64,000 bases of DNA from positions 1,422 through 65,421 of the forward strand of contig CAKQGH010000005.1 of the NCBI GenBank assembly GCA_934232895.1, in the 5' to 3' direction. This DNA is from an uncultured Alphaproteobacteria bacterium (GTDB taxonomy: Bacteria > Pseudomonadota > Alphaproteobacteria > Rs-D84). The position numbers were made by a program, and so were the translations under genes. The notes under the pieces are model-generated. The model saw nothing but the letters and a program-made list of their open reading frames with translations, had not been told where the DNA came from and did not search any database. This document shows positions 1 through 64,000 of the stretch, piece by piece. How positions within the stretch are numbered: the stretch's first letter is position 1; each line of letters begins with the position of its first letter.

Positions 1-33
1 TTTGACAATCCCTTTCAGTTCTTTTTTTGCCAT
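1..33 (-). CDS. rplK: 50S ribosomal protein L11, first 11 codons only (gene runs off the window)
   Basis: The reverse complement of 1-33 reads MAKKELKGIVK, an L11-like N-terminus. Its position downstream of secE-nusG on the same strand matches the conserved order. Confidence 0.5.
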   Translation of the reverse strand, partial: MAKKELKGIVK

Positions 34-132
34 TTGTTCACTCCATTTGTTTTGGTTAGTGCGGCGGTTCGATGTGGCGCATCTGCCGCCCAGATTTTTA
101 GCGAAACCATTTCGCAAAAATCCAAAAACTTT

Positions 133-273
133 CTATTGTTGGCGCGTCCGCAAATTCGCAACCATTTCTGCCACCCGCGCCGTACGTTCGGCTGCTATTT
201 TCTTGGCCAAATCCTGGGCGGCCGGTGTCGCACGCCATTTATTTACCGCGCGCACAACATCATCAATTGTCAT
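133..273 (-). CDS. Possible 46-aa small ORF between nusG and rplK
   Basis: The minus strand encodes MTIDDVVRAVNKWRATPAAQDLAKKIAAERTARVAEMVANLRTRQQ. The Shine-Dalgarno (aaagag) is weak. The peptide is hydrophilic and helical-looking and has no recognisable family. Confidence 0.25.
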   Translation of the reverse strand: MTIDDVVRAVNKWRATPAAQDLAKKIAAERTARVAEMVANLRTRQQ

Positions 274-291
274 AAACTCTTTCGCCAAGTG

Positions 292-825
292 TTATACCCT
301 TTCGACCTCGTTAAAATTCAGTTCGACACTGGTTTCACGGCCAAATACCAAAATTGTCGCGGTCATTTTTTGTTTCAGATTATCAACCTCGGCCACGATA
401 CCGTTAAACCCATTGAATGGACCATCAATAACATGCACTTCTTGACCAACCTCGTATTCAACCTCGTCCACGGAAACGGCACCCTCTTCGACCTGTTTCA
501 ACAGACGGCGTGCTTCTTCCTCGCTGACGGCGATTGGTTTGTTTTTTGCACCCAAGAACATAACAACCTGGGGCATCAATTTCACCAACGAAAACGTTTC
601 GTTATTCAAAACCATTTGGACAACGATGTAACCAGGAAAGAATTTCTTTTCAGATTTTACACGTTTGCCGCCCTTGATTTCAGTGACCTCGCGCGTAGGA
701 ACCAGAATTTCGCCAAACAACGCATTCAAACGACGTTTATCAATTTGTTCGCGCAGGCCGCGTGCAACCTTGTCTTCACAGCCAGTATGAACATTCACAA
801 CAAACCATTGCATTTTTTCTTCCAT
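292..825 (-). CDS. nusG: Transcription termination/antitermination factor NusG
   Basis: The ORF is 177 aa. It has an NGN-type N-terminus (WFVVNVHTGCEDKV) and a KOW-type C-terminus (GQEVHVIDGPFNGFNGIVAEVD), and lies between secE and rplK. Confidence 0.95.
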   Translation of the reverse strand: MEEKMQWFVVNVHTGCEDKVARGLREQIDKRRLNALFGEILVPTREVTEIKGGKRVKSEKKFFPGYIVVQMVLNNETFSLVKLMPQVVMFLGAKNKPIAVSEEEARRLLKQVEEGAVSVDEVEYEVGQEVHVIDGPFNGFNGIVAEVDNLKQKMTATILVFGRETSVELNFNEVERV

Positions 826-843
826 TTTGCACCCTCTGCCCGT

Positions 844-1023
844 TTAGAAAATCCAACTTACCAGCGCATTCAGCACACTGTCCACCGCAAAGAAGAACAA
901 TGCCGCCGCCGCCGAAAAAACCAGAATCATACCAGTCGCACGAATAACAGTATCACGCGAAGGCCACACAATTTTGAACCATTCGCCGCGTACCGAATTA
1001 ATATAATCAATAATCTTTTTCAT
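844..1023 (-). CDS. secE: Preprotein translocase subunit SecE
   Basis: The internal Met at 1023 gives MKKIIDYINSVRGEWFKIVWPSRDTV followed by one C-terminal TM helix. The longer 844-1104 ORF would run into the duplicated tRNA-Trp terminator sequence. Confidence 0.85.
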   Translation of the reverse strand: MKKIIDYINSVRGEWFKIVWPSRDTVIRATGMILVFSAAAALFFFAVDSVLNALVSWIF

Positions 1024-1051
1024 AAATTCGCCCACCGTGCTCGCTTCATTA

Positions 1052-1111
1052 TAAATTCCCGAAAATATGGACAAGCCATATTTTGGGGAATTTGGCAGAG
1101 GCAAAAGGAAT
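1052..1111 (-). repeat. Duplicate of the tRNA-Trp 3' end plus its downstream hairpin (copy A, no tRNA body)
   Basis: This 60-nt block is identical to 1231-1290 except for one base (a at 1099 vs g at 1278). It contains tggcagRggcaaaaggaat, the reverse complement of the tRNA acceptor/T-arm 3' strand, and the hairpin aaaatatgg-acaag-ccatatttt. Confidence 0.8.
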
Positions 1112-1230
1112 GTTCGGACTGCGCCTCACCACTCGTACGGATTTCGCCGCGCTGCGCTTGCAAAATCCAACTCGTACGCGAACACCATCTTATTTTATCC
1201 GGGTCCGCTTCCCTTTGCCACCACGTAATC

Positions 1231-1290
1231 TAAATTCCCGAAAATATGGACAAGCCATATTTTGGGGAATTTGGCAGGGGCAAAAGGAAT
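1231..1290 (-). repeat. Copy B of the 60-nt repeat, overlapping the genuine tRNA-Trp 3' end and its terminator hairpin
   Basis: See copy A. The two copies are direct repeats 179 nt apart. Confidence 0.8.
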
Positions 1291-1345
1291 CGAACCCTTA
1301 TCCGCGGTTTTGGAGACCGATATTCTACCGTTGAACTATGCCCCT
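1272..1345 (-). tRNA. trnW: tRNA-Trp (anticodon CCA)
   Basis: A 74-nt cloverleaf can be drawn by hand. The acceptor pairs AGGGGCA/TGCCCCT, the anticodon loop is CTCCAAA, the T-loop is TTCGATT, and CCA is encoded. It sits in the classic position upstream of secE-nusG. Confidence 0.93.
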
Positions 1346-1528
1346 GTTTCTACTGTCGTTTTGCCCGCATTTGTATATGCCGCAGCCCCCGATAGTCTGG
1401 CCCAGCATAGCATACCCGAACGAAAATGCAAGCATAAAAGCGCAAATATTATAAGATTTTAATAAAATATTCGCAAGCAAAATCTGAAACATACTTTTAT
1501 TAAAATATGATTTTGGCGCACTTTTTGC

Positions 1529-1558
1529 TTGCAAGGCGCGGCACTTTTTGTCTACAAT
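1529..1558 (+). promoter_or_regulatory. Putative sigma70-type promoter for the virB8 operon
   Basis: TTGCAA (1529-1534) and TACAAT (1553-1558) are separated by an 18-nt spacer, about 27 nt upstream of the virB8 start. Confidence 0.4.
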
Positions 1559-1584
1559 CCACCCATACCAAGGAGAGATTTTCG

Positions 1585-2262
1585 TTGCAAGACCGCATAG
1601 AACCGCCAATTTTGCTGTCACGACTGGTTGTGTTCCTGTTCGCAGGGGCGGTTGTTGTGCTGGCCGCGTTGGGATTCACATTGTATAAAATGTTCCCACT
1701 GAACCGGCCCCAGGTGTATTTTTTAATGACCCAACCACGGGAAAATTTGGAGATAACATTGACCGAATTGCCCCCAACGGACGAAAATATGAAATGGTTT
1801 ATGCGCGCATTCATTCGTGAATATATCAAGGCGCGCAATGAAATCACCCCAGACAGTCGCGCAATGTTGCGCAAATGGAACAATGACGAAAATGGCGTTG
1901 TTCATACCTGGTCGACACCTGATGTTTATGCGGCATTCACCCAAACGAATATGTGGACCGCGTTGATGAACAACACACCCGATTTTGAATTCAGTTGCAG
2001 TGTTGAATTTGAAAACGGTGCAATTACCCCACGCACGGCCGACACATTCGCGGCAAGTTTCAAGTATTTTTGTGAAGATAGTGGTGGACAGACCGATAAA
2101 AAAGATTATACAATCATAGTGAAATTACAAATGGACGATAATGCCACATTAAAGTGGTCTGATCGTTTGGATAACCCGTTGGGGTTGCGTGTGTCAGAAT
2201 ATAAAATTGAATCTGGCAATGGCGATCCGCTGAACACGGGTTATCTGGCCAGTGGGGAATAG
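1585..2262 (+). CDS. virB8: Type IV secretion system protein VirB8-like
   Basis: A TTG start at 1585 is preceded by AAGGAGAG (1570-1577). The protein has a short N-tail, one TM helix (LVVFLFAGAVVVLAALGF), and a periplasmic domain with FIREYIKARNEI. It ends RLDNPLGLRVSEYKI, matching the conserved VirB8 NPLGF-x-V-x-x-Y motif. Confidence 0.85.
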   Translation: MQDRIEPPILLSRLVVFLFAGAVVVLAALGFTLYKMFPLNRPQVYFLMTQPRENLEITLTELPPTDENMKWFMRAFIREYIKARNEITPDSRAMLRKWNNDENGVVHTWSTPDVYAAFTQTNMWTALMNNTPDFEFSCSVEFENGAITPRTADTFAASFKYFCEDSGGQTDKKDYTIIVKLQMDDNATLKWSDRLDNPLGLRVSEYKIESGNGDPLNTGYLASGE

Positions 2263-2290
2263 TCCCATACAAAAAGCGAAGGACAGGGTT

Positions 2291-3823
2291 ATGATTTTTA
2301 AGACTGCGATTAAATTAAACATTTCGATTTTGTGTTTGGCGGCGTTTTGTGCATCGGCACATGCGGCGGGCATTAATTATGGCGTACAAGACGCATGGGA
2401 CAACCCAACCGCAAACATGGCATCGGGCAGTACCAAACCCGGATATGCCCAATTGTCATGGACCGCAGGCAGTGTTTTACCAATTAAATTGCGCAATGGA
2501 ATGGTGACCATGGTGTCATTGCCAAATGGCGAACAAATTTCCGACGCCGTTATCGGGAACCAGGGTCTGTTCACGATTGAGGCGAACCAAGGCGACCGCA
2601 CAATGATTATCAGCCCGGAATCCAGCAACCAGGGTTCGGACACAAACCTGATTGTGACGGGAAAATCTGGCAATAAATACATATTCTATTTGCGCAGTGA
2701 ACCATCTAATTCCAGTGAAATTACATATTCCCAGGTTGATGTTGTTTTGGATGGAAACGCAACATTGCCAAACGCCACGGGGGCGACAACCGCAACCGGT
2801 GGTGCATCGTCTATATTCAAAAAATCGGCCCCGGCATCGACCGTTGTTGGCGCCGATGGCGAAGATTATGGTTGGATTAAATCGATGAAGATTGATCCAT
2901 CGGAATTCCGTTTTGATTTGGATATATTTGTTCCAAACCCCGATGATTATGTGATTGCGCCCGAACGCGTATGGCGCGACAAAATATTCACATACATTGA
3001 TTTTGGGGACAAGGTCATCGCCATGACCCAGCGCCCGGTCGTATCATTATTGGTCGAGGGCGGCGAATCCCCGGTTGGTTTCCGCACCGATGGCGAAGAT
3101 GGTCGCCTGTTGATTGTCGAGGCCGTGGGCGATATGGTTCTGCGCAGCGGTCAACGCATTGTGTGCATTAAAAAGCGCGCCAAACCGTTCTTGATTGCCG
3201 ACACGGCGTCCGTCATGGCATTGGCCGAGGCGAATGTTGCCCAATCGATGATGTCGGGCCAATCGTTGAACAATATGGCATATACGATGGATCAAAATGC
3301 CATAAATGCCGCGGGTATAAATTACACCGGCACACCGGTCTATGTTGGCAATAACGACGCAATCAGTGGCACGGGATATTACATGCCGGCGGGCACAATG
3401 GCGACCACCGTTGCAACAACCGTGTCGGGCACAACATCGGGCGTGAATATGATGCCAACCGAACGTTTAACGGCGGGTTCGTATTTACCACAATCAAACA
3501 TTCCATTGATTACCAGCAACCAATCCGGCGTTGCGGTTGAATTAAAATCTGACACATCGGTCAAGGCATTGGATGAATACTGGACCGGTCTGTTGGCGAA
3601 ATTCAGTGGCGACGATGGCCAGGGATTATTGACCCCATATAAAGATATGGTGTTCTTTGCGGTTGACGAACAGGGTGTTGGCGAACTGGGCGCGACATCG
3701 CGTGCGGCGCGCCTGTACCGTTTGCGCATTGGACCTATGTCTGATATTGATACGGCGCAAAAATTGTGCGACCAGTTGCTGAAATTCAGCGGGGCCAGTT
3801 GCAGCGTTGTTCGGATTCAATAA
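2291..3823 (+). CDS. virB9: VirB9/CagX/TrbG-like T4SS outer-membrane core protein with a C-terminal SPOR-like domain
   Basis: The start is ATG 2291 and the signal peptide ends ASAHAAG. The N-domain reads VTMVSLPNGEQISDAVIGNQGLFTIE...TNLIVTGKSGNKYIFYL. The C-domain reads ERVWRDKIFTYIDFGD...VSLLVEGGESPVGFR...LRSGQRIVCIKK. An extra tail ends LYRLRIGPMSDIDTAQKLCDQLLKFSGASCSVV. Confidence 0.85.
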   Translation: MIFKTAIKLNISILCLAAFCASAHAAGINYGVQDAWDNPTANMASGSTKPGYAQLSWTAGSVLPIKLRNGMVTMVSLPNGEQISDAVIGNQGLFTIEANQGDRTMIISPESSNQGSDTNLIVTGKSGNKYIFYLRSEPSNSSEITYSQVDVVLDGNATLPNATGATTATGGASSIFKKSAPASTVVGADGEDYGWIKSMKIDPSEFRFDLDIFVPNPDDYVIAPERVWRDKIFTYIDFGDKVIAMTQRPVVSLLVEGGESPVGFRTDGEDGRLLIVEAVGDMVLRSGQRIVCIKKRAKPFLIADTASVMALAEANVAQSMMSGQSLNNMAYTMDQNAINAAGINYTGTPVYVGNNDAISGTGYYMPAGTMATTVATTVSGTTSGVNMMPTERLTAGSYLPQSNIPLITSNQSGVAVELKSDTSVKALDEYWTGLLAKFSGDDGQGLLTPYKDMVFFAVDEQGVGELGATSRAARLYRLRIGPMSDIDTAQKLCDQLLKFSGASCSVVRIQ

Positions 3824-3842
3824 TTGATGGCGGATGTTATAA

Positions 3843-6344
3843 ATGAATCGCATAAAAAAACAAATTGTAAATTTGCGTAAATCCACACCGCAAAGTGTCC
3901 AGTGGTTGTTGCTGGGCGCGGCGTTTATTGTGGTGCTGATTTTAATGACCATGTTGATTGGTGGCCGCGGGAACAAGCAAATTGCGACCGACGATGATGC
4001 GCCAATCGCATTGCGCACGGTTCCGGAAACGGAATCTGTGAATTGGGGGAATATTCGCGTTGGTACCACCGAAAAAGACAGCATAAAAATATTTGCATCT
4101 GCCCCGGCCAAGGTTATCAAGGTGCGTCTGAACCAGGATGTGCCGGGTTTTCGTGTTTCTGAAACATGTGGTCGTATGGCGCAAATAAACGAAAACACAT
4201 CGTGCACGATATCAATGGAATATGCGCCAACCGCGGCGGCCGATGTAATAACAACCGCATTGTTTATTGATTGGCGCGGCGCGGATCAACCCGACAAAAT
4301 GCAGAAAACCGATAAAATCGTATTGGTGTTGGGCGCCACCGCCCCGGAACAATCAAAAACCACAACGACCGGTTCCAATGCCGATACCACCAAGGCCCCC
4401 AGCGCGGCCGCCACAAAAAGCGAGCCCGCCCCCGCCCCATTTATTGACACACCCGCACCGACCAAGGCCGATATAAAACAAGAAATTGCAACAATTGCCC
4501 CATCGGATCCATTTACCGATGATGACGATGACTATGTCGCGCCGGCGCCCGCGAAAAAGGCCGAGCCCGCGGTTGTTGAACGCACCAATACCAAAAAGAC
4601 CGAGGCATGTTCCGCGTTTGCATTCCCGGGATATAATTCAACCGGCACACAAATCGGGTGGATAAAGCCCGAAAATGGCGCGTACTATTTTCATCCGTTT
4701 TCGGATAAAGAATGCAAAAATCCAACCGGGACATATAATCCCGACACCGGTTTAATTACCGATATAAAAAATGCCGGTAAAAAAATTGGAACCGATGCCG
4801 AACATATTGGGTACACCGCAATTGCATCAAATGGTGCGTTGCCGCAATTATCAAACCCGGTCCAGAAAAATAAAAACCGCGCATATCAATTGACCACCGA
4901 TGAATTGATGGCAATGGATGGCGCCATGTCTGGGGCCGAGGACGCATCGCGTTTCCGCGCCGGCATTACCATGAACATAAAACCAGATGACACGGTGTTT
5001 GGCACCAGTGGTATGGACGCGGTATTTTCATCCGACCCATTTGACCGTACGTTTGTGTTGCGCCAGTATAAACCAATTCCGGCCACCATTGTGTCCGAGG
5101 TTCGTGCCGACCCATCGTTATATGATGGAAAAGAAAAAAGTTTACCGGTACGCGCGACGGTTGACCGAAATGTATATTCCGACAATGGTCGCACAGTTGT
5201 TATACCGGCGGGCACATTGATGTTGGGATATGTCACGGGTGATATTCCGGGGCCATATAAAACAATTGGTCGTATGGATATTCGTTGGTACCAATTTATA
5301 TTGCCCAGTGGCGTTGAATTCAATTTTGATGGTGGTGGCGACACCGACCCATTTTCGGGCGATTCCCAGGGGCGCGTTGGTGTTCCCGGATACGGCAGTA
5401 CCGATTATGTGGAACAATTTGTTATGCCATTGCTGACATCGCTGGTGCCGGCGGCGGTGAATATGATTGCGCCAATATCGGACCGTTTTGTAAACCAAAT
5501 TGATTTGGATAATAACACCGTTGTTCAATCGGGTACCGTGCGTTCATCGGAATTGGCGAAAAATGAAATCATTACCGCATGGAACCAGGTTGCCCAGAAA
5601 TTAGTTGTAGATATGATGGACAACACCGTTCCGCCGTTTTCAATTGCGGCCGGCACACGCATAACCGTGTTTCCACCAACCGATTTGGTTTTAACCTGTG
5701 GCAGTGACGCCAGTAAAAAATGTTCTGTATCGACATTGGAACAAACCACCGGTTATGCCAATTTGAATCGTCGCAATCAGCGCGCTGATTGGAAACACAG
5801 TGGCGAGGTCGATTATGCCGATGGTTCATGGGTTGGCCAGGTTCGTTCATTTAACCTGAGCAGTGATTACTGCAAACAGGACAAAGATGGTCTGTGGGAT
5901 GTGAACGAGGACAACATCAGCGGCCTCTATTCCGAAGGGTATGATTACAGAACGATATTGATGTATTGCAAATCGCTGAATTACCAGGCGAAAAACAATG
6001 CGCGCCAGGATGCGGTGTACAAAAACCAACAGGAACAGTTCAAATCGACATACGAGGCCAGCGGCAGCGCCGGCGGCGTGTCGGGGCAAACTGTGTCGGG
6101 CAATCAGACATATAACACTGAAATATTGGGACTGAAATATAACGATGATGGTTCAATTCAAAATCCATTTGAATCATCGGCCAAAGGCGAAGAACAAGCC
6201 GCCCAGGCCATCATTACGTGCGAGGATGGCACCGCCCCAGATGCAAACGGATGCTGTACCGGTGAAATCTACACCGACATGGGCGAAGCCGGATTCAATT
6301 GTTGTCCCGAAACGGGTGGCGATTGTTTCCCGCCGATATTGTAA
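3843..6344 (+). CDS. virB10: VirB10/TrbI-like T4SS protein, unusually long (833 aa)
   Basis: The N-terminal TM helix is WLLLGAAFIVVLILMTMLIGG, followed by a Pro/Ala/Thr-rich linker. The TrbI-type core reads PATIVSEVRADP...LPVRATVDRNVYSDNGRTVVIPAGTLMLGYV...RMDIRWYQFILPSGVEF...DSQGRVGVPGY...AAGTRITVF. Extra N- and C-terminal modules are present. Confidence 0.85.
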   Translation: MNRIKKQIVNLRKSTPQSVQWLLLGAAFIVVLILMTMLIGGRGNKQIATDDDAPIALRTVPETESVNWGNIRVGTTEKDSIKIFASAPAKVIKVRLNQDVPGFRVSETCGRMAQINENTSCTISMEYAPTAAADVITTALFIDWRGADQPDKMQKTDKIVLVLGATAPEQSKTTTTGSNADTTKAPSAAATKSEPAPAPFIDTPAPTKADIKQEIATIAPSDPFTDDDDDYVAPAPAKKAEPAVVERTNTKKTEACSAFAFPGYNSTGTQIGWIKPENGAYYFHPFSDKECKNPTGTYNPDTGLITDIKNAGKKIGTDAEHIGYTAIASNGALPQLSNPVQKNKNRAYQLTTDELMAMDGAMSGAEDASRFRAGITMNIKPDDTVFGTSGMDAVFSSDPFDRTFVLRQYKPIPATIVSEVRADPSLYDGKEKSLPVRATVDRNVYSDNGRTVVIPAGTLMLGYVTGDIPGPYKTIGRMDIRWYQFILPSGVEFNFDGGGDTDPFSGDSQGRVGVPGYGSTDYVEQFVMPLLTSLVPAAVNMIAPISDRFVNQIDLDNNTVVQSGTVRSSELAKNEIITAWNQVAQKLVVDMMDNTVPPFSIAAGTRITVFPPTDLVLTCGSDASKKCSVSTLEQTTGYANLNRRNQRADWKHSGEVDYADGSWVGQVRSFNLSSDYCKQDKDGLWDVNEDNISGLYSEGYDYRTILMYCKSLNYQAKNNARQDAVYKNQQEQFKSTYEASGSAGGVSGQTVSGNQTYNTEILGLKYNDDGSIQNPFESSAKGEEQAAQAIITCEDGTAPDANGCCTGEIYTDMGEAGFNCCPETGGDCFPPIL

Positions 6345-6384
6345 TTGGCCGCCTGTGAATTATATATTCGGCGTAATGAAATTA

Positions 6385-6410
6385 AACGCGCAAATTATTG
6401 CGCGTTTTTT
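6385..6410 (+). terminator. Rho-independent terminator after virB10
   Basis: A 9-bp stem pairs aacgcgcaa with ttgcgcgtt around loop atta, followed by a T-run. Confidence 0.7.
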
Positions 6411-6573
6411 ATTTGATTTTTCGATTCGAGCGACAAACACAAAAACACCGCAACGAATCGAAAAACCGAATCAAATTTCAACCGCGGGTTGTACCTTTTT
6501 ACACCCGTCTTGCATTTGATTATATATCATACCCACAGGGAGAATTTATTCCCATAAACCAAGGAGGAAAAAA

Positions 6574-6930
6574 ATGACATCACAACAACATATACACATC
6601 GAATATGCACCTGAAAAATTCCAGAACGCCGAACAATTGTGGTTTTGGTTTTTGTATTCCAAATCGGTGCAAAACGGGTTTATGCACGGGGCCACGCACG
6701 CCACGCGACGTTGCGCGGAATTGTTGGATGTGGAAATGCTGATAACAAAATTGTATCTGTGTGGGAAATTGACCGATGAACAATTGAATGTAATGAAAGA
6801 ATTTGGTGACCGCCGCCGCGCACCACATCACTATATTTGGGCGGAAAATCGCGCGGCAGATTTGTGGCGACGCGCAATGGAAACAATCGATGTCGCCGCA
6901 CGCGCACGCGGTTGGTTGGTAAATGAATAA
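6574..6930 (+). CDS. Hypothetical protein (118 aa)
   Basis: A strong RBS (aaggagga) lies 6-7 nt upstream of the ATG. The composition is plausibly coding. I recognise no family. Confidence 0.6.
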   Translation: MTSQQHIHIEYAPEKFQNAEQLWFWFLYSKSVQNGFMHGATHATRRCAELLDVEMLITKLYLCGKLTDEQLNVMKEFGDRRRAPHHYIWAENRAADLWRRAMETIDVAARARGWLVNE

Positions 6931-7273
6931 ATCGGGGGCGTACAATGATGATTATTGCATTTTCAACGCACACATCGAAAATGCTGCCACGCCTGTTGTG
7001 CCGGCGGTTTCGGCACTGTGCACCGATACTGTGCATGCGTGGCACGCGACCATTTGTTATGTATCAATTCGTGCGGCGTGGATGCGTGTCAAAAATACGA
7101 CTGGCACGACGCGATATAAATATACTGCGCGCGCACGGTTGGGAATTCATACGCGTGCCGCGCGCCCCAACCCCGCGCGAACATTGGCAACACGCGTTTT
7201 CGTGTGTTGATATGACAAAACGCGCCATCGGAATGCACGCGCCAATGGTTCAAACACCAAATGGCCTGTATAA

Positions 7274-7300
7274 AAAAACCGCCCCGTTGGGGCGGTTTTT
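7274..7300. terminator. Bidirectional intrinsic terminator
   Basis: The sequence is aaaaaccgcccc-gtt-ggggcggttttt, a GC-rich stem flanked by A- and T-runs. Confidence 0.7.
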
Positions 7301-7359
7301 AGAGCATAGATAAAAGAGCATAGAGAATAGATTGTGCGCCGTCTGGCGCACATGCCTTA

Positions 7360-7389
7360 TTGTCATTCCTGCGTAGGCAGGAATGACAA
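7360..7389. repeat. Perfect 13-bp inverted repeat (REP/terminator-like hairpin)
   Basis: ttgtcattcctgc and gcaggaatgacaa flank a gtag loop, downstream of the minus-strand gene ending at 7455. Confidence 0.7.
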
Positions 7390-7454
7390 GAGAAAAGTAT
7401 TGTTTTTTATTCTAAAACTCTATCACTAAATAACTTTATCACTTATTCACTATT

Positions 7455-8390
7455 CTAGTCGCTTCCGTACAGGAACTCGCCGGTGCCGGAATTGCCATAG
7501 AATTTTTGTTCAACTATGTCCCACATACCGTTTTGTGGCACCGTATAATCACCGATTTTTAACCCGCATGGCACCGGCACAAAATGATGCACCAGGGTAT
7601 CATCCTCGTATATTTTTACATCGTATACATACATAAAATCATTTGCGGAATATGGTACAACCCCATTAAATGTACTGTTGATGCGTCGATACCCAAATAA
7701 AACCATAGCGGCATCGTGCGAATTTTGAGGCGTTTGCCCCGACAGGCTGCGCGTAGTGGCGCCGTATTTGAATACTTTATTTTTTGCATCCAACACAACG
7801 GTTTGTCGGGTCGTTTTTTGCGTCAAACCGATACCGACCGAGACAACCGGACAATTTGCCCCCATTATACACAACCACGGAAATAACAGAGTTGCCTGGT
7901 TCGCACTGCCGCCAAAATTAATTTCGTATGACGAATTTGTAATTGCACTGGAAACGCCAAACAGACAAACATTAACACCCGATGGATGAAATACATCATT
8001 ACTGAACCGTACATCCATTTCTGTGCGCGTGGTTGTGGTTGGTATGTATTCGGTATCAATATATTGCGTGCCGGTTGATGCCAGGTATACTTCACCATTT
8101 ACGCCCGTCAATTTACCGTCGGATATATTGTAAAATTCGGCATCAGAATAAGCATAGTAATCGATGTCGCCCTGTTTTATATGCAGGTATTTATCGCTGG
8201 CTGCGTTTATTGTGCGGCGACATTGCGTCAGGTTCCCGTACCACATTTCATCGTCTATTTTTACATTCAACGCCGGTGTGGTGTTTTTTGTTTCGTATAA
8301 TTGCACCGTGTCATCGCCAACGTGCAATACGCGCGCATGCGCCGCAACGCACGCAAACAAACCAATAAAGATTAAACAACGCCGCCACAT
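7455..8390 (-). CDS. Secreted hypothetical protein (311 aa)
   Basis: It has an N-terminal signal peptide (LIFIGLFACVAAHA) and a beta-rich composition. The C-terminal pattern is GTQYIDTEYIP ... FYGNSGTGEFLYG. The family is not recognised with certainty. Confidence 0.75.
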   Translation of the reverse strand: MWRRCLIFIGLFACVAAHARVLHVGDDTVQLYETKNTTPALNVKIDDEMWYGNLTQCRRTINAASDKYLHIKQGDIDYYAYSDAEFYNISDGKLTGVNGEVYLASTGTQYIDTEYIPTTTTRTEMDVRFSNDVFHPSGVNVCLFGVSSAITNSSYEINFGGSANQATLLFPWLCIMGANCPVVSVGIGLTQKTTRQTVVLDAKNKVFKYGATTRSLSGQTPQNSHDAAMVLFGYRRINSTFNGVVPYSANDFMYVYDVKIYEDDTLVHHFVPVPCGLKIGDYTVPQNGMWDIVEQKFYGNSGTGEFLYGSD

Positions 8391-8413
8391 ACTGCTATTT
8401 TCTATTCCGTATG

Positions 8414-8523
8414 AAAAAATACCACCGGAACGAATTCAGGTGGTTGGAGTTTGATAACAATATTAGGAATTGCGTTGCTTATTCGGTATATTCACAACAC
8501 TCCAACCACATAACATGGTTGGA
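8414..8523 (-). promoter_or_regulatory. Structured leader RNA element L1 with terminator, upstream of the 7455-8390 gene
   Basis: In mRNA sense the segments are TCCAACCA (A), TGGTTGGAGT (B), ACTCCAACCA (C), then ACCACC-tGAAttcgTTCc-GGTGGT followed by a U-run. B can pair with either A or C, and C overlaps the terminator stem. It is homologous to 36951-37056. Confidence 0.5.
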
Positions 8524-8595
8524 ATTTTATCGTCTTGGATTGACGCCTAATATGGGTTATCAAGCCCAATGACAGAACGCCTGTCATCAAATAGA

Positions 8596-8624
8596 ATGAT
8601 AACGAATGTGCGTGAATATCACAA
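8596..8624 (-). promoter_or_regulatory. Putative sigma70-type promoter driving leader L1
   Basis: On the minus strand, TTGTGA (8624-8619) and TATCAT (8601-8596) are separated by a 17-nt spacer. Confidence 0.45.
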
Positions 8625-8627
8625 GAT

Positions 8628-8655
8628 AAAAAAACGCCCAAACGGGCGTTTTTTA
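8628..8655 (-). terminator. Intrinsic terminator after yidC
   Basis: The sequence is aaaaaacgccc-aaac-gggcgtttttt, immediately after the yidC stop codon. Confidence 0.75.
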
Positions 8656-10191
8656 TTATTTGGATTTATATTTGATTATTTGCATCTGGGCAATACCAAA
8701 CAGGTTCGACACCGTCCAATACAGTACCAATCCCGCCGGCATCCATGCAAACAATATTGTAAACATAACCGGCATCCATTTCATAACACGTTGGGTCTGG
8801 GCCACCGCATCATTGCCACCGGGCGCGTTTGGCGCCGATTGCAACCGCGATTGCCACCACATTGTTGCACCCATCAATATTGGCAATATGAAATATGGAT
8901 CCATTGCCGCCAAATCAGAAATCCACAAAAATCCGGCATTGCGCATTTGAACCGATACCAACAGCGCCTTGTACAATGCAAAGAATATTGGAATCTGAAT
9001 CAGCATTGGCAAACACCCCGACATAGGCGATGTTTTATGCGTCTGGTACAGGCGCACCATTTCCATTTGCTGGCGCGCACGATCGTTTGCGTACAGTTTC
9101 TGGATGCGTGCCATTTCTGGTTGCATTTTCTGCATGGCCAGCATTGATGTATACGATTTACGCGTCAATGGCCATATTGCCAGCCGCAATAGCAATGTGA
9201 ATATGATAATCGCAATGCCATAATTGCCAACAATCGCATACAGTCCGTTTAACGCCCACAACATTGGCCGTGCCAAGAACCAGAACCATCCATAATCAAC
9301 CGTTTTATCAACACCAACAATTGTTCCCGCCGCCGCATTTAATACATTTTGATCACGCGGGCCGGCAAATATACGCGTTGTGATTGTGTTTGTGGCATTT
9401 GGCGCAATGGTAATCGCCGCCGATGCCGCGTCTGTCTGGAATAATTCACCACCCAATTTTTTTGTGCGAATTGTCTGGTCGGGTGCGTCCAATTGCACAA
9501 CCGTTTCAGTATATTGGTCGGCAAATCCCGCAAAGCCATTTGTTGTGGAATATGCATACGATTTTTTCGCTAATTTATTCCAATCGGTATGTTCAACATC
9601 ACCGTTTACGTACGCAACCGCCCCAGTATAAACACCGGCCGACGATTTCGCATTTGCCGCACGAACTGTACGCGCAAACGGCGCCACCGCAATGTCACGC
9701 GGGGAATTATTTTTTATTTCGTCGGTGATTGTAATTACATATCCATCGACCGACACAGTGCGACGAAATTCCACACCGTCGGAATTGCGCCATGTGTATG
9801 CGTCGCCCGCGTTACGCCACACGGTCGCGGGGGTTGGTGCCGATGTGCCGGTTGCCATAACGCCCGTTTCAACAAAGCAATTTTCACAATCCAGCAAAAC
9901 CATCCCGTCGTCCAGTTTAATGTTCGACACACGCAGGCCGCGTACATCTGCCGTGATTTTATCGGATTTTATTTCCGACACAGGAACTGACGATACATCG
10001 ACAATATCGACCACTTCGGTATTTGTTGTGTCCTGGGGCGTGGTTTTTGTAAATGCGCCAAACGCCCACATTGCCAAGAAAAACAATGCGAGCCACCATA
10101 AAAAACCACCAAGCGGCGATTTTTTCGCCGTGGCGTTTTTGTTTGCATTCCACTGGGCAAAGCCCGAATTATTATCCATATATCGTACCAT
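8656..10191 (-). CDS. yidC: Membrane protein insertase YidC
   Basis: It has a large periplasmic N-domain. The conserved core reads NYGIAIIIFTLLLRLAIWPLT...MQKMQPEM...SPMSGCLPMLIQIPIFFALY. Confidence 0.95.
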   Translation of the reverse strand: MVRYMDNNSGFAQWNANKNATAKKSPLGGFLWWLALFFLAMWAFGAFTKTTPQDTTNTEVVDIVDVSSVPVSEIKSDKITADVRGLRVSNIKLDDGMVLLDCENCFVETGVMATGTSAPTPATVWRNAGDAYTWRNSDGVEFRRTVSVDGYVITITDEIKNNSPRDIAVAPFARTVRAANAKSSAGVYTGAVAYVNGDVEHTDWNKLAKKSYAYSTTNGFAGFADQYTETVVQLDAPDQTIRTKKLGGELFQTDAASAAITIAPNATNTITTRIFAGPRDQNVLNAAAGTIVGVDKTVDYGWFWFLARPMLWALNGLYAIVGNYGIAIIIFTLLLRLAIWPLTRKSYTSMLAMQKMQPEMARIQKLYANDRARQQMEMVRLYQTHKTSPMSGCLPMLIQIPIFFALYKALLVSVQMRNAGFLWISDLAAMDPYFILPILMGATMWWQSRLQSAPNAPGGNDAVAQTQRVMKWMPVMFTILFAWMPAGLVLYWTVSNLFGIAQMQIIKYKSK

Positions 10192-10193
10192 TT

Positions 10194-10739
10194 TTATTTA
10201 CCACCCTTTGATTTTACATTTTCCAGGCAACGACGACGCGCCACGCCCCAGTTCAATATATATAGTGCAACGCCCACACAAATACAAATGTCGGCAACAT
10301 TAAATGCCGGCCAATGCAATGCGCCAATATGAAAGTCCAAGAAATCAACCACCGCGCCAAACCGCACGCGGTCAATCAAATTTCCCAACGCCCCACCAAC
10401 AATCAATGCCAATGGCACGCGTTCATATTTTTCCGCACGCGCAAACAAATAATACCCAATCAGTCCGATAATAAACCCGGTGGCGATTACTATGACCAGG
10501 GGCGCGCCCTCGCCCACGGTGCGCAGCATTGAAAACGACGCGCCAGGATTCCATGTGAACACAATGTTAAACCAATCGGTCACATGCGCCATCAAATACG
10601 GCACCGGCACCAATTCCCACGCCGGACCGGCCACCGGCACAGTGCCCGTAATCATATACAGCAACGCGCCCTTGGTCAACAAATCGGCCAAGATAACGCC
10701 CACAATTATTCCAATACACGCCAATAATTTCTTTTTCAT
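10194..10739 (-). CDS. lspA: Lipoprotein signal peptidase II
   Basis: The start at MKKKLLAC (10739) is preferred. Motifs seen are WNPGASFS, GGALGNLIDR and FNVADICI. Confidence 0.9.
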   Translation of the reverse strand: MKKKLLACIGIIVGVILADLLTKGALLYMITGTVPVAGPAWELVPVPYLMAHVTDWFNIVFTWNPGASFSMLRTVGEGAPLVIVIATGFIIGLIGYYLFARAEKYERVPLALIVGGALGNLIDRVRFGAVVDFLDFHIGALHWPAFNVADICICVGVALYILNWGVARRRCLENVKSKGGK

Positions 10740-10830
10740 TTTTCCGTCCTTGTACGGTGCAATATACCAGTGCACGCGGCCAATTGCAAATAAAATGTCC
10801 CGGCGCACCGGGACAGGTTAAATATGCAAA

Positions 10831-12543
10831 TCAATTATCTGAAATTGCATCGGCAACACCACCATAATTGTTTGCCCGCATATCTGCCAACATTGCGGCG
10901 ATTTTATCTTCGCCTATGCCCAATTTGTCCAGGACACTGTATCCCAAAAACATCGAACTTTCGATTGTTTCGGGCAATGCAACGGCGACGCCGTCGTGCT
11001 GTAATAATTTTGATTCGGTTAAATTACGCGCGCGCGCAAATATGCGAACGCGTGGCGCAATTTCGTGTACGGTCGCCACCGCATCATGCGCGGTTGATGC
11101 GTTATCCAATGCAACAACGACCGCGCGCGTTTTGCGTGGCTGCAACCCCATATCGCGCAATACATCGGCATTTGTGGAATTGCCGTACACCACATTATAG
11201 CCATGCGCGCGCCCCATCATAACGATGTCGACATTCATATCTATGGCAACATACGATATGTTTTGATATTCCAACATTTGGGCAACTATTTGTCCAACGC
11301 GGCCAAATCCACAAATTATTACGGTTGGCGCGCGCGATGATTTTGCCATTGTGACCTGGGCCACCGATTGCGAGAATAATTTGCCAGACCGTTGCAGATA
11401 ATCATAAATCATCATCAAAATTGGCGTTATCATTATCGATAAAATGATTATTGCCGTTAAAATTTCTTGGTGATTGATTGGCAACGCGGCAATGCCAGAT
11501 TTACGCATAGTTTGCAACAACAGCAACCCGAATTCACCCGCCTGGGACAAAACCAATGCAATCATCGCCGCATCTGGCACCGCAACATGGCGCACGCGTG
11601 CAACCATAAATATGGCAACAAATTTCGCCGCCATCAATCCGACCAATCCACCCAAAACAATGTACCAATTTTCGGCCAAAACATTCAGATTTAATCCCAT
11701 CCCCAACGATATGAAAAAGAATGCCAGAAATAACATTGCATACGGACTGATTTCGGCATTGACCTGGTGATGATAAATTGTTTCAGACAACAACATACCC
11801 GCCAAAAACGCGCCCAATCCGGCGGACACGCCAACATAATCGGCAATAACCGCCCACAGAACTATGTTCAATAAAATCGCAAGCAAAAAAGCCTCTTTGG
11901 ATTTTAATTTTGCGACCAATCGCATTACCGGGTTTAACATAAACCGCCCGACAATCATCACACCAACAATCAATGTCACCGACCATACTAAAACATCAAT
12001 TGCGGTTGCGCCCAGGTTAAAACTTTTGCCCGATAACACCGGCAACATTGCCAACAATGGAATTGCCAATAAATCTTGGAATAATAAAATTGAAAATGTC
12101 TGGCGCCCCATGTCGGTGTTTATTTGATTTCGGTCGGCCAATAATTGCATATCTTCGGATGTGCTGGACATTGCCAACATCAATGCAACCATTATGCAAC
12201 CCATAATTGACCATCCGGTAATGCCAAACAACAGCGGGAACAACATTGCAACAACCATTAAAACCTGGGCCGCGCCAAATCCAAATATAGAATGCCGCAA
12301 TCCCCACAGACGCCGCATATTTATGCCCAGCCCCAATGTAAACCACAAAAATATAATTCCCAAATCACCCAACAGTGTCCATGTTTCATTCAATTGAAAC
12401 AAATTTAACACGTACGGCCCCGATATAATCCCCGCAAACAGAAATGCCACCAATGCCCCAATGCGTGCCATACGCATCATAAACACCAGCGCAAAAACCA
12501 CGCCAATAAACATTAAAATTGTGACAGACATTGTCATATTCAT
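10831..12543 (-). CDS. CPA2-family K+/H+ antiporter (KefB/KefC-like) with a TrkA-N domain
   Basis: The N-terminus is a multi-TM Na_H-exchanger-type region. The C-terminal Rossmann motif reads VIICGFGRVGQIVAQML. Confidence 0.9.
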   Translation of the reverse strand: MNMTMSVTILMFIGVVFALVFMMRMARIGALVAFLFAGIISGPYVLNLFQLNETWTLLGDLGIIFLWFTLGLGINMRRLWGLRHSIFGFGAAQVLMVVAMLFPLLFGITGWSIMGCIMVALMLAMSSTSEDMQLLADRNQINTDMGRQTFSILLFQDLLAIPLLAMLPVLSGKSFNLGATAIDVLVWSVTLIVGVMIVGRFMLNPVMRLVAKLKSKEAFLLAILLNIVLWAVIADYVGVSAGLGAFLAGMLLSETIYHHQVNAEISPYAMLFLAFFFISLGMGLNLNVLAENWYIVLGGLVGLMAAKFVAIFMVARVRHVAVPDAAMIALVLSQAGEFGLLLLQTMRKSGIAALPINHQEILTAIIILSIMITPILMMIYDYLQRSGKLFSQSVAQVTMAKSSRAPTVIICGFGRVGQIVAQMLEYQNISYVAIDMNVDIVMMGRAHGYNVVYGNSTNADVLRDMGLQPRKTRAVVVALDNASTAHDAVATVHEIAPRVRIFARARNLTESKLLQHDGVAVALPETIESSMFLGYSVLDKLGIGEDKIAAMLADMRANNYGGVADAISDN

Positions 12544-12567
12544 CCCCCCTGTTCTATGACACGAATA

Positions 12568-13392
12568 TTATACCAAATCGCGCGCCAATTGCGCAAATAT
12601 TTCGGGCGATAATTCTTCGGCACGTTCGGTGCCAGTTAAATTATATTTTGCCCAATCGACATTTGGCACTATGCCACGAATCATTTTGCGACGCTGGCCA
12701 AACAGTTTTGCCGTTATGCGTTCCAATTTTTCAACATCGGGCAACGCGGCGATTTTCGATTTATGTGGAATAACCCCAACCACGGCCGATTGCACACGCG
12801 GACGCGGAACAAACGCGGTATTTGGTACATCAAACAAAATTTTCGCATCGGCAATCAATGTTGTCAAAACCGCCAGGCGCCCATATTGTTCATCACCCAC
12901 GCGGGCGGTGATACGTTGTGCAACCTCGCGCTGGAACATCAATGTCATAGATTTAATTGGCGCACCAGATGCCACCGCGACCAACCAACGCGTAAATAAT
13001 TCCGTGCCGACATTGTATGGCAAATTTGCACAAATTGCATATTCACCCAACCCCAGTTCCGCGGTATTTACGCGTAATGCATCGCCATATATAACCGTTA
13101 AACGCCCCGCCGACGCGGCAACAATTTCATCAAGAATTGGTTTGGTCGCGGTATCTTTTTCAATTGCAATAACGCGGCGTGCGCCCGCCATCAATAATGC
13201 ACGCGTCAATCCCGCCGGGCCCGGCCCTATCTCCATAACATCGGTATTTTCAATGTCTGGTACACTGCGCGCAATGCGGCCCGTTAAATTCAAATCAAAT
13301 AAAAAGTTTTGACCAAATTGCTTTTTCGGTTCCAGCCCCGCCGCACGCATCATTTCGGCAACCGGCGGTAAAGATTTTATTTTATCAATCAT
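12568..13392 (-). CDS. rsmA: 16S rRNA (adenine1518/1519-N6)-dimethyltransferase
   Basis: Motifs KKQFGQNFL and EIGPGPAGLT are present, and the length is 274 aa. Confidence 0.93.
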   Translation of the reverse strand: MIDKIKSLPPVAEMMRAAGLEPKKQFGQNFLFDLNLTGRIARSVPDIENTDVMEIGPGPAGLTRALLMAGARRVIAIEKDTATKPILDEIVAASAGRLTVIYGDALRVNTAELGLGEYAICANLPYNVGTELFTRWLVAVASGAPIKSMTLMFQREVAQRITARVGDEQYGRLAVLTTLIADAKILFDVPNTAFVPRPRVQSAVVGVIPHKSKIAALPDVEKLERITAKLFGQRRKMIRGIVPNVDWAKYNLTGTERAEELSPEIFAQLARDLV

Positions 13393-13988
13393 ATTGTACG
13401 CCGCCCCCCAAACGCCAATGACAATGTGCCATCGTCCAAATAATCTAAATCGCCCCCCAGTGGCACGCCCGATGCCAATTCGGTGAATTTCACATTCGCC
13501 GCATCGCCAACCACAGACATCACATAATGCTGGGTTGTTTTGCCCTCGACCGTGTTGGGTAATGCAAATATGATTTCGGTAATATTTTCATCGCGAATTC
13601 GTGCGGGCAAATTTGCAATGTTCAAATCGTCGGGCGTTGTACCGGCCGCGCCCGATAGCAATCCTCCCAAAACATGATAACGCCCACGGAACACGCCCGA
13701 TTTTTCCAGTATCCAAACATCGGACATGTCGCGCACCATGCAAATGGCACCACACGCACGCGTTGCGTCACGACAAAATTCACATGCGGTTGCCCCCGCA
13801 TCGGTTAAAACGCCACAAATTGGACACGGGGCAACATTTTCAGATGCATCAAGCAATGCCGCCGCCAGTGCCGCACCCCGCCCGGTTTTGTCCTGTAATA
13901 ATGCCAATGTAATGCGTTGTGCCGCACGCGTGCCAATACGCGGCAGACGCGCAAACTGTTTTATCAATTTTTCTATTTTCGGATTCAT
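13389..13988 (-). CDS. recR: Recombination protein RecR
   Basis: It has LPRIGTRAAQRI, a Cys4 zinc finger (CPICG...CEFC) and a Toprim region. Its start overlaps the rsmA end... more precisely, its stop overlaps the rsmA start by 4 nt. Confidence 0.93.
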   Translation of the reverse strand: MNPKIEKLIKQFARLPRIGTRAAQRITLALLQDKTGRGAALAAALLDASENVAPCPICGVLTDAGATACEFCRDATRACGAICMVRDMSDVWILEKSGVFRGRYHVLGGLLSGAAGTTPDDLNIANLPARIRDENITEIIFALPNTVEGKTTQHYVMSVVGDAANVKFTELASGVPLGGDLDYLDDGTLSLAFGGRRTI

Positions 13989-14003
13989 TTTATTTTATGC
14001 CCA

Positions 14004-15152
14004 TCAATGAAATACATAGCAATCAATGCCCGCCGATTTTGCGCGCGCCCGAATGTCGGCGGCGGTCGCATCGGACAATTTATTTACACGCACGCGGTAC
14101 ATACCGTTGTCTGATTGTTCAATAACCGCGTTCAATCCCAATTTGTTTTTTACATTTGAAACCTGGTGCGATGCGGCATCGCGCGATGAAAATGCACCAA
14201 ATTGAACGCCCGCCGTGCCGCCCGATGTTGATGCCGTATATTTTGGCGCCGCGGCCGATGTTGCGGCATTATACGCCGCACTGATTGTGGGCGCCGCGGT
14301 TGCAACAACCGGTGTTGTTGGTGTTTGTTTTTTTACCATTGGCGCATTTTTCGCCGACATTTCAAACCCACGGTTTAATAAACGCGTTGCGGTATCGGCA
14401 CGCACATCTTTGGATTCAGCGCCCAACACAACCGCCATTAAATGCGTGTCGCCCCGCGCCGCGGTTGCGACCAATGAATATTTTGATTTATTTGTAAAAC
14501 CGGTTTTCATACCATCGCACCCCGGATATGTGGCCAGCAACCGATTCCCATTGGTGTATGTTTTGCCATTATATGTCCAGGTTTTAATACCAAAATATTT
14601 CCAATATTGCGGGAAATGTTTATATACCGCCATAGACAGCAACGCAATATCACGTGCGGTCGACAAATGGTCATCATTCGGCAAGCCCGACGAATTTTCA
14701 AAATTCGTTTGCGACAATCCGATTTCCGTTGCAACGCGCGTCATCAAATCGGCAAAGTTGCCTTCCTTGCCACCCTTCAAATTTTCGGCCAGAACGCGAG
14801 CTACATCATTCGCACTCATCACCGTGACGGCCTTTATCGCATCTTCGACGGTAATTTTACTGCCCGCAGGCAGTCCCAATTTCACGGGCGATGCCGCCGC
14901 CGCAACATTTGATACAATCAAATAATCATCCAAATGCAACCGGCCATGTTCCAGCGCATCAAATGTTAAATACACCGTCATAATTTTGGTCAATGATGCC
15001 GGGTAATTTAATTCATTTGCGTTTTCAGAATATAACACGCGTCCCGTATCCATATTGGCAATCAACGCCGCACGATACGGCGCCGCAAACGCCGCACCAC
15101 ACATAAACACACAACATAAAAATGAAAATATTGCCCTGGTCATTATGAACAA
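14004..15152 (-). CDS. dacA: D-alanyl-D-alanine carboxypeptidase (PBP5/6 class) with a C-terminal SPOR domain
   Basis: It has a signal peptide and the SxxK motif in PASLTKIMT. The C-terminus reads GVQFGAFSSRDAA...MYRVRVNKLSDATAADIRARAKSAGIDCYV. Confidence 0.9.
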   Translation of the reverse strand: MFIMTRAIFSFLCCVFMCGAAFAAPYRAALIANMDTGRVLYSENANELNYPASLTKIMTVYLTFDALEHGRLHLDDYLIVSNVAAAASPVKLGLPAGSKITVEDAIKAVTVMSANDVARVLAENLKGGKEGNFADLMTRVATEIGLSQTNFENSSGLPNDDHLSTARDIALLSMAVYKHFPQYWKYFGIKTWTYNGKTYTNGNRLLATYPGCDGMKTGFTNKSKYSLVATAARGDTHLMAVVLGAESKDVRADTATRLLNRGFEMSAKNAPMVKKQTPTTPVVATAAPTISAAYNAATSAAAPKYTASTSGGTAGVQFGAFSSRDAASHQVSNVKNKLGLNAVIEQSDNGMYRVRVNKLSDATAADIRARAKSAGIDCYVFH

Positions 15153-15232
15153 ATGTTAGTAAAAAACAGCGCACCCGGTCAACAAATAAGTGCGCCAAAA
15201 TGGCGCACCCATATTTTATTTTTATTTTATTT

Positions 15233-16603
15233 TTAATCCAATGTTCGCAGACTGATTTTTTCATCGTCTACAATCACCAATTTGCCGGCATTTATTCCAA
15301 ATGCACGCGCCGCACCAAACGCATCGCGCGGACCGAACAAATCGTCGTTGCAAATTGAACATACCCCACGCAACAGACACAATTGGTTTGCAATGACATC
15401 CTCGCGGCAAATGGCGATTATCGGCATATCGGGGCGCCGGCACGCAATTTGTGTTGCGATTGATGTATCACGCGCAAATACAACGATTGCCGCAGCATGA
15501 TTCAAATATGCCATTGATGCAACCGAACGCGACCAATCATTTTCAGGAACATTTTCCGTACGCAGCCAATCGTTCGGATGTGCGATTGCATCACCGTCCG
15601 CGTATGCCAAAATGCGCGCCATTGTTTCAATAACATTTACCGGATTGATACCGATTGTGGTTTCCTCGGATGTCATAGTTGAATCAGTACGCAAATACGC
15701 CGCGTTTGCAACATCGCTGATTTCGGCGCGGGTGGGGAATTCACTGGCCACCATGGTACCCAACATTTGCGTCGCCATAATTACCGGGCGGTTCAACATA
15801 CGGCAAGTACGAATAATATGGCGCGAAATTGCGGGAACTTGTTCAAATGGGACCTCGACCGCCAGGTCGCCACGCGCAACCATAATTCCATCGGCCGCCG
15901 ATGCAATTTCAGTTATGCGTTCAACCGCGTTTGGACGCTCTATCTTTGCAATTATTTTTATTGGGTGCGATGTGCGCGCAGTGATGAAATCGCGAACCTC
16001 GGCCACATCTTCGGCGCGCTGCACAAACGAAATTGCAACCCAATCTGGATTTTTAGTAATTGCGTATTCCAAATCGGCACGGTCTTTGGCCGTCAGCACC
16101 GATGTGGCGATTTCTGTGTCGGGCAAATTAAATCCGCGGCGCGACCAAATTTCATCGCCACGAACAACCGTTGCGACAATTTTATCTGGCGCGACACTGT
16201 CAACCGTCATTTCGATTTTGCCATCGTTTAATAATATTCTGTCGCCGGGGTTTAATGATTTCATTACATCGGCATCAGGCAACTGAACACGCGTTGCATC
16301 CCCGGGCGTGGGGTCACTGTCAAATGTGAATTTTTGACCAATGTGCAATGGGTATTTATCCTCGGTTGCAAAGTTTCCTATGCGATGTTTCGGTCCCTGC
16401 AAATCAATCATTATTGCGACCGGCATATTCAGGTCGCGTGCAACACGACGAATCAAATCAATTTTAGCCCCCTGGACATCGCCGGTATCGTGGCTGAAAT
16501 TTATACGCGCCACATTCATACCCGCGCGCATCATACGCGACAGGGTTTCATAATTTTCGCATTTTGGACCAATAGACGCCGTAATTTTTGTATATTTATT
16601 CAT
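15233..16603 (-). CDS. pyk: Pyruvate kinase
   Basis: It reads TKITASIGPKCE...MNVARINFSHD...MVARGDLAVE, and is 456 aa long. Confidence 0.93.
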   Translation of the reverse strand: MNKYTKITASIGPKCENYETLSRMMRAGMNVARINFSHDTGDVQGAKIDLIRRVARDLNMPVAIMIDLQGPKHRIGNFATEDKYPLHIGQKFTFDSDPTPGDATRVQLPDADVMKSLNPGDRILLNDGKIEMTVDSVAPDKIVATVVRGDEIWSRRGFNLPDTEIATSVLTAKDRADLEYAITKNPDWVAISFVQRAEDVAEVRDFITARTSHPIKIIAKIERPNAVERITEIASAADGIMVARGDLAVEVPFEQVPAISRHIIRTCRMLNRPVIMATQMLGTMVASEFPTRAEISDVANAAYLRTDSTMTSEETTIGINPVNVIETMARILAYADGDAIAHPNDWLRTENVPENDWSRSVASMAYLNHAAAIVVFARDTSIATQIACRRPDMPIIAICREDVIANQLCLLRGVCSICNDDLFGPRDAFGAARAFGINAGKLVIVDDEKISLRTLD

Positions 16604-16695
16604 ATTTTTCCGCTTTATTTCTTTATGTTGTTTCCCTTGATTTTTACGAATTATGATATATCATAAAAACATCATTTTAACAAGGGGAAAAGGAT

Positions 16696-16944
16696 ATGAA
16701 AAACGCAAATCATGGTGCCATTGACAACCAACAATTATTGACAATTATCCAACGCATTGAAAAATTGAACGAGGATTCTGCCGCAATTGCCGCCGACATC
16801 AAGGAAATTTACAGCGAGGCTAAATCCGCCGGGTTTGATCCGAAATATATCCGCCAGATGATACGTCTGCGCAAATTGGATCCAGATGAATTAGACGAAG
16901 CGGACGAATTGACACAAATGTACCGCAGCGCGCTGGGCCTGTAA
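16696..16944 (+). CDS. gapR: GapR/UPF0335 (DUF2312) family DNA-binding protein
   Basis: LLTIIQRIEKLNEDSAAIAADIKEIYSEAKSAGFDPKYIRQMIRLRKLD is typical of the alphaproteobacterial GapR family. Confidence 0.85.
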   Translation: MKNANHGAIDNQQLLTIIQRIEKLNEDSAAIAADIKEIYSEAKSAGFDPKYIRQMIRLRKLDPDELDEADELTQMYRSALGL

Positions 16945-17255
16945 TGAAACGCTTTACGCGAACGGTTGAAAATTTTACCTGTGCCCATTGTGGGGCCAGT
17001 GTTTTGGGCGATGGATATACAAACCATTGCCCAAATTGTTTATGGTCGCGCCATGTGGATAATAATCCGGGGGACCGCGCCGCAACCTGTGGCGGAATGA
17101 TGCGACCAATATCGGTTGAAACATCGGGCGGTCAATATATTATTACCCATAAATGCGAGGTGTGCGGTAAAACAATACGACAACGCGCGACCGATGCCGA
17201 TAATATGGATGCAATCATTGCATTGGCGGCCAATAATAAATTTATATTTGGTTAA
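16944..17255 (+). CDS. RNHCP domain-containing protein
   Basis: It reads FTCAHCGASV...YTNHCPNCLWSRHVD...CGGMM...HKCEVCG. Its start overlaps the gapR stop (TAATG). Confidence 0.75.
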   Translation: MKRFTRTVENFTCAHCGASVLGDGYTNHCPNCLWSRHVDNNPGDRAATCGGMMRPISVETSGGQYIITHKCEVCGKTIRQRATDADNMDAIIALAANNKFIFG

Positions 17256-17280
17256 AAAAAAACGCCCATTCGGGCGCTTT

Positions 17281-18852
17281 TCATTTTCGATGTGCCGCCG
17301 CGGCAACAAACGCGTTGAACATCGGGTGTCCGGTAAATGGACTGGATTCAAATTCCGGATGAAATTGTCCCGCAATAAAAAATGGATGCGATGGAATTTC
17401 AACTATTTCTGGCAGGCGCCCATCGGGACTGCGTCCGGAAATAATCATACCCGCATCGGCAAATTGTTTTTCAAACGATATATCCATTTCATAGCGATGA
17501 CGATGCCGCTCTGATATCTTATCCGCACCGTAAATACGCGCCGCCAATGTACCCGGCGCAATCATACATGGATACGATCCCAATCGCAATGTTCCGCCCA
17601 TATTTCCGGTATGGTCCGGCATAATATTTATAATGGGGGTACAGTCGGACGAAAACTCGGTTGAATCCGCGTTTTTTATTCCCAACACATTGCGTGCGAA
17701 TTCAATCACCGCGACCTGCATCCCCAGGCATATTCCCATATATGGTGTGCCTGTTGTGCGTGCATATTCGGCGGCGGCAATTTTACCCGAGGTGCCGCGC
17801 GTACCAAACCCGCCCGGCACCAATATGCCGTCTGTATCCGCACAATCGGCGGGCGTGAAAGTTTCGGCATTTATAGGCTTTATTTTAATATGCACATTAT
17901 TTTGAATGCCGGCGTGGAACAATGCATCGTTTAACGATTTGTACGCATCTGGCACATCAAAATATTTACCAACAACACCTATGCAAACGGTTGGAATATC
18001 GGCCGCCAGGTAATTTGATATGCGTTCAAATTTTGTCATATCGCCCGGCACAGATGGCAAACCAAAATGTTCGGCAATTATATCAAACACATGTTGCGCA
18101 TCGTACGCCAGTGGAATTTTGTATATATTATCAACATCAATACCACTGATTACATTTTTTGCCGGCATATTACAGAACATCCCGATTTTCGCGCGCTCGT
18201 CATCGGCCAGCATACGTGGCGTGCGCACAATCAGCATATCGGCCTGGATTCCATTTTCCAACAATCGGCGCACCGACATCTGTGTTGGTTTGGTTTTCAA
18301 TTCGCCACTTTTTTCCAAATATGGCGCCAATGTTAAATGCACAAACATTACATTGCGACGCCCAACATCATTTGCAAATTGACGAATTGATTCCAAGAAA
18401 ATTTTACCTTCGATGTCGCCAACCGTGCCACCAATTTCACACACGACAAAATCAGTACCGGTGGGTGCGGCGATATAGTCTTTGATGCGATTGCTGACAT
18501 GCGGAATCATTTGCACCGTTGCGCCCAAATAATCACCACGACGTTCGGCATTTAATACATCCCAATAAATACGACCCCCAGACACCGAATCATTGCGCGA
18601 CAATTTTATTCCCAAAAAACGCTCGTAATATCCCAAATCTAGATCGGTTTCAAATCCGTCACCGGTGACATATACCTCGCCATGCTGGAACGGCGACATG
18701 GTACCGGGGTCAACATTCAAATATGGGTCAAATTTACGCGCATGCACGGAATACCCGCGCGATTGAAGAAGGGCGCCACAACCTGCCGCCGCGACGCCCT
18801 TGCCTAAACTGGAAACAACACCACCCGTAATGAAAATATATTTGGTCATCAC
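17281..18852 (-). CDS. pyrG: CTP synthase
   Basis: It has MTKYIFITGGVVSSLGKG and the glutaminase motif GICLGMQ, then HRHRYE. Confidence 0.95.
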   Translation of the reverse strand: MMTKYIFITGGVVSSLGKGVAAAGCGALLQSRGYSVHARKFDPYLNVDPGTMSPFQHGEVYVTGDGFETDLDLGYYERFLGIKLSRNDSVSGGRIYWDVLNAERRGDYLGATVQMIPHVSNRIKDYIAAPTGTDFVVCEIGGTVGDIEGKIFLESIRQFANDVGRRNVMFVHLTLAPYLEKSGELKTKPTQMSVRRLLENGIQADMLIVRTPRMLADDERAKIGMFCNMPAKNVISGIDVDNIYKIPLAYDAQHVFDIIAEHFGLPSVPGDMTKFERISNYLAADIPTVCIGVVGKYFDVPDAYKSLNDALFHAGIQNNVHIKIKPINAETFTPADCADTDGILVPGGFGTRGTSGKIAAAEYARTTGTPYMGICLGMQVAVIEFARNVLGIKNADSTEFSSDCTPIINIMPDHTGNMGGTLRLGSYPCMIAPGTLAARIYGADKISERHRHRYEMDISFEKQFADAGMIISGRSPDGRLPEIVEIPSHPFFIAGQFHPEFESSPFTGHPMFNAFVAAAAHRK

Positions 18853-18890
18853 AATCTCCTTTACGGGATTCCATCATAGGAAATTTAGAC

Positions 18891-20894
18891 TTGCGACGCA
18901 ACGAAATAAATTCCTATAATTTCATTATGCGTGGGTTGTTGGATAACCAATTTGAAAATTTATTTTTGTGGGTGCCGTTTTTAATGGCGTTTGGTGCCGC
19001 GCTGTATTTTTCCATTGGGACCGAGCCCCACATTCCATACCCATTTATATTCGCCGCATTATTCGGCGTTGTGGCGGGCGCGCGACGTGCGCCAATACTG
19101 GTGCGGGCATGCGCATTGTTTGCATTTGGATTTATGTATGCCATGGCGTTCACGCATTTTGTGGCAACACCACAGATGCCACGCAATGTACATGATGCGT
19201 CTATTGTTGGCACAATTGAAAACATTGATTACACCGATACAAAAACGCGCGTTGTTATGCGCATAGATGGTCGGGACATAAATGCGGGCGACGCACATAC
19301 CACAATTCGCGCATCGATTATGCAAAATGATGCGCCGTTGCACATTGGCGATACGGTGCGCGCAACCGCAAATCTGAACCGGCCAAATCCACCCTATGCA
19401 CCTGGGGCGTTTGACTATGCGCGATGGGCATATTTTAATCATCTGACCGCGACCGGATTTATTACCGAATATGAAATATTGTCGCATAATGATGCCAACA
19501 ACATAAACACACTGCGCGAATATTTGCACGGTGCGGCAAATTCTTTTTTATCCGACGCGTTGGTGTTGGGATATAAAAACATTGTCCCACGCGAAGAAAA
19601 CGCAATTTGGACCGCCACCGGCGCGGGGCATGTTTGGTCAATCAGTGGATTTCACATGACATTGGTGTCCGGATGGTTGTTTGCAATATTTTACAGCATA
19701 TTCCGATTGATTGCGCCAATCACACGCCGCGTACCCGCGCGGGTGCCCGCGACCGTATGCGCATGGTTTGGGTTGTTGTTTTATCTGTTTCTGTCGGGAA
19801 TTGATGTTGCAACAATTCGCGCGTTTTTAATGGCAACATTGGTATTTGCGGCGTTTTTATGTGGCCGCAATGCAATTTCTATGCGCAATGTGTGCATTGC
19901 AATGATGATTATATTTCTGATAAATCCACATTATGTAATGCAAGCCGGATTTCAGTTATCATTTGCCGCAATATTTGGCCTGATTTGGTTTTGGGGCACG
20001 GTTAAACCACGCATTCCACAAAACAAGATATTAAAAATATTGTATACGGCAACCATGACATCAATTATTGCAACGGTGTTCACAGCCCCGTTTGTAATAT
20101 CACATTTTGGTGCGTTTCCGATATACAGTCTGATTGGCAATTTGGTATTACTGCCCATATTTTCAATTGCAATTATGCCACTGGTTATCGTTGGGACAAT
20201 TACCGCACCAATCGGGTGGCATTGGCCACTGGACGCGGGCAATGCCGTTTATAATTTTGCATTGCAAATTGCGACACACATAACCGATTTACCATTTGCC
20301 AGTATGAATATGCCATATATGTCGAACACGGCAATTGTACTGTTCATATTGGCATTTGCATCATTGATGTTCGTGCGGCCATTACGGGTAAAAATAAATT
20401 ACATTTTGTTCGCGGCGCTTGCCGCATTTGGGGTGATAAATGTAATATGCACACCGCGCCCGGTGTTCTATGCAACATACGATCATGAATTGGTTGGATT
20501 TGTTGAAAACGGCAAATTAGAATTTAACAAGGGACGCGCATCAAATCACTATTTTGCATTTGATACATGGAAACAATTAAATGGCGAACCCACCGGCACA
20601 AAAAACACGCGCCGCAAACACGACCATGGTCTGTACATATTTCACGCACCCAAATTTACATTGGCATACATTCAGAAATTTGTACCACTGTCGAAACACT
20701 TGGTTGATTTATGCCGTGACGACAATATTGACTATATCGTGTCGTATTTCAAAATAGACAGTCCGCAATGCAATCACAAAATATTAAACGATGGATTCGT
20801 AATCTATGGTTCGGGCCACGTTATTTATTCGCCGGCGCATCGCCCATGGCATAATCCGCCGAAACAAAATATAACCCCGCCGCCGGCGCCGTAG
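18891..20894 (+). CDS. comEC: ComEC/Rec2 family competence protein
   Basis: It is polytopic and carries GAGHVWSISGFHMTLVSGW. The start is uncertain, with an alternative Met at 18927. The 3' end overlaps convergent truA by 74 nt. Confidence 0.85.
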   Translation: MRRNEINSYNFIMRGLLDNQFENLFLWVPFLMAFGAALYFSIGTEPHIPYPFIFAALFGVVAGARRAPILVRACALFAFGFMYAMAFTHFVATPQMPRNVHDASIVGTIENIDYTDTKTRVVMRIDGRDINAGDAHTTIRASIMQNDAPLHIGDTVRATANLNRPNPPYAPGAFDYARWAYFNHLTATGFITEYEILSHNDANNINTLREYLHGAANSFLSDALVLGYKNIVPREENAIWTATGAGHVWSISGFHMTLVSGWLFAIFYSIFRLIAPITRRVPARVPATVCAWFGLLFYLFLSGIDVATIRAFLMATLVFAAFLCGRNAISMRNVCIAMMIIFLINPHYVMQAGFQLSFAAIFGLIWFWGTVKPRIPQNKILKILYTATMTSIIATVFTAPFVISHFGAFPIYSLIGNLVLLPIFSIAIMPLVIVGTITAPIGWHWPLDAGNAVYNFALQIATHITDLPFASMNMPYMSNTAIVLFILAFASLMFVRPLRVKINYILFAALAAFGVINVICTPRPVFYATYDHELVGFVENGKLEFNKGRASNHYFAFDTWKQLNGEPTGTKNTRRKHDHGLYIFHAPKFTLAYIQKFVPLSKHLVDLCRDDNIDYIVSYFKIDSPQCNHKILNDGFVIYGSGHVIYSPAHRPWHNPPKQNITPPPAP

Positions 20895-21579
20895 GTCCGG
20901 CCGCACTGCGCGCGTGCGCGGCAAATATTTCATCAATATCGTATGGTTTGCCCAATCCAATTTCAACCAATGTGCCAACCATATTGCGCACCTGGTGATG
21001 CAGAAAAGACCGCGCCGAAAATTCAAATAAGACCGCGTCGCCATGGCGCGTGATTTTACATGTGTCCAATGTTTTTATCGGACTTTTTGCCTGGCATTGG
21101 GTTGCACGGAAACTGGTAAAATCGTGTTGTCCGATTAAACGCGCCGCGGCCGCACGCATGGCACGCATATTTAATTTACGCGGCACCCACCACACACGAT
21201 TTTTATCCAACACCGGTGCCGCCGCACGGTTCAATACAATGTATTTATAATGCCGCGCGGTGCAATCAAAACGCGCACTGAAATCATCGGGCACAATTTC
21301 ACAACTCAACACGGAAACGGGCATATCGGTCAAATAAAAATTCATTGCGCGCATAACTGTGTTTGCATCCGCGCCCCCGTCCAAATCAAAATGCGCAACC
21401 ATGGCAATTGCATGAACGCCGGCATCGGTACGCCCCGCCGCGACAAACGCGGGACGCGCACCGCAAAATCTTTCAACAGCATCACGCAGAATAGATTGCA
21501 CCGACGGGCCCTGGCGGTTTTCTTGCCACCCGATAAGATTTGTGCCATCGTATTCAATTGTTATGCGATACCGCGTCAT
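20821..21579 (-). CDS. truA: tRNA pseudouridine(38-40) synthase
   Basis: It reads MTRYRITIEYDGTNLIGWQ...AAGRTDAGVHA, and is 252 aa long. Confidence 0.93.
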   Translation of the reverse strand: MTRYRITIEYDGTNLIGWQENRQGPSVQSILRDAVERFCGARPAFVAAGRTDAGVHAIAMVAHFDLDGGADANTVMRAMNFYLTDMPVSVLSCEIVPDDFSARFDCTARHYKYIVLNRAAAPVLDKNRVWWVPRKLNMRAMRAAAARLIGQHDFTSFRATQCQAKSPIKTLDTCKITRHGDAVLFEFSARSFLHHQVRNMVGTLVEIGLGKPYDIDEIFAAHARSAAGPTAPAAGLYFVSADYAMGDAPANK

Positions 21580-21750
21580 CTGTATGTTCCCGTTTTTACC
21601 CTAGCGCCGTTTTTCATTATTTGAGACAAAGCATTTACACACGCCATGGTTCAATAATTGCAACAGCGACCAATTTTGACACCACAACCACCGCACACAT
21701 TCCATGCACGATTTTGTGTTCATTTGGTTTTGTGTGCTCATACCGCGCCC

Positions 21751-21936
21751 CTATCGTTGATGCTCGTTTTTCTTGGCCATAAAACAGCGACATGTGTCGT
21801 TCCATGCAACCAATTTTGGTCCATAAAACAACCACCGAAACAGATTGCAATTGCCACACGCCAGCCAACGTTCATGCGATGTCAGATGGCCACAATTTAT
21901 ACAATATTTTTTATCCGAGATACCTTTGTCATTCAT
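21751..21936 (-). CDS. Possible small Cys-rich (zinc-ribbon-like) protein
   Basis: The start MNDKG (21936) has an aggggA RBS and lies 2 nt after the fmt stop. The Cys pattern is CINCGH...CGNC...CRC. Confidence 0.4.
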   Translation of the reverse strand: MNDKGISDKKYCINCGHLTSHERWLACGNCNLFRWLFYGPKLVAWNDTCRCFMAKKNEHQR

Positions 21937-21938
21937 AA

Positions 21939-22748
21939 TTATTCCCCTATTTTTATTGTTTGACCGCGCAGGCCGTTTACAAAACTTTTCCAATCCATTG
22001 GACGTCCACCCGCCGGTTGAATTTGCAAAATTTCCAGTTCGCCGTTTTGCGCAATGCTGGTGCGCAAAATTTTAACATCTGTGCCATTGATTTTGGTGCG
22101 CCCCGCCCCCAGTGCACGAATTTGGTTGTGTACCGCACGCGCGCCACGCGACCAGTCAATTATTTCATCGGCGCCTGTCCATTTGTGTGTAAATGTGGGC
22201 GTGCCCGTTTGTGGCACCGGTGCATATTCCGACGGATGCGACAAATATTCAACCAACATATCGGCACCAATTTTTGACACGCGCGATTCAATATTGTCGT
22301 TCGTTTCGTTTTCGCCGATTTCAAAATCGCGCCGCATATATACATCGCCCGCATCCATTTCCGGTGTAATTTGCATCAGGCAAACCGTACTGTGCACATC
22401 GCCATTATAAATTGCCGTTTTAATCGGCGACGCACCGCGATATTTTGGCAACGCGCTTGGGTGAATATTGATGCATGGCGCCGACGACAAAACATTGTCG
22501 CGCAATATCACACCATACGACACAACAACAACCATATCGGGTGAAAAATTATATTCAGACGCGCGATTATATACCGGAATATTTTTTGATTCCGCCCAAA
22601 CCTGCACGGGTGATTTTGTTAAAACCTGTTTACGTCCAACGGGTTTTGGACCGCGCGTAAACACCGCCATAATTTCATGACCGGCGTTATATATCGCATC
22701 AAACATTGGCACAACAAATTCGGGTGTGCCCATTAAAACCAATTTCAT
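21939..22748 (-). CDS. fmt: Methionyl-tRNA formyltransferase (short form, 269 aa)
   Basis: It reads MKLVLMGTPEFVVP...NIHPSALPKYRGASPI, and overlaps the def stop. Confidence 0.9.
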   Translation of the reverse strand: MKLVLMGTPEFVVPMFDAIYNAGHEIMAVFTRGPKPVGRKQVLTKSPVQVWAESKNIPVYNRASEYNFSPDMVVVVSYGVILRDNVLSSAPCINIHPSALPKYRGASPIKTAIYNGDVHSTVCLMQITPEMDAGDVYMRRDFEIGENETNDNIESRVSKIGADMLVEYLSHPSEYAPVPQTGTPTFTHKWTGADEIIDWSRGARAVHNQIRALGAGRTKINGTDVKILRTSIAQNGELEILQIQPAGGRPMDWKSFVNGLRGQTIKIGE

Positions 22749-23254
22749 GATTTGTGTTTCCTCACCTTGCGCATAACCATTTCGCGACGCACCGGCGACA
22801 GATAATCAATAAACAAAATTCCATCCAGATGGTCGGTTTCATGCTGAACAATTCGCGCCGGCAAACCGGACATTTCTGCGCCCTGGGGATTGCCATTTTC
22901 ATCGGTCCATTCAACAACGACCGATGCGGGACGCGTCACATTTGAATATACCGGCAAATTGTCGGGTCCCAGGACAGACAGGCAGCCCTCTTCCATAGTG
23001 CAGGTATCGGTACTGCGCGAAATGATTTTTGGATTTATCATTTTGAAAACGGTTTCCGTATCCGGATTCATCATAACCAAAAATCGTTGCAAAACGCCGA
23101 CCTGGGGCGCGGCCAAACCGACACCAGATTGATCGCGCATCATATCAATCATTTCATCCATTATTTTCAACATATCAGGCGTAATCTTTTCAACAGGTGC
23201 GCATTTTTCACGCAACACTAAATCGCCACAAAGTTTCATCTGCAATTTATTCAT
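22745..23254 (-). CDS. def: Peptide deformylase
   Basis: Motifs GVGLAAPQVG, EGCLS and HETDHLDG are present. Confidence 0.95.
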   Translation of the reverse strand: MNKLQMKLCGDLVLREKCAPVEKITPDMLKIMDEMIDMMRDQSGVGLAAPQVGVLQRFLVMMNPDTETVFKMINPKIISRSTDTCTMEEGCLSVLGPDNLPVYSNVTRPASVVVEWTDENGNPQGAEMSGLPARIVQHETDHLDGILFIDYLSPVRREMVMRKVRKHKS

Positions 23255-24482
23255 CTTTATATTCCAATGCGATTTTTTTATTAGTTGTTATTCCACTTTT
23301 TTCTTTGATTCTGTCGAACAATCTGGACATATTTCCGCGTCCATCGGTTAATTGCCCGCGCGCATTGTTATATGCCTTCATGGCTGTGTCTATGCTTCTG
23401 CCGACCGCGTTAAAGTTATCAACAAAACCAGAATATTTTTCATACAAATCGTTGACCAGCGCAATAACCTCGGTCACATTCTTGTTTTGTTTGTCCATCT
23501 TTAACAACAATTCCACGGTTTTCAACATCGGGAACAGCAGCGACGATGTGATAATCGCGACATTTTTATTTTGCGCACTGGAATACAATTCCGGCTTTCT
23601 GCGCATTGCCAAAACGTATGCAGATTCTAATGGCATAAACATAAACACGTAATCCAGGCCAGAATCTTTGACCTTTTTCTGGTAATCTTTGTCAGACAGT
23701 TCGTTTATGTGCGCCTCGGTTGCGGCGACAAAATCCTTGGCATATTTTTCACGTTCTTCGTCGGTTTCGGCGTTTTCATATTGCAGATAACTTTCCATAG
23801 AAACCTTGGAATCAATGATGATACGGCGATTTCCCGGCAGGTTCACGATAAAGTCAGGACGAATGTTTTTGCCATCATCGACACGGGTAAATTCTTCCTT
23901 GGTGTAATCAACACCTTCGACAAAGCCCAGCATTTCCAGAATGTTTTCCAGATACATTTCGCCCCAGCAACCCTGGCTCTTTTTATTTTTCAACGCATTG
24001 GCCAGGTTGGTCGCCTCTTGCTGTAAAGACTCGCTTTTACTCAGCATATTTTTGATTTGCTCATCTATGCTGGTTTTGTTTTCCGTCGTGGTCTTTAACA
24101 TTTCGGTGACTTTCTGTTCAAAGCCCTCTTTCAATGCCTTCATTTCGTTCTGGACGGGGGTCAAGACGATTTTCTGGGTTTCTTTGACGGATTCTTTTTG
24201 TTTTTCAATCAGTTCACTGGAAATCGCCTTGAAATCATTCAGCATTTTTTCGCGAACACGCGTCAGGGTTTCAACCTCTTGCTTTTTTTCGGCGGCACTC
24301 TGTTGCAATGCGCTGTTTTCGGTGCGCATGCGTTCGATTTCGCCACGTTGTTGCTGTAACAGTGCCTTTAACTGGGCAACCTCTATACGGCTGTCATCGG
24401 GATGTTTGGCAAACAATGCCACAACCAATGCGCCCAGCGCACAACCCACAACACACCCAACGAAAAAAGCGATAAAATCCAT
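23247..24482 (-). CDS. rmuC: DNA recombination protein RmuC
   Basis: It has an N-terminal TM helix, a long coiled coil, and RPDFIVNLPGNRRIIIDSKVSMESY. Confidence 0.9.
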   Translation of the reverse strand: MDFIAFFVGCVVGCALGALVVALFAKHPDDSRIEVAQLKALLQQQRGEIERMRTENSALQQSAAEKKQEVETLTRVREKMLNDFKAISSELIEKQKESVKETQKIVLTPVQNEMKALKEGFEQKVTEMLKTTTENKTSIDEQIKNMLSKSESLQQEATNLANALKNKKSQGCWGEMYLENILEMLGFVEGVDYTKEEFTRVDDGKNIRPDFIVNLPGNRRIIIDSKVSMESYLQYENAETDEEREKYAKDFVAATEAHINELSDKDYQKKVKDSGLDYVFMFMPLESAYVLAMRRKPELYSSAQNKNVAIITSSLLFPMLKTVELLLKMDKQNKNVTEVIALVNDLYEKYSGFVDNFNAVGRSIDTAMKAYNNARGQLTDGRGNMSRLFDRIKEKSGITTNKKIALEYKDE

Positions 24483-24540
24483 ACTGGAACCTCTTTTCGG
24501 GGATTATACAATAAAAAAACTAAATAGCAAGCCAACCGCA

Positions 24541-24804
24541 CTATTTCCCACGGCGTGGCATTTTTTCAGAATGCGCGTCCAAGATTTTCTTTTGTAATTC
24601 CAAGATTTGGGTTTCGCGTTCTTTGATTGCATCCAGCAATCGATTATTTTCCAGACGCAATGTTTCCAAATCTTGCCGGCGCAATACAATTTCACTGGTC
24701 AGGCGACGCGTCTTGCGGCGGGAGAAAATGGTGCTTATCAATGCGCCAACCAGGGCGCACGCAACACCGACCGAAAAATCATATAAAATATCCGTTATAA
24801 CCAT
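24541..24804 (-). CDS. Small membrane-anchored coiled-coil protein (hypothetical)
   Basis: The start at MVITD (24804) avoids overlap with the upstream HAD gene. It has one TM helix (VGVACALVGALISTIF) followed by a heptad-like region. Confidence 0.45.
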   Translation of the reverse strand: MVITDILYDFSVGVACALVGALISTIFSRRKTRRLTSEIVLRRQDLETLRLENNRLLDAIKERETQILELQKKILDAHSEKMPRRGK

Positions 24805-24838
24805 ACAATGATTATAACGGATTATGTTTTTATTTACC

Positions 24839-25441
24839 CTAGGCTTGTTTTCGCAGGCCCGTTTTTGCATCAACCCAAACCTGTTCGTCGGCGATTTCCA
24901 TCATTGGCATATCAGATTTGCTGTCGGAATAACTGCGCACGACACGCGGAATAATTTTGTTTTTAACCGCCCAGGCGTCCAGAGCAACAACCTTGTTCCG
25001 GCCCCAGCACAAGAATTTATATTTCCACGGCCGCGCAGCGTCCATTTGCGATGTCAACACCGCGTCAAATTTGATGTCACGCACCAATTGTGGCACCAGG
25101 TAATCCGCACTGGCTGAAACCAGGACAACTTTGCGGCCCGCCGCGCGTTCGGACGCAACCTGTTCTTTGGCCCAACCGAAACGTTCCATTTTATGTTGTT
25201 TAATAAAATCGGGGGCGAATTTTTTTACCATATCGGCCGTTAAAAACCGACGCATTTTTTCGCGCCACCAAATGCCCGCCGGGTTAAACATACGCACAAC
25301 CGCCGCAACCGCCATCAATGGCAAAAACAACCATGGACGCAGCGAGTGGCGAAAACAATACCGGCCAAATTCCACATTGGAATCACGCGCCGACAATGTG
25401 CCATCAAAATCAAAAACAACGACATCTTGTTTCATCAACAT
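24839..25441 (-). CDS. HAD-superfamily hydrolase (subfamily IB-like)
   Basis: HAD motif I is VVVFDFDGTLS. A later SDSKSD motif is also present. Confidence 0.8.
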   Translation of the reverse strand: MLMKQDVVVFDFDGTLSARDSNVEFGRYCFRHSLRPWLFLPLMAVAAVVRMFNPAGIWWREKMRRFLTADMVKKFAPDFIKQHKMERFGWAKEQVASERAAGRKVVLVSASADYLVPQLVRDIKFDAVLTSQMDAARPWKYKFLCWGRNKVVALDAWAVKNKIIPRVVRSYSDSKSDMPMMEIADEQVWVDAKTGLRKQA

Positions 25442-25501
25442 AATTAAATATCCTTTTAGTTTTCCGCGATATTATAAATAAGTTTTTTATATTCACAATA
25501 A

Positions 25502-25528
25502 AAAAGCGGGGGCACGCCCCGCTTTTAT
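25502..25528 (-). terminator. Intrinsic terminator after the RND pump gene
   Basis: The sequence aaaagcgggg-gcac-gccccgctttt lies just past the stop at 25530. Confidence 0.65.
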
Positions 25529-25529
25529 T

Positions 25530-28500
25530 TTATTTTTTACGCGATAATTTTTCGCGGGCGCGTTCAACGATAAAGAACAACGCCGGGGTCAGTGTGAATG
25601 TGAATATCAAACTGGCCATCATACCACCAATCATAACCGCAGCCATTGCGACCTTCATACCATCGGCGGACCATAACTGGGGCACCATACCAGTCATAAC
25701 GGCGATTGATGTCATCAACACCATGTACCGTTTATCATTCAATTCGGTCCACAATGCGTCGCGTGCATCTTCGCCATTTTTAATGCGCGCAATTGTTGGT
25801 TCCAACACCAGAATGTTGTTATTCACCACCAGACCAACCAACATAACGAATGCCAACATAGCACCGACATTCATTGATGCACCCGACAAGAACAGCATCA
25901 CAAACACGCCGGCGAACGATGTCAGAATTGATGTGGCAATCGTAAACGGATGCGCCAGTGAATTCATAATTGCCGCCAACAACATAAATGTCAGCACCGT
26001 TGCCAAGAAGAACGCCTGACCGATTTCACCGGTTGTTTCATCCTGAATTTCCGACATACCGCCAAATTCAGCGCTGTATCCAGGTTGCCAATCAATTGTG
26101 TTCAACGCGGCCTGAATTTTCGCCTGGACCGGTCCCATGGTCGATTTACCGATATTGATGTCAATTTCGGTAATTCTGTTTTTATCCAAACGACTGATGT
26201 TCGGGGTTGCCGATGTTTGTTCAATTTCACCCAGTGACGACAACGCAACCATACCCTTTTGTGAATTCACAAAAACATTGTCGAACATTTCGGCGGTCTT
26301 GAACGGTTTGGCAAATTCCAAAATAATTGGATATTCATTGCCATGTTCCTTGTATTTATAATCGTCATTTCCGAACAATGCCGTACGCAATGTGGAACCA
26401 GCATACGCGTTTTTCACACCCCAGAAATTCATTTTATCTTCGTCAGGTATGAATCTGATTTCATGGCCCGGTGTTTGCTGGGCACGAACGGCACTTTGGA
26501 CCTCGGGTATTTGGTTGATTAAACGCAACGCCTGGTCTGCGTATGCTTCACGCGTTGCATCATCTTCGCCGTTGATGTTCAGCACCATATCCGATGATAT
26601 AGATGACGACATTGCGGCACCCGCACGAATTTGAATTTCAACATCCGGAATCGCGGCCAGACGTGGCAACATACGACGAGCTAATTCCTTGTCCGACAAA
26701 CGACGATCATCAACACCAACCAATTCAACCTTGACCTTGATGTTTTGCAAACCGCGTTCACCGATTTTTACAGATGTGGATTTTACCTCTTTGAAATCTT
26801 TTAATTCATTTTCGATTTGCGACACAATATCGCGCGATTTTTCAAATGTCGCCCCCATTGGTGCACGCGCCGTGATATTGATTTCGTTATTGTCGGTGGC
26901 CGGTGTAAATTCGTTTCCAACAAATTTCATCAGCATGGCCGAACCAACCAATATTGCAAACGCCATTGCAACAACGCGCCAAGGATGTGCATTTTGAAAA
27001 TCAAACCATTTGCGCAGACGGCCAACCGATGCCGACATTGGTGCCGGTTTATTAGTCGATTTCTTGGATGGCTTTTTGCCGGTCAGACGCAAAATTTTTG
27101 CAATCATCATTGGTGTCAATGTAAAACTGAACAACAACGACAGCAACGTCAGATACACAACGGTCATACCAAATTGAACCATGAATTGGCCAACGATACC
27201 GCCCATAAACGCCAATGGTAAAAACACCACGACATTCGTTCCAACACCCGCCAGAACCGATACAGCGACTTTTTTCGTGCCATCGATTGCGGCGTTTTCT
27301 GGGTCTTTGCCCGCACGCATTTCTTGCAGTGCAGATTCAATCATAATAATTGCGTTCGACACCAATGTTCCCAACGCCGACGAATACGCCAACAGTGTCA
27401 TTGCATTGATGGTAAAACCACTGCCGTCCATAAAGAAGAATCCGGCAATCAATGATGCAGGAATCACAACACCCGCGATAATTGTTGAACGCCAATTGCG
27501 TGTGAATGCCAACAATACCAATATGGTGAATATAATACCCTGGATAATACCAATGATTGTGCTATTGGTTTCATCAGACACCGCGGTCGATGAATCAGAA
27601 ATTATTTCCATCGTTGCATTTGGGAAACGCGATTGCATGTCCGCCTGTAATTCAGGCATTTTTTTATGCAACGCCTGGGATATTTTAATTGCATTACCAT
27701 CAGATGCCTTGACCACAGATGCAATCACGACCGGTTCGCCATTATAACGCGCACCCGTTTCAATGTCGCGTGCGGCATCGGTAATTGTTGCAATATCAGA
27801 CAATTTGAAACGCGCGCCTTCGGCCGTGGTTAAATGCAGGTTTGCAATTTCATCAATTGACGCAAATTCACCAATAAAACGCACATTGGAGGAATCAACG
27901 CCGGTCTCGATTTTTCCCCCCGGCACATTCAAATTACGCGCCGCCAACGCCGATACAACATCGGTAATTGTTGCACCACGCGCCGCCATCAATTCTGGGT
28001 TCATTTGAACGCGTACCGCGCGTTGTTCACCACCGAACACCGATACACTGGCCACGCCCTTGGTCGCGGTGATTTTATTTGCCAAAATATCATCGACATA
28101 CTCCTGCATATCGCGGGCCGATGCGCCACGCAATACAATATCAACCACCGATTCCTGTAATGGGTTTAATTTTTCCACAACGGGCTGTTTCAACGCGTCT
28201 GGGAATTCAGATGACAACGCGTCGATTTTTGATTTAACCTCGCTCGATTTATCATTTACGTTCACGCCCAAATTAAATTCGGCCATAACATACCCGCCGT
28301 TTTCATACGCCTGGGATGTCAGTTTTTTCAGGCCTGCAACCTCGGACATGGCGTCTTCGGCCTTTTTAATAACCTGGGATTCAATTTCGGCGGGCGACGC
28401 ACCCGGATACACGAACGATGCCGTGACCATCGGAAAATCCAACGACGGCGTGCGTTCAACATTCATTTTTGGAAATGAAACCAAACCCAACACAACCCAC

Positions 28501-28553
28501 ATCAAAACAAACATAACTGTGGTGACTGGTCTGCGAACAAAAAACTTTAACAT
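25530..28553 (-). CDS. RND efflux transporter permease (AcrB/HAE1-like)
   Basis: It is 1007 aa and starts MLKFFVRRPVTTVMF. The organisation is two 6-TM bundles with large periplasmic loops. Confidence 0.95.
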   Translation of the reverse strand: MLKFFVRRPVTTVMFVLMWVVLGLVSFPKMNVERTPSLDFPMVTASFVYPGASPAEIESQVIKKAEDAMSEVAGLKKLTSQAYENGGYVMAEFNLGVNVNDKSSEVKSKIDALSSEFPDALKQPVVEKLNPLQESVVDIVLRGASARDMQEYVDDILANKITATKGVASVSVFGGEQRAVRVQMNPELMAARGATITDVVSALAARNLNVPGGKIETGVDSSNVRFIGEFASIDEIANLHLTTAEGARFKLSDIATITDAARDIETGARYNGEPVVIASVVKASDGNAIKISQALHKKMPELQADMQSRFPNATMEIISDSSTAVSDETNSTIIGIIQGIIFTILVLLAFTRNWRSTIIAGVVIPASLIAGFFFMDGSGFTINAMTLLAYSSALGTLVSNAIIMIESALQEMRAGKDPENAAIDGTKKVAVSVLAGVGTNVVVFLPLAFMGGIVGQFMVQFGMTVVYLTLLSLLFSFTLTPMMIAKILRLTGKKPSKKSTNKPAPMSASVGRLRKWFDFQNAHPWRVVAMAFAILVGSAMLMKFVGNEFTPATDNNEINITARAPMGATFEKSRDIVSQIENELKDFKEVKSTSVKIGERGLQNIKVKVELVGVDDRRLSDKELARRMLPRLAAIPDVEIQIRAGAAMSSSISSDMVLNINGEDDATREAYADQALRLINQIPEVQSAVRAQQTPGHEIRFIPDEDKMNFWGVKNAYAGSTLRTALFGNDDYKYKEHGNEYPIILEFAKPFKTAEMFDNVFVNSQKGMVALSSLGEIEQTSATPNISRLDKNRITEIDINIGKSTMGPVQAKIQAALNTIDWQPGYSAEFGGMSEIQDETTGEIGQAFFLATVLTFMLLAAIMNSLAHPFTIATSILTSFAGVFVMLFLSGASMNVGAMLAFVMLVGLVVNNNILVLEPTIARIKNGEDARDALWTELNDKRYMVLMTSIAVMTGMVPQLWSADGMKVAMAAVMIGGMMASLIFTFTLTPALFFIVERAREKLSRKK

Positions 28554-28571
28554 TTCTTTTCCCCCGTTTAA

Positions 28572-29180
28572 TTATTTTGCAATTTGAATTTTTTCACCAT
28601 CCTGGACACGTGTCAGAATTACAACATCGCCATTGTCCAGACCCGATTCTATCAATGCCATATCGGCATCTTGACGCGAAACAACGACATTACGCGCGCG
28701 CGCCACATCGCCATCGGCCACCATAACCACGCCATTATTTACGGCGTATACCGGCACAAAAATTCCGGTCGCGCGGTATTGCGCATAATGCAACCCATCT
28801 TCCACGCCGCGCGTACGCACAACATACATACCCGAATCCAAGTCAATTTTTGACGATACCGATACAATCACGCCATCGCCGACATGTTGACCAACACCAA
28901 ATTTATGTGCGCGTGCCGACGCAACATAGGCGCGATTGTTTTTTATCGCAATTGGTTCACGCAAAACACCCGACGCGCGTTGTACCGTCTGCACAACAAC
29001 CGGCACACCGTCGGTCACCGCATTGCGTGTGGCATTAAACACCGGGCGCGCGTTTTCAATACCAATCATGGTAAAACGAAACACAACCCATGCAACCAAC
29101 ACCGCAATCAACCCCGCCGCAATATATTTGCGTACGCGCGGTGTTTTAATTTTTTCAAATAACTGTTGTAATTTTTCCAT
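28572..29180 (-). CDS. Short periplasmic adaptor (membrane-fusion-protein-like, 202 aa)
   Basis: It has an N-terminal TM anchor followed by beta-rich barrel-type segments (VVVQTV..., GMYVVRTRG, VVILTRVQDGEKIQ). It sits between the tolC-like and RND genes. No coiled-coil hairpin segment is evident. Confidence 0.7.
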   Translation of the reverse strand: MEKLQQLFEKIKTPRVRKYIAAGLIAVLVAWVVFRFTMIGIENARPVFNATRNAVTDGVPVVVQTVQRASGVLREPIAIKNNRAYVASARAHKFGVGQHVGDGVIVSVSSKIDLDSGMYVVRTRGVEDGLHYAQYRATGIFVPVYAVNNGVVMVADGDVARARNVVVSRQDADMALIESGLDNGDVVILTRVQDGEKIQIAK

Positions 29181-29182
29181 AA

Positions 29183-30517
29183 TTATTCACCTAACTTTTT
29201 TACAGATTCCGCAGACATCAAAATGTTATATTTCGCGTTCAATAACGCCATATCCAACTGGTACAGACCGGCGGATACCTCGGCCAATTCAATTGCCGAT
29301 GTTTGACCGGCGGCGAAACGGTCACTGGAAATTCCGTATGCCTTGGCCGCCAAATTGCGCGCAGTTTCCAATGTTTTCAGATTTCCACGCAAATGGTTGT
29401 ATTTATCAATCGCACGATTGTATTCTTCGGTCGTCATCTTTTTCGCCTTGTCCAAATCCTGGTGCGCGGCCTCGGCATTCATGGCCTGGGCCGTGGCATT
29501 GGCACGATGCAGTCCGCCGCTGAAAATTGGCACCTGTAAAGACAATCCCCAATACGCCGATTGCGAATTAGATTTGTTGAACATATTGTTAAAATCTTTA
29601 TCCATCGCCAGGTAATTGTACGACCCCATTGCCGCCAATGTTGGGTATCCACCCGCGCGCTGGGACCGGGCCTGTTTTTCATACATGGCAACCTGTTCGC
29701 GCAACGCATCCCATTGCGGGGTATCTTTCAATTCACCCGCGTTCAAATCGGCAAAGGTCGCCGGAAAATCATCGGTCAAATTTAATTCTTCATCAATATC
29801 AATACCCGCCAATATTTTTAACATTCTGTGCGCGGTGTCACGATTGAATTCTGCGTCCGACAGGTTGATTTCTTTGGCCGCAATATCAGATTCGATTTTG
29901 ACCAAATTGCTGCGATTGGCACGGCCGGCCGCGGCCAGACTGGTTTTCGCATTGCGCGCGGCATTCAAATCTTTGCGTGCAATGTCAACAATTTCATCAG
30001 TCATTTTTGCCGTCCAATAGATATTGACCGCGCTGTATTTAACCTCGCGCAATGTGACCTCGCGACCAGATTCGGCCATTTTTATCGCACTGCGCACGCC
30101 ATCAACGGCATTGCCAATTTTACCAAATGTGTAAATAGGCTGTGTCACCGTGACACCCGCCATAAATATGTTATCTGGAATTTCAATACGATTACCCTCG
30201 CTGCCCAAATATGTGCTGACAATTCCACCAATTTCCGGTGGCAAATCAACGCCATACGATTTGAATGGCTGTTTCACATTTACCAGATTCATGTACGAAA
30301 CACTGCCATCAATCGAAAACCAACGATTGGCGTTCGCCGCATCCAATGACGCCTGGGCCTTTTTAACATTGACATCGGCCTTTTTTAAATCTTGGGATTC
30401 GGCGACAATTTTATCAACCGCGCCTTGCAACGATAAATCCATTGCACGCGCACCATTTGACGCAAACGCCCCAAATGTCCCCAGCAGAACCGCCGACAAC
30501 ATACCGATTTTACGCAT
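29183..30517 (-). CDS. TolC-family outer membrane efflux protein
   Basis: It has a signal peptide and two internal repeats with long helical segments (LNAARNA..., LETARNLAAKAY). Length is 444 aa. Confidence 0.9.
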   Translation of the reverse strand: MRKIGMLSAVLLGTFGAFASNGARAMDLSLQGAVDKIVAESQDLKKADVNVKKAQASLDAANANRWFSIDGSVSYMNLVNVKQPFKSYGVDLPPEIGGIVSTYLGSEGNRIEIPDNIFMAGVTVTQPIYTFGKIGNAVDGVRSAIKMAESGREVTLREVKYSAVNIYWTAKMTDEIVDIARKDLNAARNAKTSLAAAGRANRSNLVKIESDIAAKEINLSDAEFNRDTAHRMLKILAGIDIDEELNLTDDFPATFADLNAGELKDTPQWDALREQVAMYEKQARSQRAGGYPTLAAMGSYNYLAMDKDFNNMFNKSNSQSAYWGLSLQVPIFSGGLHRANATAQAMNAEAAHQDLDKAKKMTTEEYNRAIDKYNHLRGNLKTLETARNLAAKAYGISSDRFAAGQTSAIELAEVSAGLYQLDMALLNAKYNILMSAESVKKLGE

Positions 30518-30959
30518 TATTTAACTCCAATTTTTTCAAAATATTATTCATTGTTTTCAATGCATTCGTCATAGCCTCTTCGTCCTCGACACTGATTCTG
30601 TCGAACAGGCGACCAATCGCCTCGCGAAACGCATCCATAACCTTGCCCGCTATTTCAGCCCCAGCCGGTGTGCATTCATACCAAGTATTGCGACGGTCAA
30701 CATCGTCAATTGCGCGCGCAACCATTCCATCGCGTTCCAATTTACGAAATGTCGCACATAAATTTGGTGTCGGCACCATTTCACGACGCGCAATATCCTT
30801 TAACCGTGCGCGTCCGCCCAAATACAGACGCACCAATACCGTCATTTGATTTTTCGGATACACAACCGAGCCCAACGGCCCTTTTTTCAGCCTGTCGGCT
30901 AATTTATCCAGAACCAAAATGTTCGATTCAAACAGGTGAATAAAATCTTTGCGTGCCAT
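30510..30959 (-). CDS. MarR family transcriptional regulator
   Basis: The winged-helix region reads MTVLVRLYLGGRARLKDIARREMVPTPNLCATFRKLERDGMVAR. It is the first gene of the efflux operon. Confidence 0.88.
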   Translation of the reverse strand: MARKDFIHLFESNILVLDKLADRLKKGPLGSVVYPKNQMTVLVRLYLGGRARLKDIARREMVPTPNLCATFRKLERDGMVARAIDDVDRRNTWYECTPAGAEIAGKVMDAFREAIGRLFDRISVEDEEAMTNALKTMNNILKKLELNNA

Positions 30960-31162
30960 TTTTGCCTCCGCCAGGGTTAAAATTTACAATTTTTAATGAT
31001 TAAACGGCTTTTAATTATTAAAAACTTTAACGATTATATGTATTTAACATTTCAATTCAAGTGAAAAAATGAAAAAAATGTGATTTTTTTCACGAAATAT
31101 CCCCCAGCGCCAATTTTTGTTATTGCAAAAAATCAAAAGATATTTATAATCACTATCACTTT

Positions 31163-31236
31163 TGGGGTGTCGTCTAATGGTAGGACAAGAGATTTTGGTT
31201 CTCTTTATCATGGTTCGAATCCGTGCGCCCCAACCA
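31163..31236 (+). tRNA. trnQ: tRNA-Gln (anticodon UUG)
   Basis: The cloverleaf is 74 nt. The acceptor pairs TGGGGTG/CGCCCCA, the anticodon loop is TTTTGGT, the T-loop is TTCGAAT, and CCA is encoded. Confidence 0.92.
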
Positions 31237-31366
31237 CCCTTCGCGTCTGCGACGCTTCGGGCGGCAAGCCCAAGCGGAGCAGATACAAAAAGGAGTGCCA
31301 CACGTAGTTTTAACGAAGTGCGGCGAATTACTTGACGTTTATTTCCTGTTTTTTTATTATGGAATT

Positions 31367-31612
31367 ATGTTTTACGTTTATTTAATCAGAAGTATTTCAA
31401 ATCCGAGTCAACGGTACATTGGTATGACCGATGATTTACAAAAACGGATGAAACAACACAATTCTGGTTATTCGTTTCACACATCAAAGTACACACCATG
31501 GCAACTGATAAATTATTTTGCTTTTTCAAGTCGCCATGCCGCCGGCGAATTTGAAAAATACCTGAAAACGGGTTCTGGTCAGGCATTTGCAAACAGACAT
31601 TTTTGGAATTAG
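31367..31612 (+). CDS. GIY-YIG nuclease family protein (UPF0213-like, 81 aa)
   Basis: The sequence is MFYVYLIRSISNPSQRYIGMTDDLQKRMKQHNSG. Confidence 0.85.
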   Translation: MFYVYLIRSISNPSQRYIGMTDDLQKRMKQHNSGYSFHTSKYTPWQLINYFAFSSRHAAGEFEKYLKTGSGQAFANRHFWN

Positions 31613-31657
31613 GCATCCCCCATTTTGCAGCCACAACTGTACCGAGGGAACCCGGGA

Positions 31658-31709
31658 CACCCCCATCATAAAAGCCAAAACCGGCATTGTGCCGGTTTTA
31701 TTTTTGGTT
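31658..31709 (+). repeat. Repeated ~52-nt terminator module, copy R1
   Basis: The sequence is cacccccatcataaaagccaaaaccggcattgtgccggttttatttttggtt. It differs from 34530-34580 by one indel and two substitutions, and contains the hairpin aaaaccggc/gccggtttt plus a T-run. Confidence 0.75.
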
Positions 31710-31743
31710 GGGGACCGCGGAACGCCCCGAAGACATTTTTTCT

Positions 31744-31771
31744 TTGATTTATCATTTATGGCGGTTATAAT
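31744..31771 (+). promoter_or_regulatory. Putative sigma70-type promoter for the lipoprotein leader
   Basis: TTGATT (31744-31749) and TATAAT (31766-31771) are separated by a 16-nt spacer. Confidence 0.5.
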
Positions 31772-31886
31772 GGGAACTGAATCAGTGGGGACACTGGTTC
31801 GGGGCTGTAGCAAGCCTAATTATCCGGTGCAGACCAATTTGGAACATCGTTAGTCCGTGATTCCTGTGGTTTTGTGTCGTTATTTA

Positions 31887-32009
31887 TCCCTGACTTATAC
31901 AAGTCGGGGAGCTGTCTGTTATACAACAGGGTTTTACCCGAAAGCGACAGAATCATTGATAATTTGATTGCTAACTCCCCGACCGCCTGTCTTTGCTGGG
32001 CGGTTTTTT
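31887..32009 (+). promoter_or_regulatory. Structured leader element L3 with terminator, upstream of the lipoprotein pair
   Basis: The segments are TCCCTGAC (A), GTCGGGGAG (B) and CTCCCCGAC (C, a perfect complement of B). They are followed by ACCGCC-tgtctttgct-GGCGGT and a T-run ending 22 nt before the ATG. The layout matches L1 and L2. Confidence 0.4.
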
Positions 32010-32031
32010 CATTATAAAAAAGGATCCAGGA

Positions 32032-33315
32032 ATGAAAAAAATAACAATTTTGACATCAATCCTAGCATTGGCCGCATGTGGCGGCGGTTCTGGCGGGAAA
32101 GCGCCTGATATACAAATACCAAAAGAATTACAAACAAGTGCAATCAATAGTGTCACTATTGATCAAGCTGCCGCAAATAAGTCAATGGTAAATTTTGTAG
32201 GAAACCGCATTCCTGAGGCATACACCGCCGATGCCACAGACGAAGAAAAATTGACCATCGCAACAAATCTACTAAATAATATGCACACTACATTACAGGC
32301 TTTATCCGATCTGCAGGTCTCTGGAGACGCGGACGCATTGCGCCAGTATATAGCCAATCATCAAACAGATGTAAAAAATGCACTTAGCCTGTATTTTGCA
32401 GATTTTACACCATCAAGCGATCCAGACCATTTTTATATGAATAACTACAACCGGATTTCATCGGATAAATTGAACAACTTTGAAAAAAAGAATGGTTTTG
32501 TGTCCGGCACACTTGGACATAACGACATGGACTTTTACAACACAAGTGACCAACCAGTAAAAATACAATTTAGCAACGGAAAAATCACTGGTATAGATTT
32601 TGATAACGGTCTATTCAAACAACTAAGCCCAGATGGCACCATACGAATAGAAGAAGATTACACAAAAAATCCAGATTATGACCCGACCACAGATCCAGTA
32701 TATGGTGCGTTTACCGGCAAGGCCACATTATTGGGGAACACGGTAGGGCTGCAATATTCTGATTTTGGCTACGTTCTGTCCAATGGCACAACAACATATT
32801 CAGATGGACATACAGAACAAAATAATGATGGCCATATATTTTTTGGCGGATATATACCACATGAAATAAAGGCCACAGAAAGCGGTACAATGACATTCAA
32901 TGGGACCGCCATAGCAGTTATAAATTCGCATACATACGACAGCGACAGTGGCGTTGACAATTTTGACACAATGACATCCACAGTAAACGATGCAAAATTA
33001 ACCGTCAATAATGGGAATGAAGTATTAACCGCAAATTTCTCAAAAGCACAAAATCCATGGTATGACGTGATTATAAGCAAAGACAGTGCAACACTTGTAA
33101 ATTCAGACAGCGAAATTCCTGTTGAATATCAGGTAAAAAATACCACTGGTTCAACCAGCCCAGAAAATGATTTTTTGCGCGCTAAATATTATGGGGACAA
33201 TGGCCAAATATCAGAAGCGGTTGCAGGTTCACATTTTTATACCACTGGCGCACTTTCTGACGAACGCATAACGCATGAAATTGATGCCGACATTGGGTTC
33301 GGCGGAAAATTATAA
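32032..33315 (+). CDS. Surface lipoprotein with a TbpB/fHbp-like C-terminal beta-barrel pattern (427 aa)
   Basis: The lipobox is LALAAC followed by GGGSGG. C-terminal patterns are YSDFGYV, MTFNGTAIAV, AKLTVNNGNEVLTANF and AKYYGDNGQISEAVAGSHFY, ending IGFGGKL. Confidence 0.85.
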   Translation: MKKITILTSILALAACGGGSGGKAPDIQIPKELQTSAINSVTIDQAAANKSMVNFVGNRIPEAYTADATDEEKLTIATNLLNNMHTTLQALSDLQVSGDADALRQYIANHQTDVKNALSLYFADFTPSSDPDHFYMNNYNRISSDKLNNFEKKNGFVSGTLGHNDMDFYNTSDQPVKIQFSNGKITGIDFDNGLFKQLSPDGTIRIEEDYTKNPDYDPTTDPVYGAFTGKATLLGNTVGLQYSDFGYVLSNGTTTYSDGHTEQNNDGHIFFGGYIPHEIKATESGTMTFNGTAIAVINSHTYDSDSGVDNFDTMTSTVNDAKLTVNNGNEVLTANFSKAQNPWYDVIISKDSATLVNSDSEIPVEYQVKNTTGSTSPENDFLRAKYYGDNGQISEAVAGSHFYTTGALSDERITHEIDADIGFGGKL

Positions 33316-33329
33316 AAAAGGAGCAAATA

Positions 33330-34523
33330 ATGAAAAAAATAACAATTTTGACATCAATATTGGCATTGGCTGCATGTGGTGGGGTTTCTGGCGGGAACGG
33401 GCCAATTCCCCCATCAACAACAATTTCAGAACCAGAAACCCCAAATATAACAGTGCCAGCAGGGGCGCAAAACAGTAATCGGGCAATTACTTCTATGAAA
33501 TCCGAAATATTAGTTCCGAATAATTCCGGCACACACAGTATGACAGGTCGTTCATCAACCACACATATAAACGGTAAAGACTATACATCATACAGATTGG
33601 ATGATGTCAAATTTGAACAGTCTGGTTTTGACGGCGATTCTACAGATGAAACATATCTGAAATTTGGGCTGGACGAAAACGGAAAAATCATAAGATTGGA
33701 TGTGTTTAATGGGGATGAATCAAGAACACAAACCATCACTCGCGATTCAGACGATGCAAAAACTTTTTCTGAAACGTCCAAAAAATATACAATCAATTAC
33801 GGAGATAATGCCTCATACGAGATAAATACATCTATGGATACAAATCTGGATGATGACCTGGAATTTATATTAACGAAAGAAAACAATCCAGATAAAGACG
33901 CAATCCTGGCGGCCTATAAAGACAAAAAGTACACAACAGCAGATGTAAAAATAACTACAACATCAGACATGTATGGAAAAACATTATCCAAACCACTAAG
34001 TTATGCGGATTTTGGTTATGTCACACAAGTTTATGGAAACGACACAAACGGTGTTCATACAGTAATAACTGGTGGATACGAAATCAAAGCAATCGCCGAA
34101 GAAAATTTTGCATCAACAGATATGACTTTTACGGGCACGGCCATCGGGGCAATATCTGCCGAGACCAGCGACGGATACGATTCAAAACGAATAAAAACAG
34201 AAAATGGCACGGCAACTTTAACGTTCCAGGACGGCAAAGAAACTCTGACCATGCCATTTGACGATTACTACACGGTCACAGCCACCCGTGCACGTGGGGA
34301 ATCAGACCCGACACTGGAATTCACGGATTATAAAGGAACCGATGATAAATTTAAGTTTAACGAAACAACCCTAAACAACCGAGAAAATACCAGACTTCAC
34401 TTCCGTACGGGGTACTATGGCAACAATAACAATCCAACTGAAGCCATCGGTACTATATCCGTAGAACAAAACAACAACGGGGCACGCATTGGCTTTGATG
34501 CCGCATTTGGTGGCACAAGATAA
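33330..34523 (+). CDS. Paralogous surface lipoprotein with a TbpB/fHbp-like C-terminal pattern (397 aa)
   Basis: The first 18 residues (MKKITILTSILALAACGG) are identical to the upstream gene. Patterns are YADFGYV, MTFTGTAIGA, ATLTFQDGKETLTMPF and GYYGNNNNPTEAIGTISV, ending AAFGGTR. Confidence 0.85.
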   Translation: MKKITILTSILALAACGGVSGGNGPIPPSTTISEPETPNITVPAGAQNSNRAITSMKSEILVPNNSGTHSMTGRSSTTHINGKDYTSYRLDDVKFEQSGFDGDSTDETYLKFGLDENGKIIRLDVFNGDESRTQTITRDSDDAKTFSETSKKYTINYGDNASYEINTSMDTNLDDDLEFILTKENNPDKDAILAAYKDKKYTTADVKITTTSDMYGKTLSKPLSYADFGYVTQVYGNDTNGVHTVITGGYEIKAIAEENFASTDMTFTGTAIGAISAETSDGYDSKRIKTENGTATLTFQDGKETLTMPFDDYYTVTATRARGESDPTLEFTDYKGTDDKFKFNETTLNNRENTRLHFRTGYYGNNNNPTEAIGTISVEQNNNGARIGFDAAFGGTR

Positions 34524-34529
34524 ACCAAA

Positions 34530-34580
34530 CACCCCATCATAAAAGCAAAAACCGGCCTTGTGCCGGTTTTATTTTTGGTT
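34530..34580 (+). repeat. Repeated terminator module, copy R2
   Basis: The sequence is caccccatcataaaagcaaaaaccggccttgtgccggttttatttttggtt (see R1). Confidence 0.75.
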
Positions 34581-34601
34581 CCATAAAGCATAGCGCCCAT
34601 C

Positions 34602-34973
34602 TTATTTGCATCCAACGAACGCCCAATTATCGGCACTTGGCCCTTTTAACATTGTGCGCATTGTGTATTTTTCCTTGCATGTGTGATTCCAACCTGGTTT
34701 ATCAAATGCAAATTCAACATAAACATGTTCTGTATCTTTCGCCATGTCAAGCACCGCTGTTTCACCCAAGCCAGAAAAATCAACCCATTGTCCATTAGGT
34801 TCAAGACTTTTTACCTGTGCCACCCATGGCTGTTCAGCTGGACATTTATAAACAACGTGACTTTTTGTAGATGCTATTTTTTCGCAACCCTGCATCGTTT
34901 GGTCTATGTCTTTTACATCAGAACTGCACCCCATCACTAACAGCATTGGAAACGCGAGCAAAATTTTTTTCAT
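34602..34973 (-). CDS. Lipoprotein, hypothetical
   Basis: It starts MKKILLAFPMLLVMGC (lipobox). The mature part contains several Cys residues. Confidence 0.7.
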   Translation of the reverse strand: MKKILLAFPMLLVMGCSSDVKDIDQTMQGCEKIASTKSHVVYKCPAEQPWVAQVKSLEPNGQWVDFSGLGETAVLDMAKDTEHVYVEFAFDKPGWNHTCKEKYTMRTMLKGPSADNWAFVGCK

Positions 34974-35022
34974 CTGTGGCAACTCCTTGTTTAACGCACG
35001 GTATTATAACATATATCGACAT

Positions 35023-35054
35023 AAAAAACACCTGTTTAACACAGGTGTTTTTTT
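35023..35054. terminator. Bidirectional intrinsic terminator
   Basis: The sequence is aaaaaacacctgt-ttaac-acaggtgttttttt. Confidence 0.7.
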
Positions 35055-35416
35055 CAACACGAATACGAGTATGTTGATGGCATTTTATACAGATTGTTTG
35101 ACACAGCATCAACCAGTATAGGGATTATCCCCAGGAAAAATCCCGGGAAAACATCCAATATTACCGCGGGCGTATTTAATTGCCGCACGACGTTTGCCTG
35201 TGAACAGTTTTCACCAGCACTGTTTATGGTCAGGTTTTCTGCGGAATAAATATTCAGCGCGCTGTCCGGTTTTATCTTATATATTCCGCTGTCAGCTGAC
35301 ACGGTTATAACATCTGTGGAATTATTGTAAACCATTGTGTTATGGTTGCTGCCGACGCCAATCGCGCCACACCCGGCCAGCACAACGCAAATGGCAATGC
35401 ACAATAAATTTTTCAT
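35054..35416 (-). CDS. Lipoprotein, hypothetical
   Basis: It starts MKNLLCIAICVVLAGC (lipobox). A hydrophobic segment lies near the C-terminus. Confidence 0.7.
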   Translation of the reverse strand: MKNLLCIAICVVLAGCGAIGVGSNHNTMVYNNSTDVITVSADSGIYKIKPDSALNIYSAENLTINSAGENCSQANVVRQLNTPAVILDVFPGFFLGIIPILVDAVSNNLYKMPSTYSYSC

Positions 35417-35425
35417 AGTTCATCC

Positions 35426-36472
35426 TTATTTTCTGTTGGAAATTTTGTATGCAATGCGGAATATCATACCAATGGCCAGGCATGAAATAAACGCATAGAA
35501 AACCCAGGTCACACAATCACGACCCTTGGTCGACAGAATATCGCGCGCCCACCATTCTTCCATTAATTCGCGTTTTGGGCCAACAAAATCAATGTACGAT
35601 GGCTCAACACTTTTTATGCCATTGCGGCCTATTTTCAATGTGACATACCCCCAACGCGGTTCGGTTTTGTCGCGCACTGATTGACCGCTGGATGGGATTG
35701 TGTAAATCGGAATACCTGCGAATTTCCCGGTTGAAAAATAATGTACATGACCAAAGAACATTGCGTCTATTTTATGTCCACGCAAAACGGATGCCAATTT
35801 ATCGGCCGATTCCGGGTTCATCGTATGATCTTCGAAAAAGTCTGGTCGGGTGTTGATTGGTGGCATGTGATTGAATATCACGCAATTACGAAACATTGGA
35901 CGAATATTTTTCAATGTATCTGCCAACCATTGAAATTGCGCATCATCAATATCGGGCGTGGATGTATCCAGCGCAATGAACAATGTATTACCATACCCAA
36001 ACCAATAATATGCCGCACCCATAACGGTGGTGTAAAACGCCTTGTTCACGACTGGTTGCTTGGACAAACCTTCGCGACGCATAACATCGTGATTGCCTGG
36101 AATTGCATACATGGGCAGGCCTGTTAATTTCGGCAAGATTTCTTCCAGCATCCAATAATACCCGGTGATTGACCCAGTTGTTGCCATATCACCCAGATAC
36201 ATCATAAAATCGTATTCTGGATGCGATTTGCGGGCGGTCCCTATAACACTTTCCAGTATACGATCATACGAGCCAGAATCCGACACCAACAGCACAGTGA
36301 TGTCTTTGGCCCCAGGGTTCAAGAATTTTGACGCCGGGTGGTCAAACGCCTGGATTGAATCAAAGAAGCAGTCATCAAAATATGCATGTGCGGCCAGCAC
36401 TCCAACCCCAGCAAAAAAACATACAACGGATAATCCAATAAATATTTGTGACAATCGTTTTAATATTATCAT
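35426..36472 (-). CDS. Membrane-anchored metallophosphoesterase (calcineurin-like)
   Basis: Motifs LLVSDSG, YLGDMAT, IPGNHD, FNHMPP and GHVH are present, with N- and C-terminal TM helices. The ORF could extend to 36529. Confidence 0.85.
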   Translation of the reverse strand: MIILKRLSQIFIGLSVVCFFAGVGVLAAHAYFDDCFFDSIQAFDHPASKFLNPGAKDITVLLVSDSGSYDRILESVIGTARKSHPEYDFMMYLGDMATTGSITGYYWMLEEILPKLTGLPMYAIPGNHDVMRREGLSKQPVVNKAFYTTVMGAAYYWFGYGNTLFIALDTSTPDIDDAQFQWLADTLKNIRPMFRNCVIFNHMPPINTRPDFFEDHTMNPESADKLASVLRGHKIDAMFFGHVHYFSTGKFAGIPIYTIPSSGQSVRDKTEPRWGYVTLKIGRNGIKSVEPSYIDFVGPKRELMEEWWARDILSTKGRDCVTWVFYAFISCLAIGMIFRIAYKISNRK

Positions 36473-36580
36473 GTTTTTCCTTTCTTTCTGGGCACCCAAA
36501 ACTTTATCTGTAAAAATTCCCATTCGCAAGTCCTATTTATTTGCAAAATATAAAAAAGCCTGTTATGATGTCGCCGTATT

Positions 36581-36655
36581 GGTCCCATCGTCTAGCGGTC
36601 AGGACACCAGATTCTCATTCTGGGAACAGGGGTTCGATTCCCCTTGGGACTGCCA
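36581..36655 (+). tRNA. trnE: tRNA-Glu (anticodon CUC)
   Basis: The cloverleaf is 75 nt. The acceptor pairs GGTCCCA/TGGGACT, the anticodon loop is TTCTCAT, the T-arm is AGGGG-TTCGATT-CCCCT, and CCA is encoded. Confidence 0.92.
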
Positions 36656-36847
36656 AAATAAAAGTGCCCTGCGACAGCGGGGTAATTTTATTTTGCTGTA
36701 TGTCACATGGGGAATCGAACCCTTTGCCGCGCCACGGCATGCCCCACCACAATACCAATGAATATATCCGCCAATGATGAATATTTCTTATTCGCCTTGG
36801 GTTTCGGGCAAGCCCCACCCAACCCATCCGGCGATTTTTATTTTGCG

Positions 36848-36877
36848 TTGGATTTTTTGATTATTTTATTCTAGAAT
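36848..36877 (+). promoter_or_regulatory. Putative sigma70-type promoter for leader L2 and the XRE gene
   Basis: TTGGAT (36848-36853) and TAGAAT (36872-36877) are separated by an 18-nt spacer. Confidence 0.4.
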
Positions 36878-36950
36878 ATCCGCTGTAATAGGCGACCTAT
36901 TATACGAGAATGATAAGCTCGGCAAAAACCGCCTGCGCAGGCGTAAAATG

Positions 36951-37056
36951 CTCCAACATCGTCGGTTGGAGGGTGGTCGAATATATTGAATAGACCAACA
37001 TGTGTTTTTGCATGCTTATCAACTCCAACCGCCTTGATACATCGGGCGGTGTTTTT
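36951..37056 (+). promoter_or_regulatory. Structured leader RNA element L2 with terminator, upstream of the XRE regulator gene
   Basis: The segments are CTCCAAC (A), GGTTGGAG (B) and CTCCAACC (C), then ACCGCC-loop-GGCGGT and a T-run. Long blocks are shared with L1: GTTGGAG, GAATATA..GAATA, and TTATCAA(A)CTCCAACC. Confidence 0.5.
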
Positions 37057-37080
37057 ATATATAACCCCAAGGAGCAAAAT

Positions 37081-37425
37081 ATGTCTGGGCAAACACGCAA
37101 TGCAAACGATTTCAACACCAGGCTGGGTCGCGCCATAGCCGTGCAACGCGCACGTATGGGCATGTCACAGAAAGATTTATCTAAATTACTGGAGGTGTCG
37201 TTTCAACAAATTCAAAAATATGAATCCGGCGGCAATCGTTTCCCGGTTGCGCGCTTGCATGAACTGTGCAAATTATGGGACATTGGCATCGGCACCATTA
37301 TTGGCGAGACCGAACAAGAATACGCCCACGACAAACAAATGACCATGCTGATTCAAAATATATATAAACTGTCGCGGGACAATCGGAAAATAATTACCAC
37401 ACTGGTTGATGCATTGGCGAAATAG
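37081..37425 (+). CDS. XRE-family helix-turn-helix transcriptional regulator
   Basis: The RBS is aaggag. The HTH reads MSQKDLSKLLEVSFQQIQKYESGGNR. Confidence 0.85.
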   Translation: MSGQTRNANDFNTRLGRAIAVQRARMGMSQKDLSKLLEVSFQQIQKYESGGNRFPVARLHELCKLWDIGIGTIIGETEQEYAHDKQMTMLIQNIYKLSRDNRKIITTLVDALAK

Positions 37426-37428
37426 TAT

Positions 37429-38157
37429 TTATTTCGCGTTATACAGTTTATCGTATTCGACTTTCACCGCATCCATTAACTCGCGTTGTGGCGAGCGATA
37501 TTCGGTATGAAATATTTCAGAAAAATCACGAAATGCGCAATCCTCCCAATCAATAAACGATGTTATGTTCATTGTTTTTGGGTCAATCATAAAATTATCA
37601 ACTATATCACCCTGGAACCATCCGTATGCATATCCTGGTTTTGCATCGGGCGATGGTTTTAAATCACGAATTTCAACTGGATCGACACTGGCAATTTCAA
37701 AGATAAATTTTGCAATTTGGCGCGCCAATTTTGTTTTATGTTTTAATATCTTTTCCGCCGGGAATGTGCGCAGCCCGCGTCCAGACACAAAATCATATTT
37801 GCGAACAATATCGTCACCGTTATGCAACAATTCAACCGATGGTGTGTATGTCGTGCTGTATGGAGCCAGTGCATCGACCACGCGTTTTTCGCGTACCGCC
37901 AACTCGCGATAATCCGCACGTTTTAACGGGAATTTGAACACATATTTGTCATTTGCACTGATTATCAAACTGCGTGCCATAAATCCAACAAACACGCGCA
38001 CACGGCGAATACGTTCGGGCGTACACCGACGAACGAAATGCAATTCTGCAACAAATGGCGAATTCAATATCGCGCGAACTTTTTTACGACGCGCAACACC
38101 CGGGATAAAACCACAGATTGCGTTGGTAATAAAATGCGGCAATGAACGAAAAAACAT
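37429..38157 (-). CDS. Phosphotransferase (APH/choline-kinase-like) family protein
   Basis: The kinase-like catalytic region reads WFQGDIVDNFMID...SFIDWEDCAF. Confidence 0.7.
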   Translation of the reverse strand: MFFRSLPHFITNAICGFIPGVARRKKVRAILNSPFVAELHFVRRCTPERIRRVRVFVGFMARSLIISANDKYVFKFPLKRADYRELAVREKRVVDALAPYSTTYTPSVELLHNGDDIVRKYDFVSGRGLRTFPAEKILKHKTKLARQIAKFIFEIASVDPVEIRDLKPSPDAKPGYAYGWFQGDIVDNFMIDPKTMNITSFIDWEDCAFRDFSEIFHTEYRSPQRELMDAVKVEYDKLYNAK

Positions 38158-38164
38158 ATTTCAC

Positions 38165-38554
38165 CTATCCAATGGTCAAAATTTGTTTTGCATCCATCAA
38201 CATATCGATAACATCGGAAATTTCAGATGCCGATGCAACGGCGCGTGGCTGTGCATCAGTGCGGGGCCCCGCAACCGGCGCGACCGGGGATATGGTCGAC
38301 GCATCATCTGGGAACACGCCATCACGCATCATTTTTTTTACGCCCGCAATGGTCATACCACGGTTATACAATAAATCCTTGATAACGACCAGGCGATTTA
38401 CCGTTTCGGTTCGATAATACCGGCGCCCACCCGCGCCCGTTGTCGGCTTTATCGCCACCGGGAATTGTTTTTCCCAATAACGCAGGGTATGCGCCGGTAC
38501 ATTCAACCGTTTTGAAACATCGTTTATAGATGCAAAATATTCATTGTTTTCCAT
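38165..38554 (-). CDS. MerR family transcriptional regulator
   Basis: The sequence is SINDVSKRLNVPAHTLRYWEKQFP...RRYYRTETV. Confidence 0.88.
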   Translation of the reverse strand: MENNEYFASINDVSKRLNVPAHTLRYWEKQFPVAIKPTTGAGGRRYYRTETVNRLVVIKDLLYNRGMTIAGVKKMMRDGVFPDDASTISPVAPVAGPRTDAQPRAVASASEISDVIDMLMDAKQILTIG

Positions 38555-38572
38555 GTACCGGCCCCCACATTA

Positions 38573-41317
38573 TTATTCGGATATAGCGGCGGCGTCGGCT
38601 TCGACCTCGGCCGCTTCGCCTTCGTCACTGACGATTGAAATTGCCGACACAACGCGTTCATTTTCGCCCGTGCGGAACAATGTCACACCCGCCGTACTGC
38701 GTCCGGCAATGCGAACATCATCAACCGGTGTGCGAATGATTTTGCCGCCATCGGTCACCATCATAACATCGTGACCATTTTCAACCGGGAACGAACCCGC
38801 AACCGCGGTGTTTTTACCGCCCAGTTTGATGTTGGTAAATCCGTTACCGCCACGATGTGTTGTGCGATATTCGTATGCACTGGTGCGTTTACCAAAACCA
38901 TTTTCAGATATGGTCAAAATAAACTGTTCGTCCGCCGCCATACGCGCCATTTGTTCATCAGACAGCACCAACGATGTTGTGGTATCTTCGTCATCAGATG
39001 CCTCTTCTTCGACGCCAGTTGCGGCACGACGCAATGCGCGCGACTGTTTAATATACGCGGCGCGAACGGTTGCATCCGATTCGCCGTGCGTCAACATTGC
39101 CATACCGATAATACGGTCATCTGCGCCCAGGTTCATACCACGAACACCCGTCGAATTACGGCCCGCAAACACGCGGATTTCATTTACCGGGAATCGGATA
39201 CAGCGGCCACGATATGTTGCCAAGAACACATCCTGGGATTCATTGCACGGCAAAACAGAAATCAAACTGTCACCATCGTCCAATTTCATTGCAATTTTAC
39301 CGTTTGCACGAATTGAATCAAAATCAGACATCCGGTTACGACGCACCGTGCCCGACGCGGTTGCAAACATCAGATAATGTTCCGTACCCGATGCGCGAAC
39401 GCGTTCAACTTCTTCCTCGGGTACTGGCAAGATTGCGGTTATTGTTTCGCCATTTTCCAACGGCAACAGGTTGACCAGCGGACGTCCCTTGGCCGCGGCG
39501 GCGGCTTCTGGCAACTTATAGGTTTTCAGTTTATAGCACAAACCCTTGGAGCTGAAGAACAACAGCGGTGTATGCGTGTTTGCCACGAACACCTGGACAA
39601 CATAGTCGTCGTCCTTGGTCGTCATTGCATTGCGGCCCTTGCCCCCGCGTTTTTGTGCGCGATATGTATCCAACGACACGCGTTTGATGTACCCAGTGTT
39701 CGACACGGTGATAACCATATCTTCGCGTGCAATCAAATCTTCGACATCAATATCAATTTCTGCATCGGAAATTTCGGTACGACGTGGCGATGCCCAGTTA
39801 TCACGCACCGATGCGGTTTCATCGCGAATAATTTGGATGATGCGCTCGTGGCTGCCCAGAATATCCAACAGGTCTTTAATCAGTGCGCCCAGTTCGGTCA
39901 AATCGGCATGAATCTTGTCACGTTCCAACCCGGTCAGACGATGCAATTGCAATTCCAGAATCGCGCGCGCCTGGTCTTCGGACATATAGAACATGCCATC
40001 TTTGTATTCTGTATTCGGATCGTCAATCAGTTGAATATACGATTCAATATCCGACGCACGCCAACCGCGTGAAATCAATGCCTCGCGCGCGGCGTCTGGA
40101 TTCGGACTGGATTTAATCAGTTCAATGACATCGTCCAGATTACCAACCGCCACCGACAGCCCCAGTAACGTGTGTGCACGCGCACGCGCCTTGTTCAAAT
40201 CGAAAATCGTGCGACGACGAATAACCTCGCACCGGAAATCAATGAACGCGTCCAGAACGCCACGGATATTGAACAACATCGGGCGACCACGATTTAACGC
40301 CATCATGTTGACCGGGAAATTCGTCTGCATTTCTGTGTATTGAAACAAATGATTCAATACAACATCAGCAATCGCGTCGCGTTTTAATTCGATAACGATG
40401 CGCAGTCCTTCCTTGGATGATTCATCGCGGATTTCAGAAATCCCTTCGATGCGTTTATCTTTTATCAATTCGGCGATTTTGATAATCATTTGCGCCTTGT
40501 TGACCTGGTATGGAATCTCATCAACAACAATCGCATCGTGATCATGGAATTTTTCCATGTGTGTTTTTGCACGAACAATAATAGAACCACGTCCGGTCGT
40601 ATGCGCCTTGTATGCGCCAGCACGCCCCATGATTACCGCACCTGTCGGGAAATCAGGTCCCGGGATAATGCCAAACAATTCGTCATCCGACAAATCCTTG
40701 TTATCCAGGATTGCCAAAATACCATTACAAATTTCGCCCAGGTTATATGTCGGAACATTTGTCGCCATACCAACCGCAATACCAGAACCACCATTTACCA
40801 AGAAATTCGGGAACTTGGTTGGCAGGACAACAGGCTCTTGCAATGAACCATCAAAGTTTGGTTGCCAATCAACGGTGTCTTTGTCCATATCGTCCATCAG
40901 CGACGCACCCAGTTTGGACAGGCGTGCCTCGGTATAACGCATGGCCGCGGGCTTATCGCCATCGCGCGAACCAAAGTTACCTTGGCCCTGGACCAGCGTT
41001 TCGCCCATGGAAAAATCCTGGGCCATACGGGCCATTGCGTCATAAATAGAACTGTCCCCATGGGGATGGTATTTACCCATAACCTCGCCCACGATACGGG
41101 CCGATTTAACGGTTGGCTTGGTTGCCGGGGCAACATCGTTCATAACATACAAAATACGGCGATGCACCGGTTTGCAACCGTCGCGAACATCAGGCAACGC
41201 GCGGTCAACAATAACCGACATGGCGTAATCCAGAAAGCTGGTCCGCATTTCATGTTCAATCGAAGACTGCGGAATTTTCATCGCGCCGTTTTCATTATTA
41301 TTGATAATTTCGTCCAT
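38573..41317 (-). CDS. gyrA: DNA gyrase subunit A
   Basis: The start at MDEIINN (41317) is preferred. It reads FLDYAMSVIVDRALPDVRDGCKPVHRRILY, has the active-site region AAMRYTEARL, and has C-terminal beta-pinwheel repeats. Confidence 0.96.
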   Translation of the reverse strand: MDEIINNNENGAMKIPQSSIEHEMRTSFLDYAMSVIVDRALPDVRDGCKPVHRRILYVMNDVAPATKPTVKSARIVGEVMGKYHPHGDSSIYDAMARMAQDFSMGETLVQGQGNFGSRDGDKPAAMRYTEARLSKLGASLMDDMDKDTVDWQPNFDGSLQEPVVLPTKFPNFLVNGGSGIAVGMATNVPTYNLGEICNGILAILDNKDLSDDELFGIIPGPDFPTGAVIMGRAGAYKAHTTGRGSIIVRAKTHMEKFHDHDAIVVDEIPYQVNKAQMIIKIAELIKDKRIEGISEIRDESSKEGLRIVIELKRDAIADVVLNHLFQYTEMQTNFPVNMMALNRGRPMLFNIRGVLDAFIDFRCEVIRRRTIFDLNKARARAHTLLGLSVAVGNLDDVIELIKSSPNPDAAREALISRGWRASDIESYIQLIDDPNTEYKDGMFYMSEDQARAILELQLHRLTGLERDKIHADLTELGALIKDLLDILGSHERIIQIIRDETASVRDNWASPRRTEISDAEIDIDVEDLIAREDMVITVSNTGYIKRVSLDTYRAQKRGGKGRNAMTTKDDDYVVQVFVANTHTPLLFFSSKGLCYKLKTYKLPEAAAAAKGRPLVNLLPLENGETITAILPVPEEEVERVRASGTEHYLMFATASGTVRRNRMSDFDSIRANGKIAMKLDDGDSLISVLPCNESQDVFLATYRGRCIRFPVNEIRVFAGRNSTGVRGMNLGADDRIIGMAMLTHGESDATVRAAYIKQSRALRRAATGVEEEASDDEDTTTSLVLSDEQMARMAADEQFILTISENGFGKRTSAYEYRTTHRGGNGFTNIKLGGKNTAVAGSFPVENGHDVMMVTDGGKIIRTPVDDVRIAGRSTAGVTLFRTGENERVVSAISIVSDEGEAAEVEADAAAISE

Positions 41318-41399
41318 ACTAATTTTTCCCCTATTTTCGATAGTGACAACATAGCAAATTTTTAGGCTTTTGGTCAAGAAATAAACCCCAAAAAACACA

Positions 41400-41427
41400 T
41401 TGACAAAAGCGGTCTTTGTGATATTCT
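41400..41427 (+). promoter_or_regulatory. Putative sigma70-type promoter very close to the 41438 ATG
   Basis: TTGACA (41400-41405) and TATTCT (41422-41427) are separated by a 16-nt spacer. The ATG lies only 10 nt past the -10 element. Confidence 0.45.
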
Positions 41428-41437
41428 GAAAATCGCT

Positions 41438-41623
41438 ATGGGAAAACTGAAAAACGCAATTCAACGAATTCATGACGACGCCGATCGCGCGTTGGACGAT
41501 GTGGATTCAAACGATTACATGAGCCGCAGTCATCTATGTATGACATATTTGAACACGGAATTGTGCCTGCGTATTTTCGACAAATTTTCCGCAATTGCAA
41601 AAAAAATGCAACGTACCAGATAA
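41438..41623 (+). CDS. Hypothetical small protein (61 aa), possibly leaderless
   Basis: The ORF starts MGKLKNAIQRIHDDADRALDD... It has no SD but a near-consensus promoter directly upstream. Confidence 0.35.
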   Translation: MGKLKNAIQRIHDDADRALDDVDSNDYMSRSHLCMTYLNTELCLRIFDKFSAIAKKMQRTR

Positions 41624-41793
41624 AAAACCGGGGAATAAACAGATGTTTTTACCATTTTGGCGGCTGTTTTCATTGCTTTTCACATATTACCTGATGATGG
41701 AGGGCTTGGCCAAACTGGGATTGGTAAAATCTAAATAAAAAGGTTGCGTTTTATAAAAACCTGTGGTTAAATATACGCGCAAAAGGATTTATT

Positions 41794-41946
41794 ATGGCAA
41801 CAAAACGTACATATCAACCGTCAAAAACTCGTCGCGTGCATACGCACGGTTTTCGCGAAAGAATGGCAACCAAGGGCGGACGCGAGGTTTTGAATCGTCG
41901 TCGTGCGACGGGGCGTAAACGCCTGGCCGTCAGTGCTGCTAATTAA
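41794..41946 (+). CDS. rpmH: 50S ribosomal protein L34
   Basis: Hand translation gives [50 protein letters not shown]. It is below the ORF-track length cut-off. Confidence 0.9.
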
Positions 41947-41972
41947 AAAATCCGCCAATCGGCGGTTTTTTT
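41945..41972 (+). terminator. Intrinsic terminator after rpmH
   Basis: The sequence is aaaaaatccgcc-aatc-ggcggttttttt. Confidence 0.7.
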
Positions 41973-41975
41973 ATT

Positions 41976-42072
41976 AAAGTTCAAATAGCAAAGTGCAAAG
42001 TTCAAATAATGTGTGCACCATTCGGCGCACTGCTTTATTCATTTGAACTTTGAACTCTGAACTTTGAACTTT
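41976..42072. repeat. Heptamer-repeat inverted repeat (about 97 nt)
   Basis: The left arm is GTTCAAA TAGCAAA GTGCAAA GTTCAAA. The right arm is TTTGAAC TTTGAAC TCTGAAC TTTGAAC. A central hairpin GTGCACC-attc-GGCGCAC lies between them. Confidence 0.7.
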
Positions 42073-42074
42073 AT

Positions 42075-42100
42075 AAAAACGGGGCAGTGCCCCGTTTTTA
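42075..42100. terminator. Bidirectional intrinsic terminator after the thioesterase gene
   Basis: The sequence is aaaaacgggg-cagtg-ccccgttttt. Confidence 0.7.
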
Positions 42101-42823
42101 TTTTTCCCATGTACAAATAACAGATGCGTGTTCGGTGTCACCCGTGCGAATTTTATGATATGACACATCGCCATCTATTTTGACATCTATTTCAACCTGG
42201 GGCGTGTCGGGGTTGATTTCCTTTTTGAAATTTAATTCAATCGCGCGCAATTTATGTTCGTTGCGGTACGCATACCCAACACTTTCGGTTGCCCACACGG
42301 CGTAAACCGCATTGTTTATATGCTGGTTCACATCAATATCATCAAACCGGCATTTGAACACATGCGTTTTTTCGGGCATGAAATCGGGGAATTTACAAAA
42401 TATGCGGTCCCATGCGCGTGCACCGTTTTGCACCAGCGTTGGCACGGCATCATCCAGACGCACCGGGCGGCGCGTTGCCATATCAATTAAAACCCACTGG
42501 GATGTTGCACGCACCATCAGGCGCCCGTCCGACCCACGAATTTCAAAATCGCGTGTGGCACGCAGCAATTCCTTCATTGATGGCCATGTTGAAAATGTCA
42601 GTTCCTCGCCCTCGCGTGGTAATTCAATGATGTCGACCAAATAATGCGTGACGACCCACGCCATATTGTGCTCGGTCAAAAAAGTACGACCACACCCCAA
42701 CATTTCGGCATGCGTATCGGCACAACCCTGTAATTCATTCATCAAAATCAACGGACGAACAAATCCATATCGGTCGCACTGGTATGTTTGCAAAATGCGT
42801 TTTACAATCAGTTTTTCAGACAC
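42098..42823 (-). CDS. Acyl-ACP thioesterase family protein
   Basis: The double hot-dog pattern reads MNELQGCADTHAEMLG...HNMAWVVTHY...DIDVNQHINNAVYAVW. A GTG at 42823, just after the valS stop, is the likely start. The ATG-initiated ORF extends to 42886. Confidence 0.8.
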   Translation of the reverse strand: MSEKLIVKRILQTYQCDRYGFVRPLILMNELQGCADTHAEMLGCGRTFLTEHNMAWVVTHYLVDIIELPREGEELTFSTWPSMKELLRATRDFEIRGSDGRLMVRATSQWVLIDMATRRPVRLDDAVPTLVQNGARAWDRIFCKFPDFMPEKTHVFKCRFDDIDVNQHINNAVYAVWATESVGYAYRNEHKLRAIELNFKKEINPDTPQVEIDVKIDGDVSYHKIRTGDTEHASVICTWEK

Positions 42824-42827
42824 CGCA

Positions 42828-45230
42828 TTACCCCTGGATATTCTGTGCAACAACAAAATCAACCGCGTCGCCCAACACGATTTCATTCGCGCGCGCGGCG
42901 GATTTAATCACACCATGCAGTGCCGCGGGCGTTGTCGCCGGAATTGTCAATGTTTCCAATTTTGCACCGTTGCCAACCTTGCGATCGGTCCGCAGGCCAC
43001 GAACACTGCGCAATATATCCAGCGCAACCTGCATGTCGTGAACATCGGTGTCGCGCGCCGCGTCCACCGCCGGGAATGCCGTCAGGTGCAATGTTTCGCC
43101 GCCCTCGTACTGTTTATAAATTTTTTGCCACAGTTCCTCGGTCAGGAACGGGATAAACGGTGCATATAATCCGATGATGGCGCGTAAAACCTCGAACAAA
43201 GTCCATTGCGCGGCCAATTTTGAATTCGCATCGTATTTTTCTGGTGACCAGAAACGATCCTTGATAAATTCCAAATACTGGTCACAGAACACCTCGTAAA
43301 AGAATGTGTCAATGGCGGCACGAGAATTATAGTTATCATATTTATCCAAATTGCGACGGACATCTGCGATTGTTTTGTTCAATTCCGACAACACCCATCT
43401 GTCTTCGATATGGCGATTGGCGGGCGCAATTTGCGCGGCCGTTTTCGGATCAAAATCGGTCAGGTTCATCAATGTGTATTTTGCCGCATTCCACAATTTG
43501 GTCAGCAGTTTTGAACCACGTTTAACCTCGTCATCACTGTAACGAATATCGGTTCCAATTGGTGCCGTTGCAATCCAATAACGCAACGCATCCACACCGA
43601 ATTTATCAACCGTGGTCAGGGGATCCGTGCCATTGCCCTTGGTCTTGGACATCTTTTGCCCCTTGGCATCACGAACCAGGCCGTGGAAATTCACCGTATG
43701 GAACGGAACATCGCCCATAACATAGATGCCCATCATAATCATACGCGCAACCCAGAAGAAAATAATATCCGCGCCGGTGTACAGCAAATCGGTCGGATAA
43801 TATTTTGCCAATTCTGGTGTCTTTTCCGGCCAACCCAATGTTGAAAATGGCCACAATGATGACGAGAACCATGTATCCAGACATGACGCATCGCGGGTCA
43901 GTTCTTTGCCCCCCGATTGCGCAATGGCGTCTGCCTCGGTCTCGGCAACATAGATATTGCCATCGGCATCATACCATGCCGGAATCTGGTGTCCCCACCA
44001 CAGTTGGCGCGAAATTGACCATTCGTGAATATCACGCATCCACGCCATAAACAGGTTATAGCGGTGTTCGGGCATAAATTTAACCTGGCCGGCCTCGACC
44101 GCGGCGATGGCTTTCTCGGCCAATTTTGGTGCATCAACGAACCATTCATCACGCACCATATATTCGATAACAACATTACCGCGTTCGGAATATGGGGTTG
44201 GAATAATTTTGTCGTCAATTTTAATCATCAATCCGGCCGCATCCAAATCATTTATAATTTCGGCGCGTGCGGTAAAGCGGTCCATTCCGCGATATTTTTC
44301 GGGTACAACATCAATGTCCGCCATTTTGGCATCGCCGGTCAAAACGCACACCACCGGCAAATTGTGACGCAGACCAACCGCCCAGTCGTCCTTGTCATGC
44401 GCGGGGGTGATTTTCACCGCACCGGTACCCTTGTCCGGGTCGGCGTGCACATCGGCAATAACTGGGATTTCAATATTGGTCAATGGAATAATTGCCGTTT
44501 TACCAATCAAGTGTTTTAACTTTTCATTATCGGGATGAATTGCAATCGCCTGGTCGCCGAACAGCGTTTCCGGACGCGTTGTTGCAATGTCAATAAAACC
44601 ACCATCTTTTAATGGGTATTTGAAATAATAGAATTTACCGTGTTCTTCGCGAACCTCTACCTCCAAATCAGAAATAGATGTTTGCTGTTTTGGGCACCAG
44701 TTGACCAGACGACGCGCACGATAAATCAGCCCCTCGTTATACATTTTGACGAACAGTTTGTTCACCGCCGCCGATAATCCCGCATCCATTGTAAAGCGTT
44801 CACGCGACCACACCGGCGTCACGCCCAGTGTATGCAACTGTTTCATAATCTGGCCGCCCTTGTCCGCCTTCCATGCCCAGGCAATGTCCAATAATTCCTG
44901 TTTGGTTTTTGTACGGGGATTTATACCACGTTTAGACAGGTCGCGTTCCACCAACAATTGGGTTGCAATTGATGCATGGTCGGTCCCAGGTTGCCACAAA
45001 ACATCATAACCGCACATACGTTTATAGCGGCAAACTATATCGGTCAAAACATTGTCCAGCGCGTGCCCCATGTGCAGATTGCCCGTCACATTTGGTGGTG
45101 GCATCATGATGCAAAATGCCGGCTTGGTCGACGCGACATCATTATCCCAGAAATGGTTATTGTCCCAAAATTCCTGGATTTTCGTTTCAATTTCGCGTGC
45201 ATTGATGTTTTTGCCCAATTCAATATTCAT
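42828..45230 (-). CDS. valS: Valine--tRNA ligase (short form, about 800 aa)
   Basis: The HIGH region is PPPNVTGNLHMGHAL and KMSKS is KMSKTKGN. The start at MNIELGKN (45230) is preferred. Confidence 0.95.
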   Translation of the reverse strand: MNIELGKNINAREIETKIQEFWDNNHFWDNDVASTKPAFCIMMPPPNVTGNLHMGHALDNVLTDIVCRYKRMCGYDVLWQPGTDHASIATQLLVERDLSKRGINPRTKTKQELLDIAWAWKADKGGQIMKQLHTLGVTPVWSRERFTMDAGLSAAVNKLFVKMYNEGLIYRARRLVNWCPKQQTSISDLEVEVREEHGKFYYFKYPLKDGGFIDIATTRPETLFGDQAIAIHPDNEKLKHLIGKTAIIPLTNIEIPVIADVHADPDKGTGAVKITPAHDKDDWAVGLRHNLPVVCVLTGDAKMADIDVVPEKYRGMDRFTARAEIINDLDAAGLMIKIDDKIIPTPYSERGNVVIEYMVRDEWFVDAPKLAEKAIAAVEAGQVKFMPEHRYNLFMAWMRDIHEWSISRQLWWGHQIPAWYDADGNIYVAETEADAIAQSGGKELTRDASCLDTWFSSSLWPFSTLGWPEKTPELAKYYPTDLLYTGADIIFFWVARMIMMGIYVMGDVPFHTVNFHGLVRDAKGQKMSKTKGNGTDPLTTVDKFGVDALRYWIATAPIGTDIRYSDDEVKRGSKLLTKLWNAAKYTLMNLTDFDPKTAAQIAPANRHIEDRWVLSELNKTIADVRRNLDKYDNYNSRAAIDTFFYEVFCDQYLEFIKDRFWSPEKYDANSKLAAQWTLFEVLRAIIGLYAPFIPFLTEELWQKIYKQYEGGETLHLTAFPAVDAARDTDVHDMQVALDILRSVRGLRTDRKVGNGAKLETLTIPATTPAALHGVIKSAARANEIVLGDAVDFVVAQNIQG

Positions 45231-45388
45231 ATTTTTACCCCGAATAAATTTGTTCACATTTACCCGCAAATCGTATCAGATTTATTTCGGAATTCAAGCA
45301 CATACATACACCACAAGAACAGTGTTTTTACACACTTGACAAAAATAAAATATGTATTATATTATTCGCACATAAACAGGAAATGTAA

Positions 45389-45802
45389 ATGGACGAAGAA
45401 ACACTGGCCGGTTTGGAATATATTATCAAGCACGCACCGATATCCGTGCTGAACACAAACGGTCAAACATACTATTTGGCGGAATTTATCGACGACGATG
45501 GCGTCGAGACATCGGTAATGTTTTGCAGTGCCTTTTCCCATGTCGGCGCGACCGCCGTGTATGCAAAATACGCCGTATATATCAATGAAATGGAATTATT
45601 TTCGGTTGTAAAAAAAATACAGGAAATAAAATCGACCACGCGCAAGCCAAACCTGAATTCCCAGCAAGAACTGCTGGCCGAGGCGATACAATACCTGTTG
45701 TTCCTGTGTTCCCAAAAGGTTATCGCCCAAGAAGCAGAAGCCCAACGCAATGATATGGTAAAGGGCTTTTTTATGCAAAACAGTCAAAACATATACAATT
45801 AA
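45389..45802 (+). CDS. Hypothetical protein (137 aa)
   Basis: The ORF is clean with a plausible composition. I recognise no family. Confidence 0.55.
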   Translation: MDEETLAGLEYIIKHAPISVLNTNGQTYYLAEFIDDDGVETSVMFCSAFSHVGATAVYAKYAVYINEMELFSVVKKIQEIKSTTRKPNLNSQQELLAEAIQYLLFLCSQKVIAQEAEAQRNDMVKGFFMQNSQNIYN

Positions 45803-46527
45803 ATTGCACGCACCACGCGACAGAAACTGACCGCGTATACGGCCGCGGCGCCCGCGCGAACCAGTGCATCGCGCAATTCGTTAAATGTCGCGCCAGTTGT
45901 CATAACATCATCAACCAATAAAATATTTTTCCCACGAATTTTGTCGGGCCGCACAACGCGAAACACACCGTGAATATTTTCGGCGCGTTGGCGCGCGTTT
46001 TTGTGTCCCATACTGGGGCGATGCGTGCGGCGAACACTGGTTAGATCCATGGGCACACCGTATGCACGTGCAATCGGACGCGCCAGTAATGTCGCCTGGT
46101 TATATGTACGATGACACAGTCGCAAATACGCCAATGGCACCGGCATTACTATATCGGGCCGAATATTGGCATCACGCAATGCCCAAATACACCCACGCGC
46201 CATAAAACGCGCGTATTGTGTACGACCACCATGTTTGAACGGCAACATTGCCGCACGTGACGCATCGTCGTATGCGCATGCACTGCGCACCAAATCCAAT
46301 TTACATGCGCCTGACGCGCATTTTGGACACAGCGGGCGCGGCCCCAAATCCAAATTTGCCGGGAACGGGTACCCACATCGCACACACTTTGGATCGGCAA
46401 TCCAATTAAATGCCGCCCAACAATCGGCGCATAATTCACCATGATTTGATACCGCCGCCGCACACAATGGGCACGACGGCGGGAACAGAAAGTCAACAAT
46501 GGAATAAAATATTTTACGAATTACCAA
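45799..46527 (-). CDS. comF: ComF family protein (double zinc ribbon plus phosphoribosyltransferase domain)
   Basis: The Cys pattern is CPLC...CADC...CVRCG...CPKC. The PRTase motif is ILLVDDVMTTGAT. Confidence 0.85.
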   Translation of the reverse strand: MVIRKIFYSIVDFLFPPSCPLCAAAVSNHGELCADCWAAFNWIADPKCVRCGYPFPANLDLGPRPLCPKCASGACKLDLVRSACAYDDASRAAMLPFKHGGRTQYARFMARGCIWALRDANIRPDIVMPVPLAYLRLCHRTYNQATLLARPIARAYGVPMDLTSVRRTHRPSMGHKNARQRAENIHGVFRVVRPDKIRGKNILLVDDVMTTGATFNELRDALVRAGAAAVYAVSFCRVVRAI

Positions 46528-47852
46528 GTCATACTTTTATATGTTTTCTTGCCCAATGTATCGCCAAACATATCGCGACGTTTTTGGGTCAATGTTTCAT
46601 ATTGGTCGTTTGAAATCATACGCAAAACAAATCCGTCTTCGTTCCGACTGGACAGAACCGGCAATATACGTTGTTCGGAAACACCGCTGTCACGCAAGAC
46701 TTGTTCTACAATTGCCAAACGGCGCGCCGCCAATTTGCGCGCATCGGAACCGGTTGTCACATTTTGCGGTATGGCAACCTGAATCGCACGGGTCGGGTTT
46801 GCCAAAACAATTCCCGCATATTCAGACAGCAAATTGTAATTATCACGCGACAGCGCCGCGTCGTCATTACGGAATTTGATTTTTATTTCCAACGGACGAA
46901 TTCCACCGCTTTCCGATAAATCACGTGATGATGTAAAATTCCCAGTTGAAACCGACATATCACTGACAACATCAAAACGGTCATCAATTTGATATGTGGA
47001 CAGATGTTTATTTTCTGACAAGAATGTTTTACGGAAAGCCTTGCGCAATTCGGTTGGTGTCATTTTTGTCATATCGTCACGCACCGCGGCAATACGCGGC
47101 GATTCGGATTTTTCGACCGCGCGAATTATCACATCGTTTTCCATTGGCACAACCATACGCGATAATTTTACTGGCGCATCATCTGCAACGGGCGTGGCAC
47201 TTGCAACACGGGCAACCGGTGCGACATTTTTGCTGACTATGTTGACATCGGCGGTGGTGGTGGCGGGCACAGTATCGGCACGGGCCACAACATCACGTAC
47301 AGGCGCGGATTTAACACTTTCGTCGGCACGACGTTGTAATTCATTCAGATATGCAATCTGTGCATCAATTTCAGACATTGGTGCAACATCACGTGCGACA
47401 ACATTCGTGGCGGCACGCGGTGCAACATTTTTACGCGGCGCGGCGTCTAAATCTTCCTCGGGTAAAATGGCATCACTGCGAATAACGGCGAATTCCGATG
47501 CCGATGGCATACGCAATGGGGCATCGCTGCGCGCCCATAAATCGGCACTGGGGCGGTTGGGCACCAAAACATCGGCGCGGGCGGCAATTTTTTCACCCGT
47601 ATCAACCGACGCCTTTGCCGGTGTGGCAACCGGCGCGACCGTTTTTTTCGAACTGCGCGCGACAACCTTTTTATTTTTTACAACCGGTATTGCCGATGAC
47701 TGGGCGGCCGGCGCCGCGACGGGCGCAGCCTCGCCAAACATGGAACGCGCGGAAACACCGCCTGCGGCGATGTTCACAACCGGCAGACGGGCGTCCCCAA
47801 ATGCCGGCAACATAACAAATAATGATAATACAGAAACAGCGATTTTACGCAT
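46521..47852 (-). CDS. Secreted protein with a possible OmpA/MotB-like C-terminal domain
   Basis: The start at MRKIAVSVLSLFVMLPAFG (signal peptide) is preferred. The middle is Ala/Pro/Val-rich. The C-terminus, LSRDNYNLL...ARKLAARRLAIVEQVLRDSGVSEQRI, loosely fits an OmpA-like pattern. Confidence 0.55.
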   Translation of the reverse strand: MRKIAVSVLSLFVMLPAFGDARLPVVNIAAGGVSARSMFGEAAPVAAPAAQSSAIPVVKNKKVVARSSKKTVAPVATPAKASVDTGEKIAARADVLVPNRPSADLWARSDAPLRMPSASEFAVIRSDAILPEEDLDAAPRKNVAPRAATNVVARDVAPMSEIDAQIAYLNELQRRADESVKSAPVRDVVARADTVPATTTADVNIVSKNVAPVARVASATPVADDAPVKLSRMVVPMENDVIIRAVEKSESPRIAAVRDDMTKMTPTELRKAFRKTFLSENKHLSTYQIDDRFDVVSDMSVSTGNFTSSRDLSESGGIRPLEIKIKFRNDDAALSRDNYNLLSEYAGIVLANPTRAIQVAIPQNVTTGSDARKLAARRLAIVEQVLRDSGVSEQRILPVLSSRNEDGFVLRMISNDQYETLTQKRRDMFGDTLGKKTYKSMTW

Positions 47853-47922
47853 TTTCCTTTCCTTCCTGATCCAATCATAGAACAAATGACGAATCGGGCG
47901 CAAGCGGAAAATGCGTTTCGCC

Positions 47923-48969
47923 CTATTTTGTTATTTCATTGGCGATTTTTTCAACCGCGGTATTTTCCACACGCGATTTTTCCGCCATTTTAACCAGGCG
48001 CGCCGGGTTATCAAATAAATCGGACAATGTGGCCGTCAACCACCGCGGCGTAAACTTGGACTGTTCAATGGAAAACCCACCACCCAGCGACGCAAAACTG
48101 GTCGCGTTTGCCGCCTGGTCCGGGTTTATCCCCAGCGGCACCAGTATTGCCGCGCGACCAATTGTTTCCAATTCTATGACCGTGCTGGCCCCACTGCGCC
48201 CGATTACCAAATCAGACGCGGCGATTGTTCCCGCCATATCGTGAATAAACGACAACACATTTGCGCGAATTTTGTTGTCGGCATAAAATTTTTGCAACCG
48301 CGCGACATTTTCAGGCCGCGTTTGATGCGTGACGAAAATCTTTTTATTTTTCATTGCCGCAATTGCTGCCGGCACAACATCATCCAAAATTTGTGCGCCC
48401 TGGGAACCACCGGTGACCAAAATTTTACCGGCATTGGGAATTGGCGCACCCGCCAAATCCAAAAATTCGTGTCGCACCGGCAGACCCGTATACACCACGC
48501 GTGCCGCACAATTTTTTGGAACACCGTTTACGGTTGGGAAACTGGTCATCAATGTTTTTACCCACCGAAGTGCAAATTTATTTGCACGACCAATCGCCGC
48601 ATTTTGTTCATGCAAAAATGTTGGCACATGCCACAGGTGCGCCGCGAACACCGCTGGCACCGACGCATACCCGCCAAACGCAACCAATTTATCGGGGCGC
48701 GAAAACATAAAACGCAACGACAACGCCGCCGCCGACACACCAATTTTGGATAATGCAATCACCTGGTGCAGGCGACTTTTGGCACCAACGCCCGACGCCC
48801 AAACATGTGCAATTTTTGCCCCATGGGGTGCACCATCGCGCACCATTTTATCAACGCGACCATCGGCCGATATTGTAATTTTATGACCACGCGCGGCCAA
48901 TTCGGTCGCCACACTCAACGCCGGAAAAACATGTCCACCCGTACCACCTGTTGCAATCCATATTTTCAT
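47923..48969 (-). CDS. murG: UDP-N-acetylglucosamine--N-acetylmuramyl-(pentapeptide) pyrophosphoryl-undecaprenol GlcNAc transferase
   Basis: It starts MKIWIATGGTGGHVFPALSVA and is 348 aa. It lies downstream of ftsW. Confidence 0.95.
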   Translation of the reverse strand: MKIWIATGGTGGHVFPALSVATELAARGHKITISADGRVDKMVRDGAPHGAKIAHVWASGVGAKSRLHQVIALSKIGVSAAALSLRFMFSRPDKLVAFGGYASVPAVFAAHLWHVPTFLHEQNAAIGRANKFALRWVKTLMTSFPTVNGVPKNCAARVVYTGLPVRHEFLDLAGAPIPNAGKILVTGGSQGAQILDDVVPAAIAAMKNKKIFVTHQTRPENVARLQKFYADNKIRANVLSFIHDMAGTIAASDLVIGRSGASTVIELETIGRAAILVPLGINPDQAANATSFASLGGGFSIEQSKFTPRWLTATLSDLFDNPARLVKMAEKSRVENTAVEKIANEITK

Positions 48970-48981
48970 GTTATGTTTCCT

Positions 48982-50121
48982 TTATCTCCATTTATCCTCG
49001 CGTACCAATGCCAACACCATACCGAACAACAGACAAAACGCCACAAACGAACTGCCCCCGTATGATATGAATGGCAATGTCATACCCTTGGCCGGCATCA
49101 AACGCAAAGTCGTTGCCAGGTTTATGCACACCTGGGTTCCGAACAGTGCCGCCGCACCGCCCGCCGCATAAAATACGAACGGGTCACGCGCATGCAATGC
49201 GTCGGTCGTTAAACGCTTTAACACATAAATCAACAATCCCAACACCGCACACGCCATAATTGCACCCAAATCTTCGGCGATTGTTGCAAATATAAAATCG
49301 GTATGTGCGTCGGGCAAATATTCTTTGACAAATGCGTCGTCGCCACTGCCCAACAAACCACCGTGCTGTATAGATTGAACCGATTGGCGAACCTGGTATG
49401 TATTTCCGGTACCGGTTAAAAACGCCAGCACACGACCGTGTACATGCGACATGGTAAAAAATGCAACCACACCGCCAAGGCCAACAATACCAACCGCCCC
49501 CCATACCAGCATCGCGGGCAACCCCGCCATAAACATCATTGCGCCCAATACCGCACAATACAACAACGATGTCCCAACATCGGGGTGTTTGAATATAATC
49601 AGCAATGCAGGCACGAACACCGCCAGATATGTCCACCAACTGATTTTTTTGAATTGCCACGCCTGTTTATTGGTGAATATGTCCGCCCCATACAGCGATT
49701 TCATTCGCGCCAAAAACCACGCGGTAATAATGATAAAACCGGGCTTCATAATATCAGACGGCATAATGTTAAACGGCCCAATTGACACAAACCGGGCCGA
49801 GCCCTTGATAACATGGGGCGCTGCAAATGTCACCAACAGCAACAACAACCCGACCATTACATTCAATGCCGATATACCCAAAACCCATTTTTTGTTCAAC
49901 ATACTGACCCCGAACAAAGTGGTCAATCCAATCAGGTAAAACGGTATCGCCTTTTTCAAGAAAAAGTACCACGGCATGTGAATACGGTCGGCGGCAACAC
50001 TGCCCGCGGAAATTACATACATAACGCCAATTGCAACCAATACCAGCACCGTACCCAACAGACGCCGGTCTATTTCAAAATGCCAATTGGTAAATTTGCT
50101 GTCTTCTGTTCTTGCGACCAT
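48982..50121 (-). CDS. ftsW: SEDS-family cell division protein FtsW
   Basis: It is a polytopic SEDS-type protein in dcw context between mraY and murG. The start is uncertain, as the ORF extends to 50202. Confidence 0.9.
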   Translation of the reverse strand: MVARTEDSKFTNWHFEIDRRLLGTVLVLVAIGVMYVISAGSVAADRIHMPWYFFLKKAIPFYLIGLTTLFGVSMLNKKWVLGISALNVMVGLLLLLVTFAAPHVIKGSARFVSIGPFNIMPSDIMKPGFIIITAWFLARMKSLYGADIFTNKQAWQFKKISWWTYLAVFVPALLIIFKHPDVGTSLLYCAVLGAMMFMAGLPAMLVWGAVGIVGLGGVVAFFTMSHVHGRVLAFLTGTGNTYQVRQSVQSIQHGGLLGSGDDAFVKEYLPDAHTDFIFATIAEDLGAIMACAVLGLLIYVLKRLTTDALHARDPFVFYAAGGAAALFGTQVCINLATTLRLMPAKGMTLPFISYGGSSFVAFCLLFGMVLALVREDKWR

Positions 50122-50208
50122 AGTGGTATTATACCACGATTTTTGTGAAAATATACTGGAACAAATATATTTTATTAAAAAGCCCCGCACGCGGCGGGGC
50201 AACCATAT

Positions 50209-51297
50209 TTATGCGAATTTTAATAACACCAGTGCCAATCCCGAAAACAGTACCGACATTATGAAAAATCTGTCGACTATTTTTGTTTCGACCCAACCCA
50301 ATTCTTCGAAATGGTGGTGCAATGGCGCGCGCAGGAATATACGACGCCCGGTCCCGGTAATTTTACGCGTAATTTTGAAATACATGGTTTGTGTAAACGA
50401 CGACAGCAATATGATAACCATCATCCCCGCGGCAATGCCCATAATGATTTCTGATTTTAACAACATTGCAACCGTGCCCATAAATCCGCCCAGTGCCAGC
50501 GACCCCACATCGCCCATAAATATTGCGGCCGGACGCGCGTTGTACCATAAAAAGCCCAGCACCGCGCCAAACGCCGCACCCAATGGCGCATACAGCCCCG
50601 ATGCCCCAGGCAAAAACATAACCGTATCCATAAACCCGATGCGCGTTGCACCATACAGTGCCACGACCAATACCACCAACACCGGCAGATATAGTTTAGC
50701 AAGCATTCCATCCAAACCATCGGTGATATTAGTGGCATTTGCCGACCCACAAATTACAAAGTATGCAAATACATAATACAACACCCCAAGTGGCAGAATA
50801 ATTCCCGCCCCCAGTGCAACCGAATATTCCGGAATATATGGCGGCATTGTACGGTTTATCATATACGCCAATGCGATGACGCATATTCCTTCGACCACCA
50901 GACGGGTCAACGGCGACAGGCCGTTTGCCGCCTTTTTCGATTGCGATGTGACCTTTTTATAATCGTCGATAAAGCCAATCAAACCGAACATAACCAATGC
51001 GGCCAGCGCAATCCACGCCGACGCATTGCCGGTTGGCATAAACAATACCGATGGAATTAAAATTGCCAACACAACCAAAATTCCACCCATGGTTGGCGTT
51101 CCCGCCTTTTGCCGGTGTGATTCGGGCACATTTTCACTGATGGGCTGGCCCTTTTTCTGCCACGCATGCATGGCCGCAATAAACGGTCGCCCAAACAACA
51201 GCATTATCAAAAATGCCACACCAAACGCCGCGGCAAATTGGGTCCAACCACTGGCAAAAAAAGAATAGCCATGCGCCAGAAAAAAATTAGTCAGCAT
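50209..51297 (-). CDS. mraY: Phospho-N-acetylmuramoyl-pentapeptide transferase
   Basis: It is 362 aa with 10-TM-type organisation. It reads GTPTMGG...NATNITDGLDG...FMGDVGSLALGG. Confidence 0.96.
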   Translation of the reverse strand: MLTNFFLAHGYSFFASGWTQFAAAFGVAFLIMLLFGRPFIAAMHAWQKKGQPISENVPESHRQKAGTPTMGGILVVLAILIPSVLFMPTGNASAWIALAALVMFGLIGFIDDYKKVTSQSKKAANGLSPLTRLVVEGICVIALAYMINRTMPPYIPEYSVALGAGIILPLGVLYYVFAYFVICGSANATNITDGLDGMLAKLYLPVLVVLVVALYGATRIGFMDTVMFLPGASGLYAPLGAAFGAVLGFLWYNARPAAIFMGDVGSLALGGFMGTVAMLLKSEIIMGIAAGMMVIILLSSFTQTMYFKITRKITGTGRRIFLRAPLHHHFEELGWVETKIVDRFFIMSVLFSGLALVLLKFA

Positions 51298-51353
51298 AAA
51301 AATCTCCTTCTTATGCCGACCATTTTATCACAAACTGGGTATAAAATAAAAAA

Positions 51354-51668
51354 CTATTTAGCGTTGCATTCCATTGAAACGGCCGTATCATCATCGCCAA
51401 TAAACAGTGTCCATGCCGCCCCCTTGTTCCACAGGGTGATAGGCGTATCGTTTAACACCCCAACAAAACGCGCGCCCGATGCCGATATGGCATGCGTCAA
51501 CACAACATCGTCGCCATTTATGTTGGCATTGATACCGTCACCAGCGTCAGATAATTTTATTTCAACATCATATTCGCCGCATTTTTGTGAAATAACATTT
51601 GTATCGGCCTGTTTATCACATGCCGCAACACAACCAACCGCAAATAATGCAAAAAATATTTTTTTCAT
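51354..51668 (-). CDS. MliC-like lipoprotein (putative C-type lysozyme inhibitor)
   Basis: The lipobox is FAVGC. The two-Cys frame reads CGEYDVEIKL...SASGARFVG...LWNKGAAWTL...MEC. Confidence 0.7.
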   Translation of the reverse strand: MKKIFFALFAVGCVAACDKQADTNVISQKCGEYDVEIKLSDAGDGINANINGDDVVLTHAISASGARFVGVLNDTPITLWNKGAAWTLFIGDDDTAVSMECNAK

Positions 51669-51706
51669 CTGTCCCTCCCATTCACATATTATATCAGAAT
51701 TTGTTA

Positions 51707-53764
51707 TTAAAACACACCACCAACCACAGGTTTTTTATCCGTACGCGCCCGCACAGGTGCCGGGTTTGGCGATTGGCCGGGCTTGAAAGCCTCGGTAATA
51801 ATGGTGCCATCGGGATCGGCGGCGGCGGATGCGCCACTGCGCCGATTGACACGCATAAATGTCAACCCATCGGGCACCGCAAATGGTTGGTTTTTCTGGC
51901 CCGCCAATGCCACCCGCATAAAATCGGCAAATACGCGTGCGGCCTGGTGACTGCCCGCGCCACGGCCCAGCGGCCGCGGTGTATCAAACCCCAAATACAC
52001 GCCAGCAATCAGGTTTTTAGAAAAACCGACAAACCATACATCCTTGACATCATTTGTTGTGCCCGTTTTGCCGGCAATCGTGTGACCCGGGACGCGCGCC
52101 TGTTTACCCGTGCCGCGTTCAACGGTGCCCTGTAATATAGAAACCAATTGATATAAACTCTGTGGATCAGACAATGGTTCTGATTCGGCGACCTGTTCTG
52201 GTGGCAACATATCTGGCGACCATTCAACAATTTGTGGGGCGGCGCCATTTATGACACGCCCATATCTGTCCTCGACATAATCGACCAATTTTGGTTTTAT
52301 CACGCGCCCACCGTTTACAAATGCCGAATAGCCCAACACCAGGTTTTCCAATGTTGTTTCACCCGACCCCAACGCCAACGACAAATTTACATTACGCAAA
52401 TTTTCCGGATACACGCCGAAACGTTGTGCAACCTCGATAGCATTTTGTGTGCCAATTTTTTCAACCAAACGCACGGCCGGCACATTGCGCGATGTTTCCA
52501 ACGCCAACCGCAATGGCACATCACCCAAGAATTTTTTATCATAGTTTTCGGGTTTCCATAAACTGTCATCTTCGCGCCAACCAACAATTGGTGCATCCAA
52601 AATCATACTTTCGGGCGACATACCGCGTTCCAGTGCCGCCAGGTATACAAACGGTTTTATTGTGGAACCAATTTGACGCATTGCCTGGGTCGCACGGTTA
52701 AACGAACTGTCCGCAAACGAACGGCCGCCGGCCATCGCAACAATGCGCCCCGTATGCGGATTCATGGCAATTATTGCGCCCTGTAATTTTGGTTCATGTT
52801 CACCACGATTCGTATTGTACCGGTCCAATTCCTTGTTCAATGCCGCCGATGCCGCGCGTTGTAATTCCGGGACAATGGTTGTTTTTATATACAGACCATC
52901 GTTGTATAATTTTTCGCGTCCCAATTCATTCACCAATTGACGACGCACATCTTCGGCAAAATATTGGAATTCCGGTTCCATTTGCGCGGTAAAACCACTG
53001 TTTATATTCAACGGTTCTGCCGCCGCGTCCGCCGCCTGGTCACGCGTTATATATTTTTCTTCGACCATACGGCGCAAAACATAGTTGCGGCGTTCAACCG
53101 CACGGTCGCGATTATTTGGTGCCTTGGGCAAAGATGCCAAAAACGCGCATTCGGCCAACGATAATTCCGACACCGGTTTGTTAAAATACATCAATGCCGC
53201 CGAACCCACGCCATACGCACGCGCGCCCAAGAATATTTGATTCAAATACAATGTCATTATATGTTGTTTTGAAAATGTGCGTTCCAGACGCAGCGCCAAT
53301 ATAGCCTCTTTAATCTTGCGCGAAATTGTGCGTTCTGATGTCAGAAAGAAATTTTTTGCAACCTGTTGCGTGATGGTCGATGCACCGGAAAAACTGGCAT
53401 GGAACCCCAGTGCGCCCAATGTATTGTTTGCCAATGCACGAATTATACCCTGGATATCAATGCCGGGGTGTGTCCAGAAATTTTGATCCTCGGCCGCGAC
53501 AAAGGCATTCACCAACATCGGCGGCATATCGGCGAAATCGATAAAAACACGACGTTCTTCGGCATATTCAATCAACAACGCCCCATCCGATGCATACAGG
53601 CGCGTCGCCACCGGTGGCGCGTATGTGGCCAATTTTTTATAGTCCGGCAAATCATTGCCATAAATCAAAACCGCCGCGGCCAACGCAGCAACCCCGGCCG
53701 TTAAACACCAGAAAAATATATTCAATAAAATGCGAAAAATTTTTTTGAATTTCATATCGTGCAA
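51707..53764 (-). CDS. mrcA: Penicillin-binding protein 1A (bifunctional transglycosylase/transpeptidase)
   Basis: The glycosyltransferase motifs are EDQNFWTHPGID and RKIKEAILA. The transpeptidase motifs are STIKPF (SxxK) and KTGTTN. Confidence 0.93.
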   Translation of the reverse strand: MHDMKFKKIFRILLNIFFWCLTAGVAALAAAVLIYGNDLPDYKKLATYAPPVATRLYASDGALLIEYAEERRVFIDFADMPPMLVNAFVAAEDQNFWTHPGIDIQGIIRALANNTLGALGFHASFSGASTITQQVAKNFFLTSERTISRKIKEAILALRLERTFSKQHIMTLYLNQIFLGARAYGVGSAALMYFNKPVSELSLAECAFLASLPKAPNNRDRAVERRNYVLRRMVEEKYITRDQAADAAAEPLNINSGFTAQMEPEFQYFAEDVRRQLVNELGREKLYNDGLYIKTTIVPELQRAASAALNKELDRYNTNRGEHEPKLQGAIIAMNPHTGRIVAMAGGRSFADSSFNRATQAMRQIGSTIKPFVYLAALERGMSPESMILDAPIVGWREDDSLWKPENYDKKFLGDVPLRLALETSRNVPAVRLVEKIGTQNAIEVAQRFGVYPENLRNVNLSLALGSGETTLENLVLGYSAFVNGGRVIKPKLVDYVEDRYGRVINGAAPQIVEWSPDMLPPEQVAESEPLSDPQSLYQLVSILQGTVERGTGKQARVPGHTIAGKTGTTNDVKDVWFVGFSKNLIAGVYLGFDTPRPLGRGAGSHQAARVFADFMRVALAGQKNQPFAVPDGLTFMRVNRRSGASAAADPDGTIITEAFKPGQSPNPAPVRARTDKKPVVGGVF

Positions 53765-53832
53765 AGTTTAAGATATTTATTTTCACTTTGCAAGTACGCA
53801 TAGTCACAAAAAAATGGGGCGGCGCCCCATTT

Positions 53833-54537
53833 TTACAATTCGACTTTACCATTTGTGGCAATTAAATCCGCACCCATGGCGATTTGACCGCCGGCCTCGC
53901 GCACTAATAAATCACCCGCGGCAATTTCGGCGAAATCCAATGGTTCGGATACAAACCCATCAAATTTACCCGACGCGACCCACGCCAAATCCAATGCCGG
54001 GCATCCCGTACGACGCACCGCCGCACCAATATTGCGCGCATCGTTTGTGTTCAACGCAACCGTCGCATCCGACAAATCGACAATATTTGATACCTTGACC
54101 CGGGCGGAATGGAATGCCGAAAACGCGTACGCACCGCGACCATCCTCGGCATAATACAGGCGTTCATCAATTGGGGAATAAACCAATGCGATTTTTGTTT
54201 CGTCATTCGTGCGCAACGCCAACGATATTGCAAAATGTGGATTTGCACGTACAAAATTCGCCGCACCAGACAACGACAGCACAAATTCGTCGCGCCCATC
54301 ACCACTGCGCGAAACATTTGGCGTCAACAATCCGGCCGACGGACGCACCAACAACAGGTCCGACAGAATGCTTTCTTCGATACGGGCGGATGCCTTTTGA
54401 ACAAAATCGCGCGCCCCATGCAGGGATTGTTGCAGGTTTTCAACCTCGCCAAAATCGTGGCGCAGGCCCGACGCCGTGCGTTGCAGGGCCATAAACATTT
54501 TGTTTAATTCGGTTGAACCTTTGATCAGCAATTCCAT
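53833..54537 (-). CDS. Inositol monophosphatase/SuhB-family protein with a degenerate metal-binding motif
   Basis: The family pattern LDFAEIAAGDLLVREAGG is retained. The usual (W/F)xxDPxDGTxNF motif reads FVLSLSGAANF instead. Confidence 0.7.
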   Translation of the reverse strand: MELLIKGSTELNKMFMALQRTASGLRHDFGEVENLQQSLHGARDFVQKASARIEESILSDLLLVRPSAGLLTPNVSRSGDGRDEFVLSLSGAANFVRANPHFAISLALRTNDETKIALVYSPIDERLYYAEDGRGAYAFSAFHSARVKVSNIVDLSDATVALNTNDARNIGAAVRRTGCPALDLAWVASGKFDGFVSEPLDFAEIAAGDLLVREAGGQIAMGADLIATNGKVEL

Positions 54538-54558
54538 TTTGGCGCCCCACCAGGTTTA

Positions 54559-54771
54559 TTAAAAATTGAATCCAGCAAATTTGCCCTTGAACTTTTCGAC
54601 GCGTTGGCCCTTTTCACCGGCGTTGTTGCGTTGGCCAGTCCATGCACTGTGGTTCAAATTATCGGTCGACAAAATCAAGTCTTTTTTAACAGATGAATAC
54701 ATTTTCACAGTTTTGCCATCTGTGCGTGTGACATTGATTTCATGATATTCTGGATGAATTCCTTTTTTCAT
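54559..54771 (-). CDS. rpmE: 50S ribosomal protein L31
   Basis: It starts MKKGIHPEYHEINV and is 70 aa. Confidence 0.93.
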   Translation of the reverse strand: MKKGIHPEYHEINVTRTDGKTVKMYSSVKKDLILSTDNLNHSAWTGQRNNAGEKGQRVEKFKGKFAGFNF

Positions 54772-54839
54772 CGTATTACCCTTTATTTAATTTTTTAGCC
54801 TGTGGATTATACAAGGATTTTTGCCGATTGCAAGAATTA

Positions 54840-55358
54840 TTAGTATCGACCGATGCACCCCAGGTATGAATTTCCAGTTGATTCCAGTATATTTATGAAC
54901 TGGCTTTGGTTTTTACCAGAAAACAGCGCCAATATCGTTCCGGCATCTGTGGCCAGCATATCGGCAACCGTCGCAATTCCCGAATTCATTTTCTTGAAAA
55001 AACCACTGGTCGGGTGAATTTCGGCGGCCAACAATTGATTTTGGCCATTTTTATGGCCACCCGCCACCGCATCACGCGATTGAATGACCATCAATTGACA
55101 TTCCGGGGAAATAATCAGTTTATCCGTCACAATTGCATCCGACCCCAGCAATTCGCCCCACCAACCCGTCGATTCACAAAAAACCGGGTAATATATTGTG
55201 GCATTCGGGTTATTGCGCATAATTTCCGCCACATCCAAATCATCGGTCATAACATCCGGCATAATACCCGTTGCCGTATTTATCACCCGTCGCGCCAAGC
55301 GGTAATCATTATCGCCGGTCGTTCTGCGTGGCCAATAAAGAATCGGAAACTGCTTCAT
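54840..55358 (-). CDS. Hypothetical protein (172 aa) downstream of the divergent VirB6-like paralog
   Basis: The ORF is clean, with no signal peptide or TM helix. I recognise no family. Confidence 0.55.
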   Translation of the reverse strand: MKQFPILYWPRRTTGDNDYRLARRVINTATGIMPDVMTDDLDVAEIMRNNPNATIYYPVFCESTGWWGELLGSDAIVTDKLIISPECQLMVIQSRDAVAGGHKNGQNQLLAAEIHPTSGFFKKMNSGIATVADMLATDAGTILALFSGKNQSQFINILESTGNSYLGCIGRY

Positions 55359-55426
55359 CAGTGTGAATTATATCAGATTCGGAATGCACAAAAAAGGGGG
55401 CCGCGTTAAATAAAGCACTTGATTTT

Positions 55427-56716
55427 TTATTTTTTTATCGCGGCGTACCATTTTTTCAGGTTTCCCCATACAACATCGATGTTCTTTTTCGTGGTTTCAT
55501 AGAACGATGTTGGTATGGTTACATTTGCAAACAAAGTCTTGACCAGTGCGGGTATCATCGTCATAAACATGGCGATAAATATGCCCATCAATATGATTGT
55601 AATCAGACTGTCGTTGCGCATCATCAGCCCGTCCATCAAAATATGCGAATCGTTTTGTGCCAATGCCGCCGCCAACCGATTCGCACCGTTCCAACGCCCA
55701 AATATGGCATTCAAAAACATAACTGCGAATGTGATAAACACGCCAACCATTGCAATTCCCGCGGTACCACGCACAACATCGTCAATAATAGCCTTGATAT
55801 TTTTTCCACCATTTGGGAATATCGGCCACCCGGCGAACAACCACGACAGCAACATAAACGGAATCATTATCAAATCCATGGACAATTTGATAAATATTTC
55901 CAAAAAATACAGCGGTATTGGCAACAGCGCCGCAAAAAACAACACCAGCACCAACAGCCCCGCGAAAAATATTGGCACATTCGGGAACACTGGGACATCC
56001 CACATAATTTTGTGCATATATTGTTCGTTAAACGCCATATTTAACATGGTCCATCCAACGGTCATACCCAATCCGGTCATTTGGTGAACATTGCCAACCT
56101 CGCACGCCAAGTTATGGCGCAGGCGCGGCGAATATGCCCCAGCAGCGGCGGCGGTCGCATCAACCGATACCGGATCCGCAATTGCGGTTGCAACCACACA
56201 ATTTGAAAACGCATCATTACCCGCAACCACACGATTCAGCGACAGTCCAATATTAAAAACAGGCTCAATAACAATCGACGACAGCATTCGCGGCAATGGC
56301 ACCGCCAACAATGCGCACACCACGCCCAATTTTATAATTTGCGTACCGAACATACCAGCCAATGACCATGGGGTATCAACCTTGGCATTCATAAAACCGT
56401 TTAATAATTTCCAAGCGAACCAAACCGCAGTCAATCCCGCTGCGAATGGAATTATTACCGTGCCAATTGCATGATATATGCCGGGCAAAATATTTGACAT
56501 AGTTTGCATAATGTCTGCAAACATCTGGCACGACCAACACGATGAAAAGAAATTCATTGCATCCGCCATATTCGTTGGTGCCGCCGTGCGATATATTGAA
56601 AAACCCGCAATCACTCCCAGACCCGCAATACCGCCAACAACCAATGGCGCAACGGCCCCAGCCGAAAAAGGCAGGAATGATAAAAAAATCATCCAAAAAT
56701 TTTTTAGCTTGTTCAT
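55427..56716 (-). CDS. Polytopic membrane protein, paralog 1 (VirB6/TrbL-like by architecture)
   Basis: The start at MNKLKNFW (56716) avoids overlap with the divergent gene. It has about 8 hydrophobic helices, an N-proximal CWSC motif, a loop Cys pair, and a C-terminal tail IDVVWGNLKKWYAAIKK shared with paralogs 2 and 5. The functional call is an inference. Confidence 0.6.
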   Translation of the reverse strand: MNKLKNFWMIFLSFLPFSAGAVAPLVVGGIAGLGVIAGFSIYRTAAPTNMADAMNFFSSCWSCQMFADIMQTMSNILPGIYHAIGTVIIPFAAGLTAVWFAWKLLNGFMNAKVDTPWSLAGMFGTQIIKLGVVCALLAVPLPRMLSSIVIEPVFNIGLSLNRVVAGNDAFSNCVVATAIADPVSVDATAAAAGAYSPRLRHNLACEVGNVHQMTGLGMTVGWTMLNMAFNEQYMHKIMWDVPVFPNVPIFFAGLLVLVLFFAALLPIPLYFLEIFIKLSMDLIMIPFMLLSWLFAGWPIFPNGGKNIKAIIDDVVRGTAGIAMVGVFITFAVMFLNAIFGRWNGANRLAAALAQNDSHILMDGLMMRNDSLITIILMGIFIAMFMTMIPALVKTLFANVTIPTSFYETTKKNIDVVWGNLKKWYAAIKK

Positions 56717-56725
56717 CGCTTTAAG

Positions 56726-56755
56726 TATATCACATTTTGTCCCAAATGTGATATA
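56726..56755. promoter_or_regulatory. Perfect 12-bp palindrome in the divergent promoter region
   Basis: tatatcacattt and aaatgtgatata flank a tgtccc spacer. The right arm overlaps TGaTATAAT (56749-56757), an extended -10 facing paralog 2. Confidence 0.8.
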
Positions 56756-56787
56756 ATTGAACAGATAAATTAAATCGCAGTCAGAGA

Positions 56788-58089
56788 ATGTATTTCGCAC
56801 CACGCAAATTTTTACACCGCATCGCACGTGCCACGGCCATGTTGGCGGCGGCACTGTGCCTGGTAGGCGCGCCATCGGCGGCATTTGCACAGTATGAAAT
56901 TGTCGATGCGTTTAACCTGGCGCCGTTTGTACCGATGGTGCTTGATGCACTGATGGCGGTCGCAACCGGCGGTTACGAATTTTTTGTTGGGTCCGGGGAC
57001 GGCATTATTTATGTTTTGGTGTGGGGCTTCCTGGCGGTGTCGGTTGCGCTGTATTTGGTGAAATTATATTTCCCAAAAATATGGGTTTCATTTTTTGGTT
57101 TTTCGGGTGGTGGCGATATGGCGGGCGGCAAGGTCGGCGGTCAAACCATTGTTATGAATGTTCTGCATCCCGGGTTTCGCGCATTGATTGCGGCCGTGTT
57201 GTTATTACAAATCAGACCCGTATTTTTAACACAATGGCTGGTAAATCCATTTTTACAATTTGGCGCATTATATACGCACGCAATTACCGAAACAGTGAAT
57301 GCAACCGGCACCGCCACACCGCGAGTGGAATGTCCCGAGGCGATTGTGCAAAAGGCATGGATAAGTAAATCATCGTGCGAGTTTCTGGTTCAACCGGTAT
57401 CGGATATTTCATACGCCAATAACCGCGTTATCAAAAGCGGATTTGAATTTATCAATCGGGGGCTGCGCGGGCTGGTCACATTGGTGCCACATGGGGGCGA
57501 AGATTTCTTGAACATAATCACCGGTATATTGTTGGTATCTGCATTTGTTGGGTCCAACCTGTTTATGGCGTTGTTGATTATCCAGGGTATATTTAATTTT
57601 GGCATGGCGTTGGTTCTGTACCCGTTCCAAGTTTTAACTTGGGTTGCCAAACCAAAAAATCCAGACAAATGGTTTGATATACTGCCGGCGTTTTCTGGAA
57701 TTACAAAATCATTACAGCAATTGATTATCACCATGATTGCATGCGCGTTTATACTGTGCATAAATGTGGCGGTGATAAAATCGCTGTTCAGTTGGAACAG
57801 TTCCGTGTTTGTTGTTGCGGCGGGCGGCACGGCCACAAGCAATGTTCCACAAATGTCTGGGGCAATGGGATTTGGCGCACATTCAATATTGTGGTTGTCG
57901 TCAATAATGACATTCTATTTGATGTTTCGCATATTTGAATTGACGCGTAAACAATTGGATTCCTATGTCGGCAGTGGTATGGACGATTTGTACAAGAAAG
58001 CAACCGGCGACACCAAACGCGTTTGGGCAAACACCAAAGATTGGGGTAAAAAAATCGGCAAAGCAATTGGATGGTTGGGCAAGAAATGA
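56788..58089 (+). CDS. Polytopic membrane protein, paralog 2 (VirB6/TrbL-like by architecture)
   Basis: It has a signal-like N-terminus (MLAAALCLVGAPSAAFA), multiple TM helices, and the loop Cys pair VECPEA...SSCEF. The tail reads TKRVWANTKDWGKKIGKAI. Confidence 0.6.
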   Translation: MYFAPRKFLHRIARATAMLAAALCLVGAPSAAFAQYEIVDAFNLAPFVPMVLDALMAVATGGYEFFVGSGDGIIYVLVWGFLAVSVALYLVKLYFPKIWVSFFGFSGGGDMAGGKVGGQTIVMNVLHPGFRALIAAVLLLQIRPVFLTQWLVNPFLQFGALYTHAITETVNATGTATPRVECPEAIVQKAWISKSSCEFLVQPVSDISYANNRVIKSGFEFINRGLRGLVTLVPHGGEDFLNIITGILLVSAFVGSNLFMALLIIQGIFNFGMALVLYPFQVLTWVAKPKNPDKWFDILPAFSGITKSLQQLIITMIACAFILCINVAVIKSLFSWNSSVFVVAAGGTATSNVPQMSGAMGFGAHSILWLSSIMTFYLMFRIFELTRKQLDSYVGSGMDDLYKKATGDTKRVWANTKDWGKKIGKAIGWLGKK

Positions 58090-59282
58090 ATAACTGGATG
58101 AATTCTTTGGTTGATTCTTCGGTTCAGTGTTGGGGCTGTGGCGTGTTTGACCGACTGTTTCAAATTGTGTCGGTGGCGGCCGCATCGGTGTACAAACAAT
58201 TTGCAATAATTTGTGCGATTATATTTTGCGTGCTGTTTGCGTTCTTTGCCGTAAATGCCGTGTGGCAAAATATCAAGGGCGGCGTCGGCGACCCGTGGTA
58301 TAAAAAATCAATTCGTCCCGTGTTTATAAATGCTTTGGTTGCAATGGCATTTTTGGGCATGGGCGTTATGTTGCCACGCGCCATGACACAAATTACATTT
58401 GAACCCACGGCGCAAATTGCATTGATATATACGCAAAGTATGTTACAGACGAATTCCGACACCGTAAATGCCAAGGTGACATATCAACCCACAAAAATGG
58501 ATGACAACGGATTTTTCCGCCCGCAATTGCGCGATACAATTATATTGCTGATGAAAACAACCATTACACAATTTCAATCGTATATGAAACTGGGCATTGC
58601 GATGATGGACAACGCATTTTCATGGCGCGCAATTTTGGACATTGGCACATTGATTAAACATATAATTATGTTCGCCATTGGATTGTATCTGTTTTATGGA
58701 TTTTTCAAATTGTTCGTGCGTTTTTGTTTCTATTTCGCCGATATTATCATAGCAATGACATTCTTTGCATTTTTCTTTCCACTGTCGTTGGTTATGATGT
58801 CGTTTCGTGGTGCATCCGATATTCCAAAATGGATGTCGGGCATTGGCGCAAAATTAGGCACCGGGCAATTCAAAAATTTGATAAACGCAATCATTGCATT
58901 GGCGGCGGCGGTTTTAACATATACCGTTATGATGGTGGTTATTGCAAAATTCTTTTCCGCACCTGGTGCGTCGGCCGCCGAATTGATGCAAAACATTTTG
59001 TCGGGCAATGTATTTGCGGGCGACCTGTCCGATGCAAATGTTGCAACATTGACCATTACCAGCAGTGTCGTTTTGGTATATGTATTAAATTTCATATACG
59101 GCCAAATACCCAAGGTCACAAAAATGGTTTTGTCGGCGTTTGATGTTGATGCCGACCATAAACTGGGCGACCAATTGGCCGATGACGCATTGGGCGTATC
59201 CAAGAAAATAATAGACGCATTGGCAACCACCGGAAAAACTATTCTGGCGGGCGGCGAAACAAAATCAGGTGGCACAAAATGA
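58086..59282 (+). CDS. Polytopic membrane protein, paralog 3
   Basis: An ATGA overlap joins it to the paralog 2 stop. It has an N-proximal CWGC motif followed by FDRLF, and multiple TM helices. Confidence 0.6.
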   Translation: MNNWMNSLVDSSVQCWGCGVFDRLFQIVSVAAASVYKQFAIICAIIFCVLFAFFAVNAVWQNIKGGVGDPWYKKSIRPVFINALVAMAFLGMGVMLPRAMTQITFEPTAQIALIYTQSMLQTNSDTVNAKVTYQPTKMDDNGFFRPQLRDTIILLMKTTITQFQSYMKLGIAMMDNAFSWRAILDIGTLIKHIIMFAIGLYLFYGFFKLFVRFCFYFADIIIAMTFFAFFFPLSLVMMSFRGASDIPKWMSGIGAKLGTGQFKNLINAIIALAAAVLTYTVMMVVIAKFFSAPGASAAELMQNILSGNVFAGDLSDANVATLTITSSVVLVYVLNFIYGQIPKVTKMVLSAFDVDADHKLGDQLADDALGVSKKIIDALATTGKTILAGGETKSGGTK

Positions 59283-60712
59283 TGAAAGCAAAATTGATTT
59301 CCATTGCCATCAAATTTGTTATGGGTGCAATCGCACTGGGGTTGGGAATTTGGTATTTATCATCGTCAATCAGTGGCGCCGCATTGACATACACCAGTAT
59401 GGATAATTTTATGACCGCAATTGGCGCGGGGGGTGGCGATATTGCCGGGGCAAACGGATGCTTTATGTGCAAATATGTTGCCGAATTATTTGGTGTTATT
59501 GGGCGCGCTGCGGAAATGTTCTGGGTGGCGATGTTGGACAACATTTGGATATTGCTGGCGGTTGGGTTTGGAATATTTCTGTTTATATATACCGCGCAAT
59601 ATATTTTTGATGCCGCTAAAAAGACCGCCGCATTGGACGCCAAAGAAAAAAAATTGGAATTCGCCGGATGGTTCGACAAAGTATGGCGCCAGGCCGCCCG
59701 CATAATGTTGGTGGGCGCGGTACTAGGCACATTGGGTATGGGCGGCACGGGCGCGTTGCGCGCAATATCAAACATCACAATCACGCCTGTATTATATGTT
59801 GGTGCCGAATTATCCATGGCGGCATCGGGCGTCAATGACGCCAGCAAATGCGTGGCGGCAAATGTTGAAACCGACGATTTATTAAATCCAATACTGCAAC
59901 CATTTATGTGCACCATGGGCAATTTGAACAGCGTTATGCTGGCGGGCGCCGCAGGCGGATTTGCAATGATGAATTATGCGTGGCTGGGCATGGGCGGTGG
60001 CGCATTTACATGGATTGCGGGACTGGCGTTGGTTATAATGTTTTTAATTATTGGATTCGATTTATTTTTCCAGGTATTATCTGTCATATTCAAACTGGTG
60101 TTTTTAATTGTGTTTATGCCGTTGCTGATTGCGGCCACCGCATTCGAAGGCACATGGAAATTGGCCAGTGGTGTTGTGGCGAATGCGGTCAGTATGCTGG
60201 TTAAATCGGCCGTACGCATTGTGGCAATTTCACTGAAAATTTTAATTATCTATGCAACGGTATCTTTTGCCGCCGACGAATTTTTCCCCGGCCCCCACGA
60301 TGGGTACAGTGCGATATTGCCACCATTGATGGGGCGCACCGCACAAAACCCAGGCGCCCAAACATTATCGGTAATGAATGTATTTGCAACATGTGAACGC
60401 GTTGCATTGTCCGACGGCAAAATGGATGCGGCGAAATTCAAGGACTGTTTCACGGCCCAGCGCAATATGGTTGAACGCAAATATCCCGGCGCATTTGATT
60501 TTATGGGTGACGGATTTGAATTCTTGATAATGATGATATTTATGTTCGTGTTATATTTCCATATTGTGTCGCCACGCGTTGATGCAATTTTGGGCAAGGA
60601 TTCCAAAGAGCAATTTGATTTCGGCGCCTGGACCCGCGATCTGGGTAAAAAGATTTGGTCTGCGCCACAACAAATATTTGATGCCATATCTAAATCAATG
60701 GGGAACAAATAG
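59279..60712 (+). CDS. Polytopic membrane protein, paralog 4
   Basis: An ATGA overlap joins it to the paralog 3 stop. It has the CFMC motif followed by YVAELF, and the loop Cys pair SKCVAA...FMCTMG. Confidence 0.6.
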   Translation: MMKAKLISIAIKFVMGAIALGLGIWYLSSSISGAALTYTSMDNFMTAIGAGGGDIAGANGCFMCKYVAELFGVIGRAAEMFWVAMLDNIWILLAVGFGIFLFIYTAQYIFDAAKKTAALDAKEKKLEFAGWFDKVWRQAARIMLVGAVLGTLGMGGTGALRAISNITITPVLYVGAELSMAASGVNDASKCVAANVETDDLLNPILQPFMCTMGNLNSVMLAGAAGGFAMMNYAWLGMGGGAFTWIAGLALVIMFLIIGFDLFFQVLSVIFKLVFLIVFMPLLIAATAFEGTWKLASGVVANAVSMLVKSAVRIVAISLKILIIYATVSFAADEFFPGPHDGYSAILPPLMGRTAQNPGAQTLSVMNVFATCERVALSDGKMDAAKFKDCFTAQRNMVERKYPGAFDFMGDGFEFLIMMIFMFVLYFHIVSPRVDAILGKDSKEQFDFGAWTRDLGKKIWSAPQQIFDAISKSMGNK

Positions 60713-60714
60713 TA

Positions 60715-62016
60715 ATGAACCATATAGTGCGATTTTTATCAAAAATAATTCTGTGTGCCGCATTGATGTTTTGCACCCCACTGCATGCCGCGTCGAACAT
60801 TCCGACAACGGGCGACATCGGTGAATACGGCGCATGGACCACGCAACATAATCTGGATTTGGTCACGAATAATTTAACAACCGATTTAACCGAATTCCAA
60901 TCGGGGTTTGAATCGAAACAATTGGTAAAAAACTATGTCCCAATCGAGGCCAAAGTTGGTATGGCGTTTATGAATGCGCTGTCGTTGGTTGGTGAAATTT
61001 TGGATTCATCACTGGTGCGTTTTGTCGTGATATTTATTATTGCGGCATACATATTCTGGATTATGTTCGATACATATCAAATGATGACCACCAAATCCAA
61101 TGTGCGTGATTTGGTAAAAAGCATTGTAAAGCGCGGCATCACAATTGCGATATGGATTATTATATTGGAAATGGGTCCGGCACGCGTGTTTATGTGGGTG
61201 ATGGGGCCGATTATTATGGTGGGAACATACCTGTCCGATTTAATATTAAATTCGGTTGCAGGTATTGCCGGCGTGTCATTGCCCGACACATGTGGCGCCA
61301 TTCGCGAATATGCCGCGGCGCATACATCAACGCGGATGCTGGTTGATGCTAATGCCGCCGCCGATATGATGTGTGTGCCAACGCGTTTGTCCGGATTTTT
61401 CTATACCGCGGTTGCGGCCGGGTTCAAATGGATGATTGCCGGCATCGGGCACAGCGCATTTACATTTGTTGTTGGTGCGGTATTCGTTGTGATATTTACA
61501 TATAACGCGTTCAAGTTTGCTTTTATGGCATTGGGCGTGATTGCCGATTTGTTTATGTCGGTATTGATGTTGCCGTTTACCGCAATTGCCGAAACCGTTG
61601 GTAAAACATCGTACAAGGGTATTGCCGGCACAATATTCAATGGATTTTTGGGCCTGTTCAAGGTTGAATCTTTGTCCGCACAAATTCAACGCTTTATAAA
61701 CGCGGCGCTGTATTTCGTATCACTGTCTATTGTGGTGGCATTGTGTGCGGGTCTGTTGTCGGGCACAATCAGCACGAACATGGCATCAGACATCCCGACA
61801 TTGGAACATGGTGATTTTATGATAACATTGCTGACCGGGGCATTGGTTGCGTACCTGGCCAACCGTGCGGGTGAAATTGCCAAAAACCTGGGTGGCAGTA
61901 TAAACGACAGTTTCGGCACCCAATTCAAGAAAGATGTCGCCCGCGTATGGAACGACACATATACCACGGTGAAAAAATTTGCCGAAATTGTTCGCAAGGA
62001 TGGCGAGACAAAATAA
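60715..62016 (+). CDS. Polytopic membrane protein, paralog 5
   Basis: It starts 2 nt after the paralog 4 stop. It has a signal-like N-terminus (LCAALMFCTPLHA) and the loop Cys pair DTCGAI...MMCVPT. The tail reads VARVWNDTYTTVKKFAEIV. Confidence 0.6.
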   Translation: MNHIVRFLSKIILCAALMFCTPLHAASNIPTTGDIGEYGAWTTQHNLDLVTNNLTTDLTEFQSGFESKQLVKNYVPIEAKVGMAFMNALSLVGEILDSSLVRFVVIFIIAAYIFWIMFDTYQMMTTKSNVRDLVKSIVKRGITIAIWIIILEMGPARVFMWVMGPIIMVGTYLSDLILNSVAGIAGVSLPDTCGAIREYAAAHTSTRMLVDANAAADMMCVPTRLSGFFYTAVAAGFKWMIAGIGHSAFTFVVGAVFVVIFTYNAFKFAFMALGVIADLFMSVLMLPFTAIAETVGKTSYKGIAGTIFNGFLGLFKVESLSAQIQRFINAALYFVSLSIVVALCAGLLSGTISTNMASDIPTLEHGDFMITLLTGALVAYLANRAGEIAKNLGGSINDSFGTQFKKDVARVWNDTYTTVKKFAEIVRKDGETK

Positions 62017-62018
62017 TC

Positions 62019-64000
62019 TTAATCAACGAAAATAATATAATTGCGTGCGACCTTTTTTATACCGGTGCGCCGAAACGCAATGGTCAATATGTCGCCCGCA
62101 TCTTCGATAACAACGCCGCGTCCCATTTCCGCATGTTCAACCAGGCGCCCAACCGAATTTTTTTGAACAACCGGTTTTACCACGCGTGGCGTTGCGCGCG
62201 GAATTTGATTTGAATGCGCATATCGCGATGACGCGCCACCACCGAATTCCAAAAAATGATTATCCATTTCAGTTATAAAACGGCTGGGCGAATTATATTG
62301 TCGTGAACCAAATACCATACGCGACATTGCATTGGTGATAATTGCACGACGACGCGCACGCGTTATCGCAACATAGCCCAGACGGCGTTCCTCTTCCAAT
62401 CCGCCACCATCGATTGCCATATCGTTCGGGAAAATTCCATCCTCCCACGCGGGCAGAAACACCGTATCAAATTCCAATCCCTTGGCCGCGTGAATGGTCA
62501 TAATGCTGACCGCGGGGGCGGCGGGCGCCGCATCGTTATCATTATCGTCGGCGGTCATCAATGCCGCATGTTCCAAAAATTCCGGCAAAGTATCGTATTT
62601 CGCAATAACATTTGTCATCAATTCGCGAATGTTATCCAACCGGTCGGCGGCATCGGTATCCTTGGACGTGCGCCAATAATTTATATATCCCGATGCGTCC
62701 AATATTTTACGCGCCGCATCCATTGGTGGCATTGCCGCCCAATCAAAATCAAACGCCGACAAAAATTCCCCACGCGCCGCATCCATTTTTCCGGACAACT
62801 GTGCATTACGCAAACCCGACATCAGGTTGTCGCCCGCACTGCGCAATTTCTGTAATGCCGACGGTCCAAACCCGCGACGCGGTTTACCAATTATGCGCAT
62901 AAACGACATATCATCAAACGGGTATACCAACAGACGCAAATATGCAATTGCGTCGCGAATTTCCATACGGTCATAAAATTTGGTCGCACCAACCAATTTG
63001 TATGGAATGCCGCGCGATGTAAATTCTTCTTCGAACAGGCGCGACAAACTGCCCGCGCGAATTAAAACCGCAAACGACGAATATTCCGCGCCAGCACCCA
63101 CGCCACGGGCAATAGTATCGGCAATGACGCGCGTTTCATCCCAATCAGATGGCAATGTTAAAACATAAACCGGTTCGCCATTTTCCACACCAGATGCGGT
63201 ATGTAAATCCTTGCCCAGGCGGCCCTGGTTATGCCGTATCAACGAATTTGCCGCACCCAAAATGTTTGGCGTACTGCGATAATTTGTTTCCAGACGAATA
63301 ATTTGCGCATTTGGAAATTTTTTTTCAAAACCTAAAATGTTTTTTATTTCCGCCCCACGCCAAGAATATATTGATTGGTCATCATCACCAACACAGCAAA
63401 TATTCGGATTATCGTTATCACGCGTCAGCATTTCCAGGAACTGCATCTGGGCGCGATTCGTATCTTGGAATTCATCAACCATAATGTATTTGAATTGCCG
63501 CGAATACCGCGCCAATATTTCCGGATTTTTATCAAACAGATGTAATACATGCAATATAATGTCACCAAAATCAACCGCGCCCATACGCGCCAATTCGGCA
63601 TTATATGCATCCAGTATTTTTTGTGTTGATGCACCAATCATTGCATCATCGGTGGTGGCCAGGCCGCGATCCTTTATCGCCGATATGCGTTCCACCCAAT
63701 CAGACGGATTATAATCTTTGGCATCCAACGATAAATCGGCAAAAACATTTTTCAATGCAGATTTCTGGTCATCTTCGCCATAAATTAAAAAATCACGACG
63801 CAGGCCCGCGGCCGCCGCATTTGCCCGCAATATGCGCAGACAAATTGAATGGAATGTCCCACACCACAGGTCGCGCACATTCCACACGGAACCATCACCC
63901 GCAAATTCGGCAATACGGGTTTTCATTTCGTTTGCTGCACGGTTTGTAAATGTCAGTGCCAAAACCTGCCACGGCATGGCCAGACCGCGATTTAATATAT
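62019..64000 (-). CDS. uvrD: UvrD/Rep/PcrA-family DNA helicase II (N-terminus beyond the window end)
   Basis: Motifs LALTFTNRAANEM, MVDEFQDTN, VGDDDQSIYSWRGA, TIHAAKGLEFD and YVAITRAR are present. The reading frame stays open upstream of the first Met (…ILNRGLA-MPW). Confidence 0.93.
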   Translation of the reverse strand, partial: ILNRGLAMPWQVLALTFTNRAANEMKTRIAEFAGDGSVWNVRDLWCGTFHSICLRILRANAAAAGLRRDFLIYGEDDQKSALKNVFADLSLDAKDYNPSDWVERISAIKDRGLATTDDAMIGASTQKILDAYNAELARMGAVDFGDIILHVLHLFDKNPEILARYSRQFKYIMVDEFQDTNRAQMQFLEMLTRDNDNPNICCVGDDDQSIYSWRGAEIKNILGFEKKFPNAQIIRLETNYRSTPNILGAANSLIRHNQGRLGKDLHTASGVENGEPVYVLTLPSDWDETRVIADTIARGVGAGAEYSSFAVLIRAGSLSRLFEEEFTSRGIPYKLVGATKFYDRMEIRDAIAYLRLLVYPFDDMSFMRIIGKPRRGFGPSALQKLRSAGDNLMSGLRNAQLSGKMDAARGEFLSAFDFDWAAMPPMDAARKILDASGYINYWRTSKDTDAADRLDNIRELMTNVIAKYDTLPEFLEHAALMTADDNDNDAAPAAPAVSIMTIHAAKGLEFDTVFLPAWEDGIFPNDMAIDGGGLEEERRLGYVAITRARRRAIITNAMSRMVFGSRQYNSPSRFITEMDNHFLEFGGGASSRYAHSNQIPRATPRVVKPVVQKNSVGRLVEHAEMGRGVVIEDAGDILTIAFRRTGIKKVARNYIIFVD

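Follow-up and report, generated by a model that had tools for sequence, protein, structure and literature searches.

A divergent SPOR-like domain at the C-terminus of VirB9 in the alphaproteobacterial order Rs-D84

The virB8-virB9-virB10 locus and the VirB9 core

The window (the whole 64-kb stretch of DNA that was analysed) carries virB8, virB9 and virB10 with short intergenic gaps, and these are the only virB genes grouped in it. This order is kept in about 80 loci, across which VirB9 is more conserved than either VirB8 or VirB10. The virB9 reading frame is open to nt 3823 on the forward strand from a GTG at 2252 or an ATG at 2291. Since GAAGGA is found ~8 nt upstream of the ATG, 2291 was taken as the start, giving a product of 510 aa and a distance of 28 nt from the virB8 stop. 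The features of the operon and of the VirB9 core are as follows.

1507..2262, forward strand: virB8, first of the three operon genes (Pfam VirB8 PF04335, 45.1 bits; threshold 23.2)
2291..3823, forward strand: virB9 ORF, 510 aa plus stop, comprising core, tether and SPOR-like domain
2291..2368, forward strand: predicted Sec signal peptide, residues 1-26 (putative cleavage site ...CASAHA/AG, from the sequence)
2444..2749, forward strand: VirB9 N-terminal beta-sandwich domain, residues ~52-153 (pLDDT 85-90)
2762..2884, forward strand: inter-domain linker, residues ~158-198, disordered (pLDDT <50) and of lower conservation
2888..3178, forward strand: VirB9 C-terminal domain, residues ~200-296, the best-conserved part (pLDDT 80-88)
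3843..6344, forward strand: virB10 (833 aa), final operon gene (Pfam TrbI PF03743, 58.6 bits; threshold 35)
6384..6407, forward strand: terminator-like hairpin 3' of virB10, with a stem of 10 bp and then a T run (consensus scan only)

The ORF product is a true VirB9, a subunit of the outer-membrane core in a type IV secretion system (T4SS). This identity follows from the Pfam CagX/VirB9 match (PF03524) on residues 54-295, which scored 75 bits (threshold 34.2), together with the position within the virB8-virB9-virB10 operon and the best Foldseek matches of the full-length AlphaFold model, which were TrwF/VirB9 (8rt6_B, E=1.3e-16) and Xanthomonas citri VirB9 (6gyb_B, E=2.2e-16); TraO, CagX and DotH were also matched. 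Taken separately, the N-terminal domain resembled that of TrwF in the R388 I-layer (7o3t_B, target TM-score 0.78), and the C-terminal domain, with 94-100% identity across 120 homologs, resembled the TraO/VirB9 C-terminal domains 2ofq and 2n01 (target TM-scores 0.69-0.80). The signal-peptide region was modelled as a helix at residues 11-21, with low pLDDT thereafter. The protein thus shares its two beta-sandwich core, Pfam family and gene order with TrwF (R388), TraO (pKM101) and X. citri VirB9. Since it scored only 51.1 bits with NCBIfam TIGR02781 (P-type conjugative VirB9 equivalog), far under the cut-off of 217.7, the core is considered divergent and not a plasmid P-type equivalog.

The VirB10 of this operon has unusual extra regions, and its matches to the NCBIfam VirB10 and ComB10 domain models fell under their cut-offs. 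The locus of a distant relative encodes VirB8, a 62-aa ORF, another VirB8, VirB9, two giant proteins and VirB11. In the rvh-type (Rickettsiales vir homolog) T4SS the genes lie in scattered clusters, and VirB8, VirB9, VirB6 and VirB4 are duplicated. Tandem unannotated ORFs at 55427-62016 were considered as VirB6 paralogs; they gave no Pfam match even at E<=1. The window also contains murG, ftsW, mraY and a class A PBP gene, which indicates that the organism makes peptidoglycan.

Architecture and distribution of the VirB9 tail

Since the CagX match spans residues 54-295, the end of the core was set at residue 296 (...IVCIKKR). The remaining tail comprises residues 297-510 (214 aa, nt 3179-3820), in agreement with the C-terminal extension of ~210 aa that an earlier note on this DNA had placed at 3182-3823. 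It consists of three parts.

3179..3265, forward strand: genus-conserved segment AKPFLIADTASVMALAEANVAQSMMSGQS, residues 297-325 (98% identity within Enterousia; pLDDT ~30 in the monomer model)
3266..3523, forward strand: variable low-complexity tether, residues 326-411 (39-73% identity, pLDDT ~30)
3527..3820, forward strand: SPOR-like domain, residues 413-510 (~98 aa), assigned from a Pfam SPOR match above threshold, AlphaFold topology and Foldseek

A profile of the conserved segment gave confident matches only to two close relatives (P0121 and P0147) among 150 representatives, with a partial match of 9 residues to the truncated P0122. The AlphaFold model has a pLDDT of ~30 over residues 299-411, consistent with a disordered tether. 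The Gly/Thr/Ala-rich stretch described earlier is present within it, and residues ~340-398 represent the conservation minimum of VirB9, with 39-51% identity to the query among 120 homologs compared with 90-100% in the flanks. The linker is Gly/Ala/Ser/Thr-rich in the query, and across 325 homologs the spacer between core and terminal domain ranges from 42 to 249 aa and is rich in G/A/S/N/T/P.

From the 206 GTDB species genomes of 'Candidatus Enterousia' that gave a match, 80 loci were retained, a circular genome of 958 kb being among their sources, and the fusion is intact in every one of them. The 120 clusters of close full-length homologs (486-537 aa) have the same uninterrupted ORF. It is likewise present in 119/119 distant homologs of the Rs-D84 type and in relatives down to about 25% identity, and it occurs in a cultured Sphingomonas (sp. 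3-13AW) with a full virB operon. The fusion is therefore family-wide in the order Rs-D84 and reaches other Alphaproteobacteria, and its persistence in the Enterousia loci, the distant homologs and Sphingomonas, together with the higher conservation of VirB9 than of VirB8 and VirB10, shows that it is under selection. An assembly or sequencing artefact, in which a frameshift joins virB9 to a separate SPOR gene, would have had to arise again in 80 independent Enterousia loci, 120 close clusters and 119 distant ones. Nothing was found in its favour, and this explanation, which the earlier note had named as one that would refute its reading, is rejected.

In the solved canonical VirB9/TrbG proteins the chain stops at the C-terminal domain and is 223-246 residues long, whereas the query adds a SPOR-ended tail of 214 aa. 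The best-matching ones, TrwF and Xanthomonas VirB9, are among these tail-less chains, which bears out the view that the tail is no standard VirB9 feature. The observation of a SPOR-tailed VirB9 is therefore confirmed and the fusion is genuine; the tail is not special to this genome, since the survey of VirB9 homologs in related genomes found it throughout the family. Our literature search found no paper that mentions both VirB9 and a SPOR domain, and no description of the fusion in the titles and abstracts that it covered, so this conserved architecture is apparently undescribed.

The terminal domain and its ligand-site residues

The secondary-structure elements and key residues of the predicted domain are listed below.

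Elements: beta1 413-421, alpha1 424-438, beta2 454-459, beta3 475-483, alpha2 486-500, beta4 505-509
Key residues: Glu417, Asp421, Trp431, Arg477, Arg479, Cys493, Cys504

Pfam SPOR (PF05036, threshold 21) scored 23.3 bits with the whole protein and 26.8 bits (E=6.4e-6) with the tail alone, the match in the query covering model positions 36-76 only; sub-threshold matches in relatives extended over nearly the full model, from 3 to 76 in one (P0126) and from 4/5 to 75/76 in three more distant tails. When the tails of diverse relatives were searched, SPOR was the sole Pfam family matched in 45/46 (E<=0.01; best E=3.4e-9). A local profile-profile match to canonical SPOR domains reached 90.5% probability over the second half of the domain only, the first half having weak sequence similarity to canonical SPOR. 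Against PDB sequences, the tail profile gave only a marginal match to the CwlC SPOR (1x60, E~1), and since a sequence search of the PDB alone was not decisive, a comparison of folds was needed.

The AlphaFold topology of the terminal domain is beta-alpha-beta-beta-alpha-beta (pLDDT 77.6). With Foldseek, the first three PDB matches of the domain model were the RlpA SPOR structures 6i09 and 6i05 (probability 1.00; target TM-scores 0.75 and 0.74) followed by the DedD SPOR 6ztg, at modest E-values (1e-3) and for a ferredoxin-like fold that is common. The RlpA SPOR was recovered again with the full-length AlphaFold model, a second independent model. Similarity to SPOR was therefore found by both profile and structure comparison, the check that the earlier note had named as able to refute its reading. 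We conclude from these profiles and models that the VirB9 tail ends in a SPOR-type fold. The terminal block GVAVELKSD...LYRLRIGP...C...C..VVRIQ, from which this had originally been recognised, begins at nt 3527 (residue 413) as claimed. In more distant VirB9 tails (e.g. P0160, P0167, P0170 and P0171) Pfam matches were none or sub-threshold only; these tails keep the C-terminal pattern of two Cys residues, and SPOR membership is not claimed for them.

In addition to the fold, the domain shares the y-R-l-R-i-G-P motif of beta3 and its basic residues with the SPOR domains of RlpA, DedD, FtsN, DamX and CwlC. As is usual for SPOR (PMC6895207), it occupies a C-terminal position behind a disordered low-complexity linker. 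The residues at the ligand site differ. In SPOR domains a highly conserved Gln on beta1 at model position 8 (RlpA Q270, FtsN Q251, DamX Q351) is a key contact for denuded glycan (Alcorlo et al. 2019, PMC6895207). It is the sole highly conserved side chain in contact with the ligand, and it forms hydrogen bonds with the lactyl carboxylate of MurNAc and the acetyl oxygen of GlcNAc (PMC6895207). Of 345 VirB9 tails, 300 have Glu at this position, 9 have Asp and a single one has Gln; in the query the residue is Glu417, in a first-half register taken from a low-confidence global profile alignment, the position relative to secondary structure and the Pfam start coordinates in four relatives, the last assuming that the alignments begin ungapped. 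Position 12, where Phe is preferred (RlpA F274, which stacks on the glycan), is Asp421 in the query and Asp in 120/120 Enterousia and 107/119 distant Rs-D84-type tails. The basic residues on beta3, Arg477 and Arg479, are retained in the LYRLRIGP motif; relatives have Arg or His at the first position, and the second is nearly invariant. Their equivalence to RlpA R309/R311 and FtsN R285 is one of sequence alignment and not of a superposed complex. Trp431 on alpha1, Cys493 on alpha2 and Cys504 before beta4 were invariant in the residue census of the tails. This Cys pair is sited differently from C252/C312 of FtsN, and the beta2-beta3 loop is longer than in canonical SPOR.

The Gln amide donates hydrogen bonds to the MurNAc lactyl and GlcNAc acetyl groups, which a carboxylate is unable to do. 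On this argument, which draws only on the description of the RlpA complex, the change to Glu speaks against canonical binding of denuded glycan. Together with the change from Phe to Asp at position 12, it suggests that the mode of ligand binding is probably non-canonical, i.e. that the ligand is probably not bound exactly as RlpA and FtsN bind denuded glycan, and it makes denuded glycan doubtful as the canonical ligand of the VirB9 tail. The same genome provides a point of comparison outside the secretion system, in a DacA homolog that had also been noted as ending in SPOR.

14004..15152, reverse strand: DacA-type D,D-carboxypeptidase (PF00768) with a canonical C-terminal SPOR domain at about nt 14013-14222 (PF05036, E=5.1e-10)

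The DacA SPOR matched the CwlC SPOR structure 1x60 at E=8.6e-6 and contains GVQFGAF with the canonical Gln. Since the genome keeps a Gln-bearing SPOR on DacA, the loss of this Gln in VirB9 looks selected rather than the result of drift. A recent copy of the DacA SPOR onto VirB9 was considered and ruled out, the two domains sharing merely a 15-residue motif.

By its sequence signature, the VirB9 terminal domain may be regarded as a distinct SPOR subfamily, with E-x-G/K-S/T-D on beta1, Trp on alpha1, R/H-L-R-x-G-P on beta3 and the Cys pair. A more speculative proposal, which we put forward as tentative and somewhat unlikely, is that this is a new subfamily in which the acidic residue at the Gln site would make the domain specific for something other than ordinary denuded glycan. 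If so, the target could be a feature of the wall with a different chemistry, for example sugars that are de-N-acetylated and positively charged or a particular intermediate of remodelling, or else a ligand outside the wall, and assembly of the T4SS would be coupled to a state of the wall not earlier linked to secretion systems. The consistent change from Gln to Glu is also a naturally occurring experiment on the determinants of SPOR ligand specificity.

Candidate roles of the tail in the secretion machine

In the solved type IVA machines, VirB9 is present in ~14-16 copies per core complex. Building on the protein identity, fold, tether disorder and conservation computed here, we infer binding to peptidoglycan, a similar copy number and the kind of glycan recognised, and propose the following arrangement. 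In each subunit the VirB9 C-terminal domain would be followed by a disordered tether of ~115 residues and then by the divergent SPOR-fold domain. Given the number of VirB9 copies, the assembled machine would carry a ring of tethered SPOR-like modules under the outer membrane, at the height where the peptidoglycan lies, and this ring would anchor or position the core complex in the sacculus. The SPOR beta-sheet and Arg477/Arg479 on beta3 would be retained while recognition of the glycan would be altered. We favour this role of a built-in cell-wall anchor as the reasonably probable one.

Two other roles were weighed against it. The tail may, as the earlier note proposed, act in canonical SPOR targeting, binding amidase-denuded glycan and gathering the machines at septa and new poles. 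The fold and the Pfam membership are those of SPOR, and Arg477/Arg479 appear to preserve the equivalents of RlpA R309/R311. Furthermore, RlpA contacts the glycan mostly through the backbone of beta1 and of the beta1-alpha1 loop (PMC6895207), so that side-chain changes need not abolish binding. An unchanged binding mode is opposed, however, by the Glu at the Gln site and the Asp at the Phe site, and by the retention of a Gln-type SPOR on DacA in the same genome, and we regard canonical targeting as unlikely.

It can also be envisaged that the SPOR-like fold has taken on a new function without wall binding, that of an assembly or gating module that interacts with another component of the envelope or with a protein partner in the machine, for example VirB8, the extended VirB10 or a lipoprotein of the VirB7 type. 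The loss of the canonical ligand side chains and the gain of a new signature with invariant Trp431, Cys493 and Cys504 would be in keeping with this, as would the extra regions of VirB10. In addition, residues 297-325 are disordered in the monomer in spite of their 98% conservation, a combination that points to folding dependent on a partner. The tether, however, is long and of variable length (42-249 aa), as is more to be expected of a module that reaches for something diffuse, like the sacculus, than of one that docks on a fixed protein interface, and SPOR was the sole Pfam family found in the tails. A role without wall binding is therefore judged unlikely as well.

How minimal type IVA systems are fixed in the peptidoglycan and pass through it is poorly defined, and the expanded Dot/Icm system is the only one in which structures have located wall-binding modules. 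If the anchoring proposal is correct, each machine would make about 14-16 contacts with the wall through the tethered SPOR-like domains that its VirB9 subunits carry. The canonical partners of SPOR are division and wall-remodelling proteins, whereas here the SPOR-like domain is carried by a subunit of a secretion system. Anchoring to the wall is a principle found in other machines, such as the T6SS (TagL/TssL extensions), the T2SS (GspA/ExeA), the flagellum (MotB) and the type IV pilus (TsaP), although these use OmpA-like, PF01471 and LysM folds on different subunits. Within type IV systems, DotK and Dis1 (Lpg0657) of the Legionella Dot/Icm system carry OmpA-like domains at the periphery of the outer-membrane complex, in one copy per asymmetric unit (PMC9302130), and so provide a precedent for equipping such a complex with modules of a peptidoglycan-binding type. 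They differ from the present case in being separate proteins of a type IVB system, with OmpA-like folds and with DotK an outer-membrane lipoprotein, whereas the query has a SPOR fold fused through a long tether to VirB9 of a type IVA-like system.

The members of the order Rs-D84, across which the fusion is conserved, are gut Alphaproteobacteria with reduced genomes that probably depend on partner cells (PMC12306168). The occurrence of the fusion in a cultivable Sphingomonas would offer a tractable system for the study of wall anchoring and spatial targeting of the T4SS.

Anatomy of the extended VirB9

The product of this gene is a genuine VirB9 followed by some 115 disordered residues that form a tether and by a terminal domain of SPOR fold that is under strong purifying selection. 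The listed ORF is 2252..3823 (+), but since a GAAGGA Shine-Dalgarno-like motif lies about 8 nt upstream of the ATG at 2291, translation most plausibly starts there to give 510 residues. The Pfam VirB9/CagX match covers residues 54-295 (75 bits, threshold 34.2), and the core was therefore taken to end at ...RIVCIKKR (residue 296). The C-terminal extension described in an earlier, sequence-only note is thus residues 297-510 (nt 3179-3820), and its composition is as claimed there, a Gly/Thr/Ala-rich stretch followed from nt 3527 by GVAVELKSD...LYRLRIGP...C...C.VVRIQ. The same parts emerged from sequence conservation in 120 homologs and from an AlphaFold model of the whole protein:

Residues 1-26, putative signal peptide
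Residues ~52-153, N-terminal beta-sandwich (pLDDT 85-90)
Residues 158-198, disordered linker (conservation and AlphaFold)
Residues ~200-296, C-terminal domain (94-100% identity between the query and the 120 homologs)
Residues 297-325 (nt 3179-3265), conserved segment, 98% identical within the genus (pLDDT ~30)
Up to residue 411, variable tether, 39-73% identity (pLDDT ~30)
Residues 413-509, folded terminal domain (AlphaFold and conservation)

The segment 297-325, which adjoins the VirB9 core, is disordered in the monomer prediction and had no confident match in more distant relatives when VirB9 representatives were compared by profile; it may fold only within the assembled complex. Across homologs the spacer between core and terminal domain varies from 42 to 249 residues, with G, A, S, N, T and P as its abundant residues, as expected of a flexible tether. 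The best PDB matches of the full-length model were TrwF/VirB9 of R388 (E=1.3e-16), Xanthomonas citri VirB9, DotH, TraO and CagX, whose chains, unlike the present protein, are of 223-258 residues and lack such a tail.

The terminal domain and canonical SPOR domains

The Pfam SPOR model (PF05036; threshold 21) scored 23.3 bits with the whole protein and 26.8 bits with the tail alone, the match being confined to the second half of the model. In an alignment of 46 varied tails, which share 29-90% identity with the query, 45 matched SPOR at E<=0.01 (best E = 3.4e-9), and no other family was present among the Pfam matches of the 46. Profile-profile comparison with canonical SPOR domains (CwlC, the window's DacA SPOR and FtsN) reached a probability of 90.5%, the alignment covering the second half of the domain. 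A profile search of PDB sequences with the tail was marginal (CwlC at E~1), and the case for SPOR therefore rests on the fold. The AlphaFold model of residues 399-510 (pLDDT 77.6) has the order b-a-b-b-a-b, and its top two PDB matches by Foldseek were 6i09 and 6i05, the RlpA SPOR domain with and without denuded glycan (probability 1.00, target-normalised TM 0.75 and 0.74), followed by the DedD SPOR domain (6ztg) and, at lower probability, by generic ferredoxin-like proteins. The full-length model, built independently, again matched RlpA SPOR. Both profile and predicted structure thus bear out the SPOR-like end proposed in the earlier note.

In RlpA the glycan is contacted mostly through the main chain of beta1 and of the loop joining it to alpha1, the MurNAc lactyl carboxylate is held by three basic residues that form a patch (R302, R309, R311), and Q270 is the sole highly conserved side chain contacting the ligand (Alcorlo et al., PMC6895207). 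Its equivalents are FtsN Q251, DamX Q351 and position 8 of the family model, where Gln is preferred; at position 12 the preference is for Phe (RlpA F274) (PMC6895207). In contrast, the VirB9 tail has Glu417 at position 8 and Asp421 at position 12, a register supported by global profile alignment, by residue distance to the start of helix 1 in the AlphaFold model and by the Pfam match start coordinates in four relatives. Of 345 homologous tails, 300 had Glu at position 8; nine had Asp there and one had Gln. Asp421 was predominant, Arg479 and Trp431 were nearly invariant, and Arg477 was Arg or His. Cys493 was found in all 345 tails and Cys504 in 340, a pattern that suggests a periplasmic disulfide. 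Wall binding by FtsN correlates with disulfide formation, its cysteines being at other positions (PMC6895207).

The window encodes a second SPOR protein:

14004-15152 (-), DacA-type carboxypeptidase with a canonical C-terminal SPOR domain (GVQFGAF, with the usual Gln)

That this protein ends in SPOR had also been claimed, correctly, as the domain matches the CwlC SPOR structure 1x60 (E=8.6e-6). It keeps Gln where the VirB9 tail has Glu, and the two have nothing in common beyond a short motif. Together with the residue signature, this marks the tail as a distinct, old subfamily rather than a recent domain copy.

Conservation of the fusion and its locus

A homolog search of ~5.8 billion proteins gave 120 clusters (76-99% identity, 486-537 residues), nearly all spanning 95-100% of the VirB9 query. 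Among GTDB species genomes a relative was encoded in 206 stretches, and in all 80 loci kept, one of them in a circular 958-kb genome, a single uninterrupted frame runs through residue 510. These frames and the 120 clusters rule out the frameshift or fusion artefact that the earlier note had considered. Two Enterousia-type virB9 loci were deposited under other names, L007 (88% identity) as 'Bacteroides fragilis isolate ... cleanbin' and L076 (76% identity) as 'uncultured Muribaculaceae bacterium'; these contigs are probably mis-binned or mislabelled.

The neighbours of virB9 are as follows:

1507-2262 (+), VirB8 (Pfam), flanking virB9
3843-6344 (+), VirB10 (Pfam), flanking virB9
6384-6407 (+), terminator-like hairpin ending the virB8-9-10 operon

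The order nusG-secE-tRNA-Trp-virB8-virB9-virB10-orf118-...-yidC is kept in ~76-80 of the 80 loci, and comparison of ~80 loci shows stronger conservation of virB9 than of virB8 or virB10; virB8-9-10 is a vertically inherited chromosomal operon. The orf118 gene (6574-6930, +) belongs to no known family and comes next after virB10 in 70 of 84 loci; orf311 (7455-8390, -) was seen only in the nearest relative (L001) and is therefore regarded as a variable insertion between the virB operon and yidC. VirB10 has 833 aa, with its TrbI domain limited to residues 407-617, a sub-threshold match to an ASH/choice-of-anchor-D-like beta-sandwich at residues ~60-140, and a C-terminal extension of ~215 aa with a Cys-rich motif at its end (CEDGTAPDANGCCTGEIYTDMGEAGFNCCPETGGDCFPPIL).

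Whether related VirB9 proteins share the tail was answered by searching 1.84 billion representative sequences, among which core and tail domain occurred together in ~25 clusters (50% identity level), down to ~37% identity, and many other VirB9 representatives were without it. When those distant members served as queries for a further search, 119 proteins (514-662 residues) were recovered, every one with the tail domain. VirB9 proteins more distant still (23-32% identity to the query) end in a domain with the same two-Cys pattern, for which Pfam gives a weak signal or none. These distant carriers include a cultured strain, Sphingomonas sp. 3-13AW (VirB9 of 567 aa), whose locus (L084 1-21704) was read as a complete virB operon since Pfam identifies VirB5, VirB8, VirB9, VirB10 and VirB11 and the upstream ORF sizes fit VirB2, VirB3, VirB4 and VirB6. 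A DnaB-like helicase gene lies on one side and a JetABC (Wadjet) defence cluster on the other; the evidence suggests a mobile island. In a distant Rs-D84-type lineage (L081 8177-21644) the order is VirB8, a 62-aa ORF, VirB8, VirB9-SPOR, a 1305-aa protein, a 1746-aa protein containing the VirB10-like similarity, and VirB11; with its duplicated VirB8, this layout presumably resembles the Rickettsiales rvh arrangement.

Possible roles of the tail and the machine

The ring symmetry of VirB9 in solved type IVA core complexes reaches 16-fold. By analogy, the present VirB9 would form 14- to 16-fold rings with its C-terminal domain positioned beneath the outer membrane, so that the assembled machine would bear a ring of tethered SPOR-like modules within reach of the wall layer. 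Fourteen-fold symmetry is documented for type IVA core complexes (PMC9302130). We consider the likeliest role of the tail, and a reasonably probable one, to be that it anchors the core complex in the wall or positions it there. Less probably, the tail could target the machine to septal denuded glycan, as first proposed from the sequence, since the glycan contacts of RlpA are mainly through the backbone. The Gln-to-Glu and Phe-to-Asp changes, which look selected, weaken this reading: a carboxylate at position 8 is unable to donate the two hydrogen bonds that the Gln amide makes, and it would lie opposite the carboxylate of the lactyl group. An altered glycan specificity and the binding of a non-wall partner are both live alternatives. 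Anchoring in the wall has a precedent in the Dot/Icm complex with its OmpA-like subunits DotK and Dis1 (PMC9302130), although there the wall-binding-type modules are these subunits, whereas here the module is fused to VirB9.

No paper pairing 'VirB9' with 'SPOR domain' was found in the searchable literature, and the titles and abstracts of related literature do not describe the fusion. Precomputed Pfam annotations already give both domains on some homologs; the architecture is visible in databases, uninterpreted, and is two known parts joined on a known principle. Its interest is raised somewhat by order-wide conservation in reduced-genome gut bacteria, a distinct residue signature and a cultivable carrier.

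The source is assigned to 'Candidatus Enterousia', an uncultured gut alphaproteobacterial genus of the order Rs-D84, with genomes of ~0.75-1.0 Mb that encode no TCA cycle, no respiration and none of the standard nutrient transporters (PMC12306168). Genes for making peptidoglycan (murG, ftsW, mraY and one for a class A PBP) lie in the window, and virB8-9-10 are the only genes of the type IV machine in its 64 kb. The machine may possibly serve DNA uptake, effector delivery or conjugation. One nearby gene bears on whether the system is ComB-like (DNA uptake):

18891-20894 (+), ComEC-type competence channel gene (PF03772 and DUF4131), 15 kb from virB8-10

Relatives are labelled 'ComB9' by one source, and VirB10 scores alike on the VirB10 and ComB10 models, under the cut-off for both. 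Five adjacent ORFs of 403-487 aa at 55427-62016 (a single minus-strand ORF and a plus-strand tandem of four) are weakly paralogous with hydrophobic N-termini; they had no Pfam match at E<=1, leaving a VirB6-like identity unsupported. Two predicted lipoproteins encoded in tandem at 31993-34523 (+) are paralogs of 27% identity with a LALAACGG lipobox and belong to no Pfam family.

Follow-up and report, generated by a model that had tools for sequence, protein, structure and literature searches.

We report that the stretch of DNA analysed here (the window, 64 kb in length) carries three copies of a structured leader RNA, L1, L2 and L3, and that this leader is most probably a cis-acting transcription-attenuation RNA of riboswitch-like design, with termination and read-through predicted from the sequence. 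The first-pass annotation of L1 had proposed an anti-antiterminator, antiterminator and terminator logic, and comparison with related genomes speaks for it: all three helices are conserved and covary among 34 distinct leaders, which we collected from Candidatus Enterousia-like MAGs and metagenomes and which fall into five sequence types with little common primary sequence. Together they form a family of cis-regulatory RNAs that is known in kind but is itself undescribed, unnamed and absent from Rfam.

L1 is located at 8414-8590 on the minus strand. The gene upstream of it is yidC (8656-10191, minus strand, from the ORF list), and the bidirectional terminator of yidC (8629-8654) precedes a promoter-like site, TTGTGA-17 nt-TATCAT, which the promoter scan placed at 8624-8596 (minus strand) in agreement with the annotation. 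An equivalent -35/-10 pair is kept upstream of other family members, and transcription of L1 is predicted to start a few nt 5' of the first hairpin (P1). Read on the minus strand, the previously described segments, loop, spacer and terminator are correct to the base: segment A (TCCAACCA, 8523-8516), a 7-nt loop (tgttatg), segment B (TGGTTGGAGT, 8508-8499), a 48-nt spacer (8498-8451), the C box (ACTCCAACCA, also given as ACUCCAACCA; 8450-8441, an exact match) and the intrinsic terminator ACCACCtGAA-ttcg-TTCcGGTGGT (stem 8444-8435 / 8430-8421) with its U-run (U6, 8419-8414). The terminator stem has nine pairs and one mismatch (-10.9 kcal/mol), and the U-run ends 23 nt before the ATG (8390), close to the 24 nt given earlier. 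The complementarity of B was also described accurately, A:B having eight perfect pairs (or ten, including one G-U) with a hairpin energy of -14.9 kcal/mol, and B:C ten perfect pairs with a duplex energy of -16.8 kcal/mol. The ACCA at the 3' end of C is at the same time the start of the terminator stem, which is the overlap that had been noted.

The four segments annotated within a 200-nt leader are thus real, but they represent only the 3' half of a four-way-junction RNA. In the minimum free energy (MFE) structure of L1 (all positions on the minus strand), the 5' terminal hairpin P1 (GAUGACAG / CUGUCAUU, 8568..8588) is followed by the G1 box (GGG, 8565..8567), which pairs either with CUC at 8449-8447, in the 5' part of C, extending P2, or alternatively with a local CCC (8556-8554). 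The junction is closed by P2 (UUGAUAAC, 8563-8556, with GUUAUCAA, 8458-8451) and P2' (AUAUUAGG, 8553-8546, with CCUAAUAU, 8467-8460), for which the MFE structure and the covariation table agree. It has three arms: P3 (CGUC-AAUCCAA-GACG, 8531..8545), which is short and variable and has a third C-box-like sequence (A0) in its loop; P4 (8499..8523), i.e. the A:B hairpin and proposed anti-antiterminator, defined by sequence and covariation; and P5 (8472..8500) with the apical motif GAAUAUACCGAAUAA, which is kept across the sequence types. The 181-nt L1 leader has an MFE of -61.2 kcal/mol and its fold is far beyond that of shuffled sequences (z = -5.6; none of 200 dinucleotide shuffles was as good), but the state favoured is always the one with the terminator and not the one with B:C. 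A count of 7-mer triples of the type 'X, rcX, X' in the window was weakly unusual (seven observed compared to a mean of 2.2, with one of 30 shuffles reaching seven), L1 and L2 being the only matches not of low complexity. The argument against chance is the conservation with covariation in related genomes and not the 7-mer triple test.

The other copies in the window were identified with covariance models that cover the 3' half of the leader only. Seven 3' halves, those of L1 and L2 among them, served to build the first model (R1), which was run over the whole window with filters off. It gave 130 bits for L1 and 90.5 bits for L2 at 36940-37057 on the plus strand, the latter not being an independent score since L2 was part of the seed alignment (A4). 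It also found L3 (31876-32011, plus strand, 29.2 bits, E = 3e-4), which was absent from the model. With the second model (R2) L1, L2 and L3 scored 118.7, 82.6 and 63.7 bits, respectively (L3 was then in the training alignment, A5, and its R2 score is not independent), and the rest of the window scored 21 bits or less. Such a search had been suggested at the outset, and it recovered further copies in relatives as well as L3. A BLASTN search with L1 against the window revealed no other copy; the copies have structure rather than sequence in common, which explains why L2 and L3 were found by the covariance model alone. Two borderline R2 matches on the minus strand were rejected: the one at 35020-35155 is, on inspection of the sequence, the 3' end of a coding region with an ordinary terminator, and that at 34544-34653 looks, from the model alignment, like the terminator of the gene at 34602-34982 (minus strand).

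A homolog of L1 had been annotated at 36951-37056. This is a real copy, but it is on the plus strand and not on the minus strand. The model matches the plus strand only (R1 gave no minus-strand match at this locus at E ≤ 10), and the terminator that seems to be present on the minus strand at 36943-36930 is P3 in reverse complement. The L2 leader (36884-37057, plus strand; R1 and MFE) has the same architecture as L1 and an MFE z-score of -4.25, with P1 at 36884-36904, G1 at 36906-36908, P2 at 36911-36918 / 37014-37021, P2' at 36922-36929 / 37004-37011, A:B at 36948-36974, P5 at 36975-36996, C at 37022-37031 and the terminator at 37028-37050, followed by a U-run at about 37051-37056. It ends 23 nt 5' of a gene for an XRE-family HTH protein and is kept in a 96%-identical relative (L063), where it scores 80 bits on the plus strand and about 16 bits on the reverse strand.

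L3 (31744..32010 on the plus strand, including the promoter; R1, scans and folding) has a consensus promoter, TTGATT-16-TATAAT, at 31744-31771 according to the promoter scan, and the leader itself covers about 31774-32010. P1, with a GGGA loop, is at about 31780-31799, G1 at 31801-31804, P2 at 31808-31813 / 31968-31973, P2' at 31818-31824 / 31958-31964, A:B at 31887-31910, P5 at 31912-31950, C at 31975-31984 and the terminator at 31981-32005, with a U-run at about 32005-32010 (all plus strand). The leader ends 21 nt 5' of the first of two lipoprotein genes. A simple terminator scan detects the L3 terminator and misses those of L1 and L2, the former because of its internal mismatch and the latter because of its 10-nt loop. 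The boxes of L3 are of the CCCCGACC type, which is that of the main group, and those of L1 and L2 are of the CCAACC type. Hence two box dialects are present in one genome, and within each of the three leaders G1, A, B and C are mutually consistent, which favours intramolecular pairing over one sequence-specific common factor.

The 34 leaders were gathered from upstream regions and contigs of homologs of the 311-aa protein encoded downstream of L1, from a search of metagenomes for a 19-mer of P1-G1, from the covariance models and from the window. The upstream regions of the 311-aa protein homologs hold a conserved leader of about 180-220 nt. The 19-mer matched 13 loci, five of which are true leaders (the others being chance matches in unrelated sequence), and copies that the covariance models found without having been built from them are L3, L056:8335-8450, L020:1846-1962 and L029:2581-2722. 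In three rumen relatives of the 311-aa protein (L007, L010 and L023) the upstream region is a different one and gave no match to the model. The same architecture was predicted by single-sequence MFE for 30 of the 34 leaders; of the other four, L3 and L055 differ from it only in part. Its order is P1, G1, P2/P2', the four-way junction with P3, P4 (A:B) and P5, the C box and the terminator; between P2 and P2' there is an internal loop in which CC(C) is conserved, and C box and terminator come directly after the 3' strand of P2. P3 is highly variable, from 4 bp in L1 to about 45 nt in main-type members, the A:B loops (4-8 nt) are not conserved and the junction linkers are poorly conserved between sequence types. 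The most conserved sequence outside the boxes is the P5 apical motif, GAAUA-N(4-25)-GAAUA(A), which is found in all types and adjoins B. At a second locus (L002 and L045-L047) the copies are chimeric, their 3' half having been converted to the version at the first locus; the gene conversion behind such chimeras took in the first codons of the gene too.

The leaders are always sense-oriented and directly upstream of a gene, and 29 of 30 downstream ORFs start with a signal peptide or a lipobox, the exception being the XRE gene behind L2. Most loci were obtained with the 311-aa protein as bait, so the picture of the regulon is biased; this does not touch the copies found by DNA pattern or model. 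The gene that L1 would regulate (7455..8390, minus strand, from the ORF list) encodes this 311-aa secreted protein with a signal peptide, which matches no Pfam family. Its AF2 model (pLDDT 80) has a ConA/LamG/pentraxin-like jelly roll, and the Foldseek matches of the model are LG, pentraxin and lectin domains. The candidate gene for L2 (37081..37425, plus strand) encodes a 114-aa XRE-family HTH protein (Pfam HTH_3, E = 6.5e-8); upstream of more distant XRE homologs (40% identity) the leader is missing, which suggests that the link between leader and XRE gene is recent. The candidate genes for L3 (32032-33315 and 33330-34523, plus strand, from the ORF list) encode two paralogous lipoproteins with the lipobox LAAC and no match in Pfam. 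Other proteins behind leaders are Cys-rich secreted proteins, and taken together the downstream proteins represent several unrelated families. MAGs from human, ruminant and other guts, with the label Candidatus Enterousia or uncultured Alphaproteobacteria, contain the 311-aa protein and its neighbours. Candidatus Enterousia belongs to the order Rs-D84 and is uncultured and gut-associated, and Candidatus Enterousia / Rs-D84 genomes are mostly smaller than about 1 Mb and are without a TCA cycle or a respiratory chain (PMC12306168).

For the helices of the terminator state, covariation was assessed in a MAFFT alignment of 19 main-type leaders (A2) and a model-based alignment of 31 distinct 3' halves (A6). 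A MAFFT alignment of all types put the C box out of register, and therefore an anchor-based count and covariance-model alignments (A5 and A6) were used across types. In A2 the terminator-state structure is 94.7% paired compared to 37-48% when the partners are slid by one to three columns, and there are 80 cells with double changes (23 ± 4 in shuffles), affecting 4/8 pairs of P2, 6/6 of P2' and 3/6 of P5; the P5 stem covaries in A6 as well. Pairing of G1 with C is at 100% in A2, and the pairing of G1 with the local CCC changes in step, to GAG:CUC, in L2 and L029. In A6, A:B is 93% paired with double changes at five of eight pairs, and the terminator 98% paired with double changes at seven of nine. 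Across the family P1 has at least ten different stem sequences, all of which are complementary, and for each of P2 and P2' the types together have more than 15 different pairs of complementary sequences. Examples for P2, apart from that of L1, are UUAAGCAC/GUGCUUAA in its closest relative, UGAUAAGC/GCUUAUCA in L2, and UUGGUCGC/GCGACCAA and UUAGAAAAG/UUUUUCUAA elsewhere in the family.

The alternative helix, B:C, was counted on ungapped boxes in 30 distinct 3' halves, i.e. without any freedom of alignment. At positions 0-8, 267 of the 270 cells are paired, and compensatory changes are seen at three of these positions (position 3, UA 11 / CG 17 / UG 2; position 6, AU 10 / GC 20; position 8, UA 22 / AU 3 / GC 2). 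In the leader L057 position 3 is UA and position 6 is GC, so these changes are independent of each other, and the flanking positions 10-11 are paired in only about 30%, which indicates that the helix has defined ends. Since B pairs with both A and C, pairing of B with C might be a by-product of A resembling C. In the main type (A2), however, B:C is 100% paired over 10 bp compared to 86% for A:B, and B:C reaches positions left unpaired by A. The change from UA to AU at position 8 is at such a position, which argues that B:C itself is selected. In every member C and the 5' arm of the terminator have 2-4 nt in common, so B:C and the terminator are mutually exclusive, as had been claimed for L1. 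In addition, B:C crosses P2/P2' and would require a strained pseudoknot or an open P2. B:C thus overlaps the terminator stem, A:B competes with it for B, and both covary, as is generally expected of an attenuator. As far as the sequences tell, this behaviour fits an antiterminator, with A:B as the anti-antiterminator.

An intrinsic terminator is present in every member (-9 to -12 kcal/mol), and the computed duplex energies range from -9 to -15 kcal/mol for A:B and from -16 to -24 kcal/mol for B:C, which as modelled is consistent with attenuator logic. Nested nearest-neighbour folding invariably gives the terminator state as the minimum, and B:C can be imposed on full-length leaders only at a cost of 5-18 kcal/mol. 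Before the 3' arm of the terminator has been made the median cost is 4.6 kcal/mol (L1, 9.5; L2, 5.8; L3, 2.8). In silico, B:C accordingly never forms spontaneously and some factor must drive read-through. In the chimeric copies L002 and L045-L047 the complementarity of P2 is lost and the computed cost of B:C is 0-1 kcal/mol, and the model energies of these copies thus fit the suggestion that P2 holds the switch off.

We therefore propose the following scheme, in which the direction of the switch and the existence of an effector are inferred. Transcription would start just upstream of P1. In the default OFF state the four-way junction would fold, closed by P2/P2' and with A:B forming one of its arms; G1 would clamp the 5' part of C, and the 3' part of C would build the terminator such that transcription stops (in L1 about 23 nt before the ATG). 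In the ON state the sensor domain would be open, with G1 in a local hairpin with the CCC after the P2 5' strand; the latter would then lie in the loop of the G1:CCC hairpin, and P2 would not form. B would leave A and pair with C over 9-12 bp, so that the terminator stem would lose 2-4 bp and RNA polymerase would read into the gene. The most likely effector would be one that acts in trans, a small ligand or an RNA-binding protein, on the junction or the P5 apical motif. Going by its sequence conservation, this motif would be the best candidate for the effector contact.

The distance from the end of the terminator to the start codon is 10-30 nt in most members. This leaves no room for another promoter, and the gene should therefore be expressed by read-through only. 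The spacing bears on a different interpretation, that the promoter-to-terminator unit is an independent gene for a trans-acting sRNA of about 175-220 nt, which could act e.g. via SD-like G boxes or anti-SD-like C boxes, with B:C serving the folding of the RNA itself or the pairing with targets. The unit does have its own promoter and an efficient-looking terminator, its terminator fold is very stable and the thermodynamic default, and it is present in multiple genomic copies with boxes that resemble SD and anti-SD sequences. However, an sRNA gene would account neither for the short distance to a gene that depends on read-through nor for leaders that are always sense and directly upstream of a gene, and one genome has two box dialects that are not compatible with each other. 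We regard it as unlikely, with the reservation that an sRNA could coexist with attenuation.

The contrast between P2/P2', AU-rich in every type, and the GC-rich A:B and B:C could also be taken to indicate an attenuator of the RNA thermometer type, where P2/P2' melts at host temperature and B:C then forms, and the organisms are gut-associated (PMC12306168). In a thermodynamic model without kinetics, however, the ON-OFF difference of pre-terminator transcripts does not fall with temperature (at 15, 37 and 50°C the computed medians are 3.7, 4.6 and 5.0 kcal/mol, respectively), and for L1 it does not come near zero at any of the temperatures computed, which makes a thermometer improbable.

More improbable still is ribosome-mediated attenuation of the trp type, in which a ribosome stalled on a leader peptide across A would free B for C. 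The arrangement of A, B, C and terminator is formally the 1:2, 2:3 and 3:4 layout that the trp, his and thr operon attenuators likewise have just upstream of their genes, and L1 has an AUG at its predicted 5' end from which a 31-codon ORF runs through A and B. Nevertheless, no ORF is conserved in the 34 leaders (starts, frames, lengths and stops differ) and none of their in-leader ATGs is preceded by an SD. Moreover, L3 is without an ATG ORF upstream of B, and in the closest relative of L1 (L001) the equivalent ORF stops before A. The family thus differs from the amino-acid operon attenuators in having no conserved leader peptide or regulatory codons, and also in that its 1:2 hairpin is an arm of a junction closed by a 16-bp long-range helix. 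Finally, a repeat that acts at the DNA level (an invertible promoter cassette, the end of a mobile element or a site of recombination) is a very unlikely alternative to an RNA structure: the leader is multi-copy and dispersed, and some copies are gene-conversion chimeras that include the first codons of the gene, but the compensatory changes keep a G-U-tolerant pairing on one strand only (cf. L2 with 90 bits on the plus strand and about 16 bits on the reverse strand in L063), the orientation is always sense to the downstream gene, and there are no terminal inverted repeats and no transposase. Nothing similar to the leader was found in phage and plasmid collections.

Searching the window with Rfam 15 (4227 models, with known leaders, the T-box and every riboswitch class among them) at the gathering threshold identified three tRNAs only. 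In E-value mode L1 gave sub-threshold matches only, mostly on the yidC terminator; those to Thr_leader (17 bits, threshold 55) and Phe_leader (20 bits, threshold 55) both fall there. The main-type leader L003 had no match in Rfam at E ≤ 1. By analogy, the closest design appears to be that of terminator riboswitches with a junction aptamer (SAM-I, yybP-ykoY Mn2+ and NiCo), where likewise the 3' strand of the closing helix enters the expression platform, the antiterminator consists of a strand inside the sensor domain and the 5' side of the terminator, the helices covary strongly, and multiple copies per genome precede functionally related genes. In contrast to these, our leaders have poorly conserved linkers and one highly variable arm, and their ligand-free fold already favours the terminator. 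The weakly conserved junction linkers count against a metabolite aptamer, and in combination with a terminator-dominant apo fold they make a protein or another trans factor equally possible. Factor-stabilised antiterminators (T-box/tRNA, BglG/SacY-RAT and ANTAR) likewise have a dominant terminator and need an external factor for read-through. The present family differs in that its antiterminator is a perfect 9-12-bp helix and the obstacle to it is A:B plus P2. It has no T-box sequence or specifier loop (Rfam was negative), and by eye we saw neither a RAT-like imperfect hairpin nor a pair of hexaloop hairpins. An ANTAR-regulated leader, which would have two hairpins in tandem with six-nucleotide loops (A at position 1, G at position 4) and the second of them overlapping the terminator, was rejected on the basis of the consensus structures, the helix overlapping the terminator being the long-range B:C and not a local hexaloop hairpin.

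The c-di-GMP-I and c-di-GMP-II riboswitches (GEMM) are multi-copy cis-RNAs in front of genes for adhesins, secreted and surface proteins and transcription factors. They are alike to our leaders in the kind of genes controlled only, there being no similarity in structure or sequence (Rfam was negative). It is conceivable, and we offer it tentatively, that the family is a new sensor class, either a riboswitch that senses a ligand or second messenger or a target for some RNA-binding antiterminator not described so far, and the master cis-regulator of the surface proteome in Rs-D84. If true, the sensor RNA would govern the secreted and surface proteome as a whole plus one XRE regulator, and would do so through an unusual toggle of boxes in which the two G boxes, G1 and B, swap partners, the C boxes available to them being three to four in number (A, C, A0 and the local CCC), such that the closing of one long-range helix decides between terminator and antiterminator.

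The leader family suggests an RNA-based regulon for the cell surface, where the cell is in contact with its host or with partner organisms. With unusually clean covariation of every helix, including the alternative one, it is a good model of a multi-state attenuator, and it is a strong candidate for an orphan riboswitch, for which the identity of the effector would reveal the signal that these bacteria sense.

The best-conserved sequence of the leader family outside its pairing boxes is GAAUA-N(4-25)-GAAUA(A), located in the apical part of the junction arm P5 and present in all three leaders of the window (L1, 8481-8493, minus strand; L2, 36979-36992, plus strand; L3, 31917-31945, plus strand). 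The motif is near-symmetric and could form G.A, A-U, A.A, U-A and A.G pairs. The C box (ACTCCAACCA), which pairs with B in the antiterminator and overlaps the terminator stem, has 12 matches in the window vs 3.2 expected; subtracting the leader-internal ones leaves 8, which equals the largest value among the shuffles. The extra near-matches outside the three leaders, each with one mismatch (2869-2878, 12773-12782, 20491-20500, 36399-36408, 51090-51099 and 55740-55749) are probably due to chance. Most of the weak, sub-threshold Rfam matches of the L1 region fall on the terminator of the upstream yidC gene (AAAAAACGCCCGTTTGGGCGTTTTTT; 8629-8654), a bidirectional, perfectly paired hairpin set between A- and T-runs, and not on the leader.

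Several leaders of the main type carry an extra module 3' of the terminator and 5' of the start codon (related loci L003:2917-3000, L005:2896-3000, L011:2927-3000, L019:2934-3000 and L055:3942-4000); L1, L2 and L3 are without it. Its sequence is GGGGUAAUAU...AUAUUACCCC, then ACC...GGGGGG (the SD) and GUG, its loop often includes one more C-box-like UUCCGACC, and its CCCC has two possible partners, the 5' GGGG or the SD. This module may represent a translational second tier.

At a second locus in relatives, between a 643-aa gene and gmk, we identified chimeric leaders (L002:2800-2977, L045:3801-3977 and L046:3801-3977). In each, the 3' half and the opening codons of the gene match exactly the yidC-locus copy from that lineage, while the 5' half is unlike that copy, and as a result the complementarity of the long-range helix P2/P2' is lost. 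For these leaders, the penalty predicted for adopting the antiterminator state falls to about 0-1 kcal/mol. This mosaic pattern suggests that gene conversion has taken place between the paralogous loci.

Regarding the regulated genes, the two tandem paralogous lipoproteins downstream of L3 (32032-33315 and 33330-34523, plus strand) have identical signal peptides (MKKITILTSILALAAC) and have C termini ending in ...FGGKL and ...FGGTR, a pattern that may resemble that of surface lipoproteins carrying a beta-barrel at the C terminus (TbpB/fHbp-like). The 311-aa secreted protein regulated by L1 (7455-8390, minus strand) has 138 homologs (E <= 1e-5); of the 120 listed, none has a Pfam match or a name beyond "hypothetical". 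Its family is predicted to adopt an all-beta ConA/LamG/pentraxin-like jelly roll, shares an invariant C-terminal motif (VPVP..G....VP.NGMWD.V..KFYGN.GTG.F.YG), and in some relatives (L020, L022, L024 and L027) the domain is part of larger Cys-rich proteins. Next to the L1 locus, an 833-aa TrbI/VirB10-like protein is encoded (3843-6344, plus strand), preceded in relatives by a CagX/VirB9-like gene, and the same neighbourhood includes the gene for a conserved 118-aa protein that matches no Pfam family (6574-6930, plus strand); this places a type IV secretion gene cluster beside the L1-regulated secreted protein.

What the first reader, a model, noticed from the sequence alone, without database searches (positions are those of the whole stretch)
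36951..37056. Second, clearly homologous copy of the leader element (L2) on the opposite strand 28 kb away, in front of an XRE regulator
L2 has the same order of parts as L1: CTCCAAC (A), GGTTGGAG (B), CTCCAACC (C), then ACCGCC-loop-GGCGGT plus a U-run about 25 nt before the XRE ATG. Beyond the stems it shares long blocks with L1: TAAAAT before A, GTTGGAG, GAATATA..GAATA, and TTATCAA(A)CTCCAACC. The inner hairpin covaries, with GTTG...CAAC in L1 and GGTC...GACC in L2, around the conserved GAATATA..GAATA loop. This is therefore a repeated RNA element rather than a chance terminator. It could be a cis-acting attenuator or riboswitch-like element, or a family of about 170-nt sRNAs with their own promoters (36848-36877) and terminators. 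A weaker look-alike (GGTTGGG at 7137-7143 pairing with CCCAACC at 7166-7172, then a weak hairpin and T-run) may be a degenerate fourth copy.
Basis: seen in the sequence. Interest (0 to 1): 0.7.

Follow-up and report, generated by a model that had tools for sequence, protein, structure and literature searches.

The report
c4/Xcc1-like leader RNA switch family
The repeated element in front of the XRE gene is real: it is one copy of a large, unannotated family of about 175-nt structured leader RNAs in uncultured gut Alphaproteobacteria, distantly related to the phage P1 c4 and sRNA-Xcc1 RNAs, and it appears to switch between a terminating fold and a read-through fold.

Summary
The element is larger than described. 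It has two 5' hairpins, and two upstream segments (a1, b1) that pair with the stretch before C (a') and with the P3 loop (b').

A pattern scan found at least 120 loci, all in gut (Alpha)proteobacteria MAGs (Ca. Enterousia and similar), often several per genome. P2, P3, the ninth B:C pair, the A/B/C triad and a1:a'/b1:b' all covary.

No Rfam family reaches threshold. However, the best homologue hits sRNA-Xcc1 (RF02221) at 37 bits, and my model hits a bona fide RF02221 member at 35 bits. The layout matches the phage P1 c4 region (a1, b1, then C4 with b' and a').

Unlike c4 and Xcc1, this branch has no a2/b2 sites at the downstream ribosome-binding site. It has an anti-P1 box (A) and a terminator that overlaps P1.

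The predicted ground state (107 of 110) is a1:a' + b1:b' + A:B + terminator, which is OFF. The c4-like three-way junction (B:C) is the anti-terminated state. The trigger is unknown. The proposed fourth copy at 7137-7172 is not supported.

The parts
36848..36877 (+). sigma-70-like promoter (TTGGAT, 18 nt, TAGAAT)
   Evidence: Sequence. Across the family, 114 of 120 elements have a promoter match of at least 8/12, and in 87 of these the -10 starts 30-34 nt 5' of hairpin H2.
36885..36903 (+). H1, 5'-terminal hairpin (GUAAUAGG-cga-CCUAUUAU)
   Evidence: The equivalent hairpin in L1 is UGACAG-gcguu-CUGUCA. It corresponds to hairpin 1 of the P1 c4-a1b1 motif.
36906..36919 (+). H2 hairpin region, with a1 (S1) = UGAUAAGC at 36911-36918
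   Evidence: a1 is complementary to a' at 37014-37021. A hairpin encloses a1 in 120 of 121 homologues. Cognate pairing scores 17.1 against 10.5 for non-cognate.
36922..36929 (+). b1 (S2) = GCAAAAAC
   Evidence: Complementary to the P3 loop GUUUUUGC at 37004-37011. Cognate pairing scores 17.4 against 11.9 for non-cognate.
36930..36950 (+). H3 palindromic hairpin CGCCUGCGCAGGCG, followed by the A-rich linker UAAAAUG
   Evidence: Homologues have a small hairpin ending in GAC(G/A), followed by (U/A)AAAA.
36951..36957 (+). box A (CUCCAAC), the anti-P1 / anti-antiterminator strand
   Evidence: A:B is 87.7% paired in 122 sequences, and changes on the A side are mostly wobble-compatible. A changes together with B and C in variant copies.
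36964..36972 (+). box B (GGUUGGAGG), the 5' strand of P1
36974..36997 (+). P2 hairpin (UGGUC/GACCA) with the conserved loop GAAUAUAUUGAAUA
   Evidence: All five P2 pairs covary. The loop is invariant in the pattern-selected set. In other copies found with the model it reads GAAUA-N3-4-(G/A)AAUA(A/C), and in L014 it carries an inserted hairpin, as in sRNA-Xcc1.
36999..37014 (+). P3 hairpin, whose loop b' = GUUUUUGC (37004-37011)
   Evidence: All five P3 pairs covary. b' overlaps both P3 arms, so b1:b' and a full P3 exclude each other.
37014..37021 (+). a' (S1') = GCUUAUCA, the joining strand between P3 and C
37023..37030 (+). box C (CUCCAACC), the 3' strand of P1 / antiterminator strand
   Evidence: RNAalifold picks B:C. 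The ninth pair covaries: GC 87, UA 21, UG 6.
37028..37056 (+). intrinsic terminator (ACCGCC...GGCGGU plus U-run); its stem uses the last 3 nt of C
   Evidence: A hairpin plus U-run is present in 108 of 121 homologues, and 3-4 nt of C lie in the stem in 102 of 121.
37069..37425 (+). SD (AAGGAG) and the XRE-family HTH gene (114 aa), the regulated gene. GCAAAAU at 37073-37079 is a possible b2-like site.
   Evidence: Pfam HTH_3 at 6.5e-08. Only 24 nt separate the U-run from the ATG, which leaves no room for a separate promoter. The b2-like match may be chance, because the family as a whole has no a2/b2.
8416..8624 (-). L1, the paralogous copy upstream of a 311-aa secreted protein (8390-7455)
   Evidence: 82.8 bits with model R1. 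Parts located. A weak hit of 8549-8600(-) to Rfam c4-a1b1 (16.2 bits, E 0.1).
31778..32010 (+). L3, a divergent variant upstream of the lipoprotein gene (ATG 32033). A = UCCCUGAC, B = GUCGGGGAG, C = CUCCCCGAC; a1 UAGCAA pairs with UUGCUA; b1 AAUUAUC pairs with GAUAAUU. It has a different, branched P2.
   Evidence: Only 12.4 bits with R1. The architecture was read directly from the sequence.

Best explanation
**What it is.** L2 is the 5' leader of the XRE gene. It is one member of a large family of leader RNAs, about 175 nt long from the predicted transcription start (about 36884) to the U-run at 37056, found in gut Alphaproteobacteria (MAGs labelled Ca. Enterousia, Alphaproteobacteria, Rickettsiales or proteobacterium). 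The family is a divergent branch of the class that contains the phage P1/P7 c4 antisense RNA and sRNA-Xcc1.

**Order of parts.** Promoter, hairpin H1, hairpin H2 carrying a1 in its loop, b1, hairpin H3, an A-rich linker, box A, box B, P2, P3 (loop = b'), a', box C, an intrinsic terminator, the SD, then the gene.

**Two mutually exclusive folds.**
- OFF: a1:a' and b1:b' close the molecule, A pairs with B, C is left free, and the terminator forms. The terminator stem uses the last 3-4 nt of C. Transcription then stops about 25 nt before the ATG.
- ON: B pairs with C to form P1 of a c4-like three-way junction (P1-P2-P3). This removes the base of the terminator stem and allows read-through into the gene.

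**Shown.**
- The parts and their covariation.
- The overlap between C and the terminator.
- That OFF is the predicted ground state.
- The kinship with sRNA-Xcc1, and the c4-type layout.

**Inferred.**
- That the switch controls termination in vivo.
- The nature of the trigger. In c4 systems a1/b1 and a'/b' are RNA-RNA recognition sites, so I consider the most likely trigger to be an RNA-level event that frees a'/b' and B from a1/b1 and A. Candidates are a processed copy of the same RNA acting in trans on a1/b1, or RNase P-type processing at the 5' end of P1. I consider a small-molecule ligand less likely.
For: **Family and conservation.**

**Covariation.**
- For the B:C + P2 + P3 structure, 94.6% of cells are paired, with 252 double-change cells against 79.9±12.5 in shuffles (0 of 500 shuffles reach the observed value). 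All 10 P2/P3 pairs covary.
- The ninth P1 pair reads GC 87, UA 21, UG 6.
- A, B and C change together in variant copies: CUCCUGACC/GGUCAGGAGG/CCUCCUGACC, CUUCUGCC/GGCAGGAGG/CCUCCUGCC and others.

**Long-range pairings.**
- a1:a' cognate 17.1 against non-cognate 10.5, with 92% of elements in the top 5% of non-cognate scores.
- b1:b' cognate 17.4 against 11.9.

**Terminator.**
- Hairpin plus U-run in 108 of 121. 3-4 nt of C lie in the stem in 102 of 121.

**Promoter and downstream gene.**
- A promoter lies at a conserved distance.
- The downstream start codon is a median of 50 nt after C, with an SD, which leaves no room for a separate promoter.
- The L1-type gene keeps the leader in other species: the proteins downstream of L015 and L038 resemble the L1 protein.

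**Energetics.**
- The core ON and OFF folds are nearly equal in energy (-27.1 against -29.1 kcal/mol).
- The full-length minimum-free-energy fold is a1:a' + A:B + terminator in 107 of 110.

**Kinship with known RNAs.**
- RF02221 hits L034 at 37 bits, E 2e-5, over the full model with the same junction.
- My model hits the bona fide RF02221 member L235 at 35.1 bits, E 9e-6.
- RF02221 members show the a1/b1 and a2/b2 arrangement.
- P1's annotated a1, b1, C4, a2 and b2 have the same topology.
- Weinberg 2010 noted that some c4 RNAs have a terminator overlapping the 3' half of P1 and might act in cis (PMC2864571, Additional file 1).
Against: - There are no expression data, so termination and read-through are predictions.
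- L2 and L1 themselves do not reach any Rfam threshold and give no RF02221 hit even at E<=10. Eight other loci also gave none at E<=1. Kinship therefore rests on intermediates and on architecture.
- The defining functional targets of c4/Xcc1 (a2/b2 at the RBS) are absent. The c4 analogy therefore may not carry over to mechanism.
- The conservation of B and of the P2 loop is inflated, because the search pattern required them.
- The A:B hairpin forms first during transcription and is stable. It is unclear how B:C could form in the time available without a factor.
- The invariant P2 loop has no assigned role.
Confidence: 0.7

Rival explanations
1. It is primarily a trans-acting antisense sRNA gene, like C4 or sRNA-Xcc1. 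The terminator is constitutive, the released (and possibly RNase P-processed) three-way-junction RNA uses a' and b' to pair with targets elsewhere, and the position upstream of the XRE gene is incidental.
For: - Homologue precedent: sRNA-Xcc1 is a discrete 88-nt RNA with mapped ends (PMC2996969), and C4 is a 77-nt processed RNA.
- The element has its own promoter and terminator.
- Each copy has its own a'/b' sequence, like the specificity determinants of C4.
Against: - No a2/b2 sites downstream. The only partners found in the window are the copy's own a1/b1.
- Downstream genes start about 20-25 nt after the U-run with no room for a promoter, so they must be expressed by read-through.
- Box A and the C/terminator overlap are conserved and covary, which a constitutive terminator would not require.
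- This reading is not exclusive of the main explanation.
Confidence: 0.15
2. It is a riboswitch. The P1-P2-P3 junction, with the invariant P2 loop and the conserved junction-proximal GGAG/CUCC, binds a small molecule or second messenger that stabilises B:C and turns many genes on.
For: - Complex, conserved, pseudoknotted fold with invariant unpaired nucleotides.
- Conserved junction-proximal and covarying distal P1 pairs.
- Many copies per genome and some tandem copies, as seen for second-messenger riboswitches (the comparison is from my own knowledge).
- ON and OFF folds nearly equal in energy.
Against: - The downstream genes share no pathway. They are small XRE HTH proteins, secreted proteins and lipoproteins without Pfam hits, and a few others.
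- The nearest relatives (sRNA-Xcc1, c4) work by RNA-RNA pairing.
- L3 keeps the scaffold but replaces P2.
- The sequence-variable a'/b' occupy the places where a ligand pocket would be expected.
Confidence: 0.08
3. It is a protein-dependent attenuator. An RNA-binding protein recognises the invariant P2 loop (two AAUA repeats), or the A-rich linker plus box A, and sets the A:B versus B:C choice.
For: - The invariant 15-nt loop, with the direct repeat GAAUA...GAAUA, has no RNA partner. No complement was found in 1 Mb of held sequence except the element's own antisense strand.
- No covariation of its variable positions with the columns tested before the script stopped.
Against: - No candidate protein was identified, and none is consistently adjacent.
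- The loop is replaced in L3 and carries an inserted hairpin in L014 and in sRNA-Xcc1.
Confidence: 0.05
4. It is a DNA-level repeat (MITE, REP-like element or integron attC-like site), or a leader-peptide attenuator.
For: - It is repeated in intergenic regions.
- CTCCAAC/GTTGGAG resembles the attC core RYYYAAC/GTTRRRY (my own knowledge), and sRNA-Xcc1 sits in integron cassettes.
- Short ORFs overlap A/B in L1 and L2.
Against: - The two window copies have diverged at most non-stem positions (about half of the aligned columns are identical), with compensatory changes in every stem. They lack the near-identity typical of recently transposed repeats.
- The orientation relative to the downstream gene, promoter, U-run and SD is fixed.
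- G-U pairs are tolerated.
- Variant A/B/C boxes break the attC consensus.
- The short ORFs differ in position and frame. The P2 arm length varies by 1 nt and no SD precedes them, so no conserved leader peptide exists.
Confidence: 0.02

Closest known systems
sRNA-Xcc1 (Rfam RF02221; Xanthomonas campestris, integron cassettes, prophages, genomic islands)
   Same: - Three-way junction with a 9-bp P1.
- P2 whose internal loop reads GAAUAnA...AAUAA.
- A P3 hairpin.
- A joining strand of the form UUUnGAn.
- A short run after P1.
- Reciprocal sub-threshold model hits: 37 bits for RF02221 on L034 and 35 bits for my model on L235.
- Upstream a1 (in a hairpin loop) and b1, complementary to the joining strand and the P3 loop.
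- Position upstream of, and co-oriented with, small DNA-binding or regulator genes.
- Multi-copy in some genomes.
   Different: - L1 and L2 give no RF02221 hit at all. The best homologue scores 37 bits against a gathering score of 53.
- The inner P2 hairpin is lost, except in the L014-type copy.
- There are no a2/b2 copies at the downstream RBS.
- There is an added anti-P1 box A, and an intrinsic terminator overlaps P1.
- The composition is AT-rich.
- The hosts are gut Alphaproteobacteria MAGs.
- The downstream genes include many secreted and surface proteins.
Phage P1/P7 c4 antisense RNA with its a1/b1 and a2/b2 sites (Rfam RF01695, RF03163; immI region)
   Same: - Same order and topology: promoter, hairpin, hairpin with a1 in its loop, b1, a further hairpin, then a P1-P2-P3 RNA with b' in the P3 loop and a' in the strand between P3 and P1.
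- The L1 H2/a1/b1 region gives a weak c4-a1b1 hit (16.2 bits, E 0.1).
- P1 also has a short box (ACGCCC) just 5' of C4 that can pair with the 5' strand of P1.
- Some c4 RNAs have a terminator overlapping the 3' half of P1 (PMC2864571 supplement).
   Different: - No RF01695 hit.
- P2 is not a short hairpin capped by a stable tetraloop.
- There are no a2/b2 targets.
- The downstream genes are not icd/ant.
- The elements are chromosomal and multi-copy rather than one per prophage.
- RNase P processing is not known for them.
Classical terminator / antiterminator / anti-antiterminator leaders (trp-type attenuators, OFF-type riboswitch expression platforms)
   Same: Three competing segments (A:B, B:C, C:terminator) placed in front of a gene, with nearly equal energies for the competing folds.
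   Different: - No leader peptide.
- No ligand-enclosing P1 between A and B.
- The decision is coupled to two long-range, copy-specific pairings (a1:a', b1:b').

Membership tests
sRNA-Xcc1 (RF02221) | Covariance-model score at or above the gathering score (53 bits) | tested here: not met
   L2 and L1: no hit at E<=10. Best homologue L034: 37 bits, E 2e-5. Eight further loci: none at E<=1. Controls L170, L230, L235 and L167 score 61-64 bits.
sRNA-Xcc1 (RF02221) | P1-P2-P3 three-way junction with the AAUAnA...UAA P2 loop and a UUUnGAn joining strand | tested here: met
   The alignment to the model spans positions 1-87 with the same helices. Covariation of P1 (ninth pair), P2 and P3. The L014 copy keeps the inserted P2 hairpin.
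c4 antisense RNA system (RF01695 / RF03163) | Covariance-model scores at or above gathering (45 and 46.7 bits) | tested here: not met
   No RF01695 hit on L1, L2 or L034. c4-a1b1 scores 16.2 bits (E 0.1) on L1 8549-8600(-) only. The P1 control scores 68.8 and 51 bits.
c4 antisense RNA system | a' and b' in the RNA are complementary to a1 and b1 upstream of it | tested here: met
   Cognate versus non-cognate complementarity: 17.1 against 10.5 and 17.4 against 11.9. In L2, 36911-18 pairs with 37014-21 and 36922-29 pairs with 37004-11.
c4 antisense RNA system | a2 and b2 target sites downstream, overlapping the RBS of the regulated gene | tested here: not met
   Cognate equals non-cognate for the 92 nt after the terminator: 11.3 against 11.2 and 12.8 against 12.8. 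L2 has only a 7-nt b2-like match at 37073-79, which could be chance.
c4 antisense RNA system | Mature RNA released by RNase P cleavage at the 5' end of P1 | not testable with these tools
   Needs 5'-end mapping or an in-vitro RNase P assay.
Transcription attenuator (terminator/antiterminator/anti-antiterminator) | Mutually exclusive pairings, one of which is an intrinsic terminator directly upstream of the gene | tested here: met
   A:B, B:C and C/terminator overlap. Energies.
Transcription attenuator, leader-peptide type | Conserved short ORF with an SD overlapping segment 1 | tested here: not met
   The short ORFs in L1 and L2 differ in position and frame. There is no SD, and the P2 arm length varies.
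Riboswitch | Direct binding of a small-molecule ligand | not testable with these tools
The gene context gives no ligand clue.
Riboswitch | Association with genes of one pathway or function | tested here: not met
   Of 97 downstream proteins, 14 match HTH_31, 11 HTH_19 and 9 HTH_3 (the families overlap). Most of the rest have signal peptides and no Pfam hit. There are 2 ABC exporters, 1 GT2 and 1 TyrRS.
MITE / REP-type DNA repeat | Near-identical copies with terminal inverted repeats, irrespective of gene orientation | tested here: not met
   About half of the aligned columns are identical between L1 and L2, with compensatory stem changes. The orientation relative to promoter, terminator and gene is fixed.

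The most novel reading that the evidence does not exclude
Each copy carries its own 'address' (its a1/b1 with matching a'/b'). The processed c4-like RNA from a locus could act back in trans on the a1/b1 of nascent transcripts of that same locus, forming a self-reinforcing, locus-specific RNA switch. The many copies per genome would then give reduced-genome gut symbionts heritable ON/OFF (phase-variable) control of individual surface-protein and regulator genes without DNA rearrangement or protein regulators.
Probability: 0.12. Interest if true: 0.85.

Novelty: new variant of a known kind. Interest (0 to 1): 0.6.

Why it matters
- **A large unannotated RNA family.** It adds a family of at least 130 copies, in roughly 90 different MAG assemblies, to a bacterial order (Rs-D84 / Ca. 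Enterousia) that is uncultured, has genomes under 1 Mb (PMC12306168) and is otherwise almost unstudied. The RNA sits in front of many of its secreted and surface proteins and small HTH regulators, so it may be a major regulatory device there.
- **Links between separately filed RNAs.** It connects three entries that are filed apart: P1 c4, c4-a1b1 and sRNA-Xcc1. The bona fide RF02221 members examined here have a1/b1 and a2/b2 sites like c4. That suggests sRNA-Xcc1 is a c4-type regulator of the adjacent gene rather than a free-standing virulence sRNA.
- **A possible evolutionary rewiring.** It shows how an antisense-RNA module may have been converted into a cis attenuator: the a2/b2 targets are lost, while an anti-P1 box and a P1-overlapping terminator are present. 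Weinberg et al. (2010) raised this possibility only in passing.

Tried and rejected
- **Rfam scans.** A gathering-threshold scan of the window and E-value scans of L1 and L2 found nothing on the element, which at first suggested a wholly new family. This was revised.
- **Leader peptide.** The short ORFs are not conserved.
- **Role of the P2 loop.** There is no complement to the P2 loop in 1 Mb of held sequence. There is no mutual information between its two variable positions and the columns tested. That script crashed part-way, so only positions relative to A, B and C were covered.
- **Similarity of B to 16S rRNA or an SD.** I noticed that B resembles the 16S 3' end (GGUUGGAU) or an SD mimic. 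I dropped this because the GGUUGG part covaries away in variants.
- **attC-like core.** Rejected; see the rival explanations.
- **Fetching Xcc1 members by BLAST.** A blastn search of the plasmid collection with an Xcc1 consensus gave only chance hits.
- **Viral-contig scan with the Enterousia pattern.** It gave 5 hits: one by chance inside a coding region, three canonical copies and one variant. The family is therefore not mainly phage-borne.
- **Trans targets.** A search for trans targets of L1 and L2 in the window found none.
- **Literature.** Searches for the motif, for Rs-D84 plus RNA terms, and for the literal sequences found nothing relevant. Chen et al. 2011 (PMC3256417) is not held.
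Full report
**1.

- A, CTCCAAC, 36951-57
- B, GGTTGGAG, 36964-71
- the loop GAATATATTGAATA, 36979-92
- C, CTCCAACC, 37023-30
- the hairpin ACCGCC...GGCGGT, 37028-50, followed by TTTTT at 37052-56
- the SD at 37069-74
- the ATG of a 114-aa XRE-family HTH protein at 37081 (Pfam HTH_3, 6.5e-08)

The octamer or its complement occurs five times in the window against 0.66 expected. L1, on the minus strand at about 8530-8410, has the same order of parts in front of a 311-aa secreted protein of unknown function. At this stage no Rfam family matched either copy, at gathering score or at E<=10.

**2. It is a large family**

- Every locus comes from an uncultured (Alpha)proteobacterial MAG from an animal or human gut. 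The record titles read Candidatus Enterousia, 'Rickettsiales bacterium', or RUG/RGIG bins.
- There are up to five loci per assembly, even though the scan was truncated.
- Ca. Enterousia belongs to the order Rs-D84, whose genomes are mostly below 1 Mb (PMC12306168).

I obtained 124 distinct elements.
- In 98 of them a clear ORF with an SD starts a median of 50 nt after box C.
- Of 97 of these proteins, 14 match HTH_31, 11 HTH_19 and 9 HTH_3. These are overlapping families of small XRE-type proteins.
- Most of the rest carry signal peptides and have no Pfam match.
- There are isolated ABC exporters, one glycosyltransferase and one TyrRS.
- The L1-type secreted protein keeps the leader in other species (L015 and L038).

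**3. Structure of the core**

On a 122-sequence alignment (A2), RNAalifold chooses B:C as the closing helix. Its ninth pair reads GC in 87 sequences, UA in 21 and UG in 6.

| Structure tested | Cells paired | Further result |
|---|---|---|
| B:C + P2 + P3 | 94.6% | 252 double-change cells against 79.9±12.5 in shuffles (0 of 500); every P2 and P3 pair covaries; sliding the partners drops pairing to 31-52% |
| A:B | 87.7% | changes on the A side are mostly C-to-U or A-to-G, which keep a wobble pair |

Because the pattern fixed B, I built a covariance model (R1) and searched the held loci. Eight further copies lack the exact pattern, and in them A, B and C change together:

| Copy | A | B | C |
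|---|---|---|---|
| L039 | CUCCUGACC | GGUCAGGAGG | CCUCCUGACC |
| L017 | CUUCUGCC | GGCAGGAGG | CCUCCUGCC |
| L058 | ACUCCUGAC | GUCAGGAGG | CCUCCUGAC |
| L014 | not clear | GGGAUUGGAG | CUCCAAUCCC |

Only the junction-proximal GGAG/CUCC stays fixed. In these copies the P2 loop reads GAAUA-N3-4-(G/A)AAUA(A/C). In L014 it carries an inserted hairpin.

**4. The element is longer than reported**

- A segment about 50-58 nt 5' of B is complementary to the strand between P3 and C. In L2 this is UGAUAAGC (36911-18) with GCUUAUCA (37014-21).
- A second segment, 2-6 nt further on, is complementary to the P3 loop. In L2 this is GCAAAAAC (36922-29) with GUUUUUGC (37004-11).
- I tested this by comparing each element's own upstream region with those of all other elements. 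The first pairing scores 17.1 for own against 10.5 for others, and 92% of elements fall in the top 5% of non-cognate scores. The second scores 17.4 against 11.9.
- The first segment sits in the loop of a G-rich hairpin (H2) in 120 of 121 elements.
- A sigma-70-like promoter lies at a conserved distance. 114 of 120 elements match at least 8 of 12 positions, and in 87 of these the -10 starts 30-34 nt 5' of H2. One more hairpin (H1) lies between the start site and H2.
- A small hairpin (H3) and an A-rich stretch precede box A.
- The terminator (hairpin plus U-run) is present in 108 of 121 elements. Its stem uses the last 3-4 nt of C in 102 of 121.

**5. Two folds**

- For the region from A to the U-run, the B:C fold and the A:B-plus-terminator fold are nearly equal in energy. 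The medians are -27.1 and -29.1 kcal/mol, and the terminator fold is lower in 75 of 107.
- For the full leader, the minimum-energy structure in 107 of 110 elements, including L1 and L2, consists of the two long-range helices enclosing H3, the A:B hairpin and P2, followed by the terminator. B:C appears in 1 of 110.
- In that fold the second long-range helix replaces P3, because it overlaps both P3 arms.
- P3 and the ninth B:C pair nevertheless covary, so the alternative fold (P1 = B:C, P2, P3) is also under selection.
- The element is therefore a two-state RNA whose predicted ground state terminates transcription 24 nt before the XRE start codon. That gap is too short for a separate promoter.

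**6. What it is related to**

- An E-value Rfam scan of the best-scoring homologue (L034) gave sRNA-Xcc1 (RF02221) at 37 bits. The gathering score is 53, E is 2e-5, and the match spans the whole model with the same P1, P2, P3 and joining strand.
- Eight other loci gave no such hit.
- I pulled RF02221-like sequences from viral contigs. Four of them pass the gathering score at 61-64 bits.
- My model R1 finds one of these, L235, at 35.1 bits (E 9e-6), and finds the others more weakly at the right place and strand.
- In these sequences an upstream hairpin loop (CUCAAAA) and the next segment are complementary to the joining strand (UUUUGAG) and to the P3 loop. Second copies of both lie next to the SD and AUG of the downstream gene. 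By the look of their sequences (no family search was run), those genes encode Bro-N- or KilAC/ORF6N-type antirepressor-like proteins.

This is the arrangement annotated in phage P1: a1 and b1, then C4 RNA with b' in the P3 loop and a' between P3 and P1, then a2 and b2 at the icd RBS.
- In hindsight, the weak c4-a1b1 hit on L1 at 8549-8600 (16.2 bits, E 0.1) falls exactly on H2/a1/b1.
- Weinberg et al. (2010) described the a1b1 motif. They noted that in several c4 RNAs the 3' half of P1 overlaps a terminator and that c4 might sometimes act in cis (PMC2864571 Additional file 1).

Published work treats sRNA-Xcc1 as follows:
- an 88-nt trans-acting sRNA (PMC2996969)
- lying upstream of symE in integron cassettes (bioRxiv 10.1101/2025.06.18.660453)
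- lying upstream of an ORF6N gene in APSE phages
- multi-copy in Xylella and Aeromonas

**7. How this branch differs**

- The same cognate/non-cognate test on the 92 nt after the terminator shows no a2/b2: 11.3 against 11.2, and 12.8 against 12.8.
- No second target pair for L1 or L2 exists in the window.
- L2 has a 7-nt b2-like match (GCAAAAU, 37073-79) between the SD and the AUG. I cannot distinguish this from chance.
- The branch has box A, a terminator overlapping P1, a large conserved P2 loop instead of a tetraloop hairpin, chromosomal multi-copy distribution, and downstream genes that are mostly not phage antirepressors.
- Only 4 true copies were found in IMG/VR.

**8. Mechanism**

What is shown:
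- the parts and their covariation
- the competition between A:B and B:C, and between B:C and the terminator
- that the closed fold is the predicted ground state

What is inferred:
- Read-through into the XRE gene requires the c4-like fold.
- The trigger acts on the a1/b1-a'/b'/A contacts.
- By analogy with c4, where a1/b1 were proposed as competitor sites, an RNA-level trigger seems to me more likely than a metabolite. Candidates are a processed core RNA acting in trans on nascent a1/b1, or RNase P-type cleavage at the 5' end of P1. This is the weakest step.
- The invariant P2 loop remains unexplained.

**9. The other copies**

- L3 (31778-32010) has a TATAAT promoter, H1, H2 with a1 UAGCAA pairing with UUGCUA, b1 AAUUAUC pairing with GAUAAUU, a compensated A/B/C triad and a terminator. 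Its P2 is branched and different, and it scores only 12.4 bits. I regard it as a divergent relative.
- The 7137-7172 look-alike is not supported.

**10. Verdict**

This is a real, widespread and unannotated RNA family. It is a new variant of a known kind (c4/sRNA-Xcc1-type leader RNAs and terminator-based attenuators), not a categorically new system. Its interest is moderate to high because of three things: its abundance in an unstudied, reduced-genome gut lineage, the link it makes between separately filed RNA families, and the apparent conversion of an antisense module into a cis switch.

Noticed in passing
L235:1560-1830, L224, L243, L230, L167, L170 (IMG/VR loci): Bona fide sRNA-Xcc1 (RF02221) members have upstream a1/b1-like and downstream a2/b2-like sequences. 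The b2-like site lies between the SD and the AUG. They sit in front of what look like antirepressor-type genes (Bro-N, KilAC/ORF6N-like; judged from the protein sequences, no family search run). This is the phage P1 c4 arrangement, although Rfam lists sRNA-Xcc1 outside the C4 clan and papers treat it as a free-standing virulence sRNA.
   Followed up: partly
L248:225-255 (phage P1 NC_005856 48324-48354): P1 has a short box, ACGCCC, 8 nt upstream of the mature C4 5' end. It can pair with GGGCGU in the 5' strand of C4's P1. This is a possible counterpart of box A and is not annotated in the record.
   Followed up: no
window 31778-32010 (+): A divergent variant of the leader (L3) lies upstream of two tandem lipoprotein genes (32033-33315 and 33330-34523) that share the same signal peptide. 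It has the same scaffold but a branched P2 domain.
   Followed up: partly
L066:2804-3074, L014:6905-7240, L070:786-1149, L074:1629-1814: Tandem copies of the leader occur back to back in front of one gene, each with its own a/b sequences.
   Followed up: no
L127:5470-5700 (58.7-kb IMG/VR contig): A copy with canonical a1/b1, P2 and P3 scores 57 bits with R1. Its box C is altered and it has no U-run terminator. It lies upstream of a 392-aa protein of unknown function and may be a terminator-less variant.
   Followed up: no
window 36581-36684 (+): tRNA-Glu(CUC) with its own terminator (36665-36684) lies directly upstream of the L2 promoter. tRNA-Gln lies upstream of the L3 region, followed by what looks (by eye, not tested) like a small GIY-YIG-type ORF at 31370-31612.
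   Followed up: no
window 3843-6344 (+): An 833-aa protein with a TrbI/VirB10 domain (Pfam 9.5e-16) lies close to L1. This hints at a type IV secretion or conjugation locus near the regulated secreted protein.
   Followed up: no
window 37429-38554 (-): Convergent with the XRE gene are an APH-like phosphotransferase-fold protein and a MerR-family regulator, immediately upstream of gyrA. The XRE gene is therefore monocistronic.
   Followed up: no
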